From the NCBI GenBank assembly GCA_963754955.1, contig CAVWHY010000002.1, positions 14,674-78,673 on the forward strand: a stretch of DNA of 64,000 bases. The letters are read 5' to 3'. The notes beneath the pieces were generated by a model. The model worked only from the letters and a program-made list of their open reading frames with translations, was not told the origin of the DNA and did no database searches. This document shows, in pieces, positions 1 through 64,000 of the stretch. The number at the start of each line of letters is the position of its first letter. Position 1 is the stretch's first letter. Origin of the DNA: an uncultured Acidobacteriota bacterium. Its GTDB lineage: Bacteria > Acidobacteriota > Vicinamibacteria > Vicinamibacterales > CAVVIG01. A program made the position numbers and the translations under genes.

Positions 1-186
1 CAGGAAGACCGCGGCGGCACGCAGATCATCCAGGCGCGGGTGCCGCTGTCGGAGATGTTCGGATACGCGACCGACCTCCGGTCGCGGACGCAGGGGCGCG
101 CGACGTACTCGATGCACTTCGATCGGTACGAGCAGGCGCCGCCGTCCACGAGCGAGGAAGTCGTGGCGAGGAATCAGGGGAAGTAG
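1..186 (+). CDS. fusA: Elongation factor G, C-terminal fragment (5' end outside window)
   Basis: Frame-1 translation ..[39 protein letters not shown] matches the conserved EF-G C-terminus. TAG at 184-186; rpsJ follows 10 nt later. Confidence 0.9.
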
Positions 187-196
187 GACAGCACAT

Positions 197-535
<339 letters not shown>

Positions 536-536
536 A

Positions 537-608
537 GGTTCACGGTTCAGGGTTCAGGGTCAGGTTCGCCGTTTGAACCCTGAACGTTGAACCCTGAACC
601 TCTGAACC
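537..608 (+). repeat. Heptamer-periodic imperfect hairpin (unit GGTTCAG x4-5, loop GCCGTTT, complementary CTGAACC-type units)
   Basis: Read directly: ggttcac ggttcag ggttcag ggtcag gttc / gccgttt / gaac cctgaac gttgaac cctgaac ctctgaac. It fills the whole rpsJ-rplC spacer. Confidence 0.85.
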
Positions 609-621
609 GCGAGATCACTTT

Positions 622-1314
622 ATGGTTACAGGCATCATCGGCAGGAAAGTCGGCATGACGCAGGTGTTCGACGCCGACGGGACGGTGCACCCGGCCACGG
701 TCATCAAGGCCGGGCCGTGCGTCGTCGTGCAGGCGAAGAACAAGCAGAGGGACGGCTACGAGGCGGTGCAGCTGGGCCTTGTCGAAGAGCGCCCGGCGAA
801 AGTCGGCAAGGCGATGGCCGGGCACTACAAGAAGGCCAACGTGCCGCCGACGCGCGTGCGCCGCGAAGTGGCGCTGGCGCCGGCCGCGAAGGCCGACGAC
901 GCCGCCGTCAAGGCGGGCGATCAGGTGCTCGTCTCGATGTTCGCCGACGGCGAGCGCGTGGACATCATCGGCACCGGCCGCGGCAAGGGCTTCCAGGGCG
1001 TCGTCAAGCGTCACCACTTCGCCGGCGGCGCTGCGACGCACGGATCGATGTTCCACCGCGCCCCCGGTTCGATCGGCGCGTCGTCGTTTCCCTCCCGCGT
1101 GGTCAAGGGGATGCGCGCGGCCGGCCGCATGGGCGGCGGGCGCGTCACGATTCACAACCTGAAAGTCGTGCGCGTGGACGCGGAGAATCACCTGCTGCTC
1201 GTCGAAGGCGGCATTCCGGGCGCACCCGAGAGCTACGTGATCGTGCGCAAGGCGGTGACGGCCAAGCGCCTCAAGGTGGCGCAGGTCGAGAAGCCGAAAA
1301 AGGGCAAGAAGTAG
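622..1314 (+). CDS. rplC: 50S ribosomal protein L3
   Basis: ORF 622-1314, [32 protein letters not shown] is L3. Confidence 0.97.
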
Positions 1315-1315
1315 G

Positions 1316-1381
1316 GGCTCGTGGCTCGTGACTCGTGGCTCGGACGTTTCGAGCCACCAGCCACCAGCCGCCAGCCACGAG
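1316..1381 (+). repeat. Heptamer-periodic imperfect hairpin (GGCTCGT x4, loop GACGTTTC, CAGCCAC x4)
   Basis: ggctcgt ggctcgt gactcgt ggctcg / gacgtttc / gagccac cagccac cagccgc cagccac gag. C:C mismatches recur every 7 nt. It fills the rplC-rplD spacer. Confidence 0.85.
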
Positions 1382-1389
1382 AGACTCTT

Positions 1390-2010
1390 ATGCAATTTGA
1401 TGTCGTCAACAGCGAGAACCAGAAGGTCGGCAGCGTCGACGTCCGCGACGAGGTGTTCGGCGGGCGCGTGAACGCCGACCTGATTTGGGAGTCGGTCGTC
1501 CGCGAGAACGCGGCGGCCCGTCGCGGCACGCACGCGACCAAGAACCGCGCGCTCGTCAGCGGCAGCGGCAAGAAGCCGTGGCGCCAGAAGGGCACTGGCC
1601 GCGCGCGCGTCGGATCGTCCCGGACGCCGCTGTGGCGGCACGGCGGCACGGTGTTCGGGCCGCAGCCCCGCAGCTACGCGTTCGAGCTGCCGAAGAAAGT
1701 CGAGCGCGGCGCCCTGCGGTCGGCGATCGCGCAGAAGATGCAGGACGGCGCGCTCGTGGTGGTGGACCAGCTGACCGCGGCCGAGGTCAAGACGAAGACC
1801 GCCGTCGAGATGCTGAAGCGGCTGGGCGTGACCGGCAAGGCGGTCCTCATCGACGTCGCGATGGACGAGAAGCTGTCGAAGTCGGTGCGCAACATCGCCG
1901 GCGTGGCGTTCGTGCCGAGCGCCCGCGTCACGGCGCGCGACATCGTCAACGCGCAGCGGGTGGTGGCCACGCGCGGCGCGCTCGAGAAGCTGCAAGAGGT
2001 GCTCGCATGA
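1390..2010 (+). CDS. rplD: 50S ribosomal protein L4
   Basis: MQFDVVNSENQKVGSVDV..ATKNRALVSGSGKKPWRQKGTGRAR is L4. The ATG at 1390 lies inside track ORF 1321-2010; the upstream part of that ORF is the repeat element. Confidence 0.93.
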   Translation: MQFDVVNSENQKVGSVDVRDEVFGGRVNADLIWESVVRENAAARRGTHATKNRALVSGSGKKPWRQKGTGRARVGSSRTPLWRHGGTVFGPQPRSYAFELPKKVERGALRSAIAQKMQDGALVVVDQLTAAEVKTKTAVEMLKRLGVTGKAVLIDVAMDEKLSKSVRNIAGVAFVPSARVTARDIVNAQRVVATRGALEKLQEVLA

Positions 2011-2297
2011 AACTTGCCGACGTCATCCGCCGGCCGCTCATCACCGAGAAGACGTCCATCCAGCGTGAGGACGGCCGCACGCTCGTGTTCCAGGTGGCGC
2101 TCGACGCCAACAAGATCGAAATCCGGCGGGCGATCGAGACGCTGCTCGGCGCGAAAGTCGACAGCGTCCGGACGGGGATCGCGCACGGCAAGGAAAAGCG
2201 CCAGGGGCGCTACGCGGGCCGCCGGTCGGACTGGAAGAAGGCCTACGTGAAGCTGCGCGAAGGCGAGAAGATGCCGGAATTCCTGGAGGGCGCGTAA
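2007..2297 (+). CDS. rplW: 50S ribosomal protein L23
   Basis: [40 protein letters not shown] is L23. Its ATG overlaps the rplD stop (ATGA). Confidence 0.95.
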
Positions 2298-2298
2298 C

Positions 2299-3124
2299 AT
2301 GCCCATTCGCAAGTTCAATCCCACGTCGCCCGGGCGCCGGTTTCAGACCGGCCACGACTTCGACGAGATCACGACCTCGGAGCCGCACAAGCCGCTGGTC
2401 GAGACGCTCCATCAGTCGGGCGGGCGCAACAACCGCGGCAACCTCACGTCGTGGTGGCGCGGCGGCGGCCACAAGCGGATGTACCGCGTGATCGACTTCA
2501 AGCGGGACAAGCACGACATCCCGGCGAAGGTGTCGACCATCGAGTACGACCCGAACCGGTCCTCGCGCATCGCGCTCGTGACCTACGCGGACGGCGAGAA
2601 GCGCTACATCCTGCAGCCGAGCGGTCTGAAGGTGGGCGACACGATCGTGTCCGGCCAGAACGTGGACATCCTGCTCGGGCAACGCGCTGCCGCTGAAGAA
2701 CATCCCGCTCGGCACGCAGCTCCACAACGTCGAGCTGAAGCCCGGCAAGGGCGGGCAGATTGCGCGCAGCGCCGGATCGTCCGTGCAGCTGGTGGCCAAG
2801 GAAGGCCAGTACGCGTCGGTCAAGATGCCGTCGAGCGAGATTCGCAAGATCTTCAGCGAGTGCTACGCGACGATCGGCCAGGTCGGCAACATCGAGCACG
2901 AGAACGTCGCGATCGGCAAGGCCGGCCGCAGCCGGTGGATGGGCAAGCGCCCGCACGTCCGCGGCGTCGCCATGAACCCGGTCGACCATCCGCTGGGCGG
3001 CGGCGAAGGCAAGACGTCGGGCGGACGCCACCCCGTGTCGCCGTGGGGCCTGCCGACCAAGGGCTACAAGACGCGCAACCGCAAGACCACCGATCAATAC
3101 ATCGTCACGCGGAGACAGAAGTAA
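2299..3124 (+). CDS. rplB: 50S ribosomal protein L2, frame broken by one extra base near 2677-2680
   Basis: The N-terminus (ORF from 2299) and the C-terminus ..[24 protein letters not shown].. (ORF 2783-3124) are both L2. The frames join as ..VDILLG|[25 protein letters not shown]... Length 826 = 3n+1. Confidence 0.9.
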
Positions 3125-3467
3125 TGAGCCGCTCAACCAAGAAAGGTCCGTTCGTCGATACGCCGCTCCTCGAGAAGATCGAGGTGATGAACCGCGGATC
3201 CGAGCGGAAGGTCATCAAGACGTGGTCGCGCCGGTCCACGGTGATCCCCGAGATGGTGGGACACACGCTGGCCGTGCACAACGGCAAGAAGTTCATCCCC
3301 GTGTACGTGACCGAGAACATGGTCGGCCACAAGCTGGGCGAGTTCGCGCCGACGCGGCAGTTCAAGGGTCACACGACGAAGGTGGCGGAGCGGGCGGCCC
3401 AGGCCGCGGCGGCGCCTGGCGCGCCGGGCGGCGCGGCGGCGGCAAGCCGGCCGGCGCGTCGAGCTAG
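3124..3467 (+). CDS. rpsS: 30S ribosomal protein S19, 3' end uncertain (no in-frame stop as sequenced)
   Basis: [50 protein letters not shown] is S19. The ATG overlaps the rplB stop. The nearest plausible stop, TAG 3465-3467, is in another frame (length 3n+2), which implies an indel in the GC-rich tail at about 3400-3460. Confidence 0.8.
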
Positions 3468-3480
3468 GCGGAGAGCAGCG

Positions 3481-3898
3481 ATGATACAAGCGCAGGCAAC
3501 CTCTCGATACATCCGGACCTCGGCGCAGAAGGCCGGGCTCGTGCTCGATCTCATCCGCGGCAAGGACGTCAACCGCGCGCTGGCGACGCTCGAGTTCGCG
3601 CGCAAGTCGGTGGCGGAGGACATCGCGAAGCTGCTCCGGTCGGCGATTGCGAACGCGCAGCAGAAGGACGGCTTCAGCGGCGACGTGGACCGGCTGTTCG
3701 TGTCCGCGTGCTACGCGAACCAGGGGCCGTCGCAGAAGCGCGTGCGGCCGGCGCCGATGGGCCGGGCGTTTCGCGTCCTGAAGCGCACCGCGCACCTGAC
3801 CGTGCACGTCTCGGAGCGGCCGCAGAAGGCTGTGGCCGTGGCGGCGGGCGAAACGAAAAAGCGGGCGCAGAACCCCGAAGAAAGCTGCGAAGGAGTAA
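3481..3898 (+). CDS. rplV: 50S ribosomal protein L22, one extra base near the 3' end
   Basis: [39 protein letters not shown] is L22, with GGAG 9 nt upstream. TAA 3896-3898 is reached if one base is dropped, for example in the C-run 3873-3876, giving ..AQNPKKAAKE*. Length 3n+1. Confidence 0.82.
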
Positions 3899-3900
3899 CC

Positions 3901-4590
3901 GTGGGCCAGAAGGTTCATCCGTTCGGATTCCGGCTCGGCTTCAACAAGACGTGGCGGTCGCGCTGGTACTCCGACCGCGACTACGCGAAGCTGCTGCACG
4001 AGGACCTGGCGCTGCGGTCGACGCTGAAGAAGCGCTTCGCGCACGCCGGCGTCTCGAAGATCGAGACCGAGCGCGCCGCCAACAAGCTGAAGATCGACAT
4101 CTACACCTCGCGGCCCGGGATCATCATCGGCCGCAAGGGCACCGAAGTCGACAAGCTGAAGCAGGAAATCCAGAAGCGCACCAACCGCGAGGTGTTCATC
4201 AACATCCAGGAGATCCAGAAGCCGGAGCTCGATGCCCAGCTCATCTCCGAGTCGGTGGCGATGCAGCTCGAAAAGCGCGTGGCGTTCCGGCGCGCGATGC
4301 GCAAGGCGGTCGAGTCGGCGCTGCGGTTCGGCGCCCGCGGGATCAAGGTGCGCGTGTCGGGCCGGCTGAACGGCGCGGAAATCGCGCGGTCCGAGTGGTA
4401 CCTGCACGGCCAGCTGCCGCTGCAGACGCTGCGCGCGGACATCGACTACGGGTTCGCTGAAGCCAACACGACCTACGGCCAGATCGGCATCAAGGTGTGG
4501 CTGTACAAGGGCGAGCGGCTCGTGCCGCAACGCGGGCGTGAAGAAGAGTACCGAGAGCGGGCCCCACGCCGACCGGCGGCGCGGGCCTAG
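3901..4590 (+). CDS. rpsC: 30S ribosomal protein S3
   Basis: GTG start; [39 protein letters not shown] is S3 (KH domain). 230 codons, intact. Confidence 0.95.
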
Positions 4591-4605
4591 GAGAATTGAG
4601 TATTT

Positions 4606-4703
4606 AGTCATCTGGTCATCTGGTCATCTAGTCATCGTTTGCCAATTGAGCCATTTCACAATTGAGCAACGATGACCAGATGACCAAATGACCAAATGAC
4701 CAG
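4606..4703 (+). repeat. Octamer-built hairpin element, copy 1 (4x GGTCATCT, apical CAATTG stem-loop, 4x AGATGACC)
   Basis: agtcatct ggtcatct ggtcatct agtcatcg .. caattg agccatttca caattg .. cgatgacc agatgacc aaatgacc aaatgacc ag. It ends 15 nt before the rplP ATG. Confidence 0.9.
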
Positions 4704-4718
4704 ATTCGAGATCGCATT

Positions 4719-5145
4719 ATGTTGATGCCGAAGAAGGTCAAGTTCAGGAAACAGCAGCGCGGGCGCATGCGCGGCAAGGCGTGGCGCGGCGGCGACGTGT
4801 CGTTCGGCGACTACGGGCTGAAAGCGCTCGAGCCGTGCTGGCTGACCGACCGCCAGATCGAGGCGGCGCGCGTCGCGATGACGCGGTTCGTCGCGCGCGG
4901 CGGGAAGATCTGGGTGCGCGTGTTCCCCGACAAGCCGATCACGAAGAAGCCGCAGGAAACCCGCATGGGCAAGGGCAAGGGCGCCCCCGAGCAGTGGGTG
5001 GCCGTCGTGAAGCCGGGACGGGTGCTGTTCGAGATGGAAGGCGTGAGCGAGAAGGACGCGCGCGAAGCGATGAAGCTGGCGGCCGCGAAGCTGCCGATTC
5101 TCACGAAGTTCGCGACCCGCTTCTGCGCAGGAGAGAATCCAATGA
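4719..5145 (+). CDS. rplP: 50S ribosomal protein L16, one extra base near the 3' end
   Basis: [45 protein letters not shown] is L16. As sequenced it reads through into rpmC. TGA 5143-5145 is reached after removing one base at about 5117-5125. Length 3n+1. Confidence 0.85.
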
Positions 5146-5334
5146 AGGCCGCGGAACTGCGCGCCCTGGGCGCCGACGAGCTCAACGCGAAGGTGCGCGA
5201 ACTGACCGATCAGCTGTTTCGCCTGCGCATCCAGAAGTCCATGGGACAGCTCGAGGCGCCGGCCAAAGTGAAGATCCGTGCGCCGCGACCTCGCGCGGGT
5301 CAAGACGGTGCTGCAGCAGCAGAAGGCGGGATAG
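5142..5334 (+). CDS. rpmC: 50S ribosomal protein L29, one extra base about 5280
   Basis: [37 protein letters not shown].., then after the shift ..[17 protein letters not shown] (typical L29 end). Length 193 = 3n+1. Confidence 0.85.
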
Positions 5335-5590
5335 ATGGCGACGAAATCCGAGAAAACCGGCGTGGTCGTGAGCAACAAGATGACGAAGAGCATCGTCGTC
5401 GCCGTGGAGTGGCAGGTGCGCCACGGGCTCTACGGGAAAACCGAGCGGCGGACGTCGAAGTTCATGGTCCACGACGAGGAAAATACCGCCAAAGTCGGTG
5501 ACATCGTCGAGATCGTCGAAACGCAGGCCGCTCAGCCGCAGCAAACGCTGGGCGCTCAAGCGCGTGGTGCGGCAGGCGGCGGAGGTCTAA
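5335..5590 (+). CDS. rpsQ: 30S ribosomal protein S17, one extra base about 5525
   Basis: [48 protein letters not shown], then after the shift [21 protein letters not shown]. Length 256 = 3n+1. Confidence 0.88.
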
Positions 5591-5592
5591 CC

Positions 5593-5961
5593 ATGATTCA
5601 GATGCGATCGATCCTCGACGTCGCCGACAACTCGGGCGCCCGCAAGATCGCGGTGATCAACCCGATCGGCGGGTCGACGGGCCGCTACGCGCGCCTCGGC
5701 GACATCGTCACCGCGTCGGTCAAGGAAGCGACGCCCGAGGGCAACGTCAAGAAGGGCGCCGTCGTGAAGGCGGTCATCGTGCGCACCGTCAAGGAGCAGC
5801 GCCGGCGCGACGGCAGCTACATCCGCTTCGATCGCAACGCGGCCGTGCTGATCAACGATCAGAACGAGCCCATCGGCACCCGCGTGTTCGGTCCCGTCGC
5901 CCGCGAACTGCGCGAGCGCCGGTTCATGAAGATCATTTCGCTCGCGCCGGAGGTCCTGTAG
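5593..5961 (+). CDS. rplN: 50S ribosomal protein L14
   Basis: [41 protein letters not shown] is L14. 123 codons. Confidence 0.96.
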
Positions 5962-5965
5962 GGAC

Positions 5966-6298
5966 ATGTCCAGCTTAGCAACGCCGATTCGCAAGAACGA
6001 CAACGTGCTGGTGATTACCGGCAAGGATCGCGGCAAGCGCGGGCGCGTGCTGCGCGTGCTGCCCGACAAGAACCGGTTGATCATCGAGGGCGTGAACCTG
6101 ATCAAGCGCCACACGAAGCCGAACCCCGGCAAGAACGTCAAGGGCGGCATCGTCGAGCGCGAGGCATCGCTGCACGCGTCGAACGTGCAGCTGGTGTGCC
6201 CGGAGTGCGGAGCGCAGACGCGCGTCGGCCGCAAGATTCTCGGCGACGGCCGGAAGGTGCGTATCTGCCGCAAGTGCGAGGGAGTGGTGGACAAATGA
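5966..6298 (+). CDS. rplX: 50S ribosomal protein L24 (with C-terminal CxxC..CxxC zinc ribbon)
   Basis: ORF 5966-6298, [22 protein letters not shown] (KOW) plus CPECG..CRKCEG. Confidence 0.95.
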
Positions 6299-6838
6299 GC
6301 CGCCTGAAGGAGCGCTATCAGCAGGACGTCATCCCGGCCGCTGAAGAAGGAGTTCGGGTACACCAACGTCATGGCCGTCCCGAAGATCCAGAAAGTCGTC
6401 GTCAACATGGGCCTCGGCGAGGCGACGTCGAACGTGAAGATCATCGACACGGGCGCCGACGAGCTCGGACGAATCACGGGGCAGAAGCCGGTGACGCGCC
6501 GGTCGAAGAAGTCGATCGCGCAGTTCAAGGTCCGCAAGGGCCAGCCGGTCGGGACGATGGTCACGCTGCGCGGCGCGCGCATGTGGGAGTTCCTCGACCG
6601 CCTGATGAACATCGCGCTGCCGCGCGTGCGCGACTTCAAGGGCGTCTCGCCCAAGGGCTTCGACGGACGCGGCAATTACACGCTCGGCCTGCGCGACCAG
6701 CTGCTGTTCCCGGAGATCGACTACATGAAGGTCGACAAGGCGCGCGGCATGAACGTCTCGGTCGTCACCACGGCCAAGACGGACGAAGAGGCGAGGAAGC
6801 TGCTGCAGTTCATGGGCATGCCGTTCAGGCAGAACTGA
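6295..6838 (+). CDS. rplE: 50S ribosomal protein L5, one extra base about 6338
   Basis: [15 protein letters not shown], then after the shift [28 protein letters not shown].. (ORF 6371-6838). The ATG overlaps the rplX stop. Length 544 = 3n+1. Confidence 0.9.
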
Positions 6839-6843
6839 CGCGC

Positions 6844-6885
6844 AGGTCACAGGGCAAAAGGCACACGGCAGAGGGCAAAGGGTTA
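6844..6885 (+). repeat. Single-arm heptamer array (AGGGCAA-type x6) running into the rpsN start codon
   Basis: aggtcac agggcaa aaggcac acggcag agggcaa agggtta|tg. Confidence 0.8.
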
Positions 6886-7070
6886 TGGCAACGACGGCCA
6901 AGATCGCGAAAGAACAGAAGAAGCCGAAGTATAAGGTCCGGCTGCGCAACCGCTGCCACCTGTGCGGCCGTCCGCGCGCGTACATGCGGAAGTTCGCGCT
7001 GTGCCGCCTGTGCTTCCGCAAGTTGGCGCTCGAGGGCGACGTCACGGGCGTTACGAAGAGTAGCTGGTGA
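6885..7070 (+). CDS. rpsN: 30S ribosomal protein S14, zinc-binding type Z
   Basis: 61 aa, ..[28 protein letters not shown].. Confidence 0.96.
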
Positions 7071-7074
7071 ATAG

Positions 7075-7170
7075 AGTCATCTGATCATCTGGTCATCTCG
7101 TCTTCGTCGATCAATTGAGCACTTGCAATTGAGCAACGATGACCAGACGACCAGATGACCAAACGACCAG
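7075..7170 (+). repeat. Octamer-built hairpin element, copy 2
   Basis: agtcatct gatcatct ggtcatct cgtcttcg .. caattg agcacttg caattg .. cgatgacc agacgacc agatgacc aaacgacc ag. It ends 19 nt before the rpsH ATG. Confidence 0.9.
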
Positions 7171-7189
7171 ATGAAGTGAGATAGCAGAT

Positions 7190-7600
7190 ATGACTGATCC
7201 GATCGCAGACATGCTCACGCGGATCCGGAATGCCGTGAGCGCGAAGCACACACGCGTCGACATGCCGGCCTCGCGCATCAAGGCCGACATCGCCCGCATC
7301 CTGCAGGACGAGGGCTACATCCAGGGCTTCAAGGTCCTGGACGCGCCGCCCGGCCAGACGACGGCCGTCAGCAAGGTGCTGCGGGTGTTCCTGAAGTACG
7401 GGCCGCACGGCGAGCGGCTCATCACCGGCGTCGAGCGGATCAGCCGCCCCGGCCGCCGTGTCTATTTCGGCCACGACGACGTGCCGGAGGTGCTGGCCGG
7501 GCTCGGCACCAGCATCCTGACCACGTCGCGCGGCGTGATGACCGGGCGGGAAGCCGTCAAGGTCGGCGTCGGCGGCGAAGTGCTCTGTAATATCTGGTAG
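7190..7600 (+). CDS. rpsH: 30S ribosomal protein S8
   Basis: [43 protein letters not shown] is S8. Confidence 0.97.
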
Positions 7601-7634
7601 GACGCGCGACCACCACGAGCGACGGGAAACGAAC

Positions 7635-8175
7635 ATGTCACGTATAGGCAAAAAACCGATCACGATTCCGAAGGGCGTCACCGTCAAGGTCGCCGACGGC
7701 GCGGTCGAAGTGCAGGGCCCGAAGGGCAAGATGCGGCAGCCGTTTCCGGCCGGCATCAACTTCGAGCTCGCGGACGGCGCGCTGCACGGCGAAGCGGTCG
7801 ACCGCCGACCCGGAGCTCGCCAAGTACCACGGCCTGGCGCGCAGTCTGATCGCCAACGCGGTGCAGGGCGTCACCGAAGGCTTCAAGAAGGAGCTCGACA
7901 TCGTCGGCGTCGGCTACCGCGCGGAGCTAAAGGGCAAGCAGGTGATTTTCGCCCTGGGCTACTCGCACGCCGTCGTCTTCGACATTCCGACGGGTATCGA
8001 CGTCGCGATCGACAAGCAGACGCACATCACGGTGACGGGCGTCGATCGGCAGCTGGTCGGCCAGGTGGCGGCGAACATCCGGCGCCTGCGGGAGCCGGAT
8101 CCCTACAAGCAGAAGGGCGTTCGGTACACCGGCGAAGTGCTGAAGAAGAAGGCCGGCAAGACCGGGGCGAAATAG
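7635..8175 (+). CDS. rplF: 50S ribosomal protein L6, one extra base about 7785
   Basis: [19 protein letters not shown].., then ORF 7861-8175 ..[23 protein letters not shown]... Length 541 = 3n+1. Confidence 0.9.
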
Positions 8176-8177
8176 AC

Positions 8178-8552
8178 ATGAAGATTCATACGAAAGCCGA
8201 TCGCCGCGAGCGGATTCACCTCCGCCAGCGCAAGCGGATCACGGGAACGACGGAGCGGCCGCGCCTGAGCGTGTTCCGCAGCGTGTCGCACATCTACGCG
8301 CAGGTCATCGACGACCTGAGCGGCAAGACGCTGGCGTCGGCGTCGTCCACCGATCCGAAGCTGAAGGGCGCGTTCGAGAAGGACGTGCGCGGCGGCAACA
8401 TCAAGGGCGCCGAGGCGATCGGCAAAGCCATCGCCGAGCGATCGATCGACAAGGGCATCAAGCGCGTCGTCTTCGACCGCGGCGGGAACCTGTATCACGG
8501 GCGGATTCGCGCTGTCGCGGATGCCGCACGCAAAGCCGGTCTGGAGTTCTAA
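8178..8552 (+). CDS. rplR: 50S ribosomal protein L18
   Basis: [57 protein letters not shown] is L18. Confidence 0.95.
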
Positions 8553-9071
8553 ATGTTCAGTCGTGAACGCATCGATCCGTCGCAGCTCGACATCAAGGAC
8601 ACCGTCGTCTCGATCAACCGCGTGACCAAGGTTGTCAAGGGCGGCAAGAACCTGAGCTTCAGCGCCCTGGTCGTCGTCGGCGACGGACACGGCGTCGTCG
8701 GGTTCGGCATCGGCAAGGCGAAGGAAGTGCCCTCCGCCATCAAGAAGGGCATCGAGGCGGCGAAGAAGAACCTGATTCGCGTGCCGCTCAAGGGCACCAC
8801 CATCCCGCACCGCATCGTCGGCAAGTTCGGCGCGGGCGCGGTGCTGCTGAAGCCGGCGCCGGACGGCACGGGCATCATCGCGGGCGGCGCGGTCCGCGCC
8901 GTCGTCGAGGCCTGCGGGGTGACGAACATCCTGACGAAGTCGCTGGGATCGGCCAACCCCCACAACGTGGTGCGCGCGACGTTCACGGGGCTCAAATCGC
9001 TGCAGGATCCGCTGAGCATCGCGAGGCTCCGCGGCAAGGACCTCGATCAGCTGGTTCCGGCGAACGCATAG
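8553..9071 (+). CDS. rpsE: 30S ribosomal protein S5
   Basis: ORF 8553-9071, ..[39 protein letters not shown].. Confidence 0.97.
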
Positions 9072-9088
9072 GATTCGGAGATACAGAA

Positions 9089-9289
9089 GTGGCCAACGAA
9101 CGGACGGATAGCAAAGGCGGCATCGTCAAGGTGACGCTGGTGAGGAGCCCGACCGGCTTCGACCGCAAGCAGTCGACGACGGTCACGAGCCTGGGGCTGC
9201 GGCGCATTCGCCACACGGTCGAGTTGAAGGACACGCCGGCCGTGCGGGGCATGATTCACAAGGTCCGTCACCTGGTGACGGTGGAATAG
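9089..9289 (+). CDS. rpmD: 50S ribosomal protein L30
   Basis: GTG start; ..[38 protein letters not shown]. Confidence 0.93.
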
Positions 9290-9302
9290 TGATGGTGAAT
9301 GT

Positions 9303-9402
9303 GGTCATCTCATCATCTGGTCATCTCGTCATCGTCTCGATCAATTGAGACATTGGACAGTTGATCGACGATGACCAGATGACGAGATGACCACATGACC
9401 AG
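9303..9402 (+). repeat. Octamer-built hairpin element, copy 3
   Basis: ggtcatct catcatct ggtcatct cgtcatcg .. caattg agacattgga cagttg .. cgatgacc agatgacg agatgacc acatgacc ag. It ends 16 nt before the rplO ATG. Confidence 0.9.
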
Positions 9403-9418
9403 ATTCGAGAGAGCATTT

Positions 9419-9865
9419 ATGGATTTATCGAATCTCAAACCGCCGAAGGGCGCCAAGCACGTCAAGAAGCGCATCGGGCGCGGCCAGGGGTCGGGCAACG
9501 GCAAGACCGCCGGCCGCGGCCACAAGGGCGCGAAATCGAGGTCGGGTTACAAGTTCAAGCGCGGCTTCGAAGGCGGCCAGATGCCGCTGCACCGGCGCGT
9601 GCCGAAGCGCGGGTTTCACAATCCGACCCGCGTCGAGTACGACGTCGTCAACGTCGACACGCTCGCGGAGCGGTTCGAGGCCGGCACGGTCGTGACGCCG
9701 GAGCTGCTCCGCGAACACCGGCTGCTGCCGGGCGGCGGCCGCCCCCTGAAGGTGCTGGCCCGCGGCGACGTCAGCAAGGCGCTGACGATCCGCGCCCACA
9801 AGTTCAGCGGCAAGGCGGAGGAGAAGGTGAAGGCGGCGGGCGGAACGACGGAGCTGATCGCGTAG
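9419..9865 (+). CDS. rplO: 50S ribosomal protein L15
   Basis: MDLSNLKPPKGAKHVKKRIGRGQGSGNGKTAGRGHKG is L15. The track ORF starts at 9395 inside the repeat, so the ATG at 9419 is preferred. Confidence 0.92.
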   Translation: MDLSNLKPPKGAKHVKKRIGRGQGSGNGKTAGRGHKGAKSRSGYKFKRGFEGGQMPLHRRVPKRGFHNPTRVEYDVVNVDTLAERFEAGTVVTPELLREHRLLPGGGRPLKVLARGDVSKALTIRAHKFSGKAEEKVKAAGGTTELIA

Positions 9866-9896
9866 GTGGATTGATCGTCAAATCCATGGATCGCAT

Positions 9897-11288
9897 ATGG
9901 CCTTAGACAGCAGCCTCAAGAACATCTTCGCGGTGTCGGAGCTGCGCAACCGGGTGCTCTTCACCCTGGCGCTGCTCGGCGTGTTCCGCATCGGCGGGCG
10001 CATCGTCACGCCCGGCGTGGACATCCGCGCGCTCGAGGAATTCGCCCAGCAGCTCGGCAAGAACAGCATGTTCGGGCTGTACGACATGTTCACGGGCGGG
10101 AACCTCGCGAAGGTCACGATTTTCGCGCTGGGCATCATGCCCTACATCAGCTCGTCGATCATTCTCCAGCTGCTGACGGTCGTGTGGCCGTACCTGGAGA
10201 AGTTGTCGAAGGAAGGCGAGCTGGGCCGCCGCAAGATCACGCAGTACACGCGTTACGGGACGATCGTGCTGTGCGTCGTGCAGTCGCTCGGGATCGCGTT
10301 CTTCCTCGAGCGCAACACGACGCCGAGCGGCTTTCACCTGGTCACGAACGCGGGCTGGGGATTCCGGCTGTTGACGATCCTGACGCTGTCGACGGGGACG
10401 GCGTTCGTCATGTGGCTGGGCGAGCAGATTACCGAGCGCGGCATCGGCAACGGCATGTCGCTCATCATCTTCGCGGGCATCGTCGTCAACTTCCCGCGGG
10501 CGGTGATGACGACGTTCGAGCAGATGCGGACCGGCCAGATCGGGCTGATCCGGATCCTGTTCCTGATGGTGCTCATGGCGGTGGTGGTCGCGGCCATCAT
10601 CTTCGTCGAGCGCGGACACCGGCGAGTCACCGTGCAGTACGCGAAGCGCGTTGTGGGCCGCCGGATGTACGGCGGGTCGAGCACGCACATCCCGCTCAAG
10701 GTCAACACGGGCGGCGTCATCCCGGTCATCTTCGCGTCGTCGATCCTGGCGTTTCCGGCCACGATCGCGAGCGCGTTCAAGGGGCCGTGGGTCGACACTG
10801 TCGTTCAGCAGCTGAACGTGGGGATGCCGCTGCACAACCTGCTGTACGTGGCCGGCATCATCTTCTTCGCCTACTTCTACACGGCGATCATCTTCAACCC
10901 GGACGACGTCGCCGAGAACATGCGCAAGTACGGCGGGTTCATCCCCGGCATCCGGCCGGGCAAGCGGACCGCGGAGTACATCGACACGATCCTGGCGCGG
11001 ATCACGCTGGCGGGCGCGCTCTACCTGGCGGTCATCGCGATTCTGCCGCAGTGGCTGATGAGCGGCTTCCGGGTGGCGCCGATTCCCGTCATCGGGGACT
11101 GGCTCGATTCCGTGCTGCCGCGGTTCATCACCGAAGGCATGAACATCACGTTCTTCTTCGGCGGCACGTCGCTGCTCATCGTGGTCGGCGTGGCGATGGA
11201 CACGGTGCAGCAGGTGGAATCGCAGCTCATCATGCGGCACTACGACGGCTTCATGAAGAAGACGCGGCTTCGTGGCCGGCGCGGGTAG
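9897..11288 (+). CDS. secY: Preprotein translocase subunit SecY
   Basis: 463 aa, multi-TM, ..IFALGIMPYISSSIILQLL..GRRKI.QYTRY.. Confidence 0.97.
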   Translation: MALDSSLKNIFAVSELRNRVLFTLALLGVFRIGGRIVTPGVDIRALEEFAQQLGKNSMFGLYDMFTGGNLAKVTIFALGIMPYISSSIILQLLTVVWPYLEKLSKEGELGRRKITQYTRYGTIVLCVVQSLGIAFFLERNTTPSGFHLVTNAGWGFRLLTILTLSTGTAFVMWLGEQITERGIGNGMSLIIFAGIVVNFPRAVMTTFEQMRTGQIGLIRILFLMVLMAVVVAAIIFVERGHRRVTVQYAKRVVGRRMYGGSSTHIPLKVNTGGVIPVIFASSILAFPATIASAFKGPWVDTVVQQLNVGMPLHNLLYVAGIIFFAYFYTAIIFNPDDVAENMRKYGGFIPGIRPGKRTAEYIDTILARITLAGALYLAVIAILPQWLMSGFRVAPIPVIGDWLDSVLPRFITEGMNITFFFGGTSLLIVVGVAMDTVQQVESQLIMRHYDGFMKKTRLRGRRG

Positions 11289-11291
11289 CGT

Positions 11292-11972
11292 GTGGCAGTC
11301 AACGTCATCATGCTCGGCCCCCCGGGGGCGGGAAAGGGCACGCAGGCCGAACGTGTGGCGCGCAGCCGCGGCATTCCCAGGATTTCGACCGGCGACATCC
11401 TGCGCGACGCGGTCCATCACCACACGGCCATGGGGGAGAGCGTGCAGGCGGTCATGGACCGCGGCGAGCTGGTCAGCGACGACGTGATGATCGGCATCGT
11501 CACCGAGCGGCTGGGGCGCCCGGACGTGGCGCCGGGGTTCGTGCTCGACGGCTTTCCGCGCACCGTGGCGCAGGCCGCGGCGCTCGATCGGCTGATGAAC
11601 GGACGCGATCCGCTCATCGTGCTGGATATCGTCGTGCCGGAGTCGGAGCTGGCCCGTCGTCTCGGCATGCGGCTGATTTGCGAGGACTGCGGCACCAACG
11701 CGGACGGACGGGAAGTCGTGCCGGGGCGCTGCGGCAAGTGCAGTGGACGGCTGACGCAGCGTGCCGACGACAGCGATGGCGTGGTGCTCGAGCGGTTCAA
11801 GATTTACCAGCGGGCGACAAAGCCGCTGGTCGAGTTCTACCGCGATCGATCGACGTTCCGGTCGATCAACGGCGCACAGCCGGCGGACCTGGTGACGGCC
11901 GAACTGGCCGCGGCAATCGAAGCCGTCGGCAACGGGCGCCTGAATGCCGCCAGTGGAGGGAACACGCGGTGA
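11292..11972 (+). CDS. adk: Adenylate kinase (4-Cys zinc lid)
   Basis: GTG start; MLGPPGAGKGTQAE..ISTGDILR..GFVLDGFPRT; lid CEDCG..CGKCSG. Confidence 0.95.
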   Translation: MAVNVIMLGPPGAGKGTQAERVARSRGIPRISTGDILRDAVHHHTAMGESVQAVMDRGELVSDDVMIGIVTERLGRPDVAPGFVLDGFPRTVAQAAALDRLMNGRDPLIVLDIVVPESELARRLGMRLICEDCGTNADGREVVPGRCGKCSGRLTQRADDSDGVVLERFKIYQRATKPLVEFYRDRSTFRSINGAQPADLVTAELAAAIEAVGNGRLNAASGGNTR

Positions 11973-12742
11973 TCGTCTGCCGGTCGGCCGCCGAGCTCGA
12001 ACGGATGCGGGAGGCCGGGCGTCTGGTCGGCGAAGTGCTGACCGAGCTGACCGCCGCGGTGGCGCCGGGAGTGAGCACCGCCGAGCTGGACGAGATGGCG
12101 GAGCGGCGCATCCGCCAGGCGGGGGCGACGCCGGCGTTCAAGGGGTATCACGGGTATCCGGCGACCATTTGCGCGTCGATCAACGACGAGGTGATTCACG
12201 GGATCCCGTCGGGCCGCCGGGTGCTGGCCGAGGGCGACATCATCTCGATCGACGTCGGCGCCGCGCTCGACGGGTACTACGGCGACAGCGCGGTGACGCT
12301 GCCCGTGGGCCACGTCTCGGAGCAGGCCGCGACGCTGCTGCGGGTGACGGACGAGTCGCTGTACAAGGCGATCGAGCAGGCACGGCCGGGACGCCGCGTA
12401 TCCGACATCGGCCACGCCGTACAGCGGCACGTCGAGGCGTTCGGGTTTTCGGTCGTGCGCGAGTTCGTCGGGCACGGCATCGGCGTGCGGATGCACGAGG
12501 AGCCGCAGGTGCCCAATTACGGCGAGCCGGGTCACGGGCCGCGGCTGGCCGAGGGCATGGTGCTCGCGATCGAGCCCATGGTGAACGCCGGGAAGCCGGC
12601 GGTGAAGGTGCTGGCGGACGGGTGGACGGCGGTGACGCGCGATACGAGCCTGTCCGCGCACTTCGAGCACACGGTCGCGGTGACGTCGGGAGAGCCGTGG
12701 ATACTGACGGCACGGGAAGTCCCGGTCAGCGCGCGCCGATAG
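11969..12742 (+). CDS. map: Methionine aminopeptidase type I
   Basis: The GTG overlaps the adk stop. ..KGYHGYPATICASINDEVIHGIP..DIISIDVGA..GHGIG..HEEPQVPNY..EPM..HFEHTV. Confidence 0.94.
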   Translation: MIVCRSAAELERMREAGRLVGEVLTELTAAVAPGVSTAELDEMAERRIRQAGATPAFKGYHGYPATICASINDEVIHGIPSGRRVLAEGDIISIDVGAALDGYYGDSAVTLPVGHVSEQAATLLRVTDESLYKAIEQARPGRRVSDIGHAVQRHVEAFGFSVVREFVGHGIGVRMHEEPQVPNYGEPGHGPRLAEGMVLAIEPMVNAGKPAVKVLADGWTAVTRDTSLSAHFEHTVAVTSGEPWILTAREVPVSARR

Positions 12743-12930
12743 CGGGCGTGGTCGTCGAGCAGCTGCCGAGCGCGCTGTACCGCGTGAGGCTGGACGAGGG
12801 AACGCAGGTGCTGGCGCACGTCGCTGATCGGATCGACCGCAATTTCGTGCGCGTGATCGTCGGCGACCGGGTGCAGGTGGAATTGTCGCCGGTGGACGGC
12901 GGACGCGGGCGTATCGTGAGCCGGCTGTAG
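12697..12930 (+). CDS. infA: Translation initiation factor IF-1 (start codon uncertain)
   Basis: ..[61 protein letters not shown] is the IF-1 S1/OB fold. There is no ATG. Candidate GTGs are 12697 (overlapping map) and 12748 (which would truncate the N-terminus). Confidence 0.75.
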
Positions 12931-12973
12931 TTGTCGTGCAGGCCGTCGGGCCTGCCTGAAGATTCGAGGAAGC

Positions 12974-13087
12974 ATGAAGGTTCGAGCGTCAGTCAAACGG
13001 ATTTGCGACAAGTGCAAGATCGTCCGCCGCGCGGGCGTGGTGCGGGTGATCTGCCCGAACCAGAAACACAAGCAGCGGCAGGGCTAG
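12974..13087 (+). CDS. rpmJ: 50S ribosomal protein L36
   Basis: [37 protein letters not shown]. Read by hand; too short for the ORF track. Confidence 0.95.
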
Positions 13088-13088
13088 C

Positions 13089-13130
13089 GGGACAAGGGCA
13101 GAGCGCAAAGGGCAAAGGGCAAAGAGCATA
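13089..13130 (+). repeat. Single-arm heptamer array (GGGCAAA-type x6) running into the rpsM start codon
   Basis: gggacaa gggcaga gcgcaaa gggcaaa gggcaaa gagcata|tg. Confidence 0.8.
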
Positions 13131-13504
13131 TGGCACGAATTGCTGGTGTAGACCTTCCCCGGACGAAGCGGGTCGAGATCGGTCTCACGTACATCTTCGG
13201 GATCGGGCGGATGCGCTCGAACGGCATCCTCAAGGACGCGGGGGTCAGCCCCGATGTGCGCGTGAAGGATCTGTCGGAAGACGATGTCCGCAAGATCAGC
13301 CGGGTGATCGAAGAGCAGGGCGGCGTCGAAGGCGACCTCCGCAAGGAAGTGTCGATGAACATCAAGCGGCTGATGGAAATCGGCTGCTACCGCGGGGCGC
13401 GCCACCGGCGCAGCCTGCCCGTCCGGGGGCAGCGGACACGCACGAACGCGCGGACCCGGAAAGGGCCGCGCAAGGGCGCCATCGCGAAGAAGAAGGTCAT
13501 TTAG
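13130..13504 (+). CDS. rpsM: 30S ribosomal protein S13
   Basis: [48 protein letters not shown]. Confidence 0.97.
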
Positions 13505-13520
13505 GAAGGTCATCTGATTT

Positions 13521-13976
13521 ATGGCGAAGAGTGATCCGGTCGACGCCTCAGCCGTCCCCGAAAAAGGCGAGAAGAAAGAAGGGGCAGGCCGGCGCAAGAA
13601 GACGTTCAAGAAGCGCGGGGAAAAGCGGATCGTGCACCACGGGCTGGCGCACATCCAGGCCTCGTTCAACAACACCGTGGTGACGATCACCGACACCGAG
13701 GGCAATGTCGTCGCCTGGTCGAGTGCCGGCGGCATCGGCTTCAAGGGGTCGAGGAAGGGCACCCCGTTCGCGGCGACGCAGGCCGCCCTGAACGCCGGGA
13801 ACGCGGCGAAGGCCGTCGGCATGCGGTCGCTCGACGTGCGCGTGAAGGGACCGGGGTCCGGCCGGGAGTCGGCCGTCCGCGCGCTGCAGACCGTGGGCCT
13901 CGAGGTGAAGTCGATCCGGGACGTCACGCCGATTCCGCACAACGGCTGCCGTCCGCCGAAGCGTAGGAGAGTGTAA
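13521..13976 (+). CDS. rpsK: 30S ribosomal protein S11
   Basis: ..[56 protein letters not shown]. Confidence 0.97.
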
Positions 13977-14605
13977 TGGCGCGTTATATCGGACCCGTCT
14001 GCCGTCTGTGCCGCCGCGAGGCGATGAAGCTGTTCCTGAAGGGCGAACGCTGCTACACGGAGAAGTGCGCGATCGAGAAGCGCAACTTCCCGCCGGGACA
14101 GCACGGCAAGACGCGCAAGGCCAAGCTGGCCGGCTACGGCCTGCAGCTGCGCGAGAAGCAGAAGGTCAAGCGCATCTACGGCGTGCTCGAGGACCAGTTC
14201 CGCCGGTACTTCGAGTCGGCCGAGCGCACGCGCGGAATCACCGGCGAAACGCTGCTGCAGCTGCTGGAGCGCCGCCTCGACAACGTGGTCTACCGCCTTG
14301 GGCTGGCGACCTCGCGGGCCCAGGCGCGCCAGCTCGTGCGCCACGGGCACTTCCAGGTGAACGGGAAGAAGGTCGACATCCCGTCGTACTCGGTCAAGGC
14401 CGGCGACGTGATCACCGTGATCGTACGCAGCCAGAAGAATCCGACGATCGAGCACGCGATCGAGGAAGTGAAGGGACGCGGGATCCCCGAGTGGCTGTCC
14501 TTCGATCCGAACGCCATCGCGGGCCGGATCGTCTCGATGCCCACGCGCGAGCAGATCAACCTGCCGGTGCAGGAGCAGCTCATCGTCGAGTTGTACTCGA
14601 AGTAG
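13976..14605 (+). CDS. rpsD: 30S ribosomal protein S4
   Basis: [46 protein letters not shown]. Confidence 0.97.
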
Positions 14606-14795
14606 TCCGTCGCGGCCCTGAAAGGGCCGCGCTACGCACGTAGGGCGGGCCTGTCAGGCCCGCCTCGTCACCCGTCGGCCCGCAGCCTTATACAGACCTG
14701 CGGCGGGAGGCCGGCGGTTACTTGCAGGTCTGGAGGCCCGTCTGCGGGCCCGTTGGCGAATCCGGGGAAGAACCCCGGATTAGAGAGGACACGAC
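14606..14795 (+). promoter_or_regulatory. 190-nt structured spacer / rpoA leader with several GC-rich hairpins
   Basis: Hairpins: gcggccc-tgaaa-gggccgc (14612-14630), ggcgggcc-tgtca-ggcccgcc (14644-14664), cagacctgc/gcaggtctg pairing, and aatccgggg-aagaa-ccccggatt (14759-14781) directly 5' of the purine-rich RBS (agagagg). Confidence 0.45.
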
Positions 14796-15776
14796 ATGCT
14801 CTGGAAGGGTTTTCAACGACCGAAGCGGCTGGAGTTCGAGCGCGAGACGCTCACCGATCGGTTCGGACGCTTTTACGCGCAGCCGTTCGAGCGGGGATTC
14901 GGCACGACGATCGGCAATGCGGTACGGCGGGTTCTGTTGTCGTCGATTGAAGGCGCGGCCATCACGGCCGTCAAGATTGACGGGGTGCTCCACGAGTTCT
15001 CGCCCATTCCGGGCGTGGTGGAAGACGCGACGGACATCATCCTGAACCTCAAGCAGATTCCGCTGAAGCTGCACGTCGATCACGCCAAGACACTGGTGAT
15101 CAAGGTGGACAAGGCCGGCGAGGTGCGCGGCCGCGACATCCAGGCGGACGGCGACGTCGAGATTCTCGAACCGGACGCGCATATCGCGACCGTGTCCGAA
15201 GGCGGCAAGCTCCACATGGAGATGCGCATGAAGCGCGGCCGCGGCTACGTCTCGGCCGACAAGAACTTCGACGAAGACCTCGGCATCGGCTGGATCCCGG
15301 TGGACTCGGTCCACTCGCCGGTCAAGAAGGTCAACTACCTGGTCGAGGCGGCGCGCCTTGGACAGACGACCGACTACGACAAGCTCACGATCGACGTCTG
15401 GACGAACGGGTCAATCAACGCGCGCGACGCGGTGTCGCTCGCCGCGAAGCTGATCCGCGATCACCTGAACATCTTCATCAACCTCGAGGAAGGCTCGGGC
15501 GATCAGGCGGAGGCGCTGGCCGACCAGCCGCGCTCCGGCGTCAGCAACGAGAACCTCGACAAGAGCGTCGAGGAACTCGAGCTCTCCGTCCGTTCCTACA
15601 ACTGCCTCAAGAACGCGAACATCAGGACCATTCGCGAACTGGTGCAGAAGACTGAAGCCGAAATGCTCAAGACGAAGAACTTCGGCCGGAAGAGCCTGAA
15701 CGAGATCAAGGAGATCCTGCACACCATGGGTCTCAGCCTCGGGATGCGCGTGGATATGAGCGGAGCGCAGGACTAG
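14796..15776 (+). CDS. rpoA: DNA-directed RNA polymerase subunit alpha
   Basis: 326 aa, ..[27 protein letters not shown]..; C-terminal domain ..[22 protein letters not shown]. Confidence 0.97.
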
Positions 15777-15843
15777 CAAAGGGCATAGGGCAGAGGGCAG
15801 AAGGCAGAGGGAAATTTGCCCTTTGCCTTTTGCCCTTTGCCCT
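15776..15843 (+). repeat. Heptamer-periodic hairpin (GGGCAGA x4, loop AAAT, TTGCCCT x4)
   Basis: gcaaa gggcata gggcaga gggcaga aggcaga ggg / aaat / ttgccct ttgcctt ttgccct ttgccct. It fills the rpoA-rplQ spacer. Confidence 0.88.
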
Positions 15844-15856
15844 ACGTAATCACACC

Positions 15857-16441
15857 ATGAGACACCGAGTAGCACACCGCAAGCTGGGACGCGTCACCGA
15901 GCACCGGATTTCGATGCTTCGCAACCAGGCGACGGCGCTCCTGCGTCACGAACATCTGACGACCACCGTGCCGCGCGCCAAGGAACTGCGCCCGTTCGTC
16001 GAGCGCCTCATCACCGTCGCCAAGCGCGGCGTGGCCGGCGGGGCGGCGAACGCAAAGGAACTGAACGCGCGGCGGCTCGTGATGGTCGATCTGCAGGACC
16101 GCGAAGTCGTGACGAAGCTGTTCGACACGCTCGCGCCGCGGTTCGCCGACCGTCCCGGCGGCTATACGCGCCTGCTCCGACTGGGCTTCCGCAAGGGAGA
16201 CAGCGCCGAGGTCGCGCAGGTCGAACTGCTTGGCAGCGAGTACGACCCGAAGGCGAAGGCGGCAGGCGACGACAAAGCCGAGCCCGAGAAACCGAAGTCC
16301 AAGGGTGTCGGCGGGCGCCTGCGCGCGGCCGCGGATCGCATGCGCGGCAAGAAAGACGACGACGGCGGCAAGGCCGCGTCGAAGCCCGCCAAGGGTGTCA
16401 GCCGCAAGACGACCACGCCGCGAAAAGCCGGCGGCTCCTAG
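15857..16441 (+). CDS. rplQ: 50S ribosomal protein L17 (long basic C-terminal tail)
   Basis: MRHRVAHRKLGRVTEHRISMLRNQATALL.HE.L.TT..RAKELR..VE.LIT is L17. The ATG at 15857 lies inside track ORF 15830-16441. Confidence 0.93.
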   Translation: MRHRVAHRKLGRVTEHRISMLRNQATALLRHEHLTTTVPRAKELRPFVERLITVAKRGVAGGAANAKELNARRLVMVDLQDREVVTKLFDTLAPRFADRPGGYTRLLRLGFRKGDSAEVAQVELLGSEYDPKAKAAGDDKAEPEKPKSKGVGGRLRAAADRMRGKKDDDGGKAASKPAKGVSRKTTTPRKAGGS

Positions 16442-16457
16442 CTTCAGCCGGCCGGCG

Positions 16458-16489
16458 ACGTAGCGTCCGCCTGAAGGCGGACGCTACGT
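16458..16489. terminator. Perfect 14-bp hairpin between convergent rplQ and the MATE gene (probable bidirectional terminator; REP-like CTGAAGG family)
   Basis: acgtagcgtccgcc-tgaa-ggcggacgctacgt. No U-tract, so intrinsic-terminator status is inferred from position. Confidence 0.55.
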
Positions 16490-16493
16490 ACAA

Positions 16494-17918
16494 TCACACC
16501 CGCGCCGTTTTCCACCGCCCCTGCCGGAAAATCCACACGCTCAGAAAACACATCGTCGAGAAGCCTACGCAGAGCGCGATGAACGCGCCGGTCGGTCCGA
16601 ACCCGAGCGGGTTGGCGAGCACCCAGGCCAGCGGAACTTCGAGGAGCCACAGGCTGACGAGGTTGATCAGCGTGGGCGTGCGGGTGTCGCCCGCGCCGTT
16701 GAACGCGGCGGTCAGGGCCATGCCGTAGCCGTAGAACAGGAAACCCACCGACACGATCCGCAGGCAGTGGATCGCGTGCGCGGCGACGTCGACCTCGCCC
16801 GTGAACACGCTGACGATGAGCGGCGCGAACAGGAGAAAGATCACGCCGATCGAGACCAGACAGACCGTGTTGTAGATACAGATCTTCCACGCGGATTCCT
16901 CCGCGCGATCGGGGAATCCCGCCCCGAGATTCTGGCCGACGAGCGTGACCGCCGCGTTGCTGACGCCCCAGGACGGGAGCAGCCCGAAGAGGAAGATTCG
17001 GATGCCGATGGTGTTGCCGGCGAGCGCCGCGCTGCCGAAGGCGCTGATGATCCGCACGAGCGCCATGTACGACGCCGTGCCGATGAAGCTCTGGAAGGTC
17101 GCCGCACCCGAAATCGAAATGATCTTCCGCATGACCTCGGGGTCGAACCTGACGTGCGGCCACCGGATACGGAGGCGGCCGTCCTTGCGCGTCAGCACGT
17201 ACAGCTGAATCAGCACCCCGGTCCAGCGGCCGATGCTCGTGCCGATCGCCGCGCCCGTGACGCCGAGGCGCGGGAAGGGGCCCACGCCGAAGATCAGGCA
17301 CGGCCCGAGCGTGATGTTGATCGCGTTGGCAATCCAGAGGACGCGCATCGCGATGGCCGCGTCGCCGGTGCCGCGGAAGACCGAGTTAATGATGAACAGC
17401 AGCGTGACGCCGCCGCTCGCGCCGAGCATGACGCGCGCGAACCGGCCGCCGGTTGACACCACGCCTTCGTCGGCGCCCATCATCCTGAGAAGATCCGGCG
17501 CGAACAGGACGCCGGTTATCCCCACCACCGCGCCGACCGCGAGGCCGATGATGATCGACTGCACGGCGGCTCTCGCCGCGCCGTCGGGATCGCTTTCGCC
17601 CACGCGACGGGCGACGGTCGCGGCCGCGCCGACCGACAGGCCGATCGCCACCGCGTAGACGATCGTCATGAGCGATTCGGTGACGCCGACGGTGGAGATG
17701 GCGTCGGTGAGGCCCAGTCGCCCGACGAAGAAGATGTCCGCCACGGCGAACACCGACTCCATCAGCATCTCGAGCACCATCGGCACCGCGAGCAGGAGCA
17801 CCGCGCGCCCGATGGGCACCTTGGTGAAGTCGGCGGTGGTTCCGCGAACCGCTTCGCGGAGCGTCGCCCACAGCGACGCGATGTCGGATCCCGGCTCCGC
17901 CGTCGTCGTCGTCGTCAA
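16494..17918 (-). CDS. MATE family efflux transporter
   Basis: 474 aa, 12-TM pattern, ..LLLAVPMVLEMLMESVFAVADIFFVGRLG.. typical of MATE/NorM/DinF. Its TTG start overlaps the stop of the upstream EF-G2 gene (TTGA). Confidence 0.88.
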   Translation of the reverse strand: MTTTTTAEPGSDIASLWATLREAVRGTTADFTKVPIGRAVLLLAVPMVLEMLMESVFAVADIFFVGRLGLTDAISTVGVTESLMTIVYAVAIGLSVGAAATVARRVGESDPDGAARAAVQSIIIGLAVGAVVGITGVLFAPDLLRMMGADEGVVSTGGRFARVMLGASGGVTLLFIINSVFRGTGDAAIAMRVLWIANAINITLGPCLIFGVGPFPRLGVTGAAIGTSIGRWTGVLIQLYVLTRKDGRLRIRWPHVRFDPEVMRKIISISGAATFQSFIGTASYMALVRIISAFGSAALAGNTIGIRIFLFGLLPSWGVSNAAVTLVGQNLGAGFPDRAEESAWKICIYNTVCLVSIGVIFLLFAPLIVSVFTGEVDVAAHAIHCLRIVSVGFLFYGYGMALTAAFNGAGDTRTPTLINLVSLWLLEVPLAWVLANPLGFGPTGAFIALCVGFSTMCFLSVWIFRQGRWKTARV

Positions 17919-20011
17919 ACTTCTTCGACTTCGACGCCCGCCCGCTCGGCCTTCGCCGCGGCGATGATCTTTGTCTGGAGGTGGGAGGGCACTTCGTCGT
18001 AGTGCGAGTATTCCATGTGGTAGGAACCGCGCCCGCCGGTCGCCGACGTGAGGTGCTGCTCGTAGGTGAGCATCTCGGACATCGGCACCTGGGCCTTGAT
18101 GACCGTCGTGGCTCCCCGGGTATCCATGCCGGCGATGCGGCCGCGCCGGCCGTTGAGGTCGCCCATGAGATCGCCGGCGAAGTCAGACGGCGCGTAGACC
18201 TCGACGTTCATGATCGGCTCGAGGATCGTCGGCCGCGCCCGTGTCATGGCGTCCTTGAAGGCCAGCGAGCCCGCCAGCTTGAACGACAGCTCGTTCGAAT
18301 CGACGTCGTGGTAGGAGCCGTCGAACACCGTCACGCGGAAATCGACCATGGGGAAGCCGGCCAGATAGCCGCGCGTCCTGGCATCCTGGATGCCCTTCTC
18401 GACAGCCGGGATGAACTGGCGCGGGATGGACCCGCCGAAGATGTCGTCGACGAACTCGAAATCCGAGCCTCGCGGCAGCGGCTCGACCTTGATCTTGCAG
18501 TCTCCGAACTGGCCGTGGCCGCCGGTCTGCTTCTTGTGGCGGCCGTGCGCTTCGGTGGAGCCCTTGATGGTCTCGCGGTAGGGAATGCGCGGCGGCTTCA
18601 GGTTGACGTCCACGCCGAATCGCCGCTTCAGCTTGGCGACGGTGACCTCGATGTGCAGCTGTCCCTGTCCGGAGAGGAGCAGCTCTTTCGTCTGCGGATC
18701 GCGGCTGTACTTGATTGCCGGGTCCTCCTCCTCGAGGCGGTGCATGGACGTGCTGATCTTGTCCTCGTCGCCGCGGGCCTTCGGCTCGATCGCGTATGAG
18801 AGCACCGGCTCCGGGAACACGATTGCCGGAAACGTCACCGCGCTGGCCTTGTCGCCGAGGGTGTCGTTGGTCAGCGTGTCCTTCAGCTTCGCCACCGCGC
18901 CGAGGTCACCCGCCTTGATCTCGGGTACGTTGGTCTGCGTCTTCCCCTGGAGCAGCGTGACGTGGCCGAGCCGCTCCTGGCTGTCGCGCGTCTTGTTGTG
19001 GACGGTCGAGTCGGCCTTGAGGGACCCCGTGACCACGCGAAACATCGTGATGCGTCCCGCGAACGGATCCGCGATCGTCTTCCACACGAACGCCAGCGGC
19101 GGCTGCTTCTCGTCCGCGGCGCACGGGACGTCGGTGCCGCTCTTGTTCACGCCCGTGTACGGCCGTTCGGCCGGAGACGGCAGGTAGCTGACGACGGCGT
19201 CGAGCAGCTGCGGAATGCCGATGTTGACGATCGCCGACGTGCAGACCAGCGGGAACAGCTTGGCGGCCGCCGTCGCGCTGCGCAGGCCGGACACGACTTC
19301 CTCGTCCGTCAGCGTGCCTGCTTCGAAGAACTTCTCCATCAGCTTCTCGTCGGCTTCGGCCACCATTTCGACGAGGGCCTCGCGGGCGGCGTCTACGTCC
19401 CCGGTCATCTCCGCCGGCACTGGCCCCTCCGTGAACGAGCCGCTCTCGTCGGTCTTGAACAGGAAGGCCTTTCTCGTCACGAGGTCGACCACGCCCCGGA
19501 AGTTCTTTTCCTCGCCGATCGGCAGCTGGATGGGGATGACCGTGCGGTTGCACACCTCGCGGAGCGACCCAAGCGACCGCTCGAGGCTCGCGCGCTCGCG
19601 GTCGAGGCGGTTCAGCACGACGATGCGGGGCAGCCTCAGGTCGTCGCTGGTCTCCCAGACCTTTTCCGTCTGCACCATCACGCCGCCGACCGCGTCCACG
19701 ACGACGAGCGCCGAGTCGGCGACCTGCAGCGCGGCGCGGGCGTCGCTCAGAAAGTTCCCCATGCCCGGCGTGTCGATCAGGTTGATCTTCTGCTTGTTCC
19801 ACTCCGCGCACGCCAGGCTCGCCGCGAGCGTGTGCTTGCGCGCAATTTCTTCTTCGTCGTAGTCGGTCGCCGCGGTGCCGTCATCCACCTTGCCGAAGCG
19901 GTTCAGCGTTCCGCTGTCGAACAAAATCGCCGAGGCAAGCTGCGTTTTTCCCGAACCGGTGTGACCGACGAGGGCGACGTTTCTGATGGTGGCGGCGTCG
20001 TAGACCTTCAT
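17915..20011 (-). CDS. Elongation factor G paralogue (EF-G2-like GTPase)
   Basis: 698 aa; G1 motif VALVGHTGSGKTQL, DTPG, NRLD; C-terminal ..KKQTGGHGQFGDCKIKVEP..GSYHDVDSNELSFKLAGSLAFK... Divergent switch I (RKHTLAAS), as in Thermus-type EF-G2. A canonical fusA is also present at 1-186. Confidence 0.88.
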   Translation of the reverse strand: MKVYDAATIRNVALVGHTGSGKTQLASAILFDSGTLNRFGKVDDGTAATDYDEEEIARKHTLAASLACAEWNKQKINLIDTPGMGNFLSDARAALQVADSALVVVDAVGGVMVQTEKVWETSDDLRLPRIVVLNRLDRERASLERSLGSLREVCNRTVIPIQLPIGEEKNFRGVVDLVTRKAFLFKTDESGSFTEGPVPAEMTGDVDAAREALVEMVAEADEKLMEKFFEAGTLTDEEVVSGLRSATAAAKLFPLVCTSAIVNIGIPQLLDAVVSYLPSPAERPYTGVNKSGTDVPCAADEKQPPLAFVWKTIADPFAGRITMFRVVTGSLKADSTVHNKTRDSQERLGHVTLLQGKTQTNVPEIKAGDLGAVAKLKDTLTNDTLGDKASAVTFPAIVFPEPVLSYAIEPKARGDEDKISTSMHRLEEEDPAIKYSRDPQTKELLLSGQGQLHIEVTVAKLKRRFGVDVNLKPPRIPYRETIKGSTEAHGRHKKQTGGHGQFGDCKIKVEPLPRGSDFEFVDDIFGGSIPRQFIPAVEKGIQDARTRGYLAGFPMVDFRVTVFDGSYHDVDSNELSFKLAGSLAFKDAMTRARPTILEPIMNVEVYAPSDFAGDLMGDLNGRRGRIAGMDTRGATTVIKAQVPMSEMLTYEQHLTSATGGRGSYHMEYSHYDEVPSHLQTKIIAAAKAERAGVEVEEV

Positions 20012-20081
20012 AGGGCGGATCCCCCTTCAAGGTGGCAAGGCGCATCATATCGACGCGCCCGGGAGGCCGCAAGGTCCGCCG

Positions 20082-21384
20082 CTATTCGTATCGCAGCGCT
20101 TCGATCGGATCGAGGCGGGAGGCTTTGAACGCCGGGTACATCCCGAAAAACAGACCGACGGCGGCCGAGAAGCCGAGACCGATGGCAAAGGACCACCACG
20201 GGAGCGACACCGGGAAGCCCGAGACGAGGTGCACCACGAGCCCGATGCCGCTGCCGAACGCGATGCCGAGGATCCCTCCGAGCGACGTCAGAAACGACGC
20301 TTCCATCAGGAACTGGAACAGGATCTCGATCCGCCGCGCGCCGAGGGCCTTCCGGACGCCGATTTCCCTGGTCCGTTCGGTCACGCTGATCGACATGATG
20401 GCCATCACGCCGATGCCGCCGACCATCAGCGCGATCGACGAGATCACGACGAGCGCGAACAAGGTCGCCTGGCTCACGCGCTCGTAGAGCTTCAGGATCG
20501 AATCCTGCGTGAACATGTCGAAGTCGTCGGGCTGGTCGAGCCGCAGCCCGTGGCGGACGCGCATGATGCGCTGGATCTCGTCCATCGCGTCCTTGGCGCT
20601 CACGCCTTCGCGCGGCACCGCGGAGATCTGGATGTTCGAGATGGTCCCGAGATTGCCGAGACGGGCGACGCGGACGCCGAAGATGCGCGCATACGTCGTG
20701 TTCGGGATGACGACGAAGTCGTCGGTGTTCCCGCTGAAGCCGCCGGGCGTGGGGCGCTTGTTGAACGCGCCGACCACCTCGAACCGCTCGGCCCCGACCC
20801 GGACGGTCTTGCCGATGGGATCGATCCCGGACTCCCCGAACAGCCGCTGGTACGGTCCGTACGCGAGGACGACGACGTTCTTGCGGTACTGCAGTTCCGT
20901 GCCGTTGAAGAACCGGCCGGCGAGGAACGGGATGCGCGTGCCCTCGGCGAAGAACTCCGACGTGCCGAGGACCACGATCATCTTGGTCTTCAGCGTGCGG
21001 TAGAACACGCGCTGCTGGACTTGCGGGCCCACGCCGCCGCCGTACTCGAGATCGACGTACTGGAGCGTGGTCGCCTCGTTCTCGAGCGCGCGGGCGTCGG
21101 ATGCGGTCAGGTTGGGCCGCCTCAGCAGATCCCGGATCTCGGCGCCGTTGATGAAGTCGGTGATGCCGAACCGCTGGACGAAGATCGTGTTCGGGACCGA
21201 TGGTCGCCAGCAGGTCGCGCACCGACTGATCGAAGCCGCGGATGAGCGCCGTCATGCCGACGATGGCCGTGATCCCGATCACGATGCCCAGCACCGTCAG
21301 GCCCGAGCGCATCTTGTTGGTGCGCACCGTGTCGAACGCCATCGAGACGACTTCCTTGACGAGGCCGAGCCGAATGGTCGCCAT
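20082..21384 (-). CDS. FtsX/MacB-type ABC permease (MacB periplasmic core + FtsX domain), one extra base about 21190
   Basis: N-terminus (ORF ending 21384) ..MRSGLTVLGIVIGITAIVGM..; C-terminus (ORF 20082-21032) ..ISVTERTREIGVRKALGARR..FGMYPAFKASRLDPIEALRYE*. Length 1303 = 3n+1. Confidence 0.85.
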
Positions 21385-21391
21385 CAGGTGA

Positions 21392-22622
21392 TCATTCCCG
21401 CCTGAGCGCCTCGATCGGATCGAGCGCCGCCGCCCGGGAGGCGGGGTACAGGCCGAAGAAGAGGCCGACGAGCGCCGTGATCGTGATGCCCAGCACCACC
21501 GCCCAGATTTCGACCTTCGCCGGAATCGGCGTGAGCGCTGAAACCGCCAGCGCGACGGAGCTGCCCAGGATCGTGCCCACGACGCCGCCGAACATCGACA
21601 GCACCACCGACTCGGTGAGCATCTGCGACATGATGTCCGACCGCTTCGCGCCGAGCGCCTTGCGCAGGCCGATCTCGCGCGTCCGCTCGCTCACGACCAT
21701 CAGCATGATGTTCATGATGACGATGCCCCCGACGACGAGCGACAGCCCCACGACACCGACGAGCACCGCGAAGATGCCGTTGGTCGCCGACTTGATAGAT
21801 GCCCAGGATCGTGTCGGACGTGTACATGCCGAAGTTGTCGGGCTGCTTCGGGCTGAGGCGCCGCGCGCCGCGGAGGGCGACGGTCGCTTCGTCCTGCGCC
21901 GCCGCGAGGTCGGAGACCTCCTTGGGCCTGACGCGGAGATCGAGGGACCGCCTGGACCCGAACATCATCGCGAACTGGCCGAGCGGGATGATCGCGAAGC
22001 TGTCCTGCGACTGGCCGAGCATCGAGCCTTTCTTCTCGCTCACGCCCACGACCTGAAAGTGCACGCCCTCGATCTGGATGATCTTGTCGATCGGATCCAC
22101 GTTGGTGCCGAACAGGCGGTCCGCGGTCTGCCAGCCGAGGACCGTGACCGGACGCGAGCGCTCCACTTCGATAGGGCTCATGAGGCGGCCGCGCTCGGCG
22201 GTATAGCCCGAGAAGCTGATGTAGCTGGAACTGACGCCCTCGACCTGCGTGTTGTCGATGGACTTGTCGCGAAACGTGATCCGCCCGCGCCCGCTGGTGT
22301 TGGCCATGATGGCGGCGATGTGTTCGCCGTCGTACCGCTGGATCGCGCGCATGTCCTGCATCGTGATGATCGGGTTGCTGCGGACGCGGTCGAAGTCCTC
22401 GTCGCTGCGCGTGACGGGGTACCGCTGGATGCTGAAGGACTCGGCGCCGGCCTCGTCGAGAATCGCCTGCTTGACCGAGGCGTTGAGCCCCTGGATGAGC
22501 GACACCACGGCAATGATGGACGTCACCGCCACGATGTTGCCGAGCACGGTCATGAACGACCGCAGCTTGGCCGACCAGATGGCGGCCAGCGCGATCTTCG
22601 CCGATTCGAGGATGGTATTCAT
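21392..22622 (-). CDS. FtsX/MacB-type ABC permease, one extra base about 21795
   Basis: N-terminus ..KLRSFMTVLGNIVAVTSIIAVVSL..; C-terminus (ORF 21392-21766) ..VVSERTREIGLRKALGAKRSDI..LYPASRAAALDPIEALRRE*. Length 1231 = 3n+1. Confidence 0.85.
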
Positions 22623-22652
22623 AACACGGCCGGGCCGGGCGGCTCCCGCCCT

Positions 22653-24065
22653 CTAGGACCCGGTCCGGTTCCGCTGGTTCCTCTTGTTGTCGACTTTCAC
22701 GGGATCGCCGTCCGTGATGTTGCGGACCGAGTTGTACGGCCCGGTGACGACCTCGTCGCCCGCCTTGACCCCGGAGAGCACTTCGAAGAACTTGTCGCCC
22801 GCGATGCCCATCTTGATGGGGACGAACTCGACGCGCTTTTCCTTCTCCCGCACGACGAACACGCCCTCCACTTCTTTGCGTGTCTGGCCGGGTTTCAGGT
22901 CGGGCAACGGCTGGTACGACGACTCCGAACTGGTGCCGCTCCCGCTGCTGGTGCTGCTGCTGTTGCTGCTGCTGAAAAAACTGCGGCGGCGGCGCTTCAA
23001 CGCCTGCGGGTCGCGATAGATCTGCCCGTTCGCTTCGTAGATCAGCTCGCGCACGGCCACTGACGGAATCGGCACGGCGACCACGCCGTGGCGTGTCGCC
23101 GTCTTGATGTCGGACGTGCACGTGAAGCCCGGCCGGACCTCCGGGACCTTCTCGTCGAGGACGACCACCACCTTGAAATTCGTCGCCTGCGTACCGGCAC
23201 CGCCGCCCGACGTCGTCTGAATCGGGCTGTTGCCGATTTCGGTGACGTGGCCCTGGAAGCTGCGGTCGGGAATGGCGTCGATGGTGATCTTCGCCGTCTG
23301 CCCGAGCTGCACGTTCGGGATGTTGGTTTCGTCGACTTCGACCTCCGCCTGGATGATCGACATGTCGGCCAGCGTCAGCAGCACGGTGCCGGCGTTGTTC
23401 ATCGTGCCGATCATCGCGGTTTCGCCTTCCTGGATGTTCCGGCGGGTCACGATGCCTTCGATTGGCGACTCGATGCGGACCTTGCTGAGATCGTATTTGG
23501 CGTTATCGAGCGTCGCGCGCTCCTGCATGATGCGGCTGTCCTGGGCGTGGGCGCTCTTCTCGCGCTCCTGCAGGGAGGACTCGGCGGTCCGCACGTCGTT
23601 CTCCGCCCGCTCCAGCGATTCCCTCGTCGTCAGCTGTTGTTTCCACAGCGTCTGCTGCCGGGCGAGGTTCTGCCTCGCCTGATCGAGCTGGACCCGCGCC
23701 GTTTCGACGGACTGCCGCATCTGCTCGAGCGACGCCTGCGCGACCTGGAGGGATGCCTCGCCGCTGTCGACGCGCGTGCGGAGCGACTTCGGGTCGATCT
23801 GCAGCAGGAACTGGCCGACGTGGACGCGATCGCCCTCGTTCACCGCCAGGTTGACGACGCGCCCGGCGGTTTCCGCGGTGATGTTGACGAGCCGCTTCGG
23901 CTGAATCTTGCCGGAGGCCGACACGATGGCCTCGAGGTCGCGCGCCTTGATTTGCTCGGTCGTCACCGTCAGACCGCTGTCGCGGATGAAGTAGATGTTC
24001 GCCCCGACAACGGCGGCGGCCACCAGCACGACTCCGACGGTGATGAGAATGTTCTTCCCGGACAT
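22653..24065 (-). CDS. HlyD/MacA-family periplasmic adaptor (membrane fusion protein)
   Basis: 470 aa; N-terminal TM, coiled-coil hairpin (..ASLEQMRQSVETARVQLDQARQNLARQQTL..), lipoyl and beta-barrel motifs (IESPIEGIV.RRN.QEGE). Ser-rich insert near the C-terminus. Confidence 0.9.
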   Translation of the reverse strand: MSGKNILITVGVVLVAAAVVGANIYFIRDSGLTVTTEQIKARDLEAIVSASGKIQPKRLVNITAETAGRVVNLAVNEGDRVHVGQFLLQIDPKSLRTRVDSGEASLQVAQASLEQMRQSVETARVQLDQARQNLARQQTLWKQQLTTRESLERAENDVRTAESSLQEREKSAHAQDSRIMQERATLDNAKYDLSKVRIESPIEGIVTRRNIQEGETAMIGTMNNAGTVLLTLADMSIIQAEVEVDETNIPNVQLGQTAKITIDAIPDRSFQGHVTEIGNSPIQTTSGGGAGTQATNFKVVVVLDEKVPEVRPGFTCTSDIKTATRHGVVAVPIPSVAVRELIYEANGQIYRDPQALKRRRRSFFSSSNSSSTSSGSGTSSESSYQPLPDLKPGQTRKEVEGVFVVREKEKRVEFVPIKMGIAGDKFFEVLSGVKAGDEVVTGPYNSVRNITDGDPVKVDNKRNQRNRTGS

Positions 24066-24080
24066 CGATACTCCCAGTTG

Positions 24081-24823
24081 CTACGAAAGGGCGGACCTGA
24101 CGGCCGCGATGGCGACGACGATGACGAAGTACACGAGGAACATGGTCCAGGCGATCGGGCGCCGTGCGCCGCTTGTAGAGCACGCCCAGCCCGATGGCCA
24201 GGGACAAGATGCGCCCAGATGTGGAACAGATCGATGCGACCCCAGGAGGCGCGCGGGAAATGTGTTCTCCTCGAGAAACGGCGCGAAGACTCCGAGGTTG
24301 GTCGGGCTCGACATCGTTTCGCGCACGTAGTCGAGCGGAAGCGAGAAGATCGTCTGCAGGGCGACGATGAGCCCCGTGTGCGCGACGAGGGCGTAGACCT
24401 GCTTGAACCGCGCGTCGCCGCCCATCAGGGCGTTGAAGATGCCAAGCAGGATGCCGGCGATGATCGCCGCCGCCAGCGGAATGAAGACGACCTGGCTGAC
24501 CGCCGACGTATACCGCGCCGATTCGAGCCGGGATTCCATCTGGGCCTGCTGCGCTGTCGCTCAGCTTCACCCCGAAGGACTCGAGCACCTGCGCCTGCTG
24601 CTCGAGCACCGCCTGCTGTCCGACTTCGGTGGAGAGGAAGGCGAAGGTCGAGCCGGCCACGAGCGCGATGCCCAGCGCCAGCACGCCGAACCAGCGCGGC
24701 CGGGCCGCCACGTCGGCGTACGTCGCCCGGGGCGACACGAAGACACCCACCACCCGCGCGAGCAGGCTCTTGCCGGGGGCGAGCGTCCGCCTGGACCGAT
24801 GTGGAAAGCGTCTGGTCTGTCAT
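24081..24823 (-). pseudogene. Yip1-domain-like membrane protein, about 5 frame shifts as sequenced
   Basis: Pieces in three frames: MTDQTLSTS.. / VGVFVSPRATYADVAARPRWFGVLALGIALVAGS.. / ..VVFIPLAAAIIAGILLGIFNALMGG..HTGLIVALQTIF.. / ..ILSLAIGLGVLYKRRTAP / IAWTMFLVYFVIVVAIA... Length 3n+2. The family call is from memory of the Yip1/DUF1282 N-terminal pattern. Confidence 0.5.
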
Positions 24824-24882
24824 AAGTCCTCGGTATAGACGCTCGACCCCCGCCAAGTGTTCCCGGGAAAGGACATATTCCT

Positions 24883-25362
24883 TCAGCGCCGTGAACGGGC
24901 CGGCCGGCCGCGGCCCGCCGCCAGCTGGGGAGGCGCCGCAAACGCCTCCCGCATCACGTCGAGTCCCGACTGCAGCCGCCGGCGGGCCGGCTCGTCGAGC
25001 GGCGACAGGACGGCCGCAATGTGCTGCTCGGCGCAGCGCGCCACGCGGTCGAGCGCGGCGCGTCCGCCGGCCGTCACCTCGAGCATCACGACGCGGCGGT
25101 CGGGCCCCGGCGTGACACGCCGGATCCACCCCCTGGCGACCAGCGTCGTGACGGAACTGGACATGCTGGGGAGGCTGACACCGCGGAACGCCGCGAGCTC
25201 GCTGAGCGTGCGCGGCTGCTCGCTGAGCATGTGAAGCAGCGGGAAATGCGCCGGCGCCGGCAGTTCGCCGGCCGCGCGCAGTTCGGCGGCGACCGTCCGC
25301 ATCACCAGCGGCATCACTTCGAGCAGCGTCCGCGCCGCCTCGCGGGCTTTCAACTTGGTCAT
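24883..25362 (-). CDS. MarR family transcriptional regulator
   Basis: 159 aa, winged HTH ..FPLLHMLSEQPRTLSELAAFRGVSLPSMSSSVTTLVARGWIRR..PDRRVV.LEVT. Confidence 0.9.
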   Translation of the reverse strand: MTKLKAREAARTLLEVMPLVMRTVAAELRAAGELPAPAHFPLLHMLSEQPRTLSELAAFRGVSLPSMSSSVTTLVARGWIRRVTPGPDRRVVMLEVTAGGRAALDRVARCAEQHIAAVLSPLDEPARRRLQSGLDVMREAFAAPPQLAAGRGRPARSRR

Positions 25363-25364
25363 TT

Positions 25365-25399
25365 CAGTGAGCGGTGATCAGTGATCAGTGATCGGTACG
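25365..25399 (+). repeat. Single-arm heptamer array (CAGTGAT-type x5) in the marR/pdaD divergent spacer
   Basis: cagtgag cggtgat cagtgat cagtgat cggtacg. Same unit as the hairpin inside nadB. Confidence 0.8.
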
Positions 25400-25500
25400 G
25401 TGAGTTAAGACGGCTAACCGTTAGCAGTCCTAAGCTATCACGCGCGTCGCGGACGGGGCAAATCGCCGCGCCGAACAGCGCGCGGAACGCGCCGGTTGTC

Positions 25501-25529
25501 TTGACTCCGCACACCGCGCTGTTTACCAT
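25501..25529 (+). promoter_or_regulatory. Putative sigma70-type promoter of pdaD
   Basis: TTGACT, 17 nt, TACCAT; AAGGAG Shine-Dalgarno 6 nt before GTG 25557. Confidence 0.5.
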
Positions 25530-25556
25530 GCAGGTGCCCTCGCGGAAGGAGCTGAC

Positions 25557-26108
25557 GTGGTCGGATTCGTGCCGAAGGAAATGTTCTTCACGAAAGGCGT
25601 CGGCAAGCACCGGGAGAAACTCACCTCGTTCGAGCTGGCGCTGCGCTCAGCCGGGATCGCCGCCTGCAACCTGGTGCGCGTGTCCAGCATCTTCCCGCCC
25701 GGCTGCCGGCTGCTGTCGCGCACGCAGGGCGCCAAGCGCCTCGAACCGGGGCAGGTCACCTTCGTGGTGATGTCCGAAGCGGCCACGCGCGAGCCGCATC
25801 GTCTGGTCGCGGCGACCGTCGGCGTCGCCATCCCGCGCGACCGCGAGCTCTATGGCTATCTGTCGGAGCATCACAGCTTCGGCGAGAGCGAGGAAGTGGC
25901 CGGCGACTACGCCGAGGAGCTCGCCGCCGAAATGCTCGCCACCACGCTCGGCCTGGAGTTCGACCCGGACAAGAGCTGGGACGAAAAGAAGGAAGTCTAC
26001 CGTCTGTCCAACCAGATCGTCCGCACGCAGAACGTCACGCAGACGGCCGTCGGCGACAAGAAGGGCTGGTGGACCACCGTGGTGGCCGCCGCCGTGCTCG
26101 TCGGCTGA
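25557..26108 (+). CDS. pdaD: Pyruvoyl-dependent arginine decarboxylase
   Basis: 183 aa, ..FFTKGVGKHREKLTSFELALRSAGIA.CNLV.VSSI.PP.. characteristic of the PvlArgDC family. Confidence 0.88.
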   Translation: MVGFVPKEMFFTKGVGKHREKLTSFELALRSAGIAACNLVRVSSIFPPGCRLLSRTQGAKRLEPGQVTFVVMSEAATREPHRLVAATVGVAIPRDRELYGYLSEHHSFGESEEVAGDYAEELAAEMLATTLGLEFDPDKSWDEKKEVYRLSNQIVRTQNVTQTAVGDKKGWWTTVVAAAVLVG

Positions 26109-26155
26109 CGCGCGCCCTATCAACCACGCTCAAACAACATTAAGGTTAAGGCCCT

Positions 26156-27095
26156 ATGGCCAGAACCCGTCCGTCCGTTCTCTGCGCGCTGCTCCTGTGC
26201 GCGCCGTTGCCAGTCCTCGCTCAGACCATTGAAAGCGTCGGCATCCGCGCGCAGGGCGTGGCCGGCGCCTTCGTCGCCGTCGCCGACGATGCCACTGCGA
26301 CGTGGTGGAATCCGGCGGGCCTGCCCCACAGCCAATCGTTCATCGACGGCGTTGTCGAGGCGGGACGTGGCGGGCACTGGGGCGTCGCCTTCGGATTTCC
26401 TGCACTCGGTTTGAGCTATTACCACCTGAATATCAGTCAAATACAGCCTTCAGCCTCTACAGCGGCCGGGAGCACGAGCCGACAAGATCTCGGACCTACA
26501 GGAACAGGTCTGCCTGTGCCGTATTCATTTGGATTCAACCAGTTCGGCGCGACCGTCGGGCAATCGCTCGGCGACCACTTCGTGGTCGCGACGACGGTCA
26601 AGGTGATGAACGCGTTGTCCGACACGCAGGGGCGATTTCGACATCGGCGCGATGGCGGCGTTTGGCCCGATCCGCGCGGGCTTGAACGTGCGGAACCTGA
26701 TTGGCGGAACGTTCGGCGTGTCGTCCACCGCGACGACCGGACACGTCTTCGAGCTGACGCGGCAGGCGCGCGCCGGTGTGGCGGTGATGCCGCGAACGGC
26801 TCAATCGCTCGACCGGCTGACGCTGTCGCTTGACGTGGACCTGACGACGGCGCCCTTCGAGGGCCGAGACGAGCGGCACGTGGCAGGGGGCGCCGAGGCC
26901 TGGCTGCGGGGACGGCGTCTTGCCCTGCGCGGCGGGGCGGGCGTGAACATGGTCAGCGATGGCGGAAATGCGGCTTATGGGGCGATCGGCGTCACGGTGT
27001 CGCCGTTTCAGCGATGTTTCGTGGATGGAGTGGCCAGTTGGGGACCGACCGAGGATCGGAACCGTTGGGGTTTCGACCTAAGAGTGACGTTCTGA
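26156..27095 (+). CDS. Putative outer-membrane beta-barrel protein, one extra base about 26637
   Basis: Signal peptide MARTRPSVLCALLLCAPLPVLAQ; ..GVAGAFVAVADDATATWWNPAGL..; alternating beta pattern; C-terminal ..RWGFDLRVTF*. Length 940 = 3n+1 (T-run). Confidence 0.6.
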
Positions 27096-27141
27096 GTCAG
27101 TAGTGACATTTATTGTCAGAATTGGATAGCGACTAGTCCCC

Positions 27142-28932
27142 ATGGCCGTCCGCATTGGCGAGCTCCTGCTGAAGGAGAAACGCATCACCGCCGACCAGCT
27201 CCAGCAGGCCTTGAACCATCAAAAGGCCAACGGCGGGAAGCTCGGCTACAACCTCGTCAAACTGGGGATCGTCAAGGACGACGAGATCACGGCGCTGCTG
27301 AGCAAGCAGTACGGCGTGCCGTCGATCAACCTCACGCAGTTCGACATCGATCCGGCCGTCATCAAGCTGATTCCCGCGGAGACGGCGCACAAGTATCAGA
27401 TCGTGCCGCTGTCGCGGGCAGGCGCGACGCTGACGATCGCGATGACGGATCCCACCAACGTCTTCGCGATGGACGACATCAAGTTCATGACCGGCTACAA
27501 CGTCGAGCCGGTCGTCGCGTCCGAGACGGCGGTGGTCGAAGCGGTCCTGCGGTACTACCCGACCGGCGGCGCCCCGAAGCCCGTGGGCCAGAGCAAGGCC
27601 GCCGTGCAGTCGGCGCCTCCGACGGCGGGCGGCCCGAGCGCGCTCGACATGGCCACCAAGGGCCTCGAGGAGATGCAGGCGCTTGCCGACACGGGCGACG
27701 TCGAAGTCCTCGAGGAGCTGCAGGAGATCAGCGCCGACGCGCTGGCCAAGCAGGGAGAAGAAGCGCCGGTCGTCCGCCTGGTGAACGTCGTGCTGATGTC
27801 CGCGATTCAGAAGGGCGCCAGCGACATCCACATCGAGCCCTACGAGAAGGAACTGCGCATCCGGTACCGCATCGACGGCATCCTCTACAACATCATGCAG
27901 CCGCCGATGAAGTTCCGCGACGCGATCTCGTCGCGCCTGAAGATCATGGCGAAGCTCGATATCGCGGAGAAGCGCCTGCCGCAGGACGGCCGCATCAAGA
28001 TCCGCTTCAGCGACAACGGCCAGCAGAAGGAAATCGACTTCCGCGTCTCGGTGCTGCCGACGCTCTTCGGCGAGAAGATCGTCATGCGTCTGCTCGACAA
28101 AGACAAGCTGATGCTCGACATGACGAAGCTGGGTTTCGAGCAGGAGTCGCTGACCAAGTTCGAGACGGCGATTCTGCGTCCGTGGGGCATGGTGCTCGTG
28201 ACGGGCCCGACCGGCAGCGGCAAGACGAACACGCTCTACTCGTCGATCTCCAAGGTGAACACGCCGGAAACCAACATCATGACGGCGGAAGATCCGGTGG
28301 AGTTCAACCTGGTCGGCGTCAACCAGGTGCAGATCCGGGAAAACATCGGGCTCAACTTCGCGGCGGCGCTGCGGTCGTTCCTCCGGCAGGACCCGAACAT
28401 CATCCTGGTCGGCGAAATCCGCGACTTCGAGACGGCCGAAATCGCCGTGAAGGCGGCGCTCACGGGGCACCTCGTGCTGTCGACGCTGCACACGAACGAC
28501 GCGCCGAGCACGATCAACCGCCTGATGAACATGGGCATCGAGCCGTTCCTGGTGGCAAGCTCCGTGCATCTGATCTGCGCCCAGCGCCTTTGCCGACGCG
28601 TGTGCGCCAACTGCAAGGAACCGCACCCGACGCCGCCGCCAGCGCTCATCCACGCCGGGTTCACGCAAGAGGAAGCCGAGAAGATCACGCCCATGAAGGG
28701 CAAGGGCTGCGAGCGGTGCAACAACACCGGCTACAAGGGCCGCGTCGGCCTGTACGAGGTGATGGAGGTCAGCGAGGAGCTCCGCGAGCTGATTCTGGTC
28801 GGCGCCTCCGGCCTCGAGTTGCGGCGCAAGGCGATCGACGAAGGAATGATCACGCTCAGGCGCAGCGGCCTGCGCAAGGTGATGGACGGCATGACGTCAG
28901 TGGAAGAAGTGGTCCGGGAGACGGTGAAGTAA
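27142..28932 (+). CDS. pilB: Type IV pilus assembly ATPase PilB (GspE family)
   Basis: 596 aa; N-terminal T2SS-E_N repeats, Walker A GPTGSGKTNTLY, tetracysteine CxxC..CxxC. Confidence 0.93.
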   Translation: MAVRIGELLLKEKRITADQLQQALNHQKANGGKLGYNLVKLGIVKDDEITALLSKQYGVPSINLTQFDIDPAVIKLIPAETAHKYQIVPLSRAGATLTIAMTDPTNVFAMDDIKFMTGYNVEPVVASETAVVEAVLRYYPTGGAPKPVGQSKAAVQSAPPTAGGPSALDMATKGLEEMQALADTGDVEVLEELQEISADALAKQGEEAPVVRLVNVVLMSAIQKGASDIHIEPYEKELRIRYRIDGILYNIMQPPMKFRDAISSRLKIMAKLDIAEKRLPQDGRIKIRFSDNGQQKEIDFRVSVLPTLFGEKIVMRLLDKDKLMLDMTKLGFEQESLTKFETAILRPWGMVLVTGPTGSGKTNTLYSSISKVNTPETNIMTAEDPVEFNLVGVNQVQIRENIGLNFAAALRSFLRQDPNIILVGEIRDFETAEIAVKAALTGHLVLSTLHTNDAPSTINRLMNMGIEPFLVASSVHLICAQRLCRRVCANCKEPHPTPPPALIHAGFTQEEAEKITPMKGKGCERCNNTGYKGRVGLYEVMEVSEELRELILVGASGLELRRKAIDEGMITLRRSGLRKVMDGMTSVEEVVRETVK

Positions 28933-28935
28933 GAC

Positions 28936-28991
28936 GGGCTCGTGGTTCGGGGCTCGCTGCTCGGGGCTGGGGACTAGGGGCTGGGGAGACA
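28936..28991 (+). repeat. Single-arm heptamer array (GGGCTCG/GGGCTGG x8) filling the pilB-pilT spacer
   Basis: gggctcg tggttcg gggctcg ctgctcg gggctgg ggactag gggctgg ggagaca. Confidence 0.75.
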
Positions 28992-28995
28992 AACG

Positions 28996-30123
<1,128 letters not shown>

Positions 30124-30138
30124 TAGGAACGACTAGAT

Positions 30139-31371
30139 ATGGCTAACTTCGCATATTCGGGACGGACGCGCGGCGGAGAGACGGTCAGCGGCGAGCGGAT
30201 CGCCGACACCATGGACGCGGCTGTGGCCGCGCTGCGCCGCGACCAGATCCTGGTCACGCGGATCACGCCGACCAAGGCCAGGGCCGAGGAGAAGGACAAG
30301 GAAAAGGCCAAGGGCGGCGGCGGCAAGACCACCAAGAGGGTGGCCGCCAAGAACCTGGCCGTGTTCACCCGCCAGTTCTCGGTGATGATCGACGCCGGGC
30401 TGCCCCTCGTGCAGTGCCTCGACATCCTGGGCAACCAGGAAGAGGACAAGAATTTCGCCGAGGTCATCCTGCAGACGCGGTCGAGCGTCGAAGGCGGCGC
30501 GGCGCTTGCCGACGCGATGCGGAAATTCCCGAACTCGTTCGACCCGCTCTTCACGAACATGATCGCCGCGGGCGAGGCGGGCGGTATTCTGGATACGATT
30601 CTGAAGCGGCTGGCGGTCTACATCGAGAAGAACGTCAAGCTCAAGGGTCAGGTCAAGTCGGCGATGATCTACCCGATCGCCGTGATCGTCATCGCAGGCG
30701 CGGTGGTGGGCGTCATTCTCTGGAAGGTGATCCCGACATTCGCGGCGATGTTCGCCGGCCTTGGCGCCCAGCTGCCGCTGCCGACCCGCATCGTCATCGC
30801 GCTCAGCGACAACCTGGTGAAGTACGGGCTGTTCGCCATTCCCGTTGTCGGCATCGGGGGATACGCGTTCACGCAGTACTACAAGACGGACGGCGGCCGC
30901 CACGCGGTCGACGCGGTCGCGCTGAAGATGCCGGTGCTCGGCATGCTCCTCCGCAAGATCGCGGTGGCCAGGTTCTGCCGGACGCTCTCGACGCTCATCT
31001 CCTCGGGCGTGCCCATCCTCGATGGCCTGGACATCACGGCGCGCACGTCGGGCAACGCGATCGTCGAGGACGCCATTCTCGAGACGCGGAAGAGCATCGA
31101 GCGCGGCGAGACGATTTCCGCGCCGCTCAAGGAAACCAACGTGTTCCCGTCGATGGTGACCCAGATGATCAGCGTCGGCGAGGCCACGGGCGCGCTCGAC
31201 GCGATGCTCGCGAAGATCGCCGACTTCTACGAAGAGGAAGTCGACGTGGCGGTCGCGGGTATGCTGACGCTGCTCGAACCGATCATGATCGCGTTTCTCG
31301 GTACCGTGGTCGGCGGCATCGTCATCGCGATGTACATGCCGATCTTCGACATGATCAGCAAGCTGACGTAG
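30139..31371 (+). CDS. pilC: Type IV pilus platform protein PilC (GspF family)
   Basis: 410 aa, two T2SS-F repeats, ..FTRQFSVMIDAGLPLVQCLDIL.. and ..FCRTLSTLISSGVPILDGL.. Confidence 0.94.
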   Translation: MANFAYSGRTRGGETVSGERIADTMDAAVAALRRDQILVTRITPTKARAEEKDKEKAKGGGGKTTKRVAAKNLAVFTRQFSVMIDAGLPLVQCLDILGNQEEDKNFAEVILQTRSSVEGGAALADAMRKFPNSFDPLFTNMIAAGEAGGILDTILKRLAVYIEKNVKLKGQVKSAMIYPIAVIVIAGAVVGVILWKVIPTFAAMFAGLGAQLPLPTRIVIALSDNLVKYGLFAIPVVGIGGYAFTQYYKTDGGRHAVDAVALKMPVLGMLLRKIAVARFCRTLSTLISSGVPILDGLDITARTSGNAIVEDAILETRKSIERGETISAPLKETNVFPSMVTQMISVGEATGALDAMLAKIADFYEEEVDVAVAGMLTLLEPIMIAFLGTVVGGIVIAMYMPIFDMISKLT

Positions 31372-33032
31372 TGGACCCCAAGACGCCCGCGAGCGACCTG
31401 CGGCGCAAGCTCCGGTGGCTGATCGCCATCCGCGCTGTGATCAGCACCGCGCTGCTGGGGTCGGCGACGTTCGCCCAGATCACCGCGCCCGGGTCGTTCC
31501 CGGTCGACCCGTTCTTCTTCCTGATCGGCCTCACGTATGCGCTGACGGCGGCCTACGCGGCGACGCTGCGGCTGGCCGAAGGCCGCCGGTGGATCATCGA
31601 CGTGCAGCTGGCCGCCGACGCGCTGATCGTCTCGGCCTTCATCTACTTCACGGGCGGCATCACCAGCTATTTCTCGTCGCTCTACGTCCTGCCGATCGTG
31701 GCGGCGTCGGTGGTGCAGTTCCGGCGCGGCGGCCTCCTCGTGGCGACGTTGAGCGCGGTGCTGTACGGCGGGGTGGTGCTGGCGCAGTACCTCACGGCTG
31801 CCGGCTACGTGCACGACCCCTGGCTGGTGTCGCCGGTGCTGCCGCCGCGGTCGGTCGCGCAGTACACCTACCTGCTCAACGCGTTCGGGTTCTTCGCGGT
31901 CGCGCTGCTCAGCGGATCGCTCGCCGATCGTGTCAGGAGTACCGGGGCGCGGCTCGAACAGGCCTCCCACCAGATCGCCGATCTGCAGGCGCTCAACCAG
32001 CACGTGATCGACAGCCTGCCGAGCGGACTGGCGACGACCGACAACACCGGCCGGATTCTGACATTCAACCGCGCCGCGGAGAACATCACCGGCCGCTCGT
32101 CCGCGTCGGTGGCCGGCCGGCCGATCGCCGAAGTGCTCCACCTCCCCGAGGACGCGGTGGGGGCCCTGGCGCCGGAACTGGATGCCGGCCGCGCGCGCCG
32201 CATGGAATCGCACTACATGCGGGCGGGCCAGCACGTCGAAATCGGCCTCAGCATCGCCTACCTGCAGACGCCGGGCGGGCGGGCCGGATACCTCGTGACG
32301 TTCCAGGACGTCACCGACATCAAGAAGCTCGAGCGCGACGCGCGCCTGCAGCAGCGCCTCGCCGCTGTCGGCGAGATGGCCGCGGGCATCGCGCACGAAA
32401 TCCGGAATCCCCTCGCCTCGATGTCCGGATCCATTCAGATTCTTCGCCACGAACTGCCCCTGAGCGCGGAGCAGAGCCAGCTCATGGACATCGTGCTGCG
32501 CGAATCCGAGCGCCTGAACACCACTATCGGATCGTTCCTCGCGTACGCGCGGCCGCAGCGGTTCGCCGTCTCGCGACACGACGTGCGCCGGGCGCTGAAC
32601 GACGCGGCGCTGCTGCTGCGCAATTCCGCCGAGGTCCAGGAAGGCCATGTCATCGACGTGGACGTGCCGGCCTCGGAGCTGTGGTACGAAGCAGACGAAG
32701 GGCAGATCAAACAGATCGTCTGGAACCTCGCCTCGAACGGCCTGCGCGCCATGCCAACGGGAGGGCGCCTGAAGTTGATCGGCGGGTACGACGAGTCCGC
32801 CGACGGCGTCGTGATCACCGTGCAGGACGAGGGCATCGGCATTCAGCCCGAGGAGCTCGACGGCCTCTTTCAGCCGTTTCACGGGCGATTCAGCCAGGGC
32901 AGCGGCCTCGGGCTGGCGATCGTGCATCGCATCGTGACCGACTACAACGGCGAGATTAAGGTCAGCTCGCAGCCGAGCCGCGGCACGACCGTGGCCGTGC
33001 ATCTGCCGGCACGGGCCGCGGTGGTGACATAG
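31371..33032 (+). CDS. pilS: PilS-like sensor histidine kinase
   Basis: The GTG overlaps the pilC stop. Multi-TM N-terminus, PAS, HisKA (MAAGIAHEIRNPL), HATPase_c (GSGLGLAIV). Sits between pilC and the sigma54 regulator. Confidence 0.85.
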   Translation: MDPKTPASDLRRKLRWLIAIRAVISTALLGSATFAQITAPGSFPVDPFFFLIGLTYALTAAYAATLRLAEGRRWIIDVQLAADALIVSAFIYFTGGITSYFSSLYVLPIVAASVVQFRRGGLLVATLSAVLYGGVVLAQYLTAAGYVHDPWLVSPVLPPRSVAQYTYLLNAFGFFAVALLSGSLADRVRSTGARLEQASHQIADLQALNQHVIDSLPSGLATTDNTGRILTFNRAAENITGRSSASVAGRPIAEVLHLPEDAVGALAPELDAGRARRMESHYMRAGQHVEIGLSIAYLQTPGGRAGYLVTFQDVTDIKKLERDARLQQRLAAVGEMAAGIAHEIRNPLASMSGSIQILRHELPLSAEQSQLMDIVLRESERLNTTIGSFLAYARPQRFAVSRHDVRRALNDAALLLRNSAEVQEGHVIDVDVPASELWYEADEGQIKQIVWNLASNGLRAMPTGGRLKLIGGYDESADGVVITVQDEGIGIQPEELDGLFQPFHGRFSQGSGLGLAIVHRIVTDYNGEIKVSSQPSRGTTVAVHLPARAAVVT

Positions 33033-33035
33033 GAC

Positions 33036-34457
<1,422 letters not shown>

Positions 34458-34478
34458 CATTCTCTCGTCCTACATAGA

Positions 34479-34493
34479 GACAGTAATTGTCAG
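34479..34493 (+). promoter_or_regulatory. Candidate enhancer (PilR-type) site, GACA-N5-TGTC inverted repeat
   Basis: gacagtaattgtcag, about 90 nt upstream of the sigma54 promoter of pilin 1. Related ATTGTCA motifs occur at 35293 and 27109. Confidence 0.35.
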
Positions 34494-34580
34494 TTGCTGC
34501 TGATGCTGCGCGCTGGCTGGGCAGCCAAGAATCGAGGTAACTCGTGTTCCGACAACAGCTTGACGGTTAAGCCCAGCCGC

Positions 34581-34596
34581 TGGCACCCCCGTTGCT
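34581..34596 (+). promoter_or_regulatory. Sigma54 (-24/-12) promoter of pilin gene 1
   Basis: TGGCAC-ccccg-TTGCT, canonical TGGCAC-N5-TTGC spacing, 77 nt upstream of ATG 34673. A sigma54 activator gene is adjacent. Confidence 0.8.
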
Positions 34597-34672
34597 CAAG
34601 AGGTAGGCACGACATGCCTGCGACTGGGCTGCCGTTACAACATTCGGTTTGAAGGATTGAAGGGGAGAGAAG

Positions 34673-35173
34673 ATGCGAACGAACCAGAAGGGCTTCACAC
34701 TCATCGAGCTGCTGATCGTGGTTGCAATCATCGGCATCATCGCGGCGATCGCGGTGCCTGGCCTGCTCCGCGCCCGCATGTCGGGCAACGAGGCGTCGGC
34801 CATCGGGTCGATGCGCGCCATCAACACCTCACAGCAGAACTACTCGCAGCAGTGCAACGGCTACTCGCCGAGCCTCACCGAGCTGCGCGTCGCCGGCAAC
34901 TTCCTGTCGCCCGACCTCACGAGCGCGGCGTCGGTGGCGAAGAGCGGCTTCACGGTGACGATGGTGCAGGCGTCCACGGGCTCGGCCATCCCGGCGCCCC
35001 CGGCGGGCTGCACGGGCACGACGACCAACTACTACGCGACGGCGGTTCCGCTCTCGTTCGGCTCGACCGGCACGCGGTCGTTCGCGACGACGGAGCAGGG
35101 CACGATCTTCTACACCAGCGCCGCCGCGGCTCCGGCCGACCCGATTCCGGCCGCTGCGACCCCGATTCAGTAA
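34673..35173 (+). CDS. pilA: Type IV pilin (major pilin candidate), copy 1
   Basis: MRTNQKG|FTLIELLIVVAIIGIIAAIAVP: class III signal with G-F cleavage and E+5. 166 aa, two Cys. Confidence 0.92.
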   Translation: MRTNQKGFTLIELLIVVAIIGIIAAIAVPGLLRARMSGNEASAIGSMRAINTSQQNYSQQCNGYSPSLTELRVAGNFLSPDLTSAASVAKSGFTVTMVQASTGSAIPAPPAGCTGTTTNYYATAVPLSFGSTGTRSFATTEQGTIFYTSAAAAPADPIPAAATPIQ

Positions 35174-35196
35174 CCGTAGGACCGCTTCTTCTCCCA

Positions 35197-35236
35197 CCGG
35201 CATGGCTTCGCAAGGGGCCATGCCGGTTTCCATTTT
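35197..35236 (+). terminator. Rho-independent terminator after pilin 1
   Basis: ccggcatggc-loop-gccatgccgg followed by TTTCCATTTT. Confidence 0.8.
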
Positions 35237-35269
35237 GGGACACCCAGGGAGGCAATCCCTGACACTCGC

Positions 35270-35302
35270 TGTCAATCCGGGCAGTCACAAATTGTCAATC
35301 CG
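35270..35302 (+). promoter_or_regulatory. Direct repeat TGTCAATCCG x2 (23-nt spacing), candidate enhancer for pilin 2
   Basis: tgtcaatccg at 35270-35279 and 35293-35302, with a related ggcaatccc at 35251. They lie 70-100 nt upstream of the second sigma54 promoter. Confidence 0.4.
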
Positions 35303-35371
35303 CGGTGATTCCGGTCCTGTAATTTCGTTCTAAACACCTGAATTATAGGCATTTAATAGAAACACCGCCTC

Positions 35372-35387
35372 TGGCATACCCGTTGCT
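35372..35387 (+). promoter_or_regulatory. Sigma54 (-24/-12) promoter of pilin gene 2
   Basis: TGGCAT-acccg-TTGCT, followed by GGCACGAC as in copy 1. Confidence 0.78.
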
Positions 35388-35468
35388 CCTTGGCTGGGCA
35401 CGACGACGCCAACCGAGCACAGTCGTAATGGAACACTTTCAGTTACTGAGATGAAGGAGAACAGACCG

Positions 35469-35969
35469 ATGCGAACGAATCAGAAAGGTTTCACGTTGAT
35501 CGAGCTGTTGATCGTGGTTGCGATCATCGGCATCATCGCGGCGATCGCGGTGCCTGGCCTGCTCCGCGCCCGCATGTCGGGCAACGAGGCGTCGGCCATC
35601 GGGTCGATGCGCGCCATCAACACCTCGCAGCAGAACTACTCGCAGCAGTGCAACGGCTACTCGCCCAGCCTGACGGAGCTGCGCGTGGCCGGCAACTTCC
35701 TGTCGCCCGACCTGACGAGCGCAGCGTCGGTGGCGAAGAGCGGCTTCACGGTGACGATGGTCCAGTCGTCACTGGGCGCGGCGATCCCGGCGCCCCCGGC
35801 GGGCTGCACGGGCACCACGACCAACTACTACGCGACGGCGGTTCCGCTCTCGTTCGGTTCGACCGGCACGCGGTCGTTCGCGACGACGGAGCAGGGCACG
35901 ATCTTCTACACCAGCACCGCCGCCGCCCCGGCGGATCCGATTCCCGCCGCTGCGACCCCGATTCAGTAA
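35469..35969 (+). CDS. pilA: Type IV pilin, copy 2 (tandem paralogue, about 96% identical protein)
   Basis: Same 166-aa protein apart from QASTGSAI>QSSLGAAI and SAAAAP>STAAAP. AAGGAGA Shine-Dalgarno 8 nt before ATG 35469; the track ORF starts earlier at 35451. Confidence 0.9.
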   Translation: MRTNQKGFTLIELLIVVAIIGIIAAIAVPGLLRARMSGNEASAIGSMRAINTSQQNYSQQCNGYSPSLTELRVAGNFLSPDLTSAASVAKSGFTVTMVQSSLGAAIPAPPAGCTGTTTNYYATAVPLSFGSTGTRSFATTEQGTIFYTSTAAAPADPIPAAATPIQ

Positions 35970-35990
35970 CGCTTCGCGTTTTCACAATCA

Positions 35991-36034
35991 CCGGCATGGT
36001 TCCGCAAGGAGCCATGCCGGTTTCTTTTTTGTTT
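35991..36034. terminator. Rho-independent terminator after pilin 2 (bidirectional position)
   Basis: ccggcatgg-loop-ccatgccgg then TTTCTTTTTTGTTT. A convergent gene ends at 36042. Confidence 0.85.
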
Positions 36035-36041
36035 GGGGGAT

Positions 36042-37067
36042 CTACTTGCCGCGTGAGGATGCTGCCGCTTCGGCCGCCTTCTTCTCCTCGAGCCGGGCGC
36101 CGACGAGCGTGTTGTAAAGGCCGTAGTTCCCTTCGTGGCAGGCGTGCTCGAACAGCGGTCCCGTCGTCGTCACCATGGGCATTTCCGCGGTCCACGGCCG
36201 TGTCCACGTCGAGGGATCCTCGACCGTGAAGCTGTATTGGATGGCGTCGGGGGAGACGCGCGTGAACCGCTCCGTCACGCGCATGTTCGCGCTCGAGCCT
36301 TCGAGCGGATTCTTGCCGTTGAAGTTGGTGGTCTCGACGACCAGGGTGTTGCCGTCCCACCGCCCATGCGACAGCCCGATCCATTGCCGGATATTGCCGG
36401 GGGACTGTGCAGCGGCGTCGAGGGGAATGATGCGGACGTCGTGAATCATCTCCGTGAGAATCATGACGTGGCCCGGGGCCTGGACGATCTGATAGTTGGC
36501 GTTGTACGCGGAGTTCAGCATGGGCGGCCCGGAGCCCACCATGATGATGCACCGGTCGTCGAGCTGGTTGCTCTGCGCCGAGTCCCACCGCCCGACGCGC
36601 TTGGCGAGTTCCGCGGCTTCCGCGGCGCGCTTCTGCCCCTCGGCCGACAGCGGCGGCAGGCGGCCGTCTTCCGGATCCACGATCAACGAGGTGCGCAGAT
36701 TGCGGGCGAGTTTCGACTGGCTCTTGTCGAGTCCGAACTGGCTGAAGTCGTAGTGCACGTCGGCGACGGTTCCGGGCGTCGTCAGCTCGTTCTCGCTGGC
36801 GGCGGCGCGTTTCTCGGCTTCCATCGCTTCTGCCGCCGTATAGAACGCCTTGGTCACGCCCTTCGGCCGCTGGAGCGGCGTGTAGGTCGAGTTGGTCCAG
36901 AACCCCTGGATGTCCGGCTGCCCGTCCGGCGTGCGCGGGGGCGCGTAGGGCTTCGCCGGCTGGCTCACTTTCGTTGGAGCGGGTGGCGCCTGGCCAGCGA
37001 TTGTGACGGACAGCGGCGACATAACGACCGTCACCAGACCGACGCAGGCGAGCAATGGACGAGTCAT
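36042..37067 (-). CDS. Secreted conserved hypothetical protein
   Basis: 341 aa, signal peptide MTRPLLACVGLVTVVMSPLSVTIAGQ, high GC3, C-terminal motif FEHACHEGNYG. No family recognised. Confidence 0.65.
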   Translation of the reverse strand: MTRPLLACVGLVTVVMSPLSVTIAGQAPPAPTKVSQPAKPYAPPRTPDGQPDIQGFWTNSTYTPLQRPKGVTKAFYTAAEAMEAEKRAAASENELTTPGTVADVHYDFSQFGLDKSQSKLARNLRTSLIVDPEDGRLPPLSAEGQKRAAEAAELAKRVGRWDSAQSNQLDDRCIIMVGSGPPMLNSAYNANYQIVQAPGHVMILTEMIHDVRIIPLDAAAQSPGNIRQWIGLSHGRWDGNTLVVETTNFNGKNPLEGSSANMRVTERFTRVSPDAIQYSFTVEDPSTWTRPWTAEMPMVTTTGPLFEHACHEGNYGLYNTLVGARLEEKKAAEAAASSRGK

Positions 37068-37210
37068 GGAAATCTCCTGGCTGGCTGGATCCGGCTCCCG
37101 CTCAATTCGCCTATCATACCCGCCCGGCTGGAGCGGGGGGATGCCCGGCCGGAGCTATAATCGGCGCGTTCCCGGGGGGCAGGCCCGGTCTTGTTCTGGA
37201 GGTTGCGGCA

Positions 37211-38302
37211 ATGAAGCGAAGTCTGACGTTCTCGCTCACGCTCGTCGCGATGGTCGGCGCGCTGTCGCTGATGTTCGCTCCGCTCTCGCGGCCCGTGTCG
37301 GCGCAGAGCAAGGCCACAGCGGCGAACGTCCCCGTGATTCCGCACGAAGCGGTGCCCAATTTCTTCAAGAACGCGCCCGGCATCTACACCGGCGAGAACA
37401 TGGGCATCGCCACGAACTCGAAGGGCAACATCTACATCTACCACCGCGCGTACGAGACACGCCTGTTCGAGTACTCGCCGCAAGGCAACTTCACGCGCGA
37501 GATCGGACGCAACAACTACGGCTTCGGCTTCGCGCACTCGGTGCGCGTGGACGCCGACGACAACATCTGGGCCGTTGACGAAGGCACCGACATGCTGGTC
37601 AAGTTCAGTCCGGAGGGCCGGGTGCTGATGACGATCGGCCGCCGCGAAGATCCCGTGGCGATGCTCTCGAACATGCCCGGCGCAGGCGCGTTTCACGGCC
37701 GCAACGAGAAGTACCGGTTCGGACGGGAGACAGACGTCGCGTGGGATCAACAAGGCAACATCTTCGTGCCCGACGGCTACAGCGACGCGCGCGTCGTGAA
37801 GTTCGACAAGAACGGGCGGTTCATCAAGGCGGTCGGCACGCGGGGGAACGGCAACCTGCAGTTCAACACGCCGCACTCGATCGCGACCGATTTTCAGGGA
37901 AACGTCTATGTCGCCGACCGCGGCAACGCGCGCATCCAGGTGCTCGACAACGATCTGAACTGGAAGGCGAACTACACGAACGTGGGCAATCCGTGGGCGG
38001 TGTGCGTGTCCGGCGGCCCGGGCCCGAAGAATCCCGGGAAGCAGTACCTCTACGCGTCCAACTCCTGGCCCGACAGCGCGCCCGCAGCCGCCGCGGAGTT
38101 CACCGGCGAGATCTACAAGATGGAGCTCGACGGGACGATCATCGGCAAGTTCGGCCGCGGCGGAAAGGCCCCCGGTGAGTTCGCGACCACCCATCAGATG
38201 GACTGCCGCGACCCCAACGTGATCTACACCGCCGAGATCAACAACTGGCGCTCGCAGAAGATTCTGCTGAAGCCCCAGGCCGTGAAGTCGACCGCGAACT
38301 AG
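37211..38302 (+). CDS. NHL-repeat beta-propeller protein (secreted)
   Basis: Signal peptide MKRSLTFSLTLVAMVGALSLMFAP; repeated ..G.F..PH.IA.D..GNVYVADRGNARIQV.D.. NHL motifs. ATG 37211 lies inside track ORF 37055-38302. Confidence 0.82.
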   Translation: MKRSLTFSLTLVAMVGALSLMFAPLSRPVSAQSKATAANVPVIPHEAVPNFFKNAPGIYTGENMGIATNSKGNIYIYHRAYETRLFEYSPQGNFTREIGRNNYGFGFAHSVRVDADDNIWAVDEGTDMLVKFSPEGRVLMTIGRREDPVAMLSNMPGAGAFHGRNEKYRFGRETDVAWDQQGNIFVPDGYSDARVVKFDKNGRFIKAVGTRGNGNLQFNTPHSIATDFQGNVYVADRGNARIQVLDNDLNWKANYTNVGNPWAVCVSGGPGPKNPGKQYLYASNSWPDSAPAAAAEFTGEIYKMELDGTIIGKFGRGGKAPGEFATTHQMDCRDPNVIYTAEINNWRSQKILLKPQAVKSTAN

Positions 38303-38311
38303 GAGACGCCC

Positions 38312-39418
38312 ATGAAGCGAACACCACGAACACTCCTGGCGTGTGCGGCGGCTGCAGTCCTCGCGCTCGGTGCGTCGCTCTTGGCGCAGTCCGTGCGGGA
38401 CATCTCCTTCGACGCGACGGACCTGCTGAAGACGCCGCTCGACACGTTCGTCGGCGAAGTCGGCGGCGTCGGACAGAATTCGAAGGGCCAGATTTTCGTC
38501 TACACGCGGACGGGCCACCCTTATGCGACCATCGGCGACAACCGGACGTTCGCGCGCGGCGGCTCGCGGCTGTTCCAGTTCGACAAGACCGGCAAGTTCG
38601 AGCGTGAGCTGGGCCAGATGGTCTATGGCTTCAACGCCGCGATCGGCCTGCGTGTCGATCCGCAGGACAACGTCTGGACGATAGACGAGGCGGCCAGCCA
38701 GGTCGTCAAATTCGACACGGAAGGGCGCGTCGCCCTTGTCCTCGGACGGAAGCCCGAGGCGATTAACGTCCGCCCCGCGGCGGGCCGCGGTGGGCCGGGT
38801 GGCGGCGATGGTGAAGGCGGCGGTCGTGGCGGGCGTGGCGGCGCCGCCGGCCCGCCCGGATCGGGCATTCCAGGCTCCACGTTCAACCGTCCCACGGATG
38901 TCGCGTGGGATCGGGCCGGCAACATCTACATCGCGGACGGCATCGGCAACACGAACCGCATCGCCAAGTTCGACAAGAACGGCAACTTCGTCAGGCAGTG
39001 GGGATCGACCGGGGCGGGGAACGGCCAGTTCGCCGGCGTGAAGAGCCTGGCGGTCGACGCGCAAGGCAACGTGTACGCGGCCGACATCGGCAATAAACGG
39101 ATTCAGGTGTTCGACGCCGACGGCAACTTCAAGTCGCAGTTCGGCAACATCGGCACGCCGCTCACGATGTGCATGACGACGGGCGCGACGCAGTACCTCT
39201 ACGTCTCGCACTCAGGCGATCCCGACGGCATGGAAGACGCCGCCATCTACAAGGTCCAGCTCGACGGACAGATCGTGGGCAAGTTCGGCGCGGCCGGCAA
39301 GCTGCCGAAACAGTTCGGCCTGGCCAACTCGATCGACTGCCGCAACGAGAACGAGCTGCTCGTGGGCGAGATGACGAACTGGCGCGTGCAGAAAGTCACC
39401 CTGAGAGCGGCCCGTTAA
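38312..39418 (+). CDS. NHL-repeat beta-propeller protein (secreted), paralogue
   Basis: 368 aa, signal peptide, ..RPTDVAWDRAGNIYIADGIGNTNRIAKFDKNG..GQF..VKSLAVDAQGNVYAADIGNKRIQVFD..; Gly-rich insert. Confidence 0.82.
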   Translation: MKRTPRTLLACAAAAVLALGASLLAQSVRDISFDATDLLKTPLDTFVGEVGGVGQNSKGQIFVYTRTGHPYATIGDNRTFARGGSRLFQFDKTGKFERELGQMVYGFNAAIGLRVDPQDNVWTIDEAASQVVKFDTEGRVALVLGRKPEAINVRPAAGRGGPGGGDGEGGGRGGRGGAAGPPGSGIPGSTFNRPTDVAWDRAGNIYIADGIGNTNRIAKFDKNGNFVRQWGSTGAGNGQFAGVKSLAVDAQGNVYAADIGNKRIQVFDADGNFKSQFGNIGTPLTMCMTTGATQYLYVSHSGDPDGMEDAAIYKVQLDGQIVGKFGAAGKLPKQFGLANSIDCRNENELLVGEMTNWRVQKVTLRAAR

Positions 39419-40052
39419 GATCCACGTCTGGTCCGACGTCGTCTGCCCCTGGTGCTACGTGGGGAAGCGCCGCTTCGAGCGGGCTCTCGACGGCTTTGCC
39501 CACCGGGACCAGGTCCAGGTGACGCATCGCGCGTTCCAGCTCGACCCGGCGCGGCCGCGCGGCGAAACGGCGAGCCGTCGCGCCATGCTGATGTCGAAAT
39601 ACCACCGCACCGCCGCCGAAGTCCTCGAGATGGATCGCCAGATGGAAGCGCTCGCGGCCGCCGAAGGCCTCGAGTATCACCTGACCGACGCGAACCTGAC
39701 CGGCAATACGCTGGACGCTCACCGGTTGCTGCACCTCGCCGGAACGCGCGGCCTGCGGGACGCGGTCCTCGAACGGCTCTACCGCGCGTACTTCACCGAG
39801 CAGCGGTCGATCTTCGACGTCGAGTCGCTCGTGATGCTCGGAGCCGAGACGGGGCTTGACGCGGACGAGGCTCGCCGGGCGCTCGACAGCGGCGCGTTCG
39901 GCGAGGCCGTTGCCGAGGATCTCAGAGAAGCGAAGTCTCTCGGCATCACCGGCGTTCCCTTCTTCGTCATTGATGGCCGCTATGGAATCTCCGGCGCACA
40001 GCAGACCGACGTGTTCGGTCAGGCCCTCGCACGTGTCTGGGAAGAACAATGA
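39417..40052 (+). CDS. DsbA-family (FrnE-like) thiol:disulfide oxidoreductase; start codon unresolved
   Basis: Homology begins KIHVWSDVVCPWCYVGKRRFERAL (CPWC at 39444-39455), upstream of the first callable start (GTG 39459). The frame is open only from 39405 and has no ATG/GTG/TTG there. C-terminus ..GITGVPFFVIDGRYGISGAQ.. Confidence 0.75.
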   Translation, partial: KIHVWSDVVCPWCYVGKRRFERALDGFAHRDQVQVTHRAFQLDPARPRGETASRRAMLMSKYHRTAAEVLEMDRQMEALAAAEGLEYHLTDANLTGNTLDAHRLLHLAGTRGLRDAVLERLYRAYFTEQRSIFDVESLVMLGAETGLDADEARRALDSGAFGEAVAEDLREAKSLGITGVPFFVIDGRYGISGAQQTDVFGQALARVWEEQ

Positions 40053-41515
40053 GATCGATGAACCGGAAAGAATTTCTCGGCGTGGTGACACGGGGCGCCG
40101 TGGCGTTCGGGGCGACGGCGCTCCCATGGGCGCGGCTCCGCGCAGAGTCGCCGGGCCCTGTCATGGCGACGCTCAGCGCTTACATGGCGGCTGCCGCGGC
40201 GCGGACGCTCCCTGCCGGAGGTCGTGGAGGTGACCAAGCACCACATCCTGGATACGTTCGCCGCGATGATCTCCGGATCGGAACTGCCGCCCGGCCGGGC
40301 GGCCATCGCGCTCGCGCGTGCAGTTGCGGGCGACACCACGGGAACCGTTGCGGGCTCACGCGTCCTCTGCGGTCCGCTCGACGCGGCGCTCGCCAACGGC
40401 GTGCATGGCGCACGCCGACGAAACGGACGATTCGCACGGCCCCTCGCAATCGCATCCGGGTTCGGCTGTCGTGCCGGCGGCGCTGGCGGCCGCCGAGCAG
40501 TTCGGCGCCGACGGCGCCGCGCTTCATCCGCGCCGTCGCGCTGGGCTACGACATCGGCCCGCGGGTGACGATGGCGCTCGGCGGCGTGAGGTTCCGGACC
40601 GAGAGCCACCGCAGCACGCACAGCATCGCCGGCACGTTCGGCGCCTCGGCGGCTGCGGGATGTGTCGCGCGCCTGAACGCGCAGCAGATGCGCTGGCTGC
40701 TCGACTACGCCGCCCAGCAGGCTTCCGGCTTCGCGGCGTGGGAACGCGACACGGATCACATCGAGAAAGGGTTCGTGTTCGCCGGGATGCCGGCCCGCAA
40801 CGGCGTCACGGCCGCTCTTGTCGTCAGCCTGAAGCTGGAGCGGCGTCGACGACGTGTTCTCGGGCGAAGACAACTTCTTCGAGGCGATGTCGCCGGCAGG
40901 CCAATCCCGCGACGCTCGTCGAGCGGCTGGGCGAGCGGTACGAGGTGACGCGGACCGACATCAAGAAATGGACCGTGGGTTCCCCTATCCAGGCGCCGCT
41001 CGACGCGCTGGACAACCTTCTGCGCCGTCGTCCGCTCGACGCCGATCAGGTGCAGCGCGTCGTCGTCCGCCTTGCGTCCAGCGCCGGCGCGGTCGTGAAC
41101 AACCGCGAGATGCCGGACATCTGCCTGCAGCACATGATCGCGGTGATGCTCCTCGACAAGACCGCGTCGTTCGCGGCCGCGCACGACAAGCCGCGGATGC
41201 AGGCTCCCGCGGTTCTCAAGCAGCGCGCGAAGGTCGAACTGGTGCTGGACGAGGAACTCGAGCGCCTGATGCCGCAGCGGCAGGCGATCGTCGAGGTCAC
41301 GTTGACCGACGGCATCGCGGCTCACCGAGCGCGTCGAAGCCGTGCGGGGCACCGCGGCGAACCCGATGAGCCGTGAGGAAGTCGTCCGCAAGTGCCGCGA
41401 CCTGACCGCGCCCGTCCTGGGCCCGGCCGTGGCCGATCGGCTGATCCAGACGGTGCTGACGCTCGAGCAGATCACCGACATCCGCTCGCTCCGGCCGCTC
41501 CTCCAACGCGAGTAG
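40049..41515 (+). pseudogene. MmgE/PrpD-family protein with Tat-like signal; six +1 frame shifts as sequenced
   Basis: Segments: MNRKEFLGVVTRGAVAFGATALPWA.. / EVTKHHILDTFAAMISGS.. / MAHADETDDSHGPSQSHPGSAVVPAAL.. / IRAVALGYDIGPRV..STHSIAGTFGA.. / ..DIKKWTVGSPIQAPLDAL.. / ..RGTAANPMSREEVVRKCRDL... The frame path is 2>0>1>2>0>1>2. Confidence 0.75.
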
Positions 41516-41516
41516 C

Positions 41517-41566
41517 GCAGGCCTTCAGGTCTGCTGGTCCGGCAGGCCTGAAGGCCTGCACTACTT
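41517..41566 (+). repeat. REP-like twin hairpin (TTCA/TGAA loops), family B copy 1
   Basis: gcaggcc-ttca-ggtctgc, then GTCCGGCAGGCCTGAAGGCCTGCACTACTT. The 30-mer recurs at 56541-56570 with 1 mismatch. Confidence 0.75.
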
Positions 41567-41578
41567 CTGTCGCCCCCG

Positions 41579-41620
41579 CGACTGCCGACTGCTGACTGTC
41601 GACTGCCGACTGGTTACTGT
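41579..41620 (+). repeat. Single-arm heptamer array (CGACTGC-type x6)
   Basis: cgactgc cgactgc tgactgt cgactgc cgactgg ttactgt. It ends 17 nt before GTG 41638. Confidence 0.8.
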
Positions 41621-41637
41621 GATACAAGTCGCTGGTT

Positions 41638-42833
41638 GTGAGTCCCACCGCCAGAACGCTGGCTGTAGTCTGTGCGCTGGCCGGGCTTGCGGCGATGGTT
41701 GCCGCCGCCTACGTGCACTATCACCTGATCTTCGATCCGCGCTACGCCTCGTTCTGCGACATCAACACGACGGTCAGCTGCACGCAGGTGTACCTGAGCC
41801 GGTACAGCACCGTGGCCGGCGTTCCCGTCGCGATCTACGGGATCATCTTCTTTGCCGGCGTGCTCCTGCTGCTCCTGGCTGGTTCGGTCGGGCCGCAGGC
41901 GATGCGCGAAAACGTGCCCGGGTATCTGTTCGCCCTGTCCACGGCCGGACTCGCCGTGGTTCTCTACCTCGGCTACATCTCCATAGCCGTTCTCAAGGCA
42001 TACTGCGTCTTGTGCCTGACCAGCGACGCCGCGGTGGTCGGGTTGTTCCTGGTGTCCGGCGCTGCCACTTCCTTTCCCATGACGACATTACCCCGACGAG
42101 CTGTCACCGATCTGCGCGCCTGGATTTCGAGCCCGATCGCCATCGCGGTCACCGTGCTGTTCTTCGGCGGCGCGGCGTCGGCCGTGGCGTTCTTCCCGCG
42201 AGAGAGTGCGGCGCCCGCGTTGGCCGGACAGGCGGCGCCGCCCCAGGATCCGCGGTCCGAGTTCGAACGCTGGTACGCGGCCCAGCCGCGCGTCCCGATC
42301 ATCGTGCCCAGCGAGGGCGCGAAGGTGCTGATCGTCGACTTCAGCGACTTCCAGTGCCCGTACTGCCGGCAGGCGTTCGTGTCGCTCAAGCCGATCATCG
42401 CCAAGTACAACGCGCAGGCGCCGAACACCGTTCGGCTCGTGCTGAAGGACTATCCGCTCGAGTCGGAGTGCAACCCCAACGTGCAGGGCGGCGGACCGCA
42501 CCCGTCGGCCTGCGAGGCCGCGGTCGCCGTCCGGCTGGCCCGCGGGCACAACCGGGAAGATGCGATGGAGGAGTGGCTGTTCTCCAACCAGGAGGGCATG
42601 ACGCCCGACACCGTGCAAGAAGGCGGCGCGCGAGGTTGGACAGGTCACGGATTTCGATGCGAAGTACGCGTCGCTGCTGGACCTCGTCAAGGGCGACATC
42701 GCGTTCGGCAAGACGCTCGGCGTCCAGGCGACGCCGACCCTCTTCATCAACGGCGTGAAGATCGCCGGGGTGCTCGCCCCCCAGTATCTCGACCAGGCGA
42801 TCACCGATCGAGCTACAGCGCGCGGCCAAATGA
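41638..42833 (+). CDS. VKOR (vitamin K epoxide reductase homologue) fused to a DsbA/thioredoxin domain; two extra bases
   Basis: N-terminal TM domain with loop Cys pair (SFCDINTTVSC) and CVLC; C-terminal ..VDFSDFQCPYCRQA..ATPTLFINGVKI... Shifts at about 42617 and about 42808. Alternative stop at 42850 if there is only one shift. Confidence 0.8.
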
Positions 42834-42902
42834 CCGATATATTCAGGTGAGGAGTGGTCCGCGCGTCGGCGGACCCATGGGGCCAGGCCGCCCTCGAGAC
42901 GA

Positions 42903-43844
42903 TTGACACCCGCGATCGAAACCATCGAGCTGACCAAGGACTACGCCGTTGGCTTCTGGCGGAAGCGGCCCCGGCGTGTCCTCGATCGCCTGTCGTTGAC
43001 GGTCGAACCCGGCGAGGTGTTCGGCTTTCTCGGGCCGAACGGCGCCGGCAAGACGACCACGCTCAAGCTGCTGCTGCAGCTCGTGTTTCCCACCTCCGGC
43101 GAGGCGCGCATCCTCGGACGCCCGGCCGGCGACCTCGACGCCAAACGCCGCTTCGGCTATCTGCCGGAGCAGCCCTACTTCTACGATCACCTGACGGCCG
43201 AAGAGCTGCTCACCTACTACGCCGGGTTGTTCGGCATCGGTGCGGCCGACCGGCGCCAGCGCGTCGGCTCGCTGCTCGACGATGTGGGCATCGGCCGTGA
43301 GCGCCGCGACCCGCTGCGCAAGTTTCCAAGGGCATGCTGCAGCGCGTGGGTATCGCCCAGGCGCTCATCAACGAGCCCGAGCTCGTGATCCTCGACGAGC
43401 CGATGTCGGGGCTCGACCCGCTCGGCCGCCGCGACGTCCGCGCGCTCATCCTGCGGCTGCGCGACCGCGGGTGCACCGTGTTTTTCAGCTCGCACGTCCT
43501 GAGCGACGCGGAGGCGCTGTGCAGCCGGGTCGCGATCCTCGCGAAGGGCCGGCTGGTCGCCAGCGGCCTGCTGAGCGAGATGCTGGCCTTCAGCGTCCAC
43601 GGCTGGGAACTGGTCGTCGCCGACCTGCGCGACGATGCCATCGCGAAGCTGCGCGCGCGCGTGCGGAGCGCCGTCGCCATCGGCGGCGGACGGTTTCAGC
43701 TCGAGCTGCCGCTCGAAACGCCGCCCGAACAGTTGCTGGCCGAAATCGTCGTCGGCCGGCGGGCGGCTGGTGTCGCTCAACCCGATCCGGGAAACGCTCG
43801 AGGAGCTCTTCATCGAGCGCGTCGGCGGGGCCGCAGCGTCATGA
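42903..43844 (+). CDS. ABC transporter ATP-binding protein (PilH-like position); two compensating shifts
   Basis: TTG start; Walker [11 protein letters not shown]; signature [14 protein letters not shown]; Walker B LVILDEP. One missing base at about 43323 (T-run) and one extra base at about 43750. Confidence 0.82.
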
Positions 43845-44650
43845 GAACCCTCGGCTGGATCGCGATGAACGGCTTCCGCGAGTCGGTGCGCGACAAGGTG
43901 CTGTACAACCTCGTCGCGTTCGCGATTCTGCTGATGGGCACCTCGTACCTGCTGGGACAGCTGACGGCCGGCCAGGATCTGAAGATCATGAAGGACCTCG
44001 GCCTGTCGGCGATGGCCGTGTTCGGCCTGTTCATGGCCGTCTTCATCGGCATCGGCCTGGTCTCGAAGGAAGTGGAGCGGCGGAGCATCTACAACCTGAT
44101 GGCCAAGCCGATCCGGCGCCATCAGATCGTGCTCGGCAAGTACGCCGGCCTCGTCGTGACGCTCACGGTCAACGTCGTGATCATGACCGCGGCGCTCTAC
44201 CTGGTGCTCGGCTACGTCGGCTGGGGCGAGAACGAGTTCGCGAAGGCCGCCCGTGAGGCGCCCGCGCTCGATCCCGCGCTCCTCAAGGCGGTCGTGCTGA
44301 TCCTCGTGCAGTTGATGATCGTCACCGCGATCGCGACGTTCTTCTCGACGTTCTCGACGCCGATTCTCTCGGCCGCGCTGACCTTCGGGTTCTACGTGGC
44401 GGGCTATTTCAGCGCGGACCTCCGCAACTTCGACCAGGTCGTGGATTCGAAGGTCGGTGCAGTGGTTGGCGCGCGGCGCTTGTATTACGTGCTGCCGAAC
44501 CTCGCGCCGTTCGACGTGACCGCGCAGGTGGTCCACGGCCTGCCCGTGACGTTCGGCTACATGGCCGTGACGATCGGCTACGGGCTCGTCTACATCGCGA
44601 TGCTGCTCATCGGCGGCGCGTTGATCTTCTCGCGGCGGGACTTCAAATGA
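43841..44650 (+). CDS. ABC-2 type transporter permease (PilI-like position)
   Basis: The ATG overlaps the ATPase stop (ATGA). 269 aa, 6 TM, ..FRESVRDKVLYNLVAFAILLM.. Confidence 0.8.
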   Translation: MRTLGWIAMNGFRESVRDKVLYNLVAFAILLMGTSYLLGQLTAGQDLKIMKDLGLSAMAVFGLFMAVFIGIGLVSKEVERRSIYNLMAKPIRRHQIVLGKYAGLVVTLTVNVVIMTAALYLVLGYVGWGENEFAKAAREAPALDPALLKAVVLILVQLMIVTAIATFFSTFSTPILSAALTFGFYVAGYFSADLRNFDQVVDSKVGAVVGARRLYYVLPNLAPFDVTAQVVHGLPVTFGYMAVTIGYGLVYIAMLLIGGALIFSRRDFK

Positions 44651-45607
44651 CGCGAACGCCTCCGGGCGCCGATCGCGTCCGGGCTGGCCGCCGTGTTCGT
44701 GCTGTTTGCCGCGGCGGTCGTGGCTGCAGACGCTGCGGGACGGACGCTTTGCGCTCGAGACGAGCGACGAGGAAACGCTCTACCTGTCGCAGCGGGCGAC
44801 GGGGCGCGTCGTGTTCGCGCAGCGTTCGCTGGCGTCTGATCTGTACTGGATACGGGCGATTCAGTACTACGGCGGGCGGACGAAAGACGCCAAGGATCGA
44901 TTCTCGGACGCGCTCGAACCGCCGCCGGCCCTCGCCGCCAAGGCGCCGGTCACCTTCGATCTCCTGTACCCGCTGCTCGACATCGCGACCACGCTCGATC
45001 CGCGGTTCAACATCGCGTATCGGTTCGGCGCCATCTTCCTGTCCGAGACCTATCCGCATGGGCCCGGACGGCCCGACCACGCCGTCGAGCTCCTCGAGAA
45101 GGGCCTGCGGGCGATGCCCGACAAGTGGCAGTACTACCAGGACATCGGGTTCGTGTATTACTGGAACGTCCACGACTACCGCCGCGCCGCCGAGGCGTTC
45201 AAGCGCGGCGCCGAGGTCGCCGGGCGCCCCGTGGTGGATGCAGTCGCTCGCCGCGACGACGCTCGGCAAGGGCGGCGACCGCGGCGGCATCGCGCCTGCT
45301 GTGGAAGCAGATCTACGAGACGGCCAACAACGATTTCGCGCGCAACGCCGCGCGCACGAAGCTGCAGCAGCTCGACGCGATCGAGATCATCGAACGCCTG
45401 CAGCAGGCGGTCGACGCCGTCGTCAGCCGGTCCGGCGGACAGGTGACCGACTGGGGACCGCTGATCAGGGCCGGTACGATACCGGGCGTCCCGCTCGATC
45501 CGGCCGGCGTCCCGTACGAGCTGTCGTCCTCCTCGCGCGTCGAACTGTCTCCACGCTCGCCGCTCTTCCCGCTGCCGATCGAGCCCGGCGCGCGGAGCGG
45601 CGCGTGA
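44647..45607 (+). pseudogene. Membrane-anchored hypothetical protein (helical/TPR-like), about 4 +1 shifts
   Basis: Pieces: ..IASGLAAVFVLFAAAVV / WLQTLRDGRFALETSDEETLYLS..LYWIRAIQYYGG..YQDIGFVYYWN.HDYRRAAEAFKRGAEV / APWWMQSLAATTLGKGGDR / ASRLLWKQIYETANNDFARNAARTKLQQL... Start uncertain. Confidence 0.45.
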
Positions 45608-46387
45608 GCGACGCCGCGCTCGTCTCTCGAAGCGGCCTACGTCACGCTGCTCGGCCTGATGCTCGGCAGCTTCATGAACGTCTGCATCTATCGGCTGCCG
45701 CGCGGGCTCTCGCCCGTCCGGCCGCGTTCGGGCTGCCCGAAGTGCGGCCACATGCTCGCGTGGTACGAGAACGTCCCGATCGTGAGCTACCTCGTGCTGC
45801 GGGGACGATGCCGCAAGTGCCGCACGCCCATCTCACCGATGTACCCGATCGTGGAGTTCATCACCGGCGCGGTGTTCCTCGCCGGCTACCTGTGGTTCGG
45901 GCCGCGGCGTCTGCTCCTGATCGCGCGGCTGACGTTCGCCTGGGCGTTGATCGCGCTCTTCATCATCGATTTCGAGCATCAGATCCTGCCCAACGTCATC
46001 ACGCTCCCGGGCATCGTCGTCGGCATCCTGTTCAACCTGATCGGCGCGGGGCCCGGCTGGGTGGACTCGATCATCGGCGCCGCCGCCGGGGCGGGCGGCC
46101 TCTACCTGATCGCCGAGATCTACTATCGCGTCCGCCACGAGGAAGGGCTCGGCATGGGCGACGTCAAGATGCTGGGCATGATCGGCGCGTTTCTCGGGTG
46201 GAAGCCGATGGTGCTGACGCTCGTCCTCTCGTCGTTTCTCGGCTCGATCGTCGGCGTGTTCGTGCTCGTTTCGCGGAAGGAGTCGCTCAAGTACGCGATG
46301 CCGTTCGGCACGTTCCTCGCCGTCGGCGCGTTCATTGCCGCCGTGGCCGGCGACGCCATCCTCGACTGGTATCTCGGATTCTTCTGA
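45604..46387 (+). CDS. pilD: Prepilin peptidase / N-methyltransferase (A24 family), one extra base about 45628
   Basis: ..LGSFMNVCIYRLP..CPKCGH..CRKCR.. (Zn motif), ..GMGDVKMLGMIGAFLGW..PFG.FL. The GTG at 45604 overlaps the upstream stop. Length 784 = 3n+1. The intact track ORF is 45659-46387. Confidence 0.85.
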
Positions 46388-46393
46388 GGCTCC

Positions 46394-47669
46394 ATGACGC
46401 CTGCCGGCCAGCTGTTTCTGGGCCTGACCGCGATCGTGACGGTCCTCGTCGCCGTCATGACGTTCGCCGTGCTGAAGTTCTTCACGGCGGCGCGCGACAC
46501 GCGGGGCCGGATGAGAGACGGCGGCATGGAGACCGCGCTCCTGTCGGCGGCCCTGCAGGACGCGGTCACCAAGCTGAAGGCGCAGGAGCGCGCGATGACG
46601 CTGCGCGCCGAGGCCTCCGAGCGGCTCAGCGACGAGATCATCGCCAACCTGACCGCCGGCCTGCTGATGGTCAACCGATCGGGCGAAGTGCAGATCGTCA
46701 ATCCCGGTCGGCCGGCGCCTGCTCAATCTGCACGACGGCCCGCACCGCGGCGTCCACTACCGGCAGCTGCTGGCGCACGCGGAGCCCCTGGCCGCAATCA
46801 TCGAGCAGTGCCTCAGCACGGGGCGCACGATGATCCGCCGCGCGGTCGAGTTGCCGGCGGCCACGGCGCCCTCGCTGCACCTGGGCCTCAGCGTGTCGCC
46901 GCTCGGCGACGAGTCGTCCGCGCCGCACGGCGTGATTTGCCTCTTCACGGATCTCTCGGCGGTCGTGGCGCTCGAGGAGCAGGTGCGGCTCAAGGACAGC
47001 CTGGCGAGGGTCGGTGAGCTGACGGCCGGCATCGCGCACGAGTTTCGCAACGGGCTGGCCACCATCCACGGCTACAGCCGCCTGCTGAACCTCGACGCGC
47101 TGCCCGGAGCAGTTCCGCCCGTACGTCGAAGGCATTCGCGCCGAGACCGAATCGATGCGCGAGGTCGTGACGAACTTCCTGAACTTCGCGAAGCCCGATC
47201 AGCCGACGCTGTCGCCGGTCGATCTCGGCGCCATCGCCGAGCGCGCGGCCGACGACCTGCGCGCCGACGCGCGCGCGCTGGCCGGCGACATCCGCGTGCG
47301 AAGGCGAGTTCGCGACGATCGAAGGCGACGACGTGCTGCTCCGGCAGGCGTTCAGCAACCTGCTGCGGAACGCCATCGAGGCCTGTGCGGCGGCGGCGAC
47401 TGCGCCGTCGGTGTCGGTTGAGGCGCAGATCGATCGCGCGCAGGGCGTCTGCACGATCTCGGTCCGCGACAACGGACCGGGCTTTCCCGAACACATGCGC
47501 GATCGCGTGTTTCACCCGTTCTTCACGACGAAGGCGCAGGGCACGGGTCTCGGCCTGGCGCTGGTGCAGAAGATCGTCGTCACGCACAACGGGCGCGTCG
47601 TCGGCCGGCAGCGATCCGGAAGGTGGCGGTCGCATCACGATCGTGCTTCCAGTCACGGATCAGACCTAG
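46394..47669 (+). pseudogene. Sensor histidine kinase (TM, PAS-like, HisKA, HATPase_c), four +1 shifts
   Basis: Segments in frame path 2>0>1>2>0: ..LKAQERAMTLRAEASERLSDEIIANLTAGLLMVN.. / ..ELTAGIAHEFRNGLATIHGYSRLL.. / ..MREVVTNFLNFAKP.. / ..NLLRNAIEA..VRDNGPGFP..HPFFTTKAQGTGLGLALV. Confidence 0.78.
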
Positions 47670-47809
47670 CCTCTATCGCCAGGCGGCCCTGCAGTTTCTG
47701 CCACCCTGCCCGCAGGGGATACTGCAGCCCCTGCAGCGGTCTCGATCTCCTAGCCGGCCCTCATCGCGAAATCGTTCGAGTTTCCACGTCCATGCACCGG
47801 TGCTCGGCC

Positions 47810-47825
47810 TGGAGCGCGCGTTGCA
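47810..47825 (+). promoter_or_regulatory. Possible sigma54 promoter upstream of the minor-pilin genes
   Basis: TGGAGC-gcgcg-TTGCA has correct GG/GC spacing but lies only 14 nt before ATG 47839, which would give a near-leaderless mRNA. Weak call. Confidence 0.3.
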
Positions 47826-47838
47826 CTTCCTGCCGGAC

Positions 47839-48259
47839 ATGGCGACGAAGACTACATCCGGCATTCTCAAGAGCGAACGCGGCTTCTCGCTGCTCGAAGT
47901 CGTGATCGCCGCTGGCCTGGTCGCCGGCGCGTTTGCAGCGCTCGCGCAGGTGCTCGCGATGTCCCTTGCCAGCAACGTGTCGGCGCGCAGCGGTTCGACG
48001 GCGACGGTGCTGGCCGTGCAGAAGATGGAACAGCTGCGCGCGTTGCCCTGGGGCCCACGCGCACCGGGCGTGGACTACTTCGATCTCGCCGGAAACGTGC
48101 TGGGTGAGAGCGGTGCCGGCCCGCCCGGAACGGTGTACGTTCGCCGCTGGTCTGTTGACCGTTCAGGCGACGAAGACGAGGTCGTTCTGCAGGTCCGGTG
48201 TGACGGGCGGACACAACGGCGCGCGCCTGGTCACCACCCGGAGGAGGCAGGCGCCATGA
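47839..48259 (+). CDS. Minor (pseudo)pilin, PilV/GspI-like, one extra base about 48201
   Basis: ..KSERG|FSLLEVVIAAGLVAGAFAAL prepilin-type N-terminal methylation motif. Length 421 = 3n+1. Confidence 0.75.
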
Positions 48260-49438
48260 GGCCGGCCTGGCGGAGCCAGGCGGGGTTCTCCCTGCTCGAG
48301 GCGCTCATCGCCACGACGATTACCGTGGCGGTCACGGCCGGCGTGTTCGCCGTCGTGGGTTCCTCGCAGGGAATCGCTGACACGCAGCCTGAGTTTGCCG
48401 ACATGCAGCAGCGGCTGCCGTGCGGCGTCGACGTGCTGCGGCACGATCTCCTCATGGCCGGCGCGGGCGCGTACACGGGTCGCGCGAGCGGAGGCCTCGT
48501 GGCGCAGTTCGCACCCGTCCTGCCGTTTCGACGCGGCGCCTCGGCCACGTACGACGATGGAGCGGGGGTCGTTCAACGCAAGTGCGGTCACGATTCTCTA
48601 CGTCCCGTCGACTGCCTCGCAGACGACGATCCGTTTGCCATTGACGGACCCGTCCCGGGCCGATCTCGATTCGGGGCCGGGCTGTCCGCTAGCCGACGCG
48701 GTCTGCGGTTTCCGGCCCGGCGCCGCCGCGGCCGTTTACGACGGCACGGGGGCATTCGACGTGTTCGCGGTGATCAGTGCGGACGCGGCCGGTGCGCTCG
48801 GGCTTCAACAGATGCAGCGCGGAGGAGGAGCGAAGCTATATGCCACCGGCGCGAAGATCGTGGAGGTCGTCAGGCATTCGTACTTCCTCGATGCGCCTGG
48901 CCGCCAGTTGATGCGCTACGACGGCCTCGCGTCCGCAAACGTTGTCCTGGAGAACGTCGTGGGACTGGATTTCGAATATTACGCGGACCCTGCGCCTCCG
49001 GCGTTGGCACACCCGGGCGTTGACCAATCGGTCAGCTACGGGCCTGCGCCACCTGCCCCGCACGTCAGCCAGGCGCCGTGGCCGCCAGGCGAGAACTGCG
49101 CCTGGCGAATGGTCGGTGGAGAGCAGGCGCCCCGCCTGGCGCTGCTCGGTCCGTCCGGGGAGGGCCTTGTCAGATTGACGGCCGCGGAACTCACCGATGG
49201 CCCGTGGTGTCCCGATGCCGCCAGCGACAACCGGTACGATGCCGACCTGTTTCGGATCCGCACTGTTCGTGTCGCGATTCGGCTGCAGACGGGCAACGCG
49301 TGGCTGCGTGCCTCGCTGGCGAGCGGGCGTGGGGCGCTGTTCGCGAACCCCGGCACGGCGAGGAATGCGGCGCGCATGGTCCCCGATCAGTCCATCCGGT
49401 TTGATGTCACCCCGCGGAACATGAATCTGGGCAGGTGA
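48256..49438 (+). CDS. Minor pilin, PilW-like, one extra base about 48565
   Basis: MRPAWRSQAG|FSLLEALIATTITVAV..; C-terminal ..LFRIRTVRVAIRLQTGN... The ATG overlaps the upstream stop. Length 1183 = 3n+1. Confidence 0.72.
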
Positions 49439-49441
49439 GTC

Positions 49442-50221
49442 GTGCGAGTGGAAGACAACGTCAGTGCTGGCGCCGGACACCGGCTCGCCGATGAGCGCGG
49501 GATGGCGCTGCTCGTCGCGCTCATGGCGATCCTCCTCGTGATGGCGCTCGGAACCGCGCTGGTTCTCGCCGCCAGCGTCGAGTCGACGATCACCAGAAAT
49601 TTCCGCAACAGTTCGGAAGCGCTCTACGCCGCCGACGCCGGAGTCGAGCGGGCAGTCGGCGATTTGAACGCGATCGCAGACTGGAATGCCGTCTTGTCCG
49701 GTGCGGCGTCGTCTGCGTTTGCGGATGGTACGCCCACCGGAGTCCGTACCCTGCCGGATGGCCAGCTTATCGACCTGGCCGCGGTCCTCAACCTCGCCAA
49801 CTGCCGGCAGACGAGCCTCTGCTCGACTGCAGCGATGGATGCGGCGACGGCCGACCGTCCGTGGGGCTCGAACAACCCGCGCTGGCAGCCGTTCGCGTGG
49901 GGGCCACTGATTGGCCTGCTGCCGGCTGAGGCAGACGAGCCGCCGTTTTACGTCTTCGTGATGGTCGGCGACGATCCGTCCGAGAACGATGGCGATCCGC
50001 TGGCAGACGGGGCGGTCCCGTGTGCGCCGGGAGAGACAAGCACGTGCAATCCTGGAACCGATCGCCTCGCGCTCCGCGCCGAGGCGTTCGGGCCCTTTGG
50101 CGCTCACGCGATCCTCGAGTTGACGATTGCACGGCGCGGCGCCGGCGAGCGTCCGCCGGACGATGATGACGGCGGGGGTCAGGCAGGCGTACGCGTCCTG
50201 TCCTGGCGCGAGCTGAGATAG
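49442..50221 (+). CDS. PilX-like minor pilin / pilus-associated protein
   Basis: GTG start; ..DERGMALLVALMAILLVMALGTALVLAAS.E..I.RNF... resembles the PilX N-terminal domain. 4 Cys. Confidence 0.65.
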   Translation: MRVEDNVSAGAGHRLADERGMALLVALMAILLVMALGTALVLAASVESTITRNFRNSSEALYAADAGVERAVGDLNAIADWNAVLSGAASSAFADGTPTGVRTLPDGQLIDLAAVLNLANCRQTSLCSTAAMDAATADRPWGSNNPRWQPFAWGPLIGLLPAEADEPPFYVFVMVGDDPSENDGDPLADGAVPCAPGETSTCNPGTDRLALRAEAFGPFGAHAILELTIARRGAGERPPDDDDGGGQAGVRVLSWRELR

Positions 50222-50293
50222 ATCTTGACACCGGCCCTTCGTCAGGGGCGGCCCTCACGTTGGGGAGGGTTCGAGCCGATACGATCTTTCGCC

Positions 50294-50890
50294 ATGCGTC
50301 CATTTTCACAGCGCTGTCTCGTCGTCGTTCTGGCGGTGTCAGGGTGGGTAGGAGTCTCCTATCCCGTTCAGGCGCAGTCACTTGGGGATGTAGCCCGCCA
50401 GGAGGAAGCACGGCGGAAAGACCTCAAGGGCGCGGCCAAGGTCTACACGGACAAAGACCTGGCTTCGGTGCCGGAGTCCTCGAACGGCACCCTGCCGGCG
50501 CCCGGACCAGCCCCTGCGACGCCCAGCGAGACCGCCAAAGCGGACGACAACAAGGACAAGGGCACCGCGAATAAGAACACGACGGATAAAAACGCGAAGG
50601 AGCCCAAGAAAGACGAGGCCTACTGGAGCGGGCGCAAGAAGGGCCTGCAGACGAAGCTGGACACCGACCAGACGCTCGCCGAGGCCCTGCAAAGCCGGAT
50701 CAACGCGCTCAACACCGACTTCGTCAACCGCGACGACCCGGTCCAGCGCGCCGCCATCGACCGCGACCGCCAGAAGGCCGCGAGCGAGCTCGATCGCCTG
50801 AAGAAGAGCATTGTCGACGACAAGAAAGCCCTCAGCGATCTCGAGGAAGAAGCGCGCAAGGCGGGCGTCCCGGCCGGCTGGCTGCGGTGA
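50294..50890 (+). CDS. Secreted coiled-coil hypothetical protein
   Basis: Signal peptide [28 protein letters not shown]; K/D/E-rich low-complexity region and heptad-like C-terminus. Confidence 0.6.
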
Positions 50891-52300
50891 GCCCACGCCC
50901 GCGAGCGGCCGCTCCTCCAATTCTGCTGGTTGAGGACAAAGACTCGCTGCGAACGATGCTCCGCCTCGCACTCGAGGCGCAGGGCCACTCGGTCATCGAG
51001 GCGCGCGACCAGCCGGAAGCCGTGGCCGCCCTGGAGAGCTCGCGGCCCGGCGTCGTGCTCTCCGATCTCCGGCTGCCGAACGGCGATGGGTTCGGCGTTC
51101 TCCGCGCCGCCAAGGAACTCGATCCCGAGATGCCCGTCATCGTCATGACGGCGTTCGGCAGCATCCAGGACGCGGTCTCGGCGATGCGCGAAGGCGCATT
51201 GGACTTCCTCGCCAAGCCGGTCGATCCCGATCATCTGCTGCTGATGGTCGAACGCGCGCTCGCGCAGCGGCGCCTGGCGACCGAGAACATCCTGCTGCGC
51301 GAGGAGCTCGCCGCGCGGCGCGGCGCGCCCGCAAATCATCGGAGAAGATCCCGGGCTGCAGCAGGTCACGATCGCGCTGCAGCGCGCCGCCGGCACCGAT
51401 ACGACGGTGCTGCTCGAGGGCGAGAGCGGCACCGGCAAGGAGCTGTTCGCGCGCGCGCTCCACATGCTCAGCCCGCGCGCCGACGGCCCGTTCGTCGCGA
51501 TCAACTGCGCGGCGATCCCGGAGAACCTGCTCGAAACCGAGCTCTTCGGCTACGAGAAGGGCGCGTTCACCGGCGCCGGCGCGCCGCAAGCCCGGCAAGT
51601 TCGAGCTCGCGCACCGGGGCACGCTGTTCCTCGACGAGATCGGCGAGCTTCCGCTGGCGCTGCAGGCGAAGATCCTGCGCGCGCTCGAGGAGAAACGGTT
51701 CGAGCGAGTCGGCGGAACCGTCCAGCTGCAGGTGGACGTGCGCGTCGTCGCGGCCACCAACCGCAACCTGAAAGCGGCCGTCGCCGCGCGCAGTTCCGCG
51801 AGGACCTGTTCTTCCGGCTGTCGGTGTTCCCGATCACGATCCCGCCGCTGCGCGATCGCCCCGACGATATCGCGATGCTGGCGACGCACTTCATCGAGCG
51901 TTTCAGCCGCGACCAGAACAAGAAGCCGCTGATGCTGGCGCCTTCCGCGATCGAGGCCATGGCCGCGTACCCCTGGCCCGGCAACGTGCGCGAACTCCAG
52001 AACTGCATCGAGCGGGCGGTCATTCTGACGGAGGGCGATACGATTCACGCGCGCCACTTGAACCTGTCGTTCAGGGACGCGGCGCCCGTCGCTGACGCGA
52101 GCCCGTGGTCGCAGATCGACTTGTCCGGAACGCTTGCCGGCGCCACGCAGCGCGTGGTCGCCGAGGTCGAGCGGCGCAAGATCGAGCAGGCGCTCAAGGA
52201 CGCCGGTGGCAACCGCGCCAGGGCCGCGGACGTCCTCCAGGTCGGATTCAAGGCCTTCACCGCAAAGCTTCGGGAATACGGACTCGACGCTACTTCTTGA
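50887..52300 (+). pseudogene. Sigma54-dependent response regulator (NtrC family), three shifts
   Basis: REC ([16 protein letters not shown]), AAA+ ([29 protein letters not shown]), HTH (..[20 protein letters not shown]). Shifts at about 51330, 51590 and 51790. Confidence 0.8.
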
Positions 52301-53379
52301 AGCCGAGCCGGAGCAGGGCCGCCTTGATCTCCTTCTCCGTCACATCGCTGACGATCGACGTGCCGCCGATGCCGGTCGGCAGGACGAAATGCAGCCGTCC
52401 CGCGACGACCTTCTTGTCGTGCCGCATGGCCTCGAGCATCCTGGCGCTCGAGAGGTCCGCGATTGGCGGGAGGGGACCGAGCCGGGTAATGAGGCCGGCC
52501 AGCGCCTCGCGATCGGCCGCCGGCATGACGGTGCGCCGCGCGGCGATCTCGGCGGCGACGAGCATGCCGTAGGCGACCGCCTCTCCGTGCCTGAACCGCT
52601 TGTATTTCGTCACCGCCTCGAGGGCGTGGCCCGCGGTGTGGCCGAAATTGAGAATCCGGCGGAGGCCGGCCTCCTTCTCGTCCGCGGCGACGACTCTCGC
52701 CTTGATCCGGCACGATTCGGAGATGATCGCGGTGAGCGCGGCCGGCTCGCGATCGAAGATCGAGTTTGAGGTCGCGGCCGATCCGCTCGAACAGCGCCCG
52801 GGCTCGACGTCACGCCGTACTTCACCACCTCGTAGAGGCCTGCCCGGAACTCGCGCCTCGGACAGCGTGCCCAGCACCGACGGATCGACGATCACGCCGT
52901 GCGGCTGATAGAACGATCCGATGAGATTCTTGCCGAGCGGGATGATTGACGCCGACCTTGCCGCCGACGGCGCTGTCCACCTGCGCGAGCAGTGTCGTCG
53001 GGATGTGGACCAGCGGGAGGCCGCGCAGATAGGTGGAGGCTGCGAACCCGGCCATGTCGCCGATGACGCCGCCGCCGAACGTGACGAGGGTCGAGCCGCG
53101 ATCCGCCTCGGCCTTCACCAGCGCGTCGTAGACGCGGGCGACCGTCGCGAGCTGTTTGAACCGTTCGCCGTCGGGGATGAGAATCGGTTCCACGCCGTGC
53201 GTGCCTCTCGCCACCCGTGCGCCGTGGAGCCGCCACACCGTCGGACTGGACACCACGAACCGTCGGGCCGGAACCTTCAGCTCGTCGAGCAGCCGCCCGA
53301 CGCTGTCGAGGGCGCCGTCCTCGATCGTGATCGCGTACGCGCGAGAGGGAGTGGGAACGTCGATGCGGACAGGGGGCAT
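52290..53379 (-). pseudogene. aroB: 3-dehydroquinate synthase, about four +1 shifts
   Basis: ..VTFGGGVIGDMAGFAASTYLRGLPLVHIPTTLLAQVDSAVGGKVGVNHP / ..IVDPSVLGTLS / VKYGVTSSP / ..LNFGHTAGHALEA..RHGEAVAYGM... Length 3n+1. Confidence 0.82.
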
Positions 53380-53406
53380 GAAGACCGGATGGTAGGATAA
53401 CACCGC

Positions 53407-55046
53407 GTGCATCTCTCCCCGGATTTCATCGTCATCGGCAGCGGCATCGCCGGGCTGCGGGCGGCGATTGCGCTCGCGCCCGTCGGCCGCGTCCTGATTC
53501 TGACCAAGGCCGAACCGACCGAGAGCAATACCGGCTACGCGCAGGGCGGCATCGCCGTCGCGCTCGGCGACGACGACAGCCCCGCGCTCCACGCGGCGGA
53601 CACGGTGAAGGCCGGCGACGCGCTCTGCGACGAAGAGGCCGTGCGGGTGCTGGTCGAGCAGGGACCGCCGCTACGTCACGGAGCTCGTCGAGTGGGGCAC
53701 GCGCTTCGACCGCGACGCCGAGCGGGCGCCTGTCGCGAGGACGGGAAGCCGCCCACAGCGTCCGGCGCGTGCTGCACGCAGGCGACACGACGGGACGGGA
53801 GATCGCGCCGCGTCCTGTGGCGTCGTGTCAGCGCCCTGCCGACGGTCGAAACAGCGAACCACGCGCTGGTGACCGGAGCTGCTCGTCGAGGACGGGCGCG
53901 TGGCCGGCGTCAGGTTCTTCGATCAGCTCGGGTTTCCGCGGGACGCGCGGGCGCGCGCCACGCTGCTGGCGACCGGCGGGGCCGGACACGTCTTCAAGGA
54001 AACCACGAATCCGCCCGTGGCGACCGGCGACGGCGTGGCGCTCGCGTTCCACGCCGGGGCCCGCGTCGCCGATCTCGAGTTCGTCCAGTTTCATCCCACC
54101 GCGCTGAATGTCCGCGGCGCTCCGCGGTTCCTGATTTCAGAAGCGCTGCGCGGCGACGGCGCCCGGCTGCTCAACGGCCGGGGCGACGCGTTCATGGGCG
54201 GCTATCATCCCGACGGCGATCTCGCGCCGCGCGACGTCGTCGCCCGGAGCATCGTTCGCGAGATGGAGCGGACCGGCGGGCCTGTGTTCCTCTCGCTGTC
54301 GCATCTCGATCCCGACTACGTCGTCCATCGCTTCCCGACGATTGCCGACATGTGCCGCCAGATCAATCTCGACCTGGCGACGCGATCCGATTCCCGTCGG
54401 ACCCGCGGCGCACTACATCATGGGAGGCGTCGAAACGGACCACTGGGGTCGGACCTCGATTCCGGGCCTGTTCGCCGCCGGCGAGGTGGCCTGCACGGGC
54501 GTTCACGGCGCCAATCGCCTGGCGAGCAACTCGCTGCTCGAAGGACTCGTGTTCGGCGCGCGCGCAGCGACGGCGATGCAGCAGGCTGACGGTGGCCAGT
54601 GGTCAGTGGCCGGTGATCAGTGGGTGCCGGCGCCACCGATCACTGATCACCGATCACCGATCACCGATGACGGATCACCGATCGCTGCCAACCGGCGTTC
54701 GTCGAGCGACCACCGTTCGCTGACGACCAGCGAAGTCCGCGACCTGATGTGGAAGTCGGTCGGCCTGTTCCGGACGGGCGAGGGTCTGCGCGATGCCGGC
54801 GCGAAACTCGAAGCCGCGTACCGCGCACATCGTCGCGCGCTCGACGACGCGCGCGCTGACGATGCGGATGCCTGGAAGCAATTCAACCTCGTGACCGTGG
54901 CGCGACTGATCGCGCGCGCCGCGCTGCGTCGGCAGGAGAGCCGCGGCGCCCACTACCGGCAGGATTTTCCGGAGAGGGACGATGTACACTGGAAAATCCA
55001 CCTGGTAGATCACATCGACGCATATGGCGAAAAACGACAAGACTGA
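53407..55046 (+). pseudogene. nadB: L-aspartate oxidase, about five +1 shifts, plus an in-frame repeat insertion
   Basis: FIVIGSGIAGLRAA..YAQGGIA.. / ..LLATGGAG.VF..TTNP..ATGDGVALA..AGA...DLEFVQFHPT.. / ..[60 protein letters not shown]. Confidence 0.85.
54590..54687 (+). repeat. Heptamer-periodic hairpin (CAGTGRY x5, loop CCGGCG, TCACCGA x7) inside the nadB coding sequence
   Basis: cggtggc cagtggt cagtggc cggtgat cagtggg tg / ccggcg / ccaccga tcactga tcaccga tcaccga tcaccga tgacgga tcaccga tcgctg. Translated as ..[32 protein letters not shown].. Confidence 0.85.
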
Positions 55047-56505
55047 CAACCCCGAGAAATCGGGAAAGAAGGACACGTTCGTCACCGAGATCACACCGCG
55101 GTCGCAGGATTTTTCACGCTGGTATCTCGACGTCGTCCAGCGGGCCGAACTGGCCGACTATTCGCCCGTGAAGGGCTGCATGGTGATCCGCCCGTACGGC
55201 TACGCCATCTGGGAACTCCTGCAGCAGGCGCTCGATTCGCGCATCAAGGCCACCGGGCATGTCAACGCGTATTTCCCGTTGTTCATCCCGAACAGCCTGC
55301 TGACGAAGGAGGCCGAGCACGTCGAAGGCTTCGCGCCGCAGGTGGCGTACGTGACCCACGGCGGCGGCGAGGAACTGGAAGAGAAGCTCGTCGTGCGGCC
55401 GACCTCGGAAGCGATCATCGGCACGATGTACGCGAAGTGGGTGCAGTCGTGGCGCGACCTGCCCATTCTCATCAACCAGTGGGCCAACGTCGTGCGATGG
55501 GAGAAGAAGACGTTTCCGTTCATCCGCACGACGGAGTTCCTCTGGCAGGAGGGCCACACCGCGCACGAAACGGCGGAAGAAGCCGAGGCCGAAACGCTCA
55601 AGATCCTCGACCTGTACGCGGAAGTCTGCGAGTCGGTGCTCGCGATGCCCGTGCTGAAAGGGCGCAAGTCGGACAGCGAGAAGTTTGCCGGCGCGCTGCG
55701 CACGTACTCGATCGAAGCGCTGATGGGGGACGGCCGCGCGCTGCAGGCGGGCACGTCGCACAACCTCGGCCAGAACTTCGCGAAGGCGTTCGAGATCACG
55801 TTCCAGGCCCGCGACAAGAGCGTCCAGCACGTCTGGGGCACGTCGTGGGGCGTGACGACGCGCCTCGTGGGCGGCATCATCATGGTCCACGGCGACGACA
55901 GCGGCCTCGTCCTGCCGCCGCGGATCGCGCCATACCAGGTCGTAATCGTGCCGATCGGCCGCGACAACTGGCGGGAAACCGTGCTGCCGACCGCCGAAGC
56001 GATCCGGCGCCAACTGGTCGATGCCGGCGTCCGCGTCACGCTCGACGAACGAGACGAGCGCCCCGGCTGGAAATTCTCGGAATGGGAAATGCGCGGCGTA
56101 CCGCTGCGGCTCGAGATCGGGCCCAAGGACATCGAGAAATCTCAGGTGCTGCTGGCCCGCCGCGATACGCGCGAGAAGCTCGGCGTGCCGATCGAGGGCC
56201 TGGCCTCCCGCGTCACAGAGCTGCTGAACGACATTCAGCGGACGCTGTGGGAGCGCGCGGTCACCTTCCGCGACGAGCACACACAGCAGGCCGACACCTA
56301 CGACACGTTCAAGCAGATGCTCGAGGGCCGGCCGGGGTTCGTCCTGGCGCCCTGGTGCGGTTCGGCTGCCTGCGAAGCGCAGATCAAGACCGACACGCAG
56401 GCGACGATTCGAAACATCCCCATGAACCCCCCGAAACCCGAGGGCTCGTGCGTGCGGTGTGATTCTCCGGCCGAGTTCGTCGTCCGTTTCGCGAAATCGT
56501 ACTGA
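55024..56505 (+). CDS. proS: Proline--tRNA ligase (archaeal/eukaryote-like type)
   Basis: 493 aa; ..FSRWY.DV...[27 protein letters not shown]..; C-terminal Zn-binding domain ending ..FAKSY. Confidence 0.94.
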
Positions 56506-56519
56506 GAATCAGATATGGT

Positions 56520-56570
56520 GCGGGGCTTCAGCCCCGCCGTGTCCGGCAGCCCTGAAGGCCTGCACTACTT
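56520..56570 (+). repeat. REP-like twin hairpin, family B copy 2 (between convergent proS and the HEAT gene)
   Basis: gcggggc-ttca-gccccgc, then GTCCGGCAGCCCTGAAGGCCTGCACTACTT. The minus-strand gene's stop codon (56565-56567) lies inside the repeat. Confidence 0.75.
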
Positions 56571-57579
56571 GCGCTGCGTCGGGAGCGCGCCCCAACGCTT
56601 CTCGATTTTCTTAATCACCCCGTGGCGCCGCGTGAGGCCTTCGCGTGCCACGATGGCCTGGAACGTGTCAGCGAGATGCTGGCGCCACCACGTGTCCTCG
56701 GCGCGCTCGTGCGCGGCGGCAATCGCTTCCAGGCACGATGCATCGCCCGCAATCGAAAGCGCGGCCAGAAATTCGACAGGCAGGGGCGTTGATGCGGCTT
56801 CGAGCGCTTCTCGCAGGTCGTATAGGCCGACCCGGCTGCGAGCGCTTTGCCAGGGCGATGTGCGCGGTTCCCCGGGCCCGTGTCCACTCGCCGCGGGCGG
56901 CCGCCGGCGCCGCGGCTTCCCGCTCGCGAAGGCGTTCGATGATGCGATGGAGGGTCGGCAATGGCGCCGTGGTTCCCGCTGCCACAAGCAGCCGCCGCAC
57001 CGTTTCCGGCTGATCGGGAAGCCCCGCCTCGGCCGCTTCACGCAGTTGATCCCCGGGCGGCGCCTCTGCCCGCCGACTGGCTGGACGACCTGACCCACCG
57101 ATACGCTCCCGGATCGCGGCGCTCGGGTCTGCCGCGAGGGTTTCCCACAGGGGCTTCAGCGTCGCCGCTTTGAGATCGCTGACGGCCGAGATCGCGGCCA
57201 GCCGCACCGATTCTGGGCGCGCGCGGTCGAGTGCAATTGCGGTCAGCCGGTCGAGTATCGCTGGATCGCGCCGGCCCTTGAGGAACACCTGCGCGAGGGC
57301 CACGGCCGCTGCCGCGACGCCGGCGTCCGCGTCCACCGCCGCCTGTAGCGCCACGTCCAGCGCCCGCTCGTCTGCGAGGGCCTCGAGGGCCCTGATGGCC
57401 GCCAGACGGGCGGTGACGCCGTTGTCGATGCGACCAACGATGGCCACCAGGCTCTCCACGGCGCGGGGACCGATCACGGTCAGCCGGGCAATTGCGGCTT
57501 CGCGGGTGACCGCGCTTGGAGACGCCAGATCGGCCGTCAGCACGTCAATCGAGGCTGCGGACGACTTCCTGATGGGCAC
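56565..57579 (-). CDS. HEAT-repeat protein, one extra base about 56870
   Basis: Ala/Leu-rich helical repeats ..REAAIARLTVIGPRAVESLVAIV..RLAAIRALEALADERALD... The C-terminus continues in ORF 56565-57098. Length 1015 = 3n+1. Confidence 0.65.
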
Positions 57580-57656
57580 GCCTGATCAAAACACAAACGG
57601 CCAGCCTGTGCTCGTGCACAGGCCGGCCGTTGGGTGAGAACGAGAGGATCGACGAG

Positions 57657-59370
57657 CTACTGAACGCTTACGGTGAGCGCGGCGCGGCGGTTCAACCGGC
57701 GCGTCTCCTCGCGCGAGTTGTCGTACTTCGGAGCTTCCTCACCGTAGCTGCGCGTCTGCATCCGGGCTGCCGGAACGCCTCGCGAGATGAGGTAGTCGCG
57801 CACGCTCGCCGCGCGGCGGTCGCCGAGCGCGAGGTTGTACTCCGCCGTGCCGATGCTGCAGGTGTGGCCTTCGATGACGATGTTACGGCCCGGGTTCGCC
57901 TGGAGCTTCGTGACCGCGTCGTCGAGGAGCCGAAGCGCCTCTGGACGCAGCGTCGAGCGGTCGAAGTCGAAGTAGACGTCGTCGAAGGTCAGCTGCGCGA
58001 CCGGCGCCGGCCGGTTGACCTGGATGTTGACCGTATCAGACGCGGTCTTGTTGTCGGTCGGGCACGTGACCGTCACGGTGACCGGAACGGCGCCTTCCTG
58101 GTTCGGGGCGGTGAACACCGTCTGGCGCGCGGTCGGGTTCGCGAACGTGCCGCTCGGCGCCGTCCAGCGGTATGTGACGGCGCAATTGATCGAGCTCGTC
58201 GCGACCGCAGTCACCGTCGAGGTCCGTCCGACTTCGACCGTCGTCGGCTCGGCCTGGGCGCGCACCGAGAGGTTGTGAGCCGGAGGCGGAGCCGGAGCCG
58301 GTGCCGGCGTCGGCGTGGGCGGCGGTGGTGGCGGCGGCACGTACTTCCGGACACCGGGGTGGTATCCGATCCGGACCTGCCAGTCCCAGTAGTCGCCGAA
58401 CGGGAAGTCGTCCGATTCGGCGCGCCCTGTCGCGCGCTCCTGCGTGGGCACGTTCCAGCTCAGGCCGACGCCGACGAAGAATCCCTTGGGCGCCTGGTAC
58501 GTCGCGCCAACGGTCGCGCGTGTGATGTTCTCCGTGTTCACGGTGAAGAGCGGCCGCGTTCCGTCGAAACCCGGCGGGAAGCCGGCGGCCGGACCCGTAT
58601 AGCTGGCGGTGCTGCTGGAGTTGGCGATGCCGTTCAGTTCGGCCGTGACGCGCAACGGCTGCCGCGACGGGAAGCCGGCGCCGACGCCCCACCGGAACGC
58701 GCCGCCGGGAATGTCGAAGTCGTCGGGCTTGCCGCGGAACTCGTAGCCGGCATAACCGGACACTTCGGCTTTCGCCAGTTCCTTGCTTGCGATGAAGTCG
58801 ACGAGGAAGTCGGCTTTTCCGGTGCCGATGCCGTCGTCGGAATTGGCCGTCGGCAGCTTCACCATGAACTTGACCGCCAGCGCAGCCGGTTTCGGCGTCG
58901 CCTGCGACCAGAAGTTGACCTTGGCGCCCAGGAAGACGTCGCCGAAATTATCGCCGGTCCACGTGGTGTGGACGCGGGGATACCGATCGACGAACCCGCC
59001 GTATGTCGGATCGGCGACAGAACAGCGGCCGGACGTCGCGATCGATGCGCGTGTCGAACAGCACCGATCCGAAGATTTCGGCGCGTCCCTTGATGCCGTA
59101 CGCGAACGTGCCGGAGAAGTCGCCGATGTTCGTGTAGCCCTGAACATAGTTCGTGCCCCGGCGGTAGCCGCTGACCGACCATTTGCCCGCGGGAAGTACC
59201 TCGGCTGTAGGCACGAACCACAGGCCGGTATCGCCGTAGAAGGTCGTCGTCGCCGGGCGTGTGTTATCTGTAGTTGTTGAGCTTGTCTGGCTGGTCTGTG
59301 CGCCGGCTGTCAGGGCCGTAAGCACGCAGAACACGGCAGCGAGACTCAGCGAACGGAACGTTGTCGTCAT
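57657..59370 (-). CDS. OmpA-family outer membrane protein (beta-barrel, Pro-rich linker, Ig/PKD-like domain, OmpA_C), one extra base about 59030
   Basis: Signal peptide MTTTFRSLSLAAVFCVLTALTAGAQ; PPPPPPPTPTPAPAPAPPP linker; C-terminal ..FDFDRSTLRPEA...LD......NP...I.IEGHTCSIGTAEYNLALGDRRA..V. Length 1714 = 3n+1. Confidence 0.82.
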
Positions 59371-59420
59371 AAGGGTGATCAGCCTTCCCGCATCAGGATA
59401 GGACGGATCCGGCGAAATTG

Positions 59421-60218
59421 CTAGCTGATTTCGCGTTTTGGAGTGACGATCCATGCAATCAGGATGCTCAGCGCGTAAAGGCCGAGCATCGGCGCCGCAA
59501 AGATCGTCTGCGTGATCATGTCGCCGCTGGGCGTGACGACGGCTGCGATGACGAAGATCGCGAGCACGGCGTACTTGGTATTGCGGAGCAGGAAACGCGC
59601 CGTGACCAGGCGCATCTTCGCGAGGAAGAACACCACGGTCGGCATCTGGAACACCAGGCCCATACCGATCAGCATCTTCGTGTACAGGTCGAACACGTCC
59701 TCGAGCCTCGGCATGAAAATCAGGTCGGCCGTGTTGAAGCTCGCGAAGAACGTCATCATGAACGGGAAGATGATGTAGTGGTTGAACGCCGCGCCGCCGA
59801 CGAACCCGATCGTCGACATCAGGACGAACGGCACAGCGAACCGCTTCTCGTTCGCGTACAGCCCCGGGGCGATGAACAGCCACACCTGGTACATGATCCA
59901 CGGCGACGCCAGCACGATGCCGACGATCAATCCGATCTGCACGTAGAGCCCGAACGCTTCGCCGGGCTGCGTGTAAATCATCCGGCTGCCGGGCGGCAGC
60001 ACGCGCCAGGTCGGCGTCAGGATGAAGTTGACGATGGGATTGATGAAGAAAAAGCCGAGGCCCACGCCGACCGCGACGCCGAGCAGGGCCTGCACGATGC
60101 GTTTCCGGAGCTCGTCCAGATGCTCCAGAAACGACATCTTGCCCCCAGCCTCTTCATCGTCTTCGAGATCGGGCTGGAGGGCCCCCGACTGAGGGCCTGG
60201 AAACTGCACTAAGGCCAC
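59421..60218 (-). CDS. tatC: Twin-arginine translocase subunit TatC
   Basis: ..MSFLEHLDELRKRIV.., 6 TM. Alternative start at 60137 (Met28). Confidence 0.9.
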   Translation of the reverse strand: MALVQFPGPQSGALQPDLEDDEEAGGKMSFLEHLDELRKRIVQALLGVAVGVGLGFFFINPIVNFILTPTWRVLPPGSRMIYTQPGEAFGLYVQIGLIVGIVLASPWIMYQVWLFIAPGLYANEKRFAVPFVLMSTIGFVGGAAFNHYIIFPFMMTFFASFNTADLIFMPRLEDVFDLYTKMLIGMGLVFQMPTVVFFLAKMRLVTARFLLRNTKYAVLAIFVIAAVVTPSGDMITQTIFAAPMLGLYALSILIAWIVTPKREIS

Positions 60219-60226
60219 GGAGGGGG

Positions 60227-60499
60227 CTAGGCGGTCTTATCAGCGTGCTGGGCGACGGGGTCCGCAGCCGGGTGCGAGTCGGGTGGGGCGGGCGTGACGG
60301 GCGCCGGCGTCGTCGTCCGCTGCTCCTCCATCCGGATTTCTTCTTCGAGCGTGCTCTTCAGCTCGTTCGAGGCTCGCTTGAATTCGGCGAGGCTCTTGCC
60401 GAGCGATTTGCCCAATTCAGGCAGCTTGCGGGGGCCGAAGATGATCAGCGCGATGACGAAAATCACGATGAGCTCCGGCATGCCAAGCGAACCAAACAT
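60227..60499 (-). CDS. tatA: Twin-arginine translocase subunit TatA/E
   Basis: MFGSLGMPELIVIFVIALIIFGPRKLPELGKSLGKSL.EFK; AGGAGA Shine-Dalgarno upstream. The track ORF extends to 60550. Confidence 0.9.
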   Translation of the reverse strand: MFGSLGMPELIVIFVIALIIFGPRKLPELGKSLGKSLAEFKRASNELKSTLEEEIRMEEQRTTTPAPVTPAPPDSHPAADPVAQHADKTA

Positions 60500-60609
60500 G
60501 GTGTTCTCCTGCTTTCCGCCATTATAGGAACCGCGATGCAAACGGGTCAAGGAGTTCCGCCGCGAGCGGTACCCGGAAGTCGTTGCGCCTAAGGAAGTTA
60601 TCTGCTAGC

Positions 60610-62235
60610 ATGCCTGACATGCGACGTTACCGCTCTCTGTCCATCGTCGTGTCCGCGATCGCCGTTTCCGCGCTGGTCGGCGGGTTCTTCGGCAAGAGCC
60701 TGCTCGCCGACGACAAGGTGCCGGATCACTACAAGGCGTTCACGGCCGCGCTGAGCGCCATCGAATCCGGCTACATCGACAAGATCGATTCGGATCGCCT
60801 GGTGTACGGCGCGGTGCGGGGCATGCTCTCGACGCTCGATCCGCACTCGAGCTTTTTCGATCCGCGCGAGTACGCGCAGATGCGCGAGCGGCAGGAAGGG
60901 CACTACTACGGCATCGGGATCCAGATCAGCGCGGTCGACGGCGACATCATCGCGCAGTTCGTGTTCGAGGGATCGCCGGCGTACAAGCAGGGCGTGCGGC
61001 AGGGCGACGTCATCGCGAACATCGCGGGCGAAGGCACGAAGGGCTGGAACACCGATCAGGCGATGAAGAAGCTTCGCGGCGCGCGCGGCACGCCGGTGCA
61101 GATTTCACTGCGCCGCCGCGGCTACGCGCAGGTCATCAACGTGGAGCTCGTCCGCGACGAAATCACCATCCCCACCGTTCCCGCGTTCTTCATGATCGAC
61201 GCGACGACGGGTTACGTGCAGCTGCGCGACTTCGGCGAGAACACCGATCGCGACTTGCGTCGCGCGCTGCAGGCGCTCGCGCCCAAAGGGATGCGCCGGC
61301 TGCTGCTCGACATCCGCAACAATCCGGGCGGGCCGCTCGACCAGGCCATCAAGGTCGTCAACGAGTTCATGCCGCGCGGCAAGATGATCGTCTACACACG
61401 AGGGCGCGTCTCCAACTCCGACCAGGATTATCGCGCGACCGAAGACGGTCAGTTCACCGACATCCCGATCGTCGTCATGGCGAACCGCAGCAGCGCGAGC
61501 GCGTCGGAGATCGTCACCGGCGCCCTGCAGGATCACGACCGCGCCTACGTCGTCGGCGAAACGACGTTCGGCAAGGCGCTCGTGCAGTCCATCTACCGCA
61601 TCAGCGGCGGGGCGGGCCTCGCGCTCACCACCGCGCACTACTACACCCCGAGCGGGCGGCTCATCCAGCGGCCGTGGGACGCGAGCTTCGACGAGTACCT
61701 CACGTACACGATGCGCGATCAGGACGCGAACAAGGCGCACAACCCGAGCGATCTGAAGCACACAGATGCGGGACGGCCGGTGTACAGCGGCGGCGGCATC
61801 GAGCCCGACAAGCGTGTGGCCGGCCCGCTTGAAGGGTTCGACCCGACGCGGTTCGGCAGGGGCCTGAGCGGTCGCGGATCGTTCGCCGCCTATGCGGCAA
61901 AGTTCACCGCCGAGGGCGACACGCGCGTGGCCCAGCCGTCGACCGGCCGCAAGACGGTCAAGCCAAACTTCGTCGTCGACGACGCGATGGTCGCGGACTT
62001 CCGCGAGCAGCTGAAAGCCGATCACGTCCGCATCGACGAGGAGGCGTTCAAGAAAGATCTGGAGTTCATCACGGCGATGCTTCGGTTCGAGATCGATCGC
62101 GCGTTGTTCGGCGTGGCTGAAGCACGCCGCCACCTGATCGAGGTCGATCCGCAGGCGCGCGTCGCCCTCACCATGTTCGGCGAGGCACAACGGTTGTCCG
62201 ACTTGTCGCGGACGCCCGCCAAGGCCGCACACTAA
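60610..62235 (+). CDS. ctpA: Carboxyl-terminal processing protease (S41 family, PDZ domain)
   Basis: ..LDPHSSFFDPREY..YYGIGI..; PDZ ..GSPAYKQGVRQGDVI..; catalytic ..LDIRNNPGGPLDQA...SASASEI..GAL.D. Start 60610 or 60619 (track 60583). Confidence 0.88.
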   Translation: MPDMRRYRSLSIVVSAIAVSALVGGFFGKSLLADDKVPDHYKAFTAALSAIESGYIDKIDSDRLVYGAVRGMLSTLDPHSSFFDPREYAQMRERQEGHYYGIGIQISAVDGDIIAQFVFEGSPAYKQGVRQGDVIANIAGEGTKGWNTDQAMKKLRGARGTPVQISLRRRGYAQVINVELVRDEITIPTVPAFFMIDATTGYVQLRDFGENTDRDLRRALQALAPKGMRRLLLDIRNNPGGPLDQAIKVVNEFMPRGKMIVYTRGRVSNSDQDYRATEDGQFTDIPIVVMANRSSASASEIVTGALQDHDRAYVVGETTFGKALVQSIYRISGGAGLALTTAHYYTPSGRLIQRPWDASFDEYLTYTMRDQDANKAHNPSDLKHTDAGRPVYSGGGIEPDKRVAGPLEGFDPTRFGRGLSGRGSFAAYAAKFTAEGDTRVAQPSTGRKTVKPNFVVDDAMVADFREQLKADHVRIDEEAFKKDLEFITAMLRFEIDRALFGVAEARRHLIEVDPQARVALTMFGEAQRLSDLSRTPAKAAH

Positions 62236-62244
62236 GAGGTGTAG

Positions 62245-62288
62245 CGTCCGCCTTCAGGCGGACGTCGTCCGGCCGGCTGAAGCCGGCC
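62245..62288 (+). terminator. Two tandem GC hairpins after ctpA (REP-like family A, inverted copy of 16441-16489)
   Basis: cgtccgcc-ttca-ggcggacg (62245-62264) and ggccggc-tgaa-gccggcc (62271-62288). Confidence 0.5.
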
Positions 62289-62521
62289 GCTATGGTTCGT
62301 TCAGCAGAGCCGATTGGGGCAAGTAACCACAACGAATAGGGCATCAGATTGCCCTTGCCCCAATACATAGGCCTTGCTACACTGGCGACCGCTTGGCGGC
62401 TCGGGGCCGCCTTCCGACTTTCGGAAGGCGAAGTAGCCGCAGAATCGGTCGCGTTGTCATTCTGTCACCCAGCCAGATTTCCGCACATTGAGGCATCCGT
62501 GTCGATGCCGTGGTGTCCACC

Positions 62522-64000
62522 ATGCGTCTCGAACGTCTAGAGATCAACGGGTTCAAATCGTTCTCCGATCGCTCGGAGCTGGCCTTCGACAAGGGCGTGA
62601 CCGCCATCGTCGGCCCGAACGGGTGCGGCAAGAGCAACGTCGCCGACGCCATCACGTGGGTGATGGGCGAGCAGAGCGCCAAGAGCCTGCGCGGCGAGCG
62701 CATGGAAGACGTGCTCTTCAGCGGCAGCGATGCGCGCAAACCGACGGCGTCGGCCGAAGTCCGGCTGCGTTTCAGCGGCGTGCTGAAAAGCCTCACGGGG
62801 CCCGCGCTGCCAGGCCTCGACGATGCCGCCCCGCACGAGAACGGACACGCCGGCAACGGTCACCACGGGAACGGCCATAACGGCAATGGCCACAACGGCA
62901 ACGGGCATCACGGCAATGGGGCGAACGGCAACGGCCACGAACCGGTTCCCTTCGTCGCGACGCCGATCGCGCGCGAGGATGCGGTGCTCACGCGCGCGGA
63001 GGCCGAGGAGCTGATTCAGTCGGTGGCGCGCGAAGTGGAAGTGACGCGTCGTCTGTACCGATCGGGCGAGAGCGAGTACCTGATCGACGGCCAGGTCTGC
63101 CGCCTGCGCGACGTGCACGAACTGCTGATGGATACGGGCCTCGGCGCGAAGGCCTATGCCATCATCGAGCAAGGCAAGATTGGCCTCATTCTGAGCTCGA
63201 GGCCGACCGATCGTCGCCAGCTGATCGAGGAAGCGGCCGGCGTGACCCGCTACAAGTCCCGGCGTCGCTCGGCGGAGCTCAAGCTCGAAGCGGCGCGTCA
63301 GAACCTGACGCGCATTGACGACATCGTGTTCGAGGTGGAAAAGCAGCGCGGGACGCTGAAGCGGCAGGCCGGCAAGGCGAAGCGGTACCAGAAGCTTCGC
63401 GACGAACTGCGGCGCTGCGAAAAGGTCCTCCTGGCGCGCAAGTATCGGCAGCTCGCCGAGACGATCGCGACGGCGCGCGCGCAGCTCTCGGAGGCCCGGG
63501 TGCGCGAGTCGGCCGCGACCGCGCAGGTCGCCGAAGTCGAATCCAACCTGAGCCGGCTGCGCATCGAGTTGGTCGAAGCCGAGTCGCATTCCACCTCCAC
63601 GCGCGAGGCGGCCCATGCGTGCGAGCTGACCATCAACCGCCAGCAGCAGCAGATCGCGTTCGACGACGAGCAGGCCCGGACGCTCGACGCGCGCGTCGCG
63701 GCCGTCGTGGCCGAGGCGGCAGCGCTCGAGGCGCGCCGCGAGCCGGCTCGCGCCGCACTCGAGGCGCGGCGGGTGGCCGCGATCGACGCCAACGCCGAAC
63801 GCGACCGCGCGGCGGCGATGCTCGCGGCCGGCTCCGACGCCTACGATTCGGCGCATCGCGAGATCGAAGGGCTCGAAGCGGACGTTGAAGCGGCGCGCAG
63901 CGAGGTGTTCTCCGCGATCAACTCCGCAACCGCCCTGCGACACGCGCTCGAACACGCGGCCGCCACGCGGGACCGAGTCGGCGAGACGCTCTCGAAGCTC
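62522..64000 (+). CDS. smc: Chromosome partition protein Smc, N-terminal 493 codons (3' end outside window)
   Basis: MRLERLEINGFKSFSDRSELAFDKGVTAIVGPNGCGKSNVADAI.WV.GEQSAK.LRG; then coiled coil. Open to the window end, so absent from the ORF track. Confidence 0.92.
   Translation, partial: MRLERLEINGFKSFSDRSELAFDKGVTAIVGPNGCGKSNVADAITWVMGEQSAKSLRGERMEDVLFSGSDARKPTASAEVRLRFSGVLKSLTGPALPGLDDAAPHENGHAGNGHHGNGHNGNGHNGNGHHGNGANGNGHEPVPFVATPIAREDAVLTRAEAEELIQSVAREVEVTRRLYRSGESEYLIDGQVCRLRDVHELLMDTGLGAKAYAIIEQGKIGLILSSRPTDRRQLIEEAAGVTRYKSRRRSAELKLEAARQNLTRIDDIVFEVEKQRGTLKRQAGKAKRYQKLRDELRRCEKVLLARKYRQLAETIATARAQLSEARVRESAATAQVAEVESNLSRLRIELVEAESHSTSTREAAHACELTINRQQQQIAFDDEQARTLDARVAAVVAEAAALEARREPARAALEARRVAAIDANAERDRAAAMLAAGSDAYDSAHREIEGLEADVEAARSEVFSAINSATALRHALEHAAATRDRVGETLSKL

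Follow-up and report, generated by a model that had tools for sequence, protein, structure and literature searches.

Why does a pilus gene cluster end with two almost identical pilin genes, each apparently able to be transcribed on its own, and what keeps the two copies alike? The question is raised by the window analysed here, i.e., the whole 64 kb stretch of DNA, whose closest relatives are uncultured Vicinamibacterales (Acidobacteriota). Bacteria of this order abound in soil and have mostly not been cultured, and a search of the literature on Vicinamibacterales pili returned nothing specific. Probably, the locus forms the end of a type IVa pilus gene cluster of the Myxococcus type, at which the major pilin is encoded as two complete and self-contained expression units.

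Gene order and neighbouring genes

Based on Pfam domain matches, the genes follow the Myxococcus-type order pilB-pilT-pilC-pilS-pilR and are followed by the two pilin genes.

27142-28932, plus strand, pilB (Pfam T2SSE and MshEN)
28996-30123, plus strand, pilT (Pfam T2SSE)
30139-31371, plus strand, pilC (Pfam T2SSF)
31368-33032, plus strand, pilS-like sensor kinase gene (Pfam 6TM_PilS, PAS, HisKA and HATPase_c)
33036-34457, plus strand, pilR-like sigma-54 activator gene (Response_reg, Sigma54_activat and HTH_8; GSFTGA loop)
34662-34667, plus strand, ribosome-binding site of copy 1 (GGGGAG)
34673-35173, plus strand, pilin copy 1 (166 aa, 7-residue leader, patch allele QASTGSAI)
35456-35459, plus strand, ribosome-binding site of copy 2 (GGAG)
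35469-35969, plus strand, pilin copy 2 (166 aa, patch allele QSSLGAAI)

The kinase carries the PilS multi-pass membrane domain and the regulator is of the NtrC type in its Pfam matches (E = 2e-69 for the Sigma54_activat domain), as in PilS-PilR two-component systems. Both are encoded beside the pilin gene, with 215 nt between the end of pilR and pilin copy 1. The window includes two sigma-54 activator genes, and minor-pilin genes are located at 47.6-50.2 kb. An activator gene at 50.9-52.3 kb is likely frameshifted. When the six reading frames of the 64 kb window were searched with the RpoN-box pattern, no rpoN gene was found, and no peptidase A24 (prepilin peptidase) gene was identified within it.

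The two pilin genes and their products

Two open reading frames of 166 codons, 796 nt apart, were found where a previous sequence-only reading had placed twin pilin genes. Both proteins start with MRTNQKG/FTLIELLIVVAIIG, i.e., a short basic leader with Gly as its last residue and, after it, a hydrophobic N-terminus in which Phe and Glu occupy positions +1 and +5, as in type IVa prepilins. Both match Pfam N_methyl (E = 1.7e-10), and the pilin also matches TIGR02532 (E = 1.1e-9). An exact-sequence look-up of pilin 1 retrieved no record. Ahead of copy 2, an in-frame ATG at 35451 is devoid of a ribosome-binding site.

The AlphaFold model of the pilin (pLDDT 74) has residues 10-60 folded as a helix, with five strand segments making up the beta-sheet of the head, and its top fold match in the PDB is FimA of Dichelobacter nodosus (3sok; probability 1.00, E = 2.9e-3, TM 0.45-0.49). 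With moderate confidence, this model corresponds to the type IVa pilin fold, in which a long N-terminal helix is set on a C-terminal beta-sheet head. A sequence search of the PDB matched the N-terminal helix only (Geobacter, Myxococcus and Thermus pilins), and the best NCBIfam match, the myxobacterial PilA model, is also restricted to this helix, with 50 bits against a cut-off of 400.

The copies differ at 30 of 501 nt (94.0% identity) without any indel, 24 codons showing synonymous changes only, and the proteins are 98% identical and distinguished by four replacements, A100S, T102L, S104A, and A150T. The clustering of the 30 differences is modestly non-random (P = 0.005-0.03), the counts being 8 for nt 1-54, 7 for nt 55-293, 7 for nt 294-315, 2 for nt 316-447, and 6 for nt 448-477. 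The divergent start, near-identical body, and divergent patch described previously are thus recovered, nt 294-315 encoding the QASTGSAI / QSSLGAAI patch. Past this patch, high identity returns and continues across the stop codon into the terminator hairpin, a feature that the earlier description had not remarked upon. The amino-acid differences are located in the two most variable segments of the pilin family, and the patch, already proposed to be a variable one, corresponds to the segment that varies most across the family, with an entropy of 1.63 bits compared to 0.71 overall.

Putative promoters, activator sites and terminators

The predicted regulatory elements of the two units, and a candidate site ahead of pilB, are the following.

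27104-27118, plus strand, candidate for a third PilR site (perfect TGACATTTATTGTCA match, 24 nt ahead of the ATG of pilB)
34455-34469, plus strand, distal activator half-site of copy 1, TGACA(ttctctcgtc), overlapping the pilR stop codon
34478-34492, plus strand, proximal activator site of copy 1, AGACAgtaatTGTCA (9/10 positions; about 102-103 nt upstream of promoter 1)
34581-34596, plus strand, putative sigma-54 -24/-12 promoter of copy 1, TGGCACCCCCGTTGCT
34606-34613, plus strand, conserved GGCACGAC box of copy 1, at the predicted transcript start (position deduced relative to the -12 element)
35196-35237, plus strand, terminator 1 (14-bp stem at 35196-35227, GCAA loop, T-rich tail)
35260-35274, plus strand, distal activator site of copy 2, TGACActcgcTGTCA (10/10 positions; 112 nt upstream of promoter 2)
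35283-35297, plus strand, proximal activator site of copy 2, AGTCAcaaatTGTCA (8/10 positions; 89 nt upstream of promoter 2)
35305-35368, plus strand, A+T-rich spacer between the activator sites and promoter 2 (37-42% G+C against 66% for the window)
35372-35387, plus strand, putative sigma-54 -24/-12 promoter of copy 2, TGGCATACCCGTTGCT
35397-35404, plus strand, conserved GGCACGAC box of copy 2, at the predicted transcript start
35990-36031, plus strand, terminator 2 (14-bp stem at 35990-36021, GCAA loop, T-rich tail)

The TGGCAY-N5-TTGCT promoters attributed to both genes are indeed present, and their GG and GC doublets are at the exact distance of 10 nt from each other. On either strand of the 64 kb, the pattern TGGCAY-N5-TTGCW has just these two matches, for 0.05 expected by chance, and none of 100 shuffled windows yielded two or more. 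The motif is conserved in relatives, being found at most 160 nt upstream in 86 of 111 pilin copies (82 related loci), for a chance expectation roughly estimated at about 1. Considered along with an AAA+ activator bearing a GAFTGA-type loop (GSFTGA in PilR) and with conserved paired sites 89-125 nt upstream, these features suggest that both pilin promoters would be sigma-54-dependent.

The sequence said to follow both promoters was retrieved as GGCACGAC at 34606 and 35397. A second sigma-54 promoter at the GGCACG box was ruled out, as TTGC is absent at the right spacing. A 5'UTR hairpin arising from the GGCACGRC box was also considered, a consensus of 8 pairs with double changes at 4 of them being found in 13 relatives. 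Its covariation term is close to zero and the UTRs of the window fold no better than shuffles (z = 0.2-0.7), so that no structured RNA element is claimed. An Rfam scan of 34400-36100 gave no match near any gathering score.

Candidate activator sites of the TGACA-N5-TGTCA type are located about 89-125 nt upstream of each pilin promoter. The direct repeat noticed ahead of copy 2 (TGTCAATCCG at 35270-35279 and 35293-35302) and the palindrome noticed ahead of copy 1 (GACA-N5-TGTC at 34479-34491) both exist, and both are instances of this single motif. It is enriched in the window, with 4 sites for 0.79 expected, 3 of which are in intergenic DNA of the pil cluster, and the genome L003 has the identical TGACATTTATTGTCA site in the same place as the one preceding pilB here. 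Across species, the sites are paired, 23 nt apart, at fixed distances from the promoter, and they appear in alignments as conserved blocks amid otherwise divergent intergenic DNA. The conserved offsets are either -125/-102 with TGGCAC (type I layout) or -112/-89 with TGGCAT (type II layout), each being conserved across species. At the distal site of copy 1, the left half alone matches here, whereas the site is fuller, at -125, in relatives; its TGACA is invariant in an alignment of 10 sequences. The A+T-rich spacer ahead of promoter 2 is a candidate DNA-bending region, whereas the spacer ahead of promoter 1 is not A+T-rich in this genome. A metagenome scan with the copy-2 enhancer sequence returned no match.

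As announced, each gene is followed by its own strong GC-rich hairpin, with folding energies of -30.7 and -28.8 kcal/mol (z = -5.0 and -7.4 compared to shuffles). From these terminators, two separately regulated transcripts had been deduced. The separate transcripts are well supported, whereas separate regulation is not, since both copies carry the same type of activator site and probably answer to the same PilR. PilR and sigma-54 would then probably drive two distinct but co-regulated pilin transcripts. On the whole, the structural claims of the sequence-only reading all held, each element lying where it had been located, and most were strengthened by the comparative data.

Copy number and concerted evolution

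When copy number was checked in relatives, the tandem pilin pair was found to be common to six related genomes, and the number of pilin copies ranged from 1 to 5. In these six genomes, coding identity between copies of the same genome is 94-99%, whereas it falls to 72-81% when distant genomes are compared. A grouping by position, i.e., copy 1 with copy 1 and copy 2 with copy 2, is seen instead for the non-coding DNA upstream and for the first ~50 nt of the genes. Indeed, in MAFFT alignments, the upstream DNA of copies 1 and 2 of the window shares 43.7% identity, whereas, when each is compared with the region at its own position in L004 and L006, identity reaches 71-76% for copy 2 and 59-64% for copy 1. 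Over the first 50 coding nt, copy 2 of the window shows 0 differences from copy 2 of L006 and 7 from copy 1 of the window.

Paralogs closer within genomes, combined with positionally orthologous flanks and 5' coding ends, point to an old duplication followed by concerted evolution via gene conversion. The gene conversion previously suggested by the mosaic pattern is thus strongly supported by comparing paralogs with orthologs, and the duplication is, judging from these alignments, older than the split from the sister species. The unit length of 796-799 nt is conserved in three genomes, the pair spacing being 797-799 nt in L004 and L006, which are separate MAG assemblies, and ~830 nt in the frameshifted L003 contig. 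The distinct upstream DNA and the occurrence of the same pair in these three separate assemblies indicate two real copies and not an assembly artefact. The patch type of window copy 1 is fixed in all three copies of L004/L005, and that of window copy 2 in all three copies of L006/L007.

Proposed mechanism

The PilS kinase would phosphorylate PilR, which would bind the paired TGACA-N5-TGTCA-type sites ~90-125 nt upstream of each promoter. DNA looping would then bring PilR to the sigma-54 RNA polymerase positioned at TGGCAY-N5-TTGCT, leading to promoter opening. Each unit is predicted to give a transcript of ~630 nt, starting near the GGCACGAC box and ending at its own hairpin terminator. Recurrent gene conversion would keep the coding region nearly identical from about nt 55 to the terminator, whereas each copy's promoter region and initial ~50 nt of coding sequence would evolve independently. 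The likely benefit is that the most abundant protein of the pilus would be supplied in larger amounts and more robustly, against which some close relatives (L083, L088) appear to be single-copy. As a secondary effect, two copies may hold different alleles of the hypervariable patch.

Alternative explanations

The two copies could instead be functionally specialised and differentially regulated, the cell switching or mixing two pilus surface types, e.g., for escaping pilus-binding phages or predators. This is considered improbable. Indeed, although the type I and type II upstream layouts are each conserved across species, the half-site sequence is the same in both, which makes a common regulator the simplest reading. 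Three of the four amino-acid differences are gathered within 5 codons (P = 0.005), inside the most variable segment of the family, and both patch alleles occur across species, each being fixed in a different sister genome; this same homogenisation of sister genomes to one allele nevertheless means that two alleles are not required. Moreover, just 4 residues differ, the structure model is of moderate confidence, and the surface exposure of the patch in the assembled filament is putative.

In a wider proposal, to which an equally low probability is given, the ~0.8 kb unit would be a self-contained cassette that Vicinamibacterales multiply into tandem arrays of 1 to 5 copies and also disperse to unrelated loci, conversion being balanced against selection for different patch alleles. 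Each cell would in this way possess a limited set of pilus surface types open to exchange, and such a system would represent the expressed-copy counterpart of cassette-based pilin variation, in a group that ranks among the most abundant in soil.

Far less probable is a recent duplication, or independent recent ones in each lineage, too young to have diverged and requiring no gene conversion. The 94% coding identity would fit, and the variation of copy number from 1 to 5 among relatives indicates that duplication and loss are ongoing. However, the copying of a whole unit would have taken the upstream DNA along, whereas this DNA is 43.7% identical between copies and 59-76% identical to same-position regions in L004 and L006. 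In addition, the position-specific synonymous variants of the first 50 coding nt are common to three genomes, and the 796-799 nt unit length is kept in three genomes as well. For the clade of the window, L004, and L006, a recent origin is thus already contradicted by these comparisons.

The least probable reading makes one of the copies either an artefact of assembly, through expansion of a repeat, or a silent donor of the Neisseria pilS kind: many short-read contigs with these pilins are below 1 kb or stop just past the first pilin, so the repeat does disturb assemblies, and the likely frameshifted activator gene suggests some indel errors in the present one, but the copies display 30 substitution sites, no indels, and distinct flanks, the pair recurs in several other assemblies, and a promoter, ribosome-binding site, start codon, leader peptide, and terminator on both copies indicate that neither is a silent cassette.

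Comparison with known systems

Two self-contained pilin units held alike by gene conversion, the reading retained here, share several features with Myxococcus xanthus, whose pilA depends on a sigma-54 promoter and PilR (PMC6211767). Both systems have the order pilB-pilT-pilC-pilS-pilR-pilA, a 6-TM PilS kinase, an NtrC-type PilR, and a pilin gene directly downstream of pilR with a sigma-54 promoter (PMC6211767), predicted as such here. In contrast, two pilin genes with two promoters are present here, in a host from a different phylum, and the pilin counts 166 aa instead of 221 aa. Its two mid-protein cysteines, unlike the M. xanthus pilin, recall Dichelobacter FimA and Anaeromyxobacter PilA (PMC6060248).

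Adjacent pairs of major-pilin-like genes, within the pilus cluster or close to it, are known for Stigmatella aurantiaca pilA, Pseudomonas stutzeri pilAI/pilAII, and Legionella pneumophila pilA1/pilA2 (PMC6060248; PMC13170364). The members of these pairs have clearly diverged, similarity being 70% for Stigmatella and identity 55% for P. stutzeri (PMC6060248), and distinct functions were reported for the P. stutzeri and Legionella pairs. Here, the proteins are 98% identical, held so by gene conversion, and each copy has a full putative sigma-54 regulatory module.

In Pseudomonas aeruginosa and Geobacter sulfurreducens, PilR is likewise an NtrC-family regulator with sites upstream of a sigma-54 pilA promoter, TGT-containing repeats being among the reported hallmarks (PMC6058289), whereas the sites described here are candidates. 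The TGTC-containing repeats given for Pseudomonas in the previous reading are only roughly right, the listed hallmarks being a TGT-N11-AGA sequence plus GTCT elements (PMC6058289). The sites of this locus are TGACA-N5-TGTCA inverted repeats in pairs spaced by 23 nt, and they matched none of the published PilR consensus sequences that were consulted.

As in the Neisseria pilE/pilS system, pilin segments appear to be exchanged by gene conversion, with variation concentrated in a surface-exposed region, exposure being putative here. In Neisseria, however, diversity is generated by conversion from partial cassettes that lack a promoter, whereas the two copies here are both complete genes of the expressed type, and the main effect of conversion is a loss of diversity. 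No promoterless, 5'-truncated donor exists among the two copies, which sets them apart from a system of the Neisseria type.

Classic cases of concerted evolution by gene conversion are tufA/tufB in Salmonella and the rRNA operons. As in tufA/tufB-type cases, paralogs within a genome are closer than orthologs of different genomes, and the homologous tract becomes less identical towards its ends. Unlike them, the copies are in tandem, 0.8 kb apart, they encode the subunit of a surface filament, and a small divergent island is kept in the hypervariable patch.

Since 0.8 kb units this similar break short-read assemblies or may collapse them, pilin copies are easily miscounted in such MAGs. The locus is a tidy and fairly ordinary example of known biology, which does not overturn the picture of type IV pilus regulation. 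For Vicinamibacterales, it supplies a clear candidate PilR operator (TGACA-N5-TGTCA pairs) with its promoter architecture and, besides, a clean natural case of concerted evolution, the boundary of the tract being conserved and located within the coding region.

The tandem pilin genes and their neighbourhood

The pilus genes of the window (66% G+C) stand in the order pilB-pilT-pilC-pilS-pilR-pilA known from Myxococcus xanthus, in which pilA has a sigma-54 promoter and PilR is needed for its transcription (PMC6211767).

27142-28932, forward: pilB, the first of the genes lying directly upstream of the pilins
28996-30123, forward: pilT
30139-31371, forward: pilC
31368-33032, forward: PilS-type kinase with a 6TM_PilS domain
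33036-34457, forward: PilR of NtrC type, with receiver, sigma-54 interaction (GSFTGA loop) and HTH_8 domains
34673-35173, forward: pilin copy 1, ORF of 166 codons
35469-35969, forward: pilin copy 2, ORF of 166 codons, offset from copy 1 by 796 nt
36042-37067, reverse: ORF of 341 aa converging on pilin copy 2, its end 11 nt past the terminator T-tract, with no match in Pfam

Both pilin products start with MRTNQKG followed by FTLIELLIVVAIIG, i.e., a leader of seven residues with Gly last and then a hydrophobic N-terminus with Glu+5, as in type IV prepilins; they match N_methyl of Pfam (E = 1.7e-10) and TIGR02532. The near-identity of the tandem genes claimed by the sequence-only reading was confirmed, as only 30 of 501 nt differ. 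Changes are synonymous only in 24 codons and lead to replacements in four (A100S, T102L, S104A, and A150T), leaving the proteins 98% identical. Eight differences fall in the first 54 nt, seven in nt 55-293, seven in nt 294-315, two in nt 316-447, and six in nt 448-477, a clustering that is modestly significant (P from 0.005 to 0.03 according to the statistic used). The identity extends beyond the stop codon into the terminator, and it is only 43.7% over the 215 nt 5' of the start codons.

The nearest relatives, the loci L004 and L006 of two sister genomes and the ENA contig L003, are uncultured Acidobacteriota MAGs collinear with the window at 88-90% nucleotide identity, and more distant matches carry the label Vicinamibacterales. 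Members of the pilin family abound in metagenomes (at least 8000 matches at E ≤ 0.001).

The upstream part of the window (9897-24065) includes the housekeeping genes secY and rpoA, a reverse-strand EF-G paralog and a MacAB-like efflux system. One of its permeases matches the ADOP permeases of acidobacteria below the threshold, which agrees weakly with the taxonomic assignment. Downstream of the pilins are found a VKOR-DsbA fusion (41638-42906), a DsbA-family protein (39459-40052), an ABC-2 membrane protein (43334-44650), and a minor-pilin cluster (N_methyl, PilX_N; 47623-50221). DsbA-type neighbours fit disulfide formation in a two-cysteine pilin. Behind the pilin arrays of the related loci L001 and L002 there are likewise genes of DsbA or thioredoxin type and ABC-2 genes. 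A second sigma-54 activator gene (50887-52300; receiver, Sigma54_activat with GAFTGA, AAA lid, HTH_8) is split over two reading frames, with the central part of its ATPase domain missing from both, and is either a pseudogene or the product of assembly indel errors.

Promoters and terminators

34581-34596, forward: predicted sigma-54 promoter of copy 1, TGGCACCCCCGTTGCT, matching TGGCAY-N5-TTGCW
35372-35387, forward: predicted sigma-54 promoter of copy 2, TGGCATACCCGTTGCT, matching TGGCAY-N5-TTGCW
34606-34613 (copy 1) and 35397-35404 (copy 2), forward: GGCACGAC box, first base 10 nt past each TTGCT
3' of each pilin gene: terminator with a 14-bp G+C-rich stem, a GCAA loop and a T-rich tail

Neither strand of the 64 kb window has a match to TGGCAY-N5-TTGCW other than these two promoters (chance expectation 0.05), and a search for sigma-70-like promoters in 34300-36200 gave none. 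Among 82 related loci, a sigma-54-type motif lies at most 160 nt upstream of 86 of the 111 pilin copies, where a rough base-composition estimate predicts about one by chance. From the usual promoter geometry, the GGCACGAC box would be placed at the expected sigma-54 transcript start. The GGCACGGC/GGCACGAC box is kept in L001-L013, L026, L030, L034, and L041, even in lineages where pilin identity drops to about 55%. It can serve as the start of a short hairpin (ACGGC...GCCGT), with a few compensatory changes and weak folding support.

The terminators fold at -30.7 (first) and -28.8 kcal/mol (second), with z = -5.0 and -7.4 versus shuffles, and no Rfam families were found for the pilin region. 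A promoter and a terminator per copy, both proposed from the sequence alone, are thus borne out. Of the two separately regulated transcripts also proposed, separate transcripts are likely, whereas separate regulation is not supported.

Candidate activator sites

34455-34459, forward: putative left half-site TGACA of copy 1, overlapping the pilR stop codon
34478-34492, forward: putative activator site of copy 1, AGACAgtaatTGTCA
35260-35274, forward: putative activator site of copy 2, TGACActcgcTGTCA
35283-35297, forward: putative activator site of copy 2, AGTCAcaaatTGTCA
27104-27118: perfect TGACATTTATTGTCA site, 24 nt before the pilB start codon

The GACA-N5-TGTC palindrome of copy 1 and the TGTCAATCCG direct repeat of copy 2, first noted as distinct candidate enhancers, are both present and represent one motif, a TGACA-N5-TGTCA-type inverted repeat, the direct repeat being the right halves of the two copy 2 sites. 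With at most one mismatch, this motif occurs four times in the window versus 0.79 expected, a count reached in 0 of 100 shuffles, and three of the four sites lie within intergenic DNA of the pil cluster. In relatives, the candidate sites form pairs at 22-23 nt spacing, in one of two fixed arrangements with respect to the promoter: "type I" (-125/-102), adjoining pilR, and "type II" (-112/-89), found for copy 2 of the window, L004 and L006 and for the first gene of the L001 and L002 arrays. Alignments show five conserved blocks within intergenic DNA that otherwise varies strongly: the candidate sites, the -24/-12 element, the GGCACGGC box, one short stretch of the spacer, and the ribosome-binding site. 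The spacer preceding promoter 2 has 37-42% G+C versus 66% for the genome, compatible with a bending region; such A+T-richness is absent before promoter 1 in this genome.

The statement that TGTC-containing repeats were reported as PilR sites in Pseudomonas was only approximately right, because the P. aeruginosa hallmarks as quoted in PMC6058289 are TGT-N11-AGA and GTCT elements, from which the window motif differs. The TGACATTTATTGTCA site ahead of pilB, which is not followed by a sigma-54 motif, is a candidate PilR operator that may provide feedback control of the pilB-pilR genes. In L003 (about 388-402), this site and the DNA around it are almost unchanged.

An old duplication homogenized by gene conversion

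L004 and L006 likewise have a tandem pair behind pilR, spaced 797-799 nt, and L003 has it at about 830 nt, with frameshifts from sequencing errors; the more distant L008, L010, and L013 have it at other spacings. Past nt 54, the coding regions of a pair are 94-99% identical inside each of six genomes, versus 72-81% between more distant genomes. Upstream DNA groups by position: that of the window's copy 2 is 75.5% (L004) and 71.3% (L006) identical to the same position, and that of copy 1 58.6% and 64.2%, respectively. Synonymous variants in the first 50 coding nt are likewise specific to position, not to genome, window copy 2 showing no difference from L006 copy 2, two from L004 copy 2, and seven from window copy 1. 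Because coding DNA is alike within genomes while upstream DNA and the first 50 nt group by position, this pattern carries the signature of an ancient whole-unit duplication followed by repeated gene conversion, supporting the conversion first proposed. The conversion tracts extend from roughly nt 55 of the gene to the end of the terminator and seldom include the 5' limit of homology.

Independent recent duplications are excluded for this clade, since upstream DNA and the first 50 nt track position across genomes. A collapsed or expanded repeat, the artefact of which the sequence-only reading had warned, is excluded for the same clade by the recurrence of the pair after pilR in L003, L004, and L006.

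Copy number in relatives

Among the 79 loci whose pilin copies are intact, 25 carry two or more pilins in tandem. At 11 loci there are near-identical pairs (at least 92% nucleotide identity), over lineages with pilins only about 50-70% identical to those of the window, and in nine of them each copy has a sigma-54 motif of its own. The L008 pair, whose second copy lies about 50 nt behind the first and lacks a promoter, is probably an operon. L083 and L088, close relatives, apparently have one copy, and the short-read contigs L084, L086, and L087 stop just past the first pilin, which would be explained by assemblies breaking at the repeat.

Tandem arrays of 3-5 genes, with no pilR ahead, are carried by L001 (3092-6900) and L002 (3609-5756), the downstream copies using TGGCC[AG]-N5-TTGCT variants. 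In both arrays, the first gene combines a consensus promoter with the "type II" enhancer, and the later genes have a single ATTGTCA half-site only. Several L001 copies are frameshifted, which could reflect long-read errors or pseudogenes.

A third, unlinked copy is found in both sister genomes, adjoining a tannase gene in L005 (6001-6501; same genome as L004) and flanked by RNase II and ABC transporter genes in L007 (6001-6501; same genome as L006). Their surroundings are unrelated, yet each copy resembles the tandem pair of its own genome, and that of L007 retains paired sites and promoter.

The variable patch

Residues 100, 102, 104, and 150, at which the copies differ, belong to two segments that are the most variable of the family, with mean column entropies of 1.63 bits (residues 96-109) and 1.20 bits (146-166) versus 0.71 overall, and the most variable 8-residue window begins at residue 99. 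The patch singled out earlier (QASTGSAI in copy 1, QSSLGAAI in copy 2), with the seven differences of nt 294-315, therefore does lie in the most variable segment. An AlphaFold model (pLDDT 74) places the patch at the end of a long strand running into the Cys113 loop.

Compared as nucleotides, the patch of copy 1 belongs to the L004-type allele (QASTG[SA]AI), found in three of three copies of that genome, and that of copy 2 to the L006-type allele (QS[ST]LGAAI), found in three of three copies of the other. The window genome therefore carries both alleles, one per copy, whereas each sister has been homogenized to one. The two-allele state could be either transient or maintained by selection.

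Comparison with known systems

In the literature searched, pili of Acidobacteriota are essentially unstudied. A PilR/sigma-54 pilin gene, tandem pilin duplication, and concerted evolution are each of an already known kind, to which the window adds an example. That it represents an expressed pilin cassette which can be amplified and whose surface alleles can be exchanged seems rather improbable, and a Neisseria-type pilin system was rejected because both copies are complete genes. The best fold match of the pilin model is FimA of Dichelobacter nodosus, which has a mid-protein cysteine pair as in the window pilin; some myxobacterial pilins have one as well (PMC6060248).

Judged by its genes and motifs, the locus would be regulated through PilS-PilR and sigma-54, following the paradigm from Myxococcus, Geobacter, and Pseudomonas. 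Tandem pilins have been described in Stigmatella aurantiaca, where the pilA genes are 70% similar and were called unusual (PMC6060248), in P. stutzeri, where they are 55% identical with opposite effects on transformation (PMC6060248), and in Legionella (PMC6060248; PMC13170364). Whereas these pairs are diverged, that of the window is 98% identical, has two full sigma-54 modules and is kept alike by conversion.
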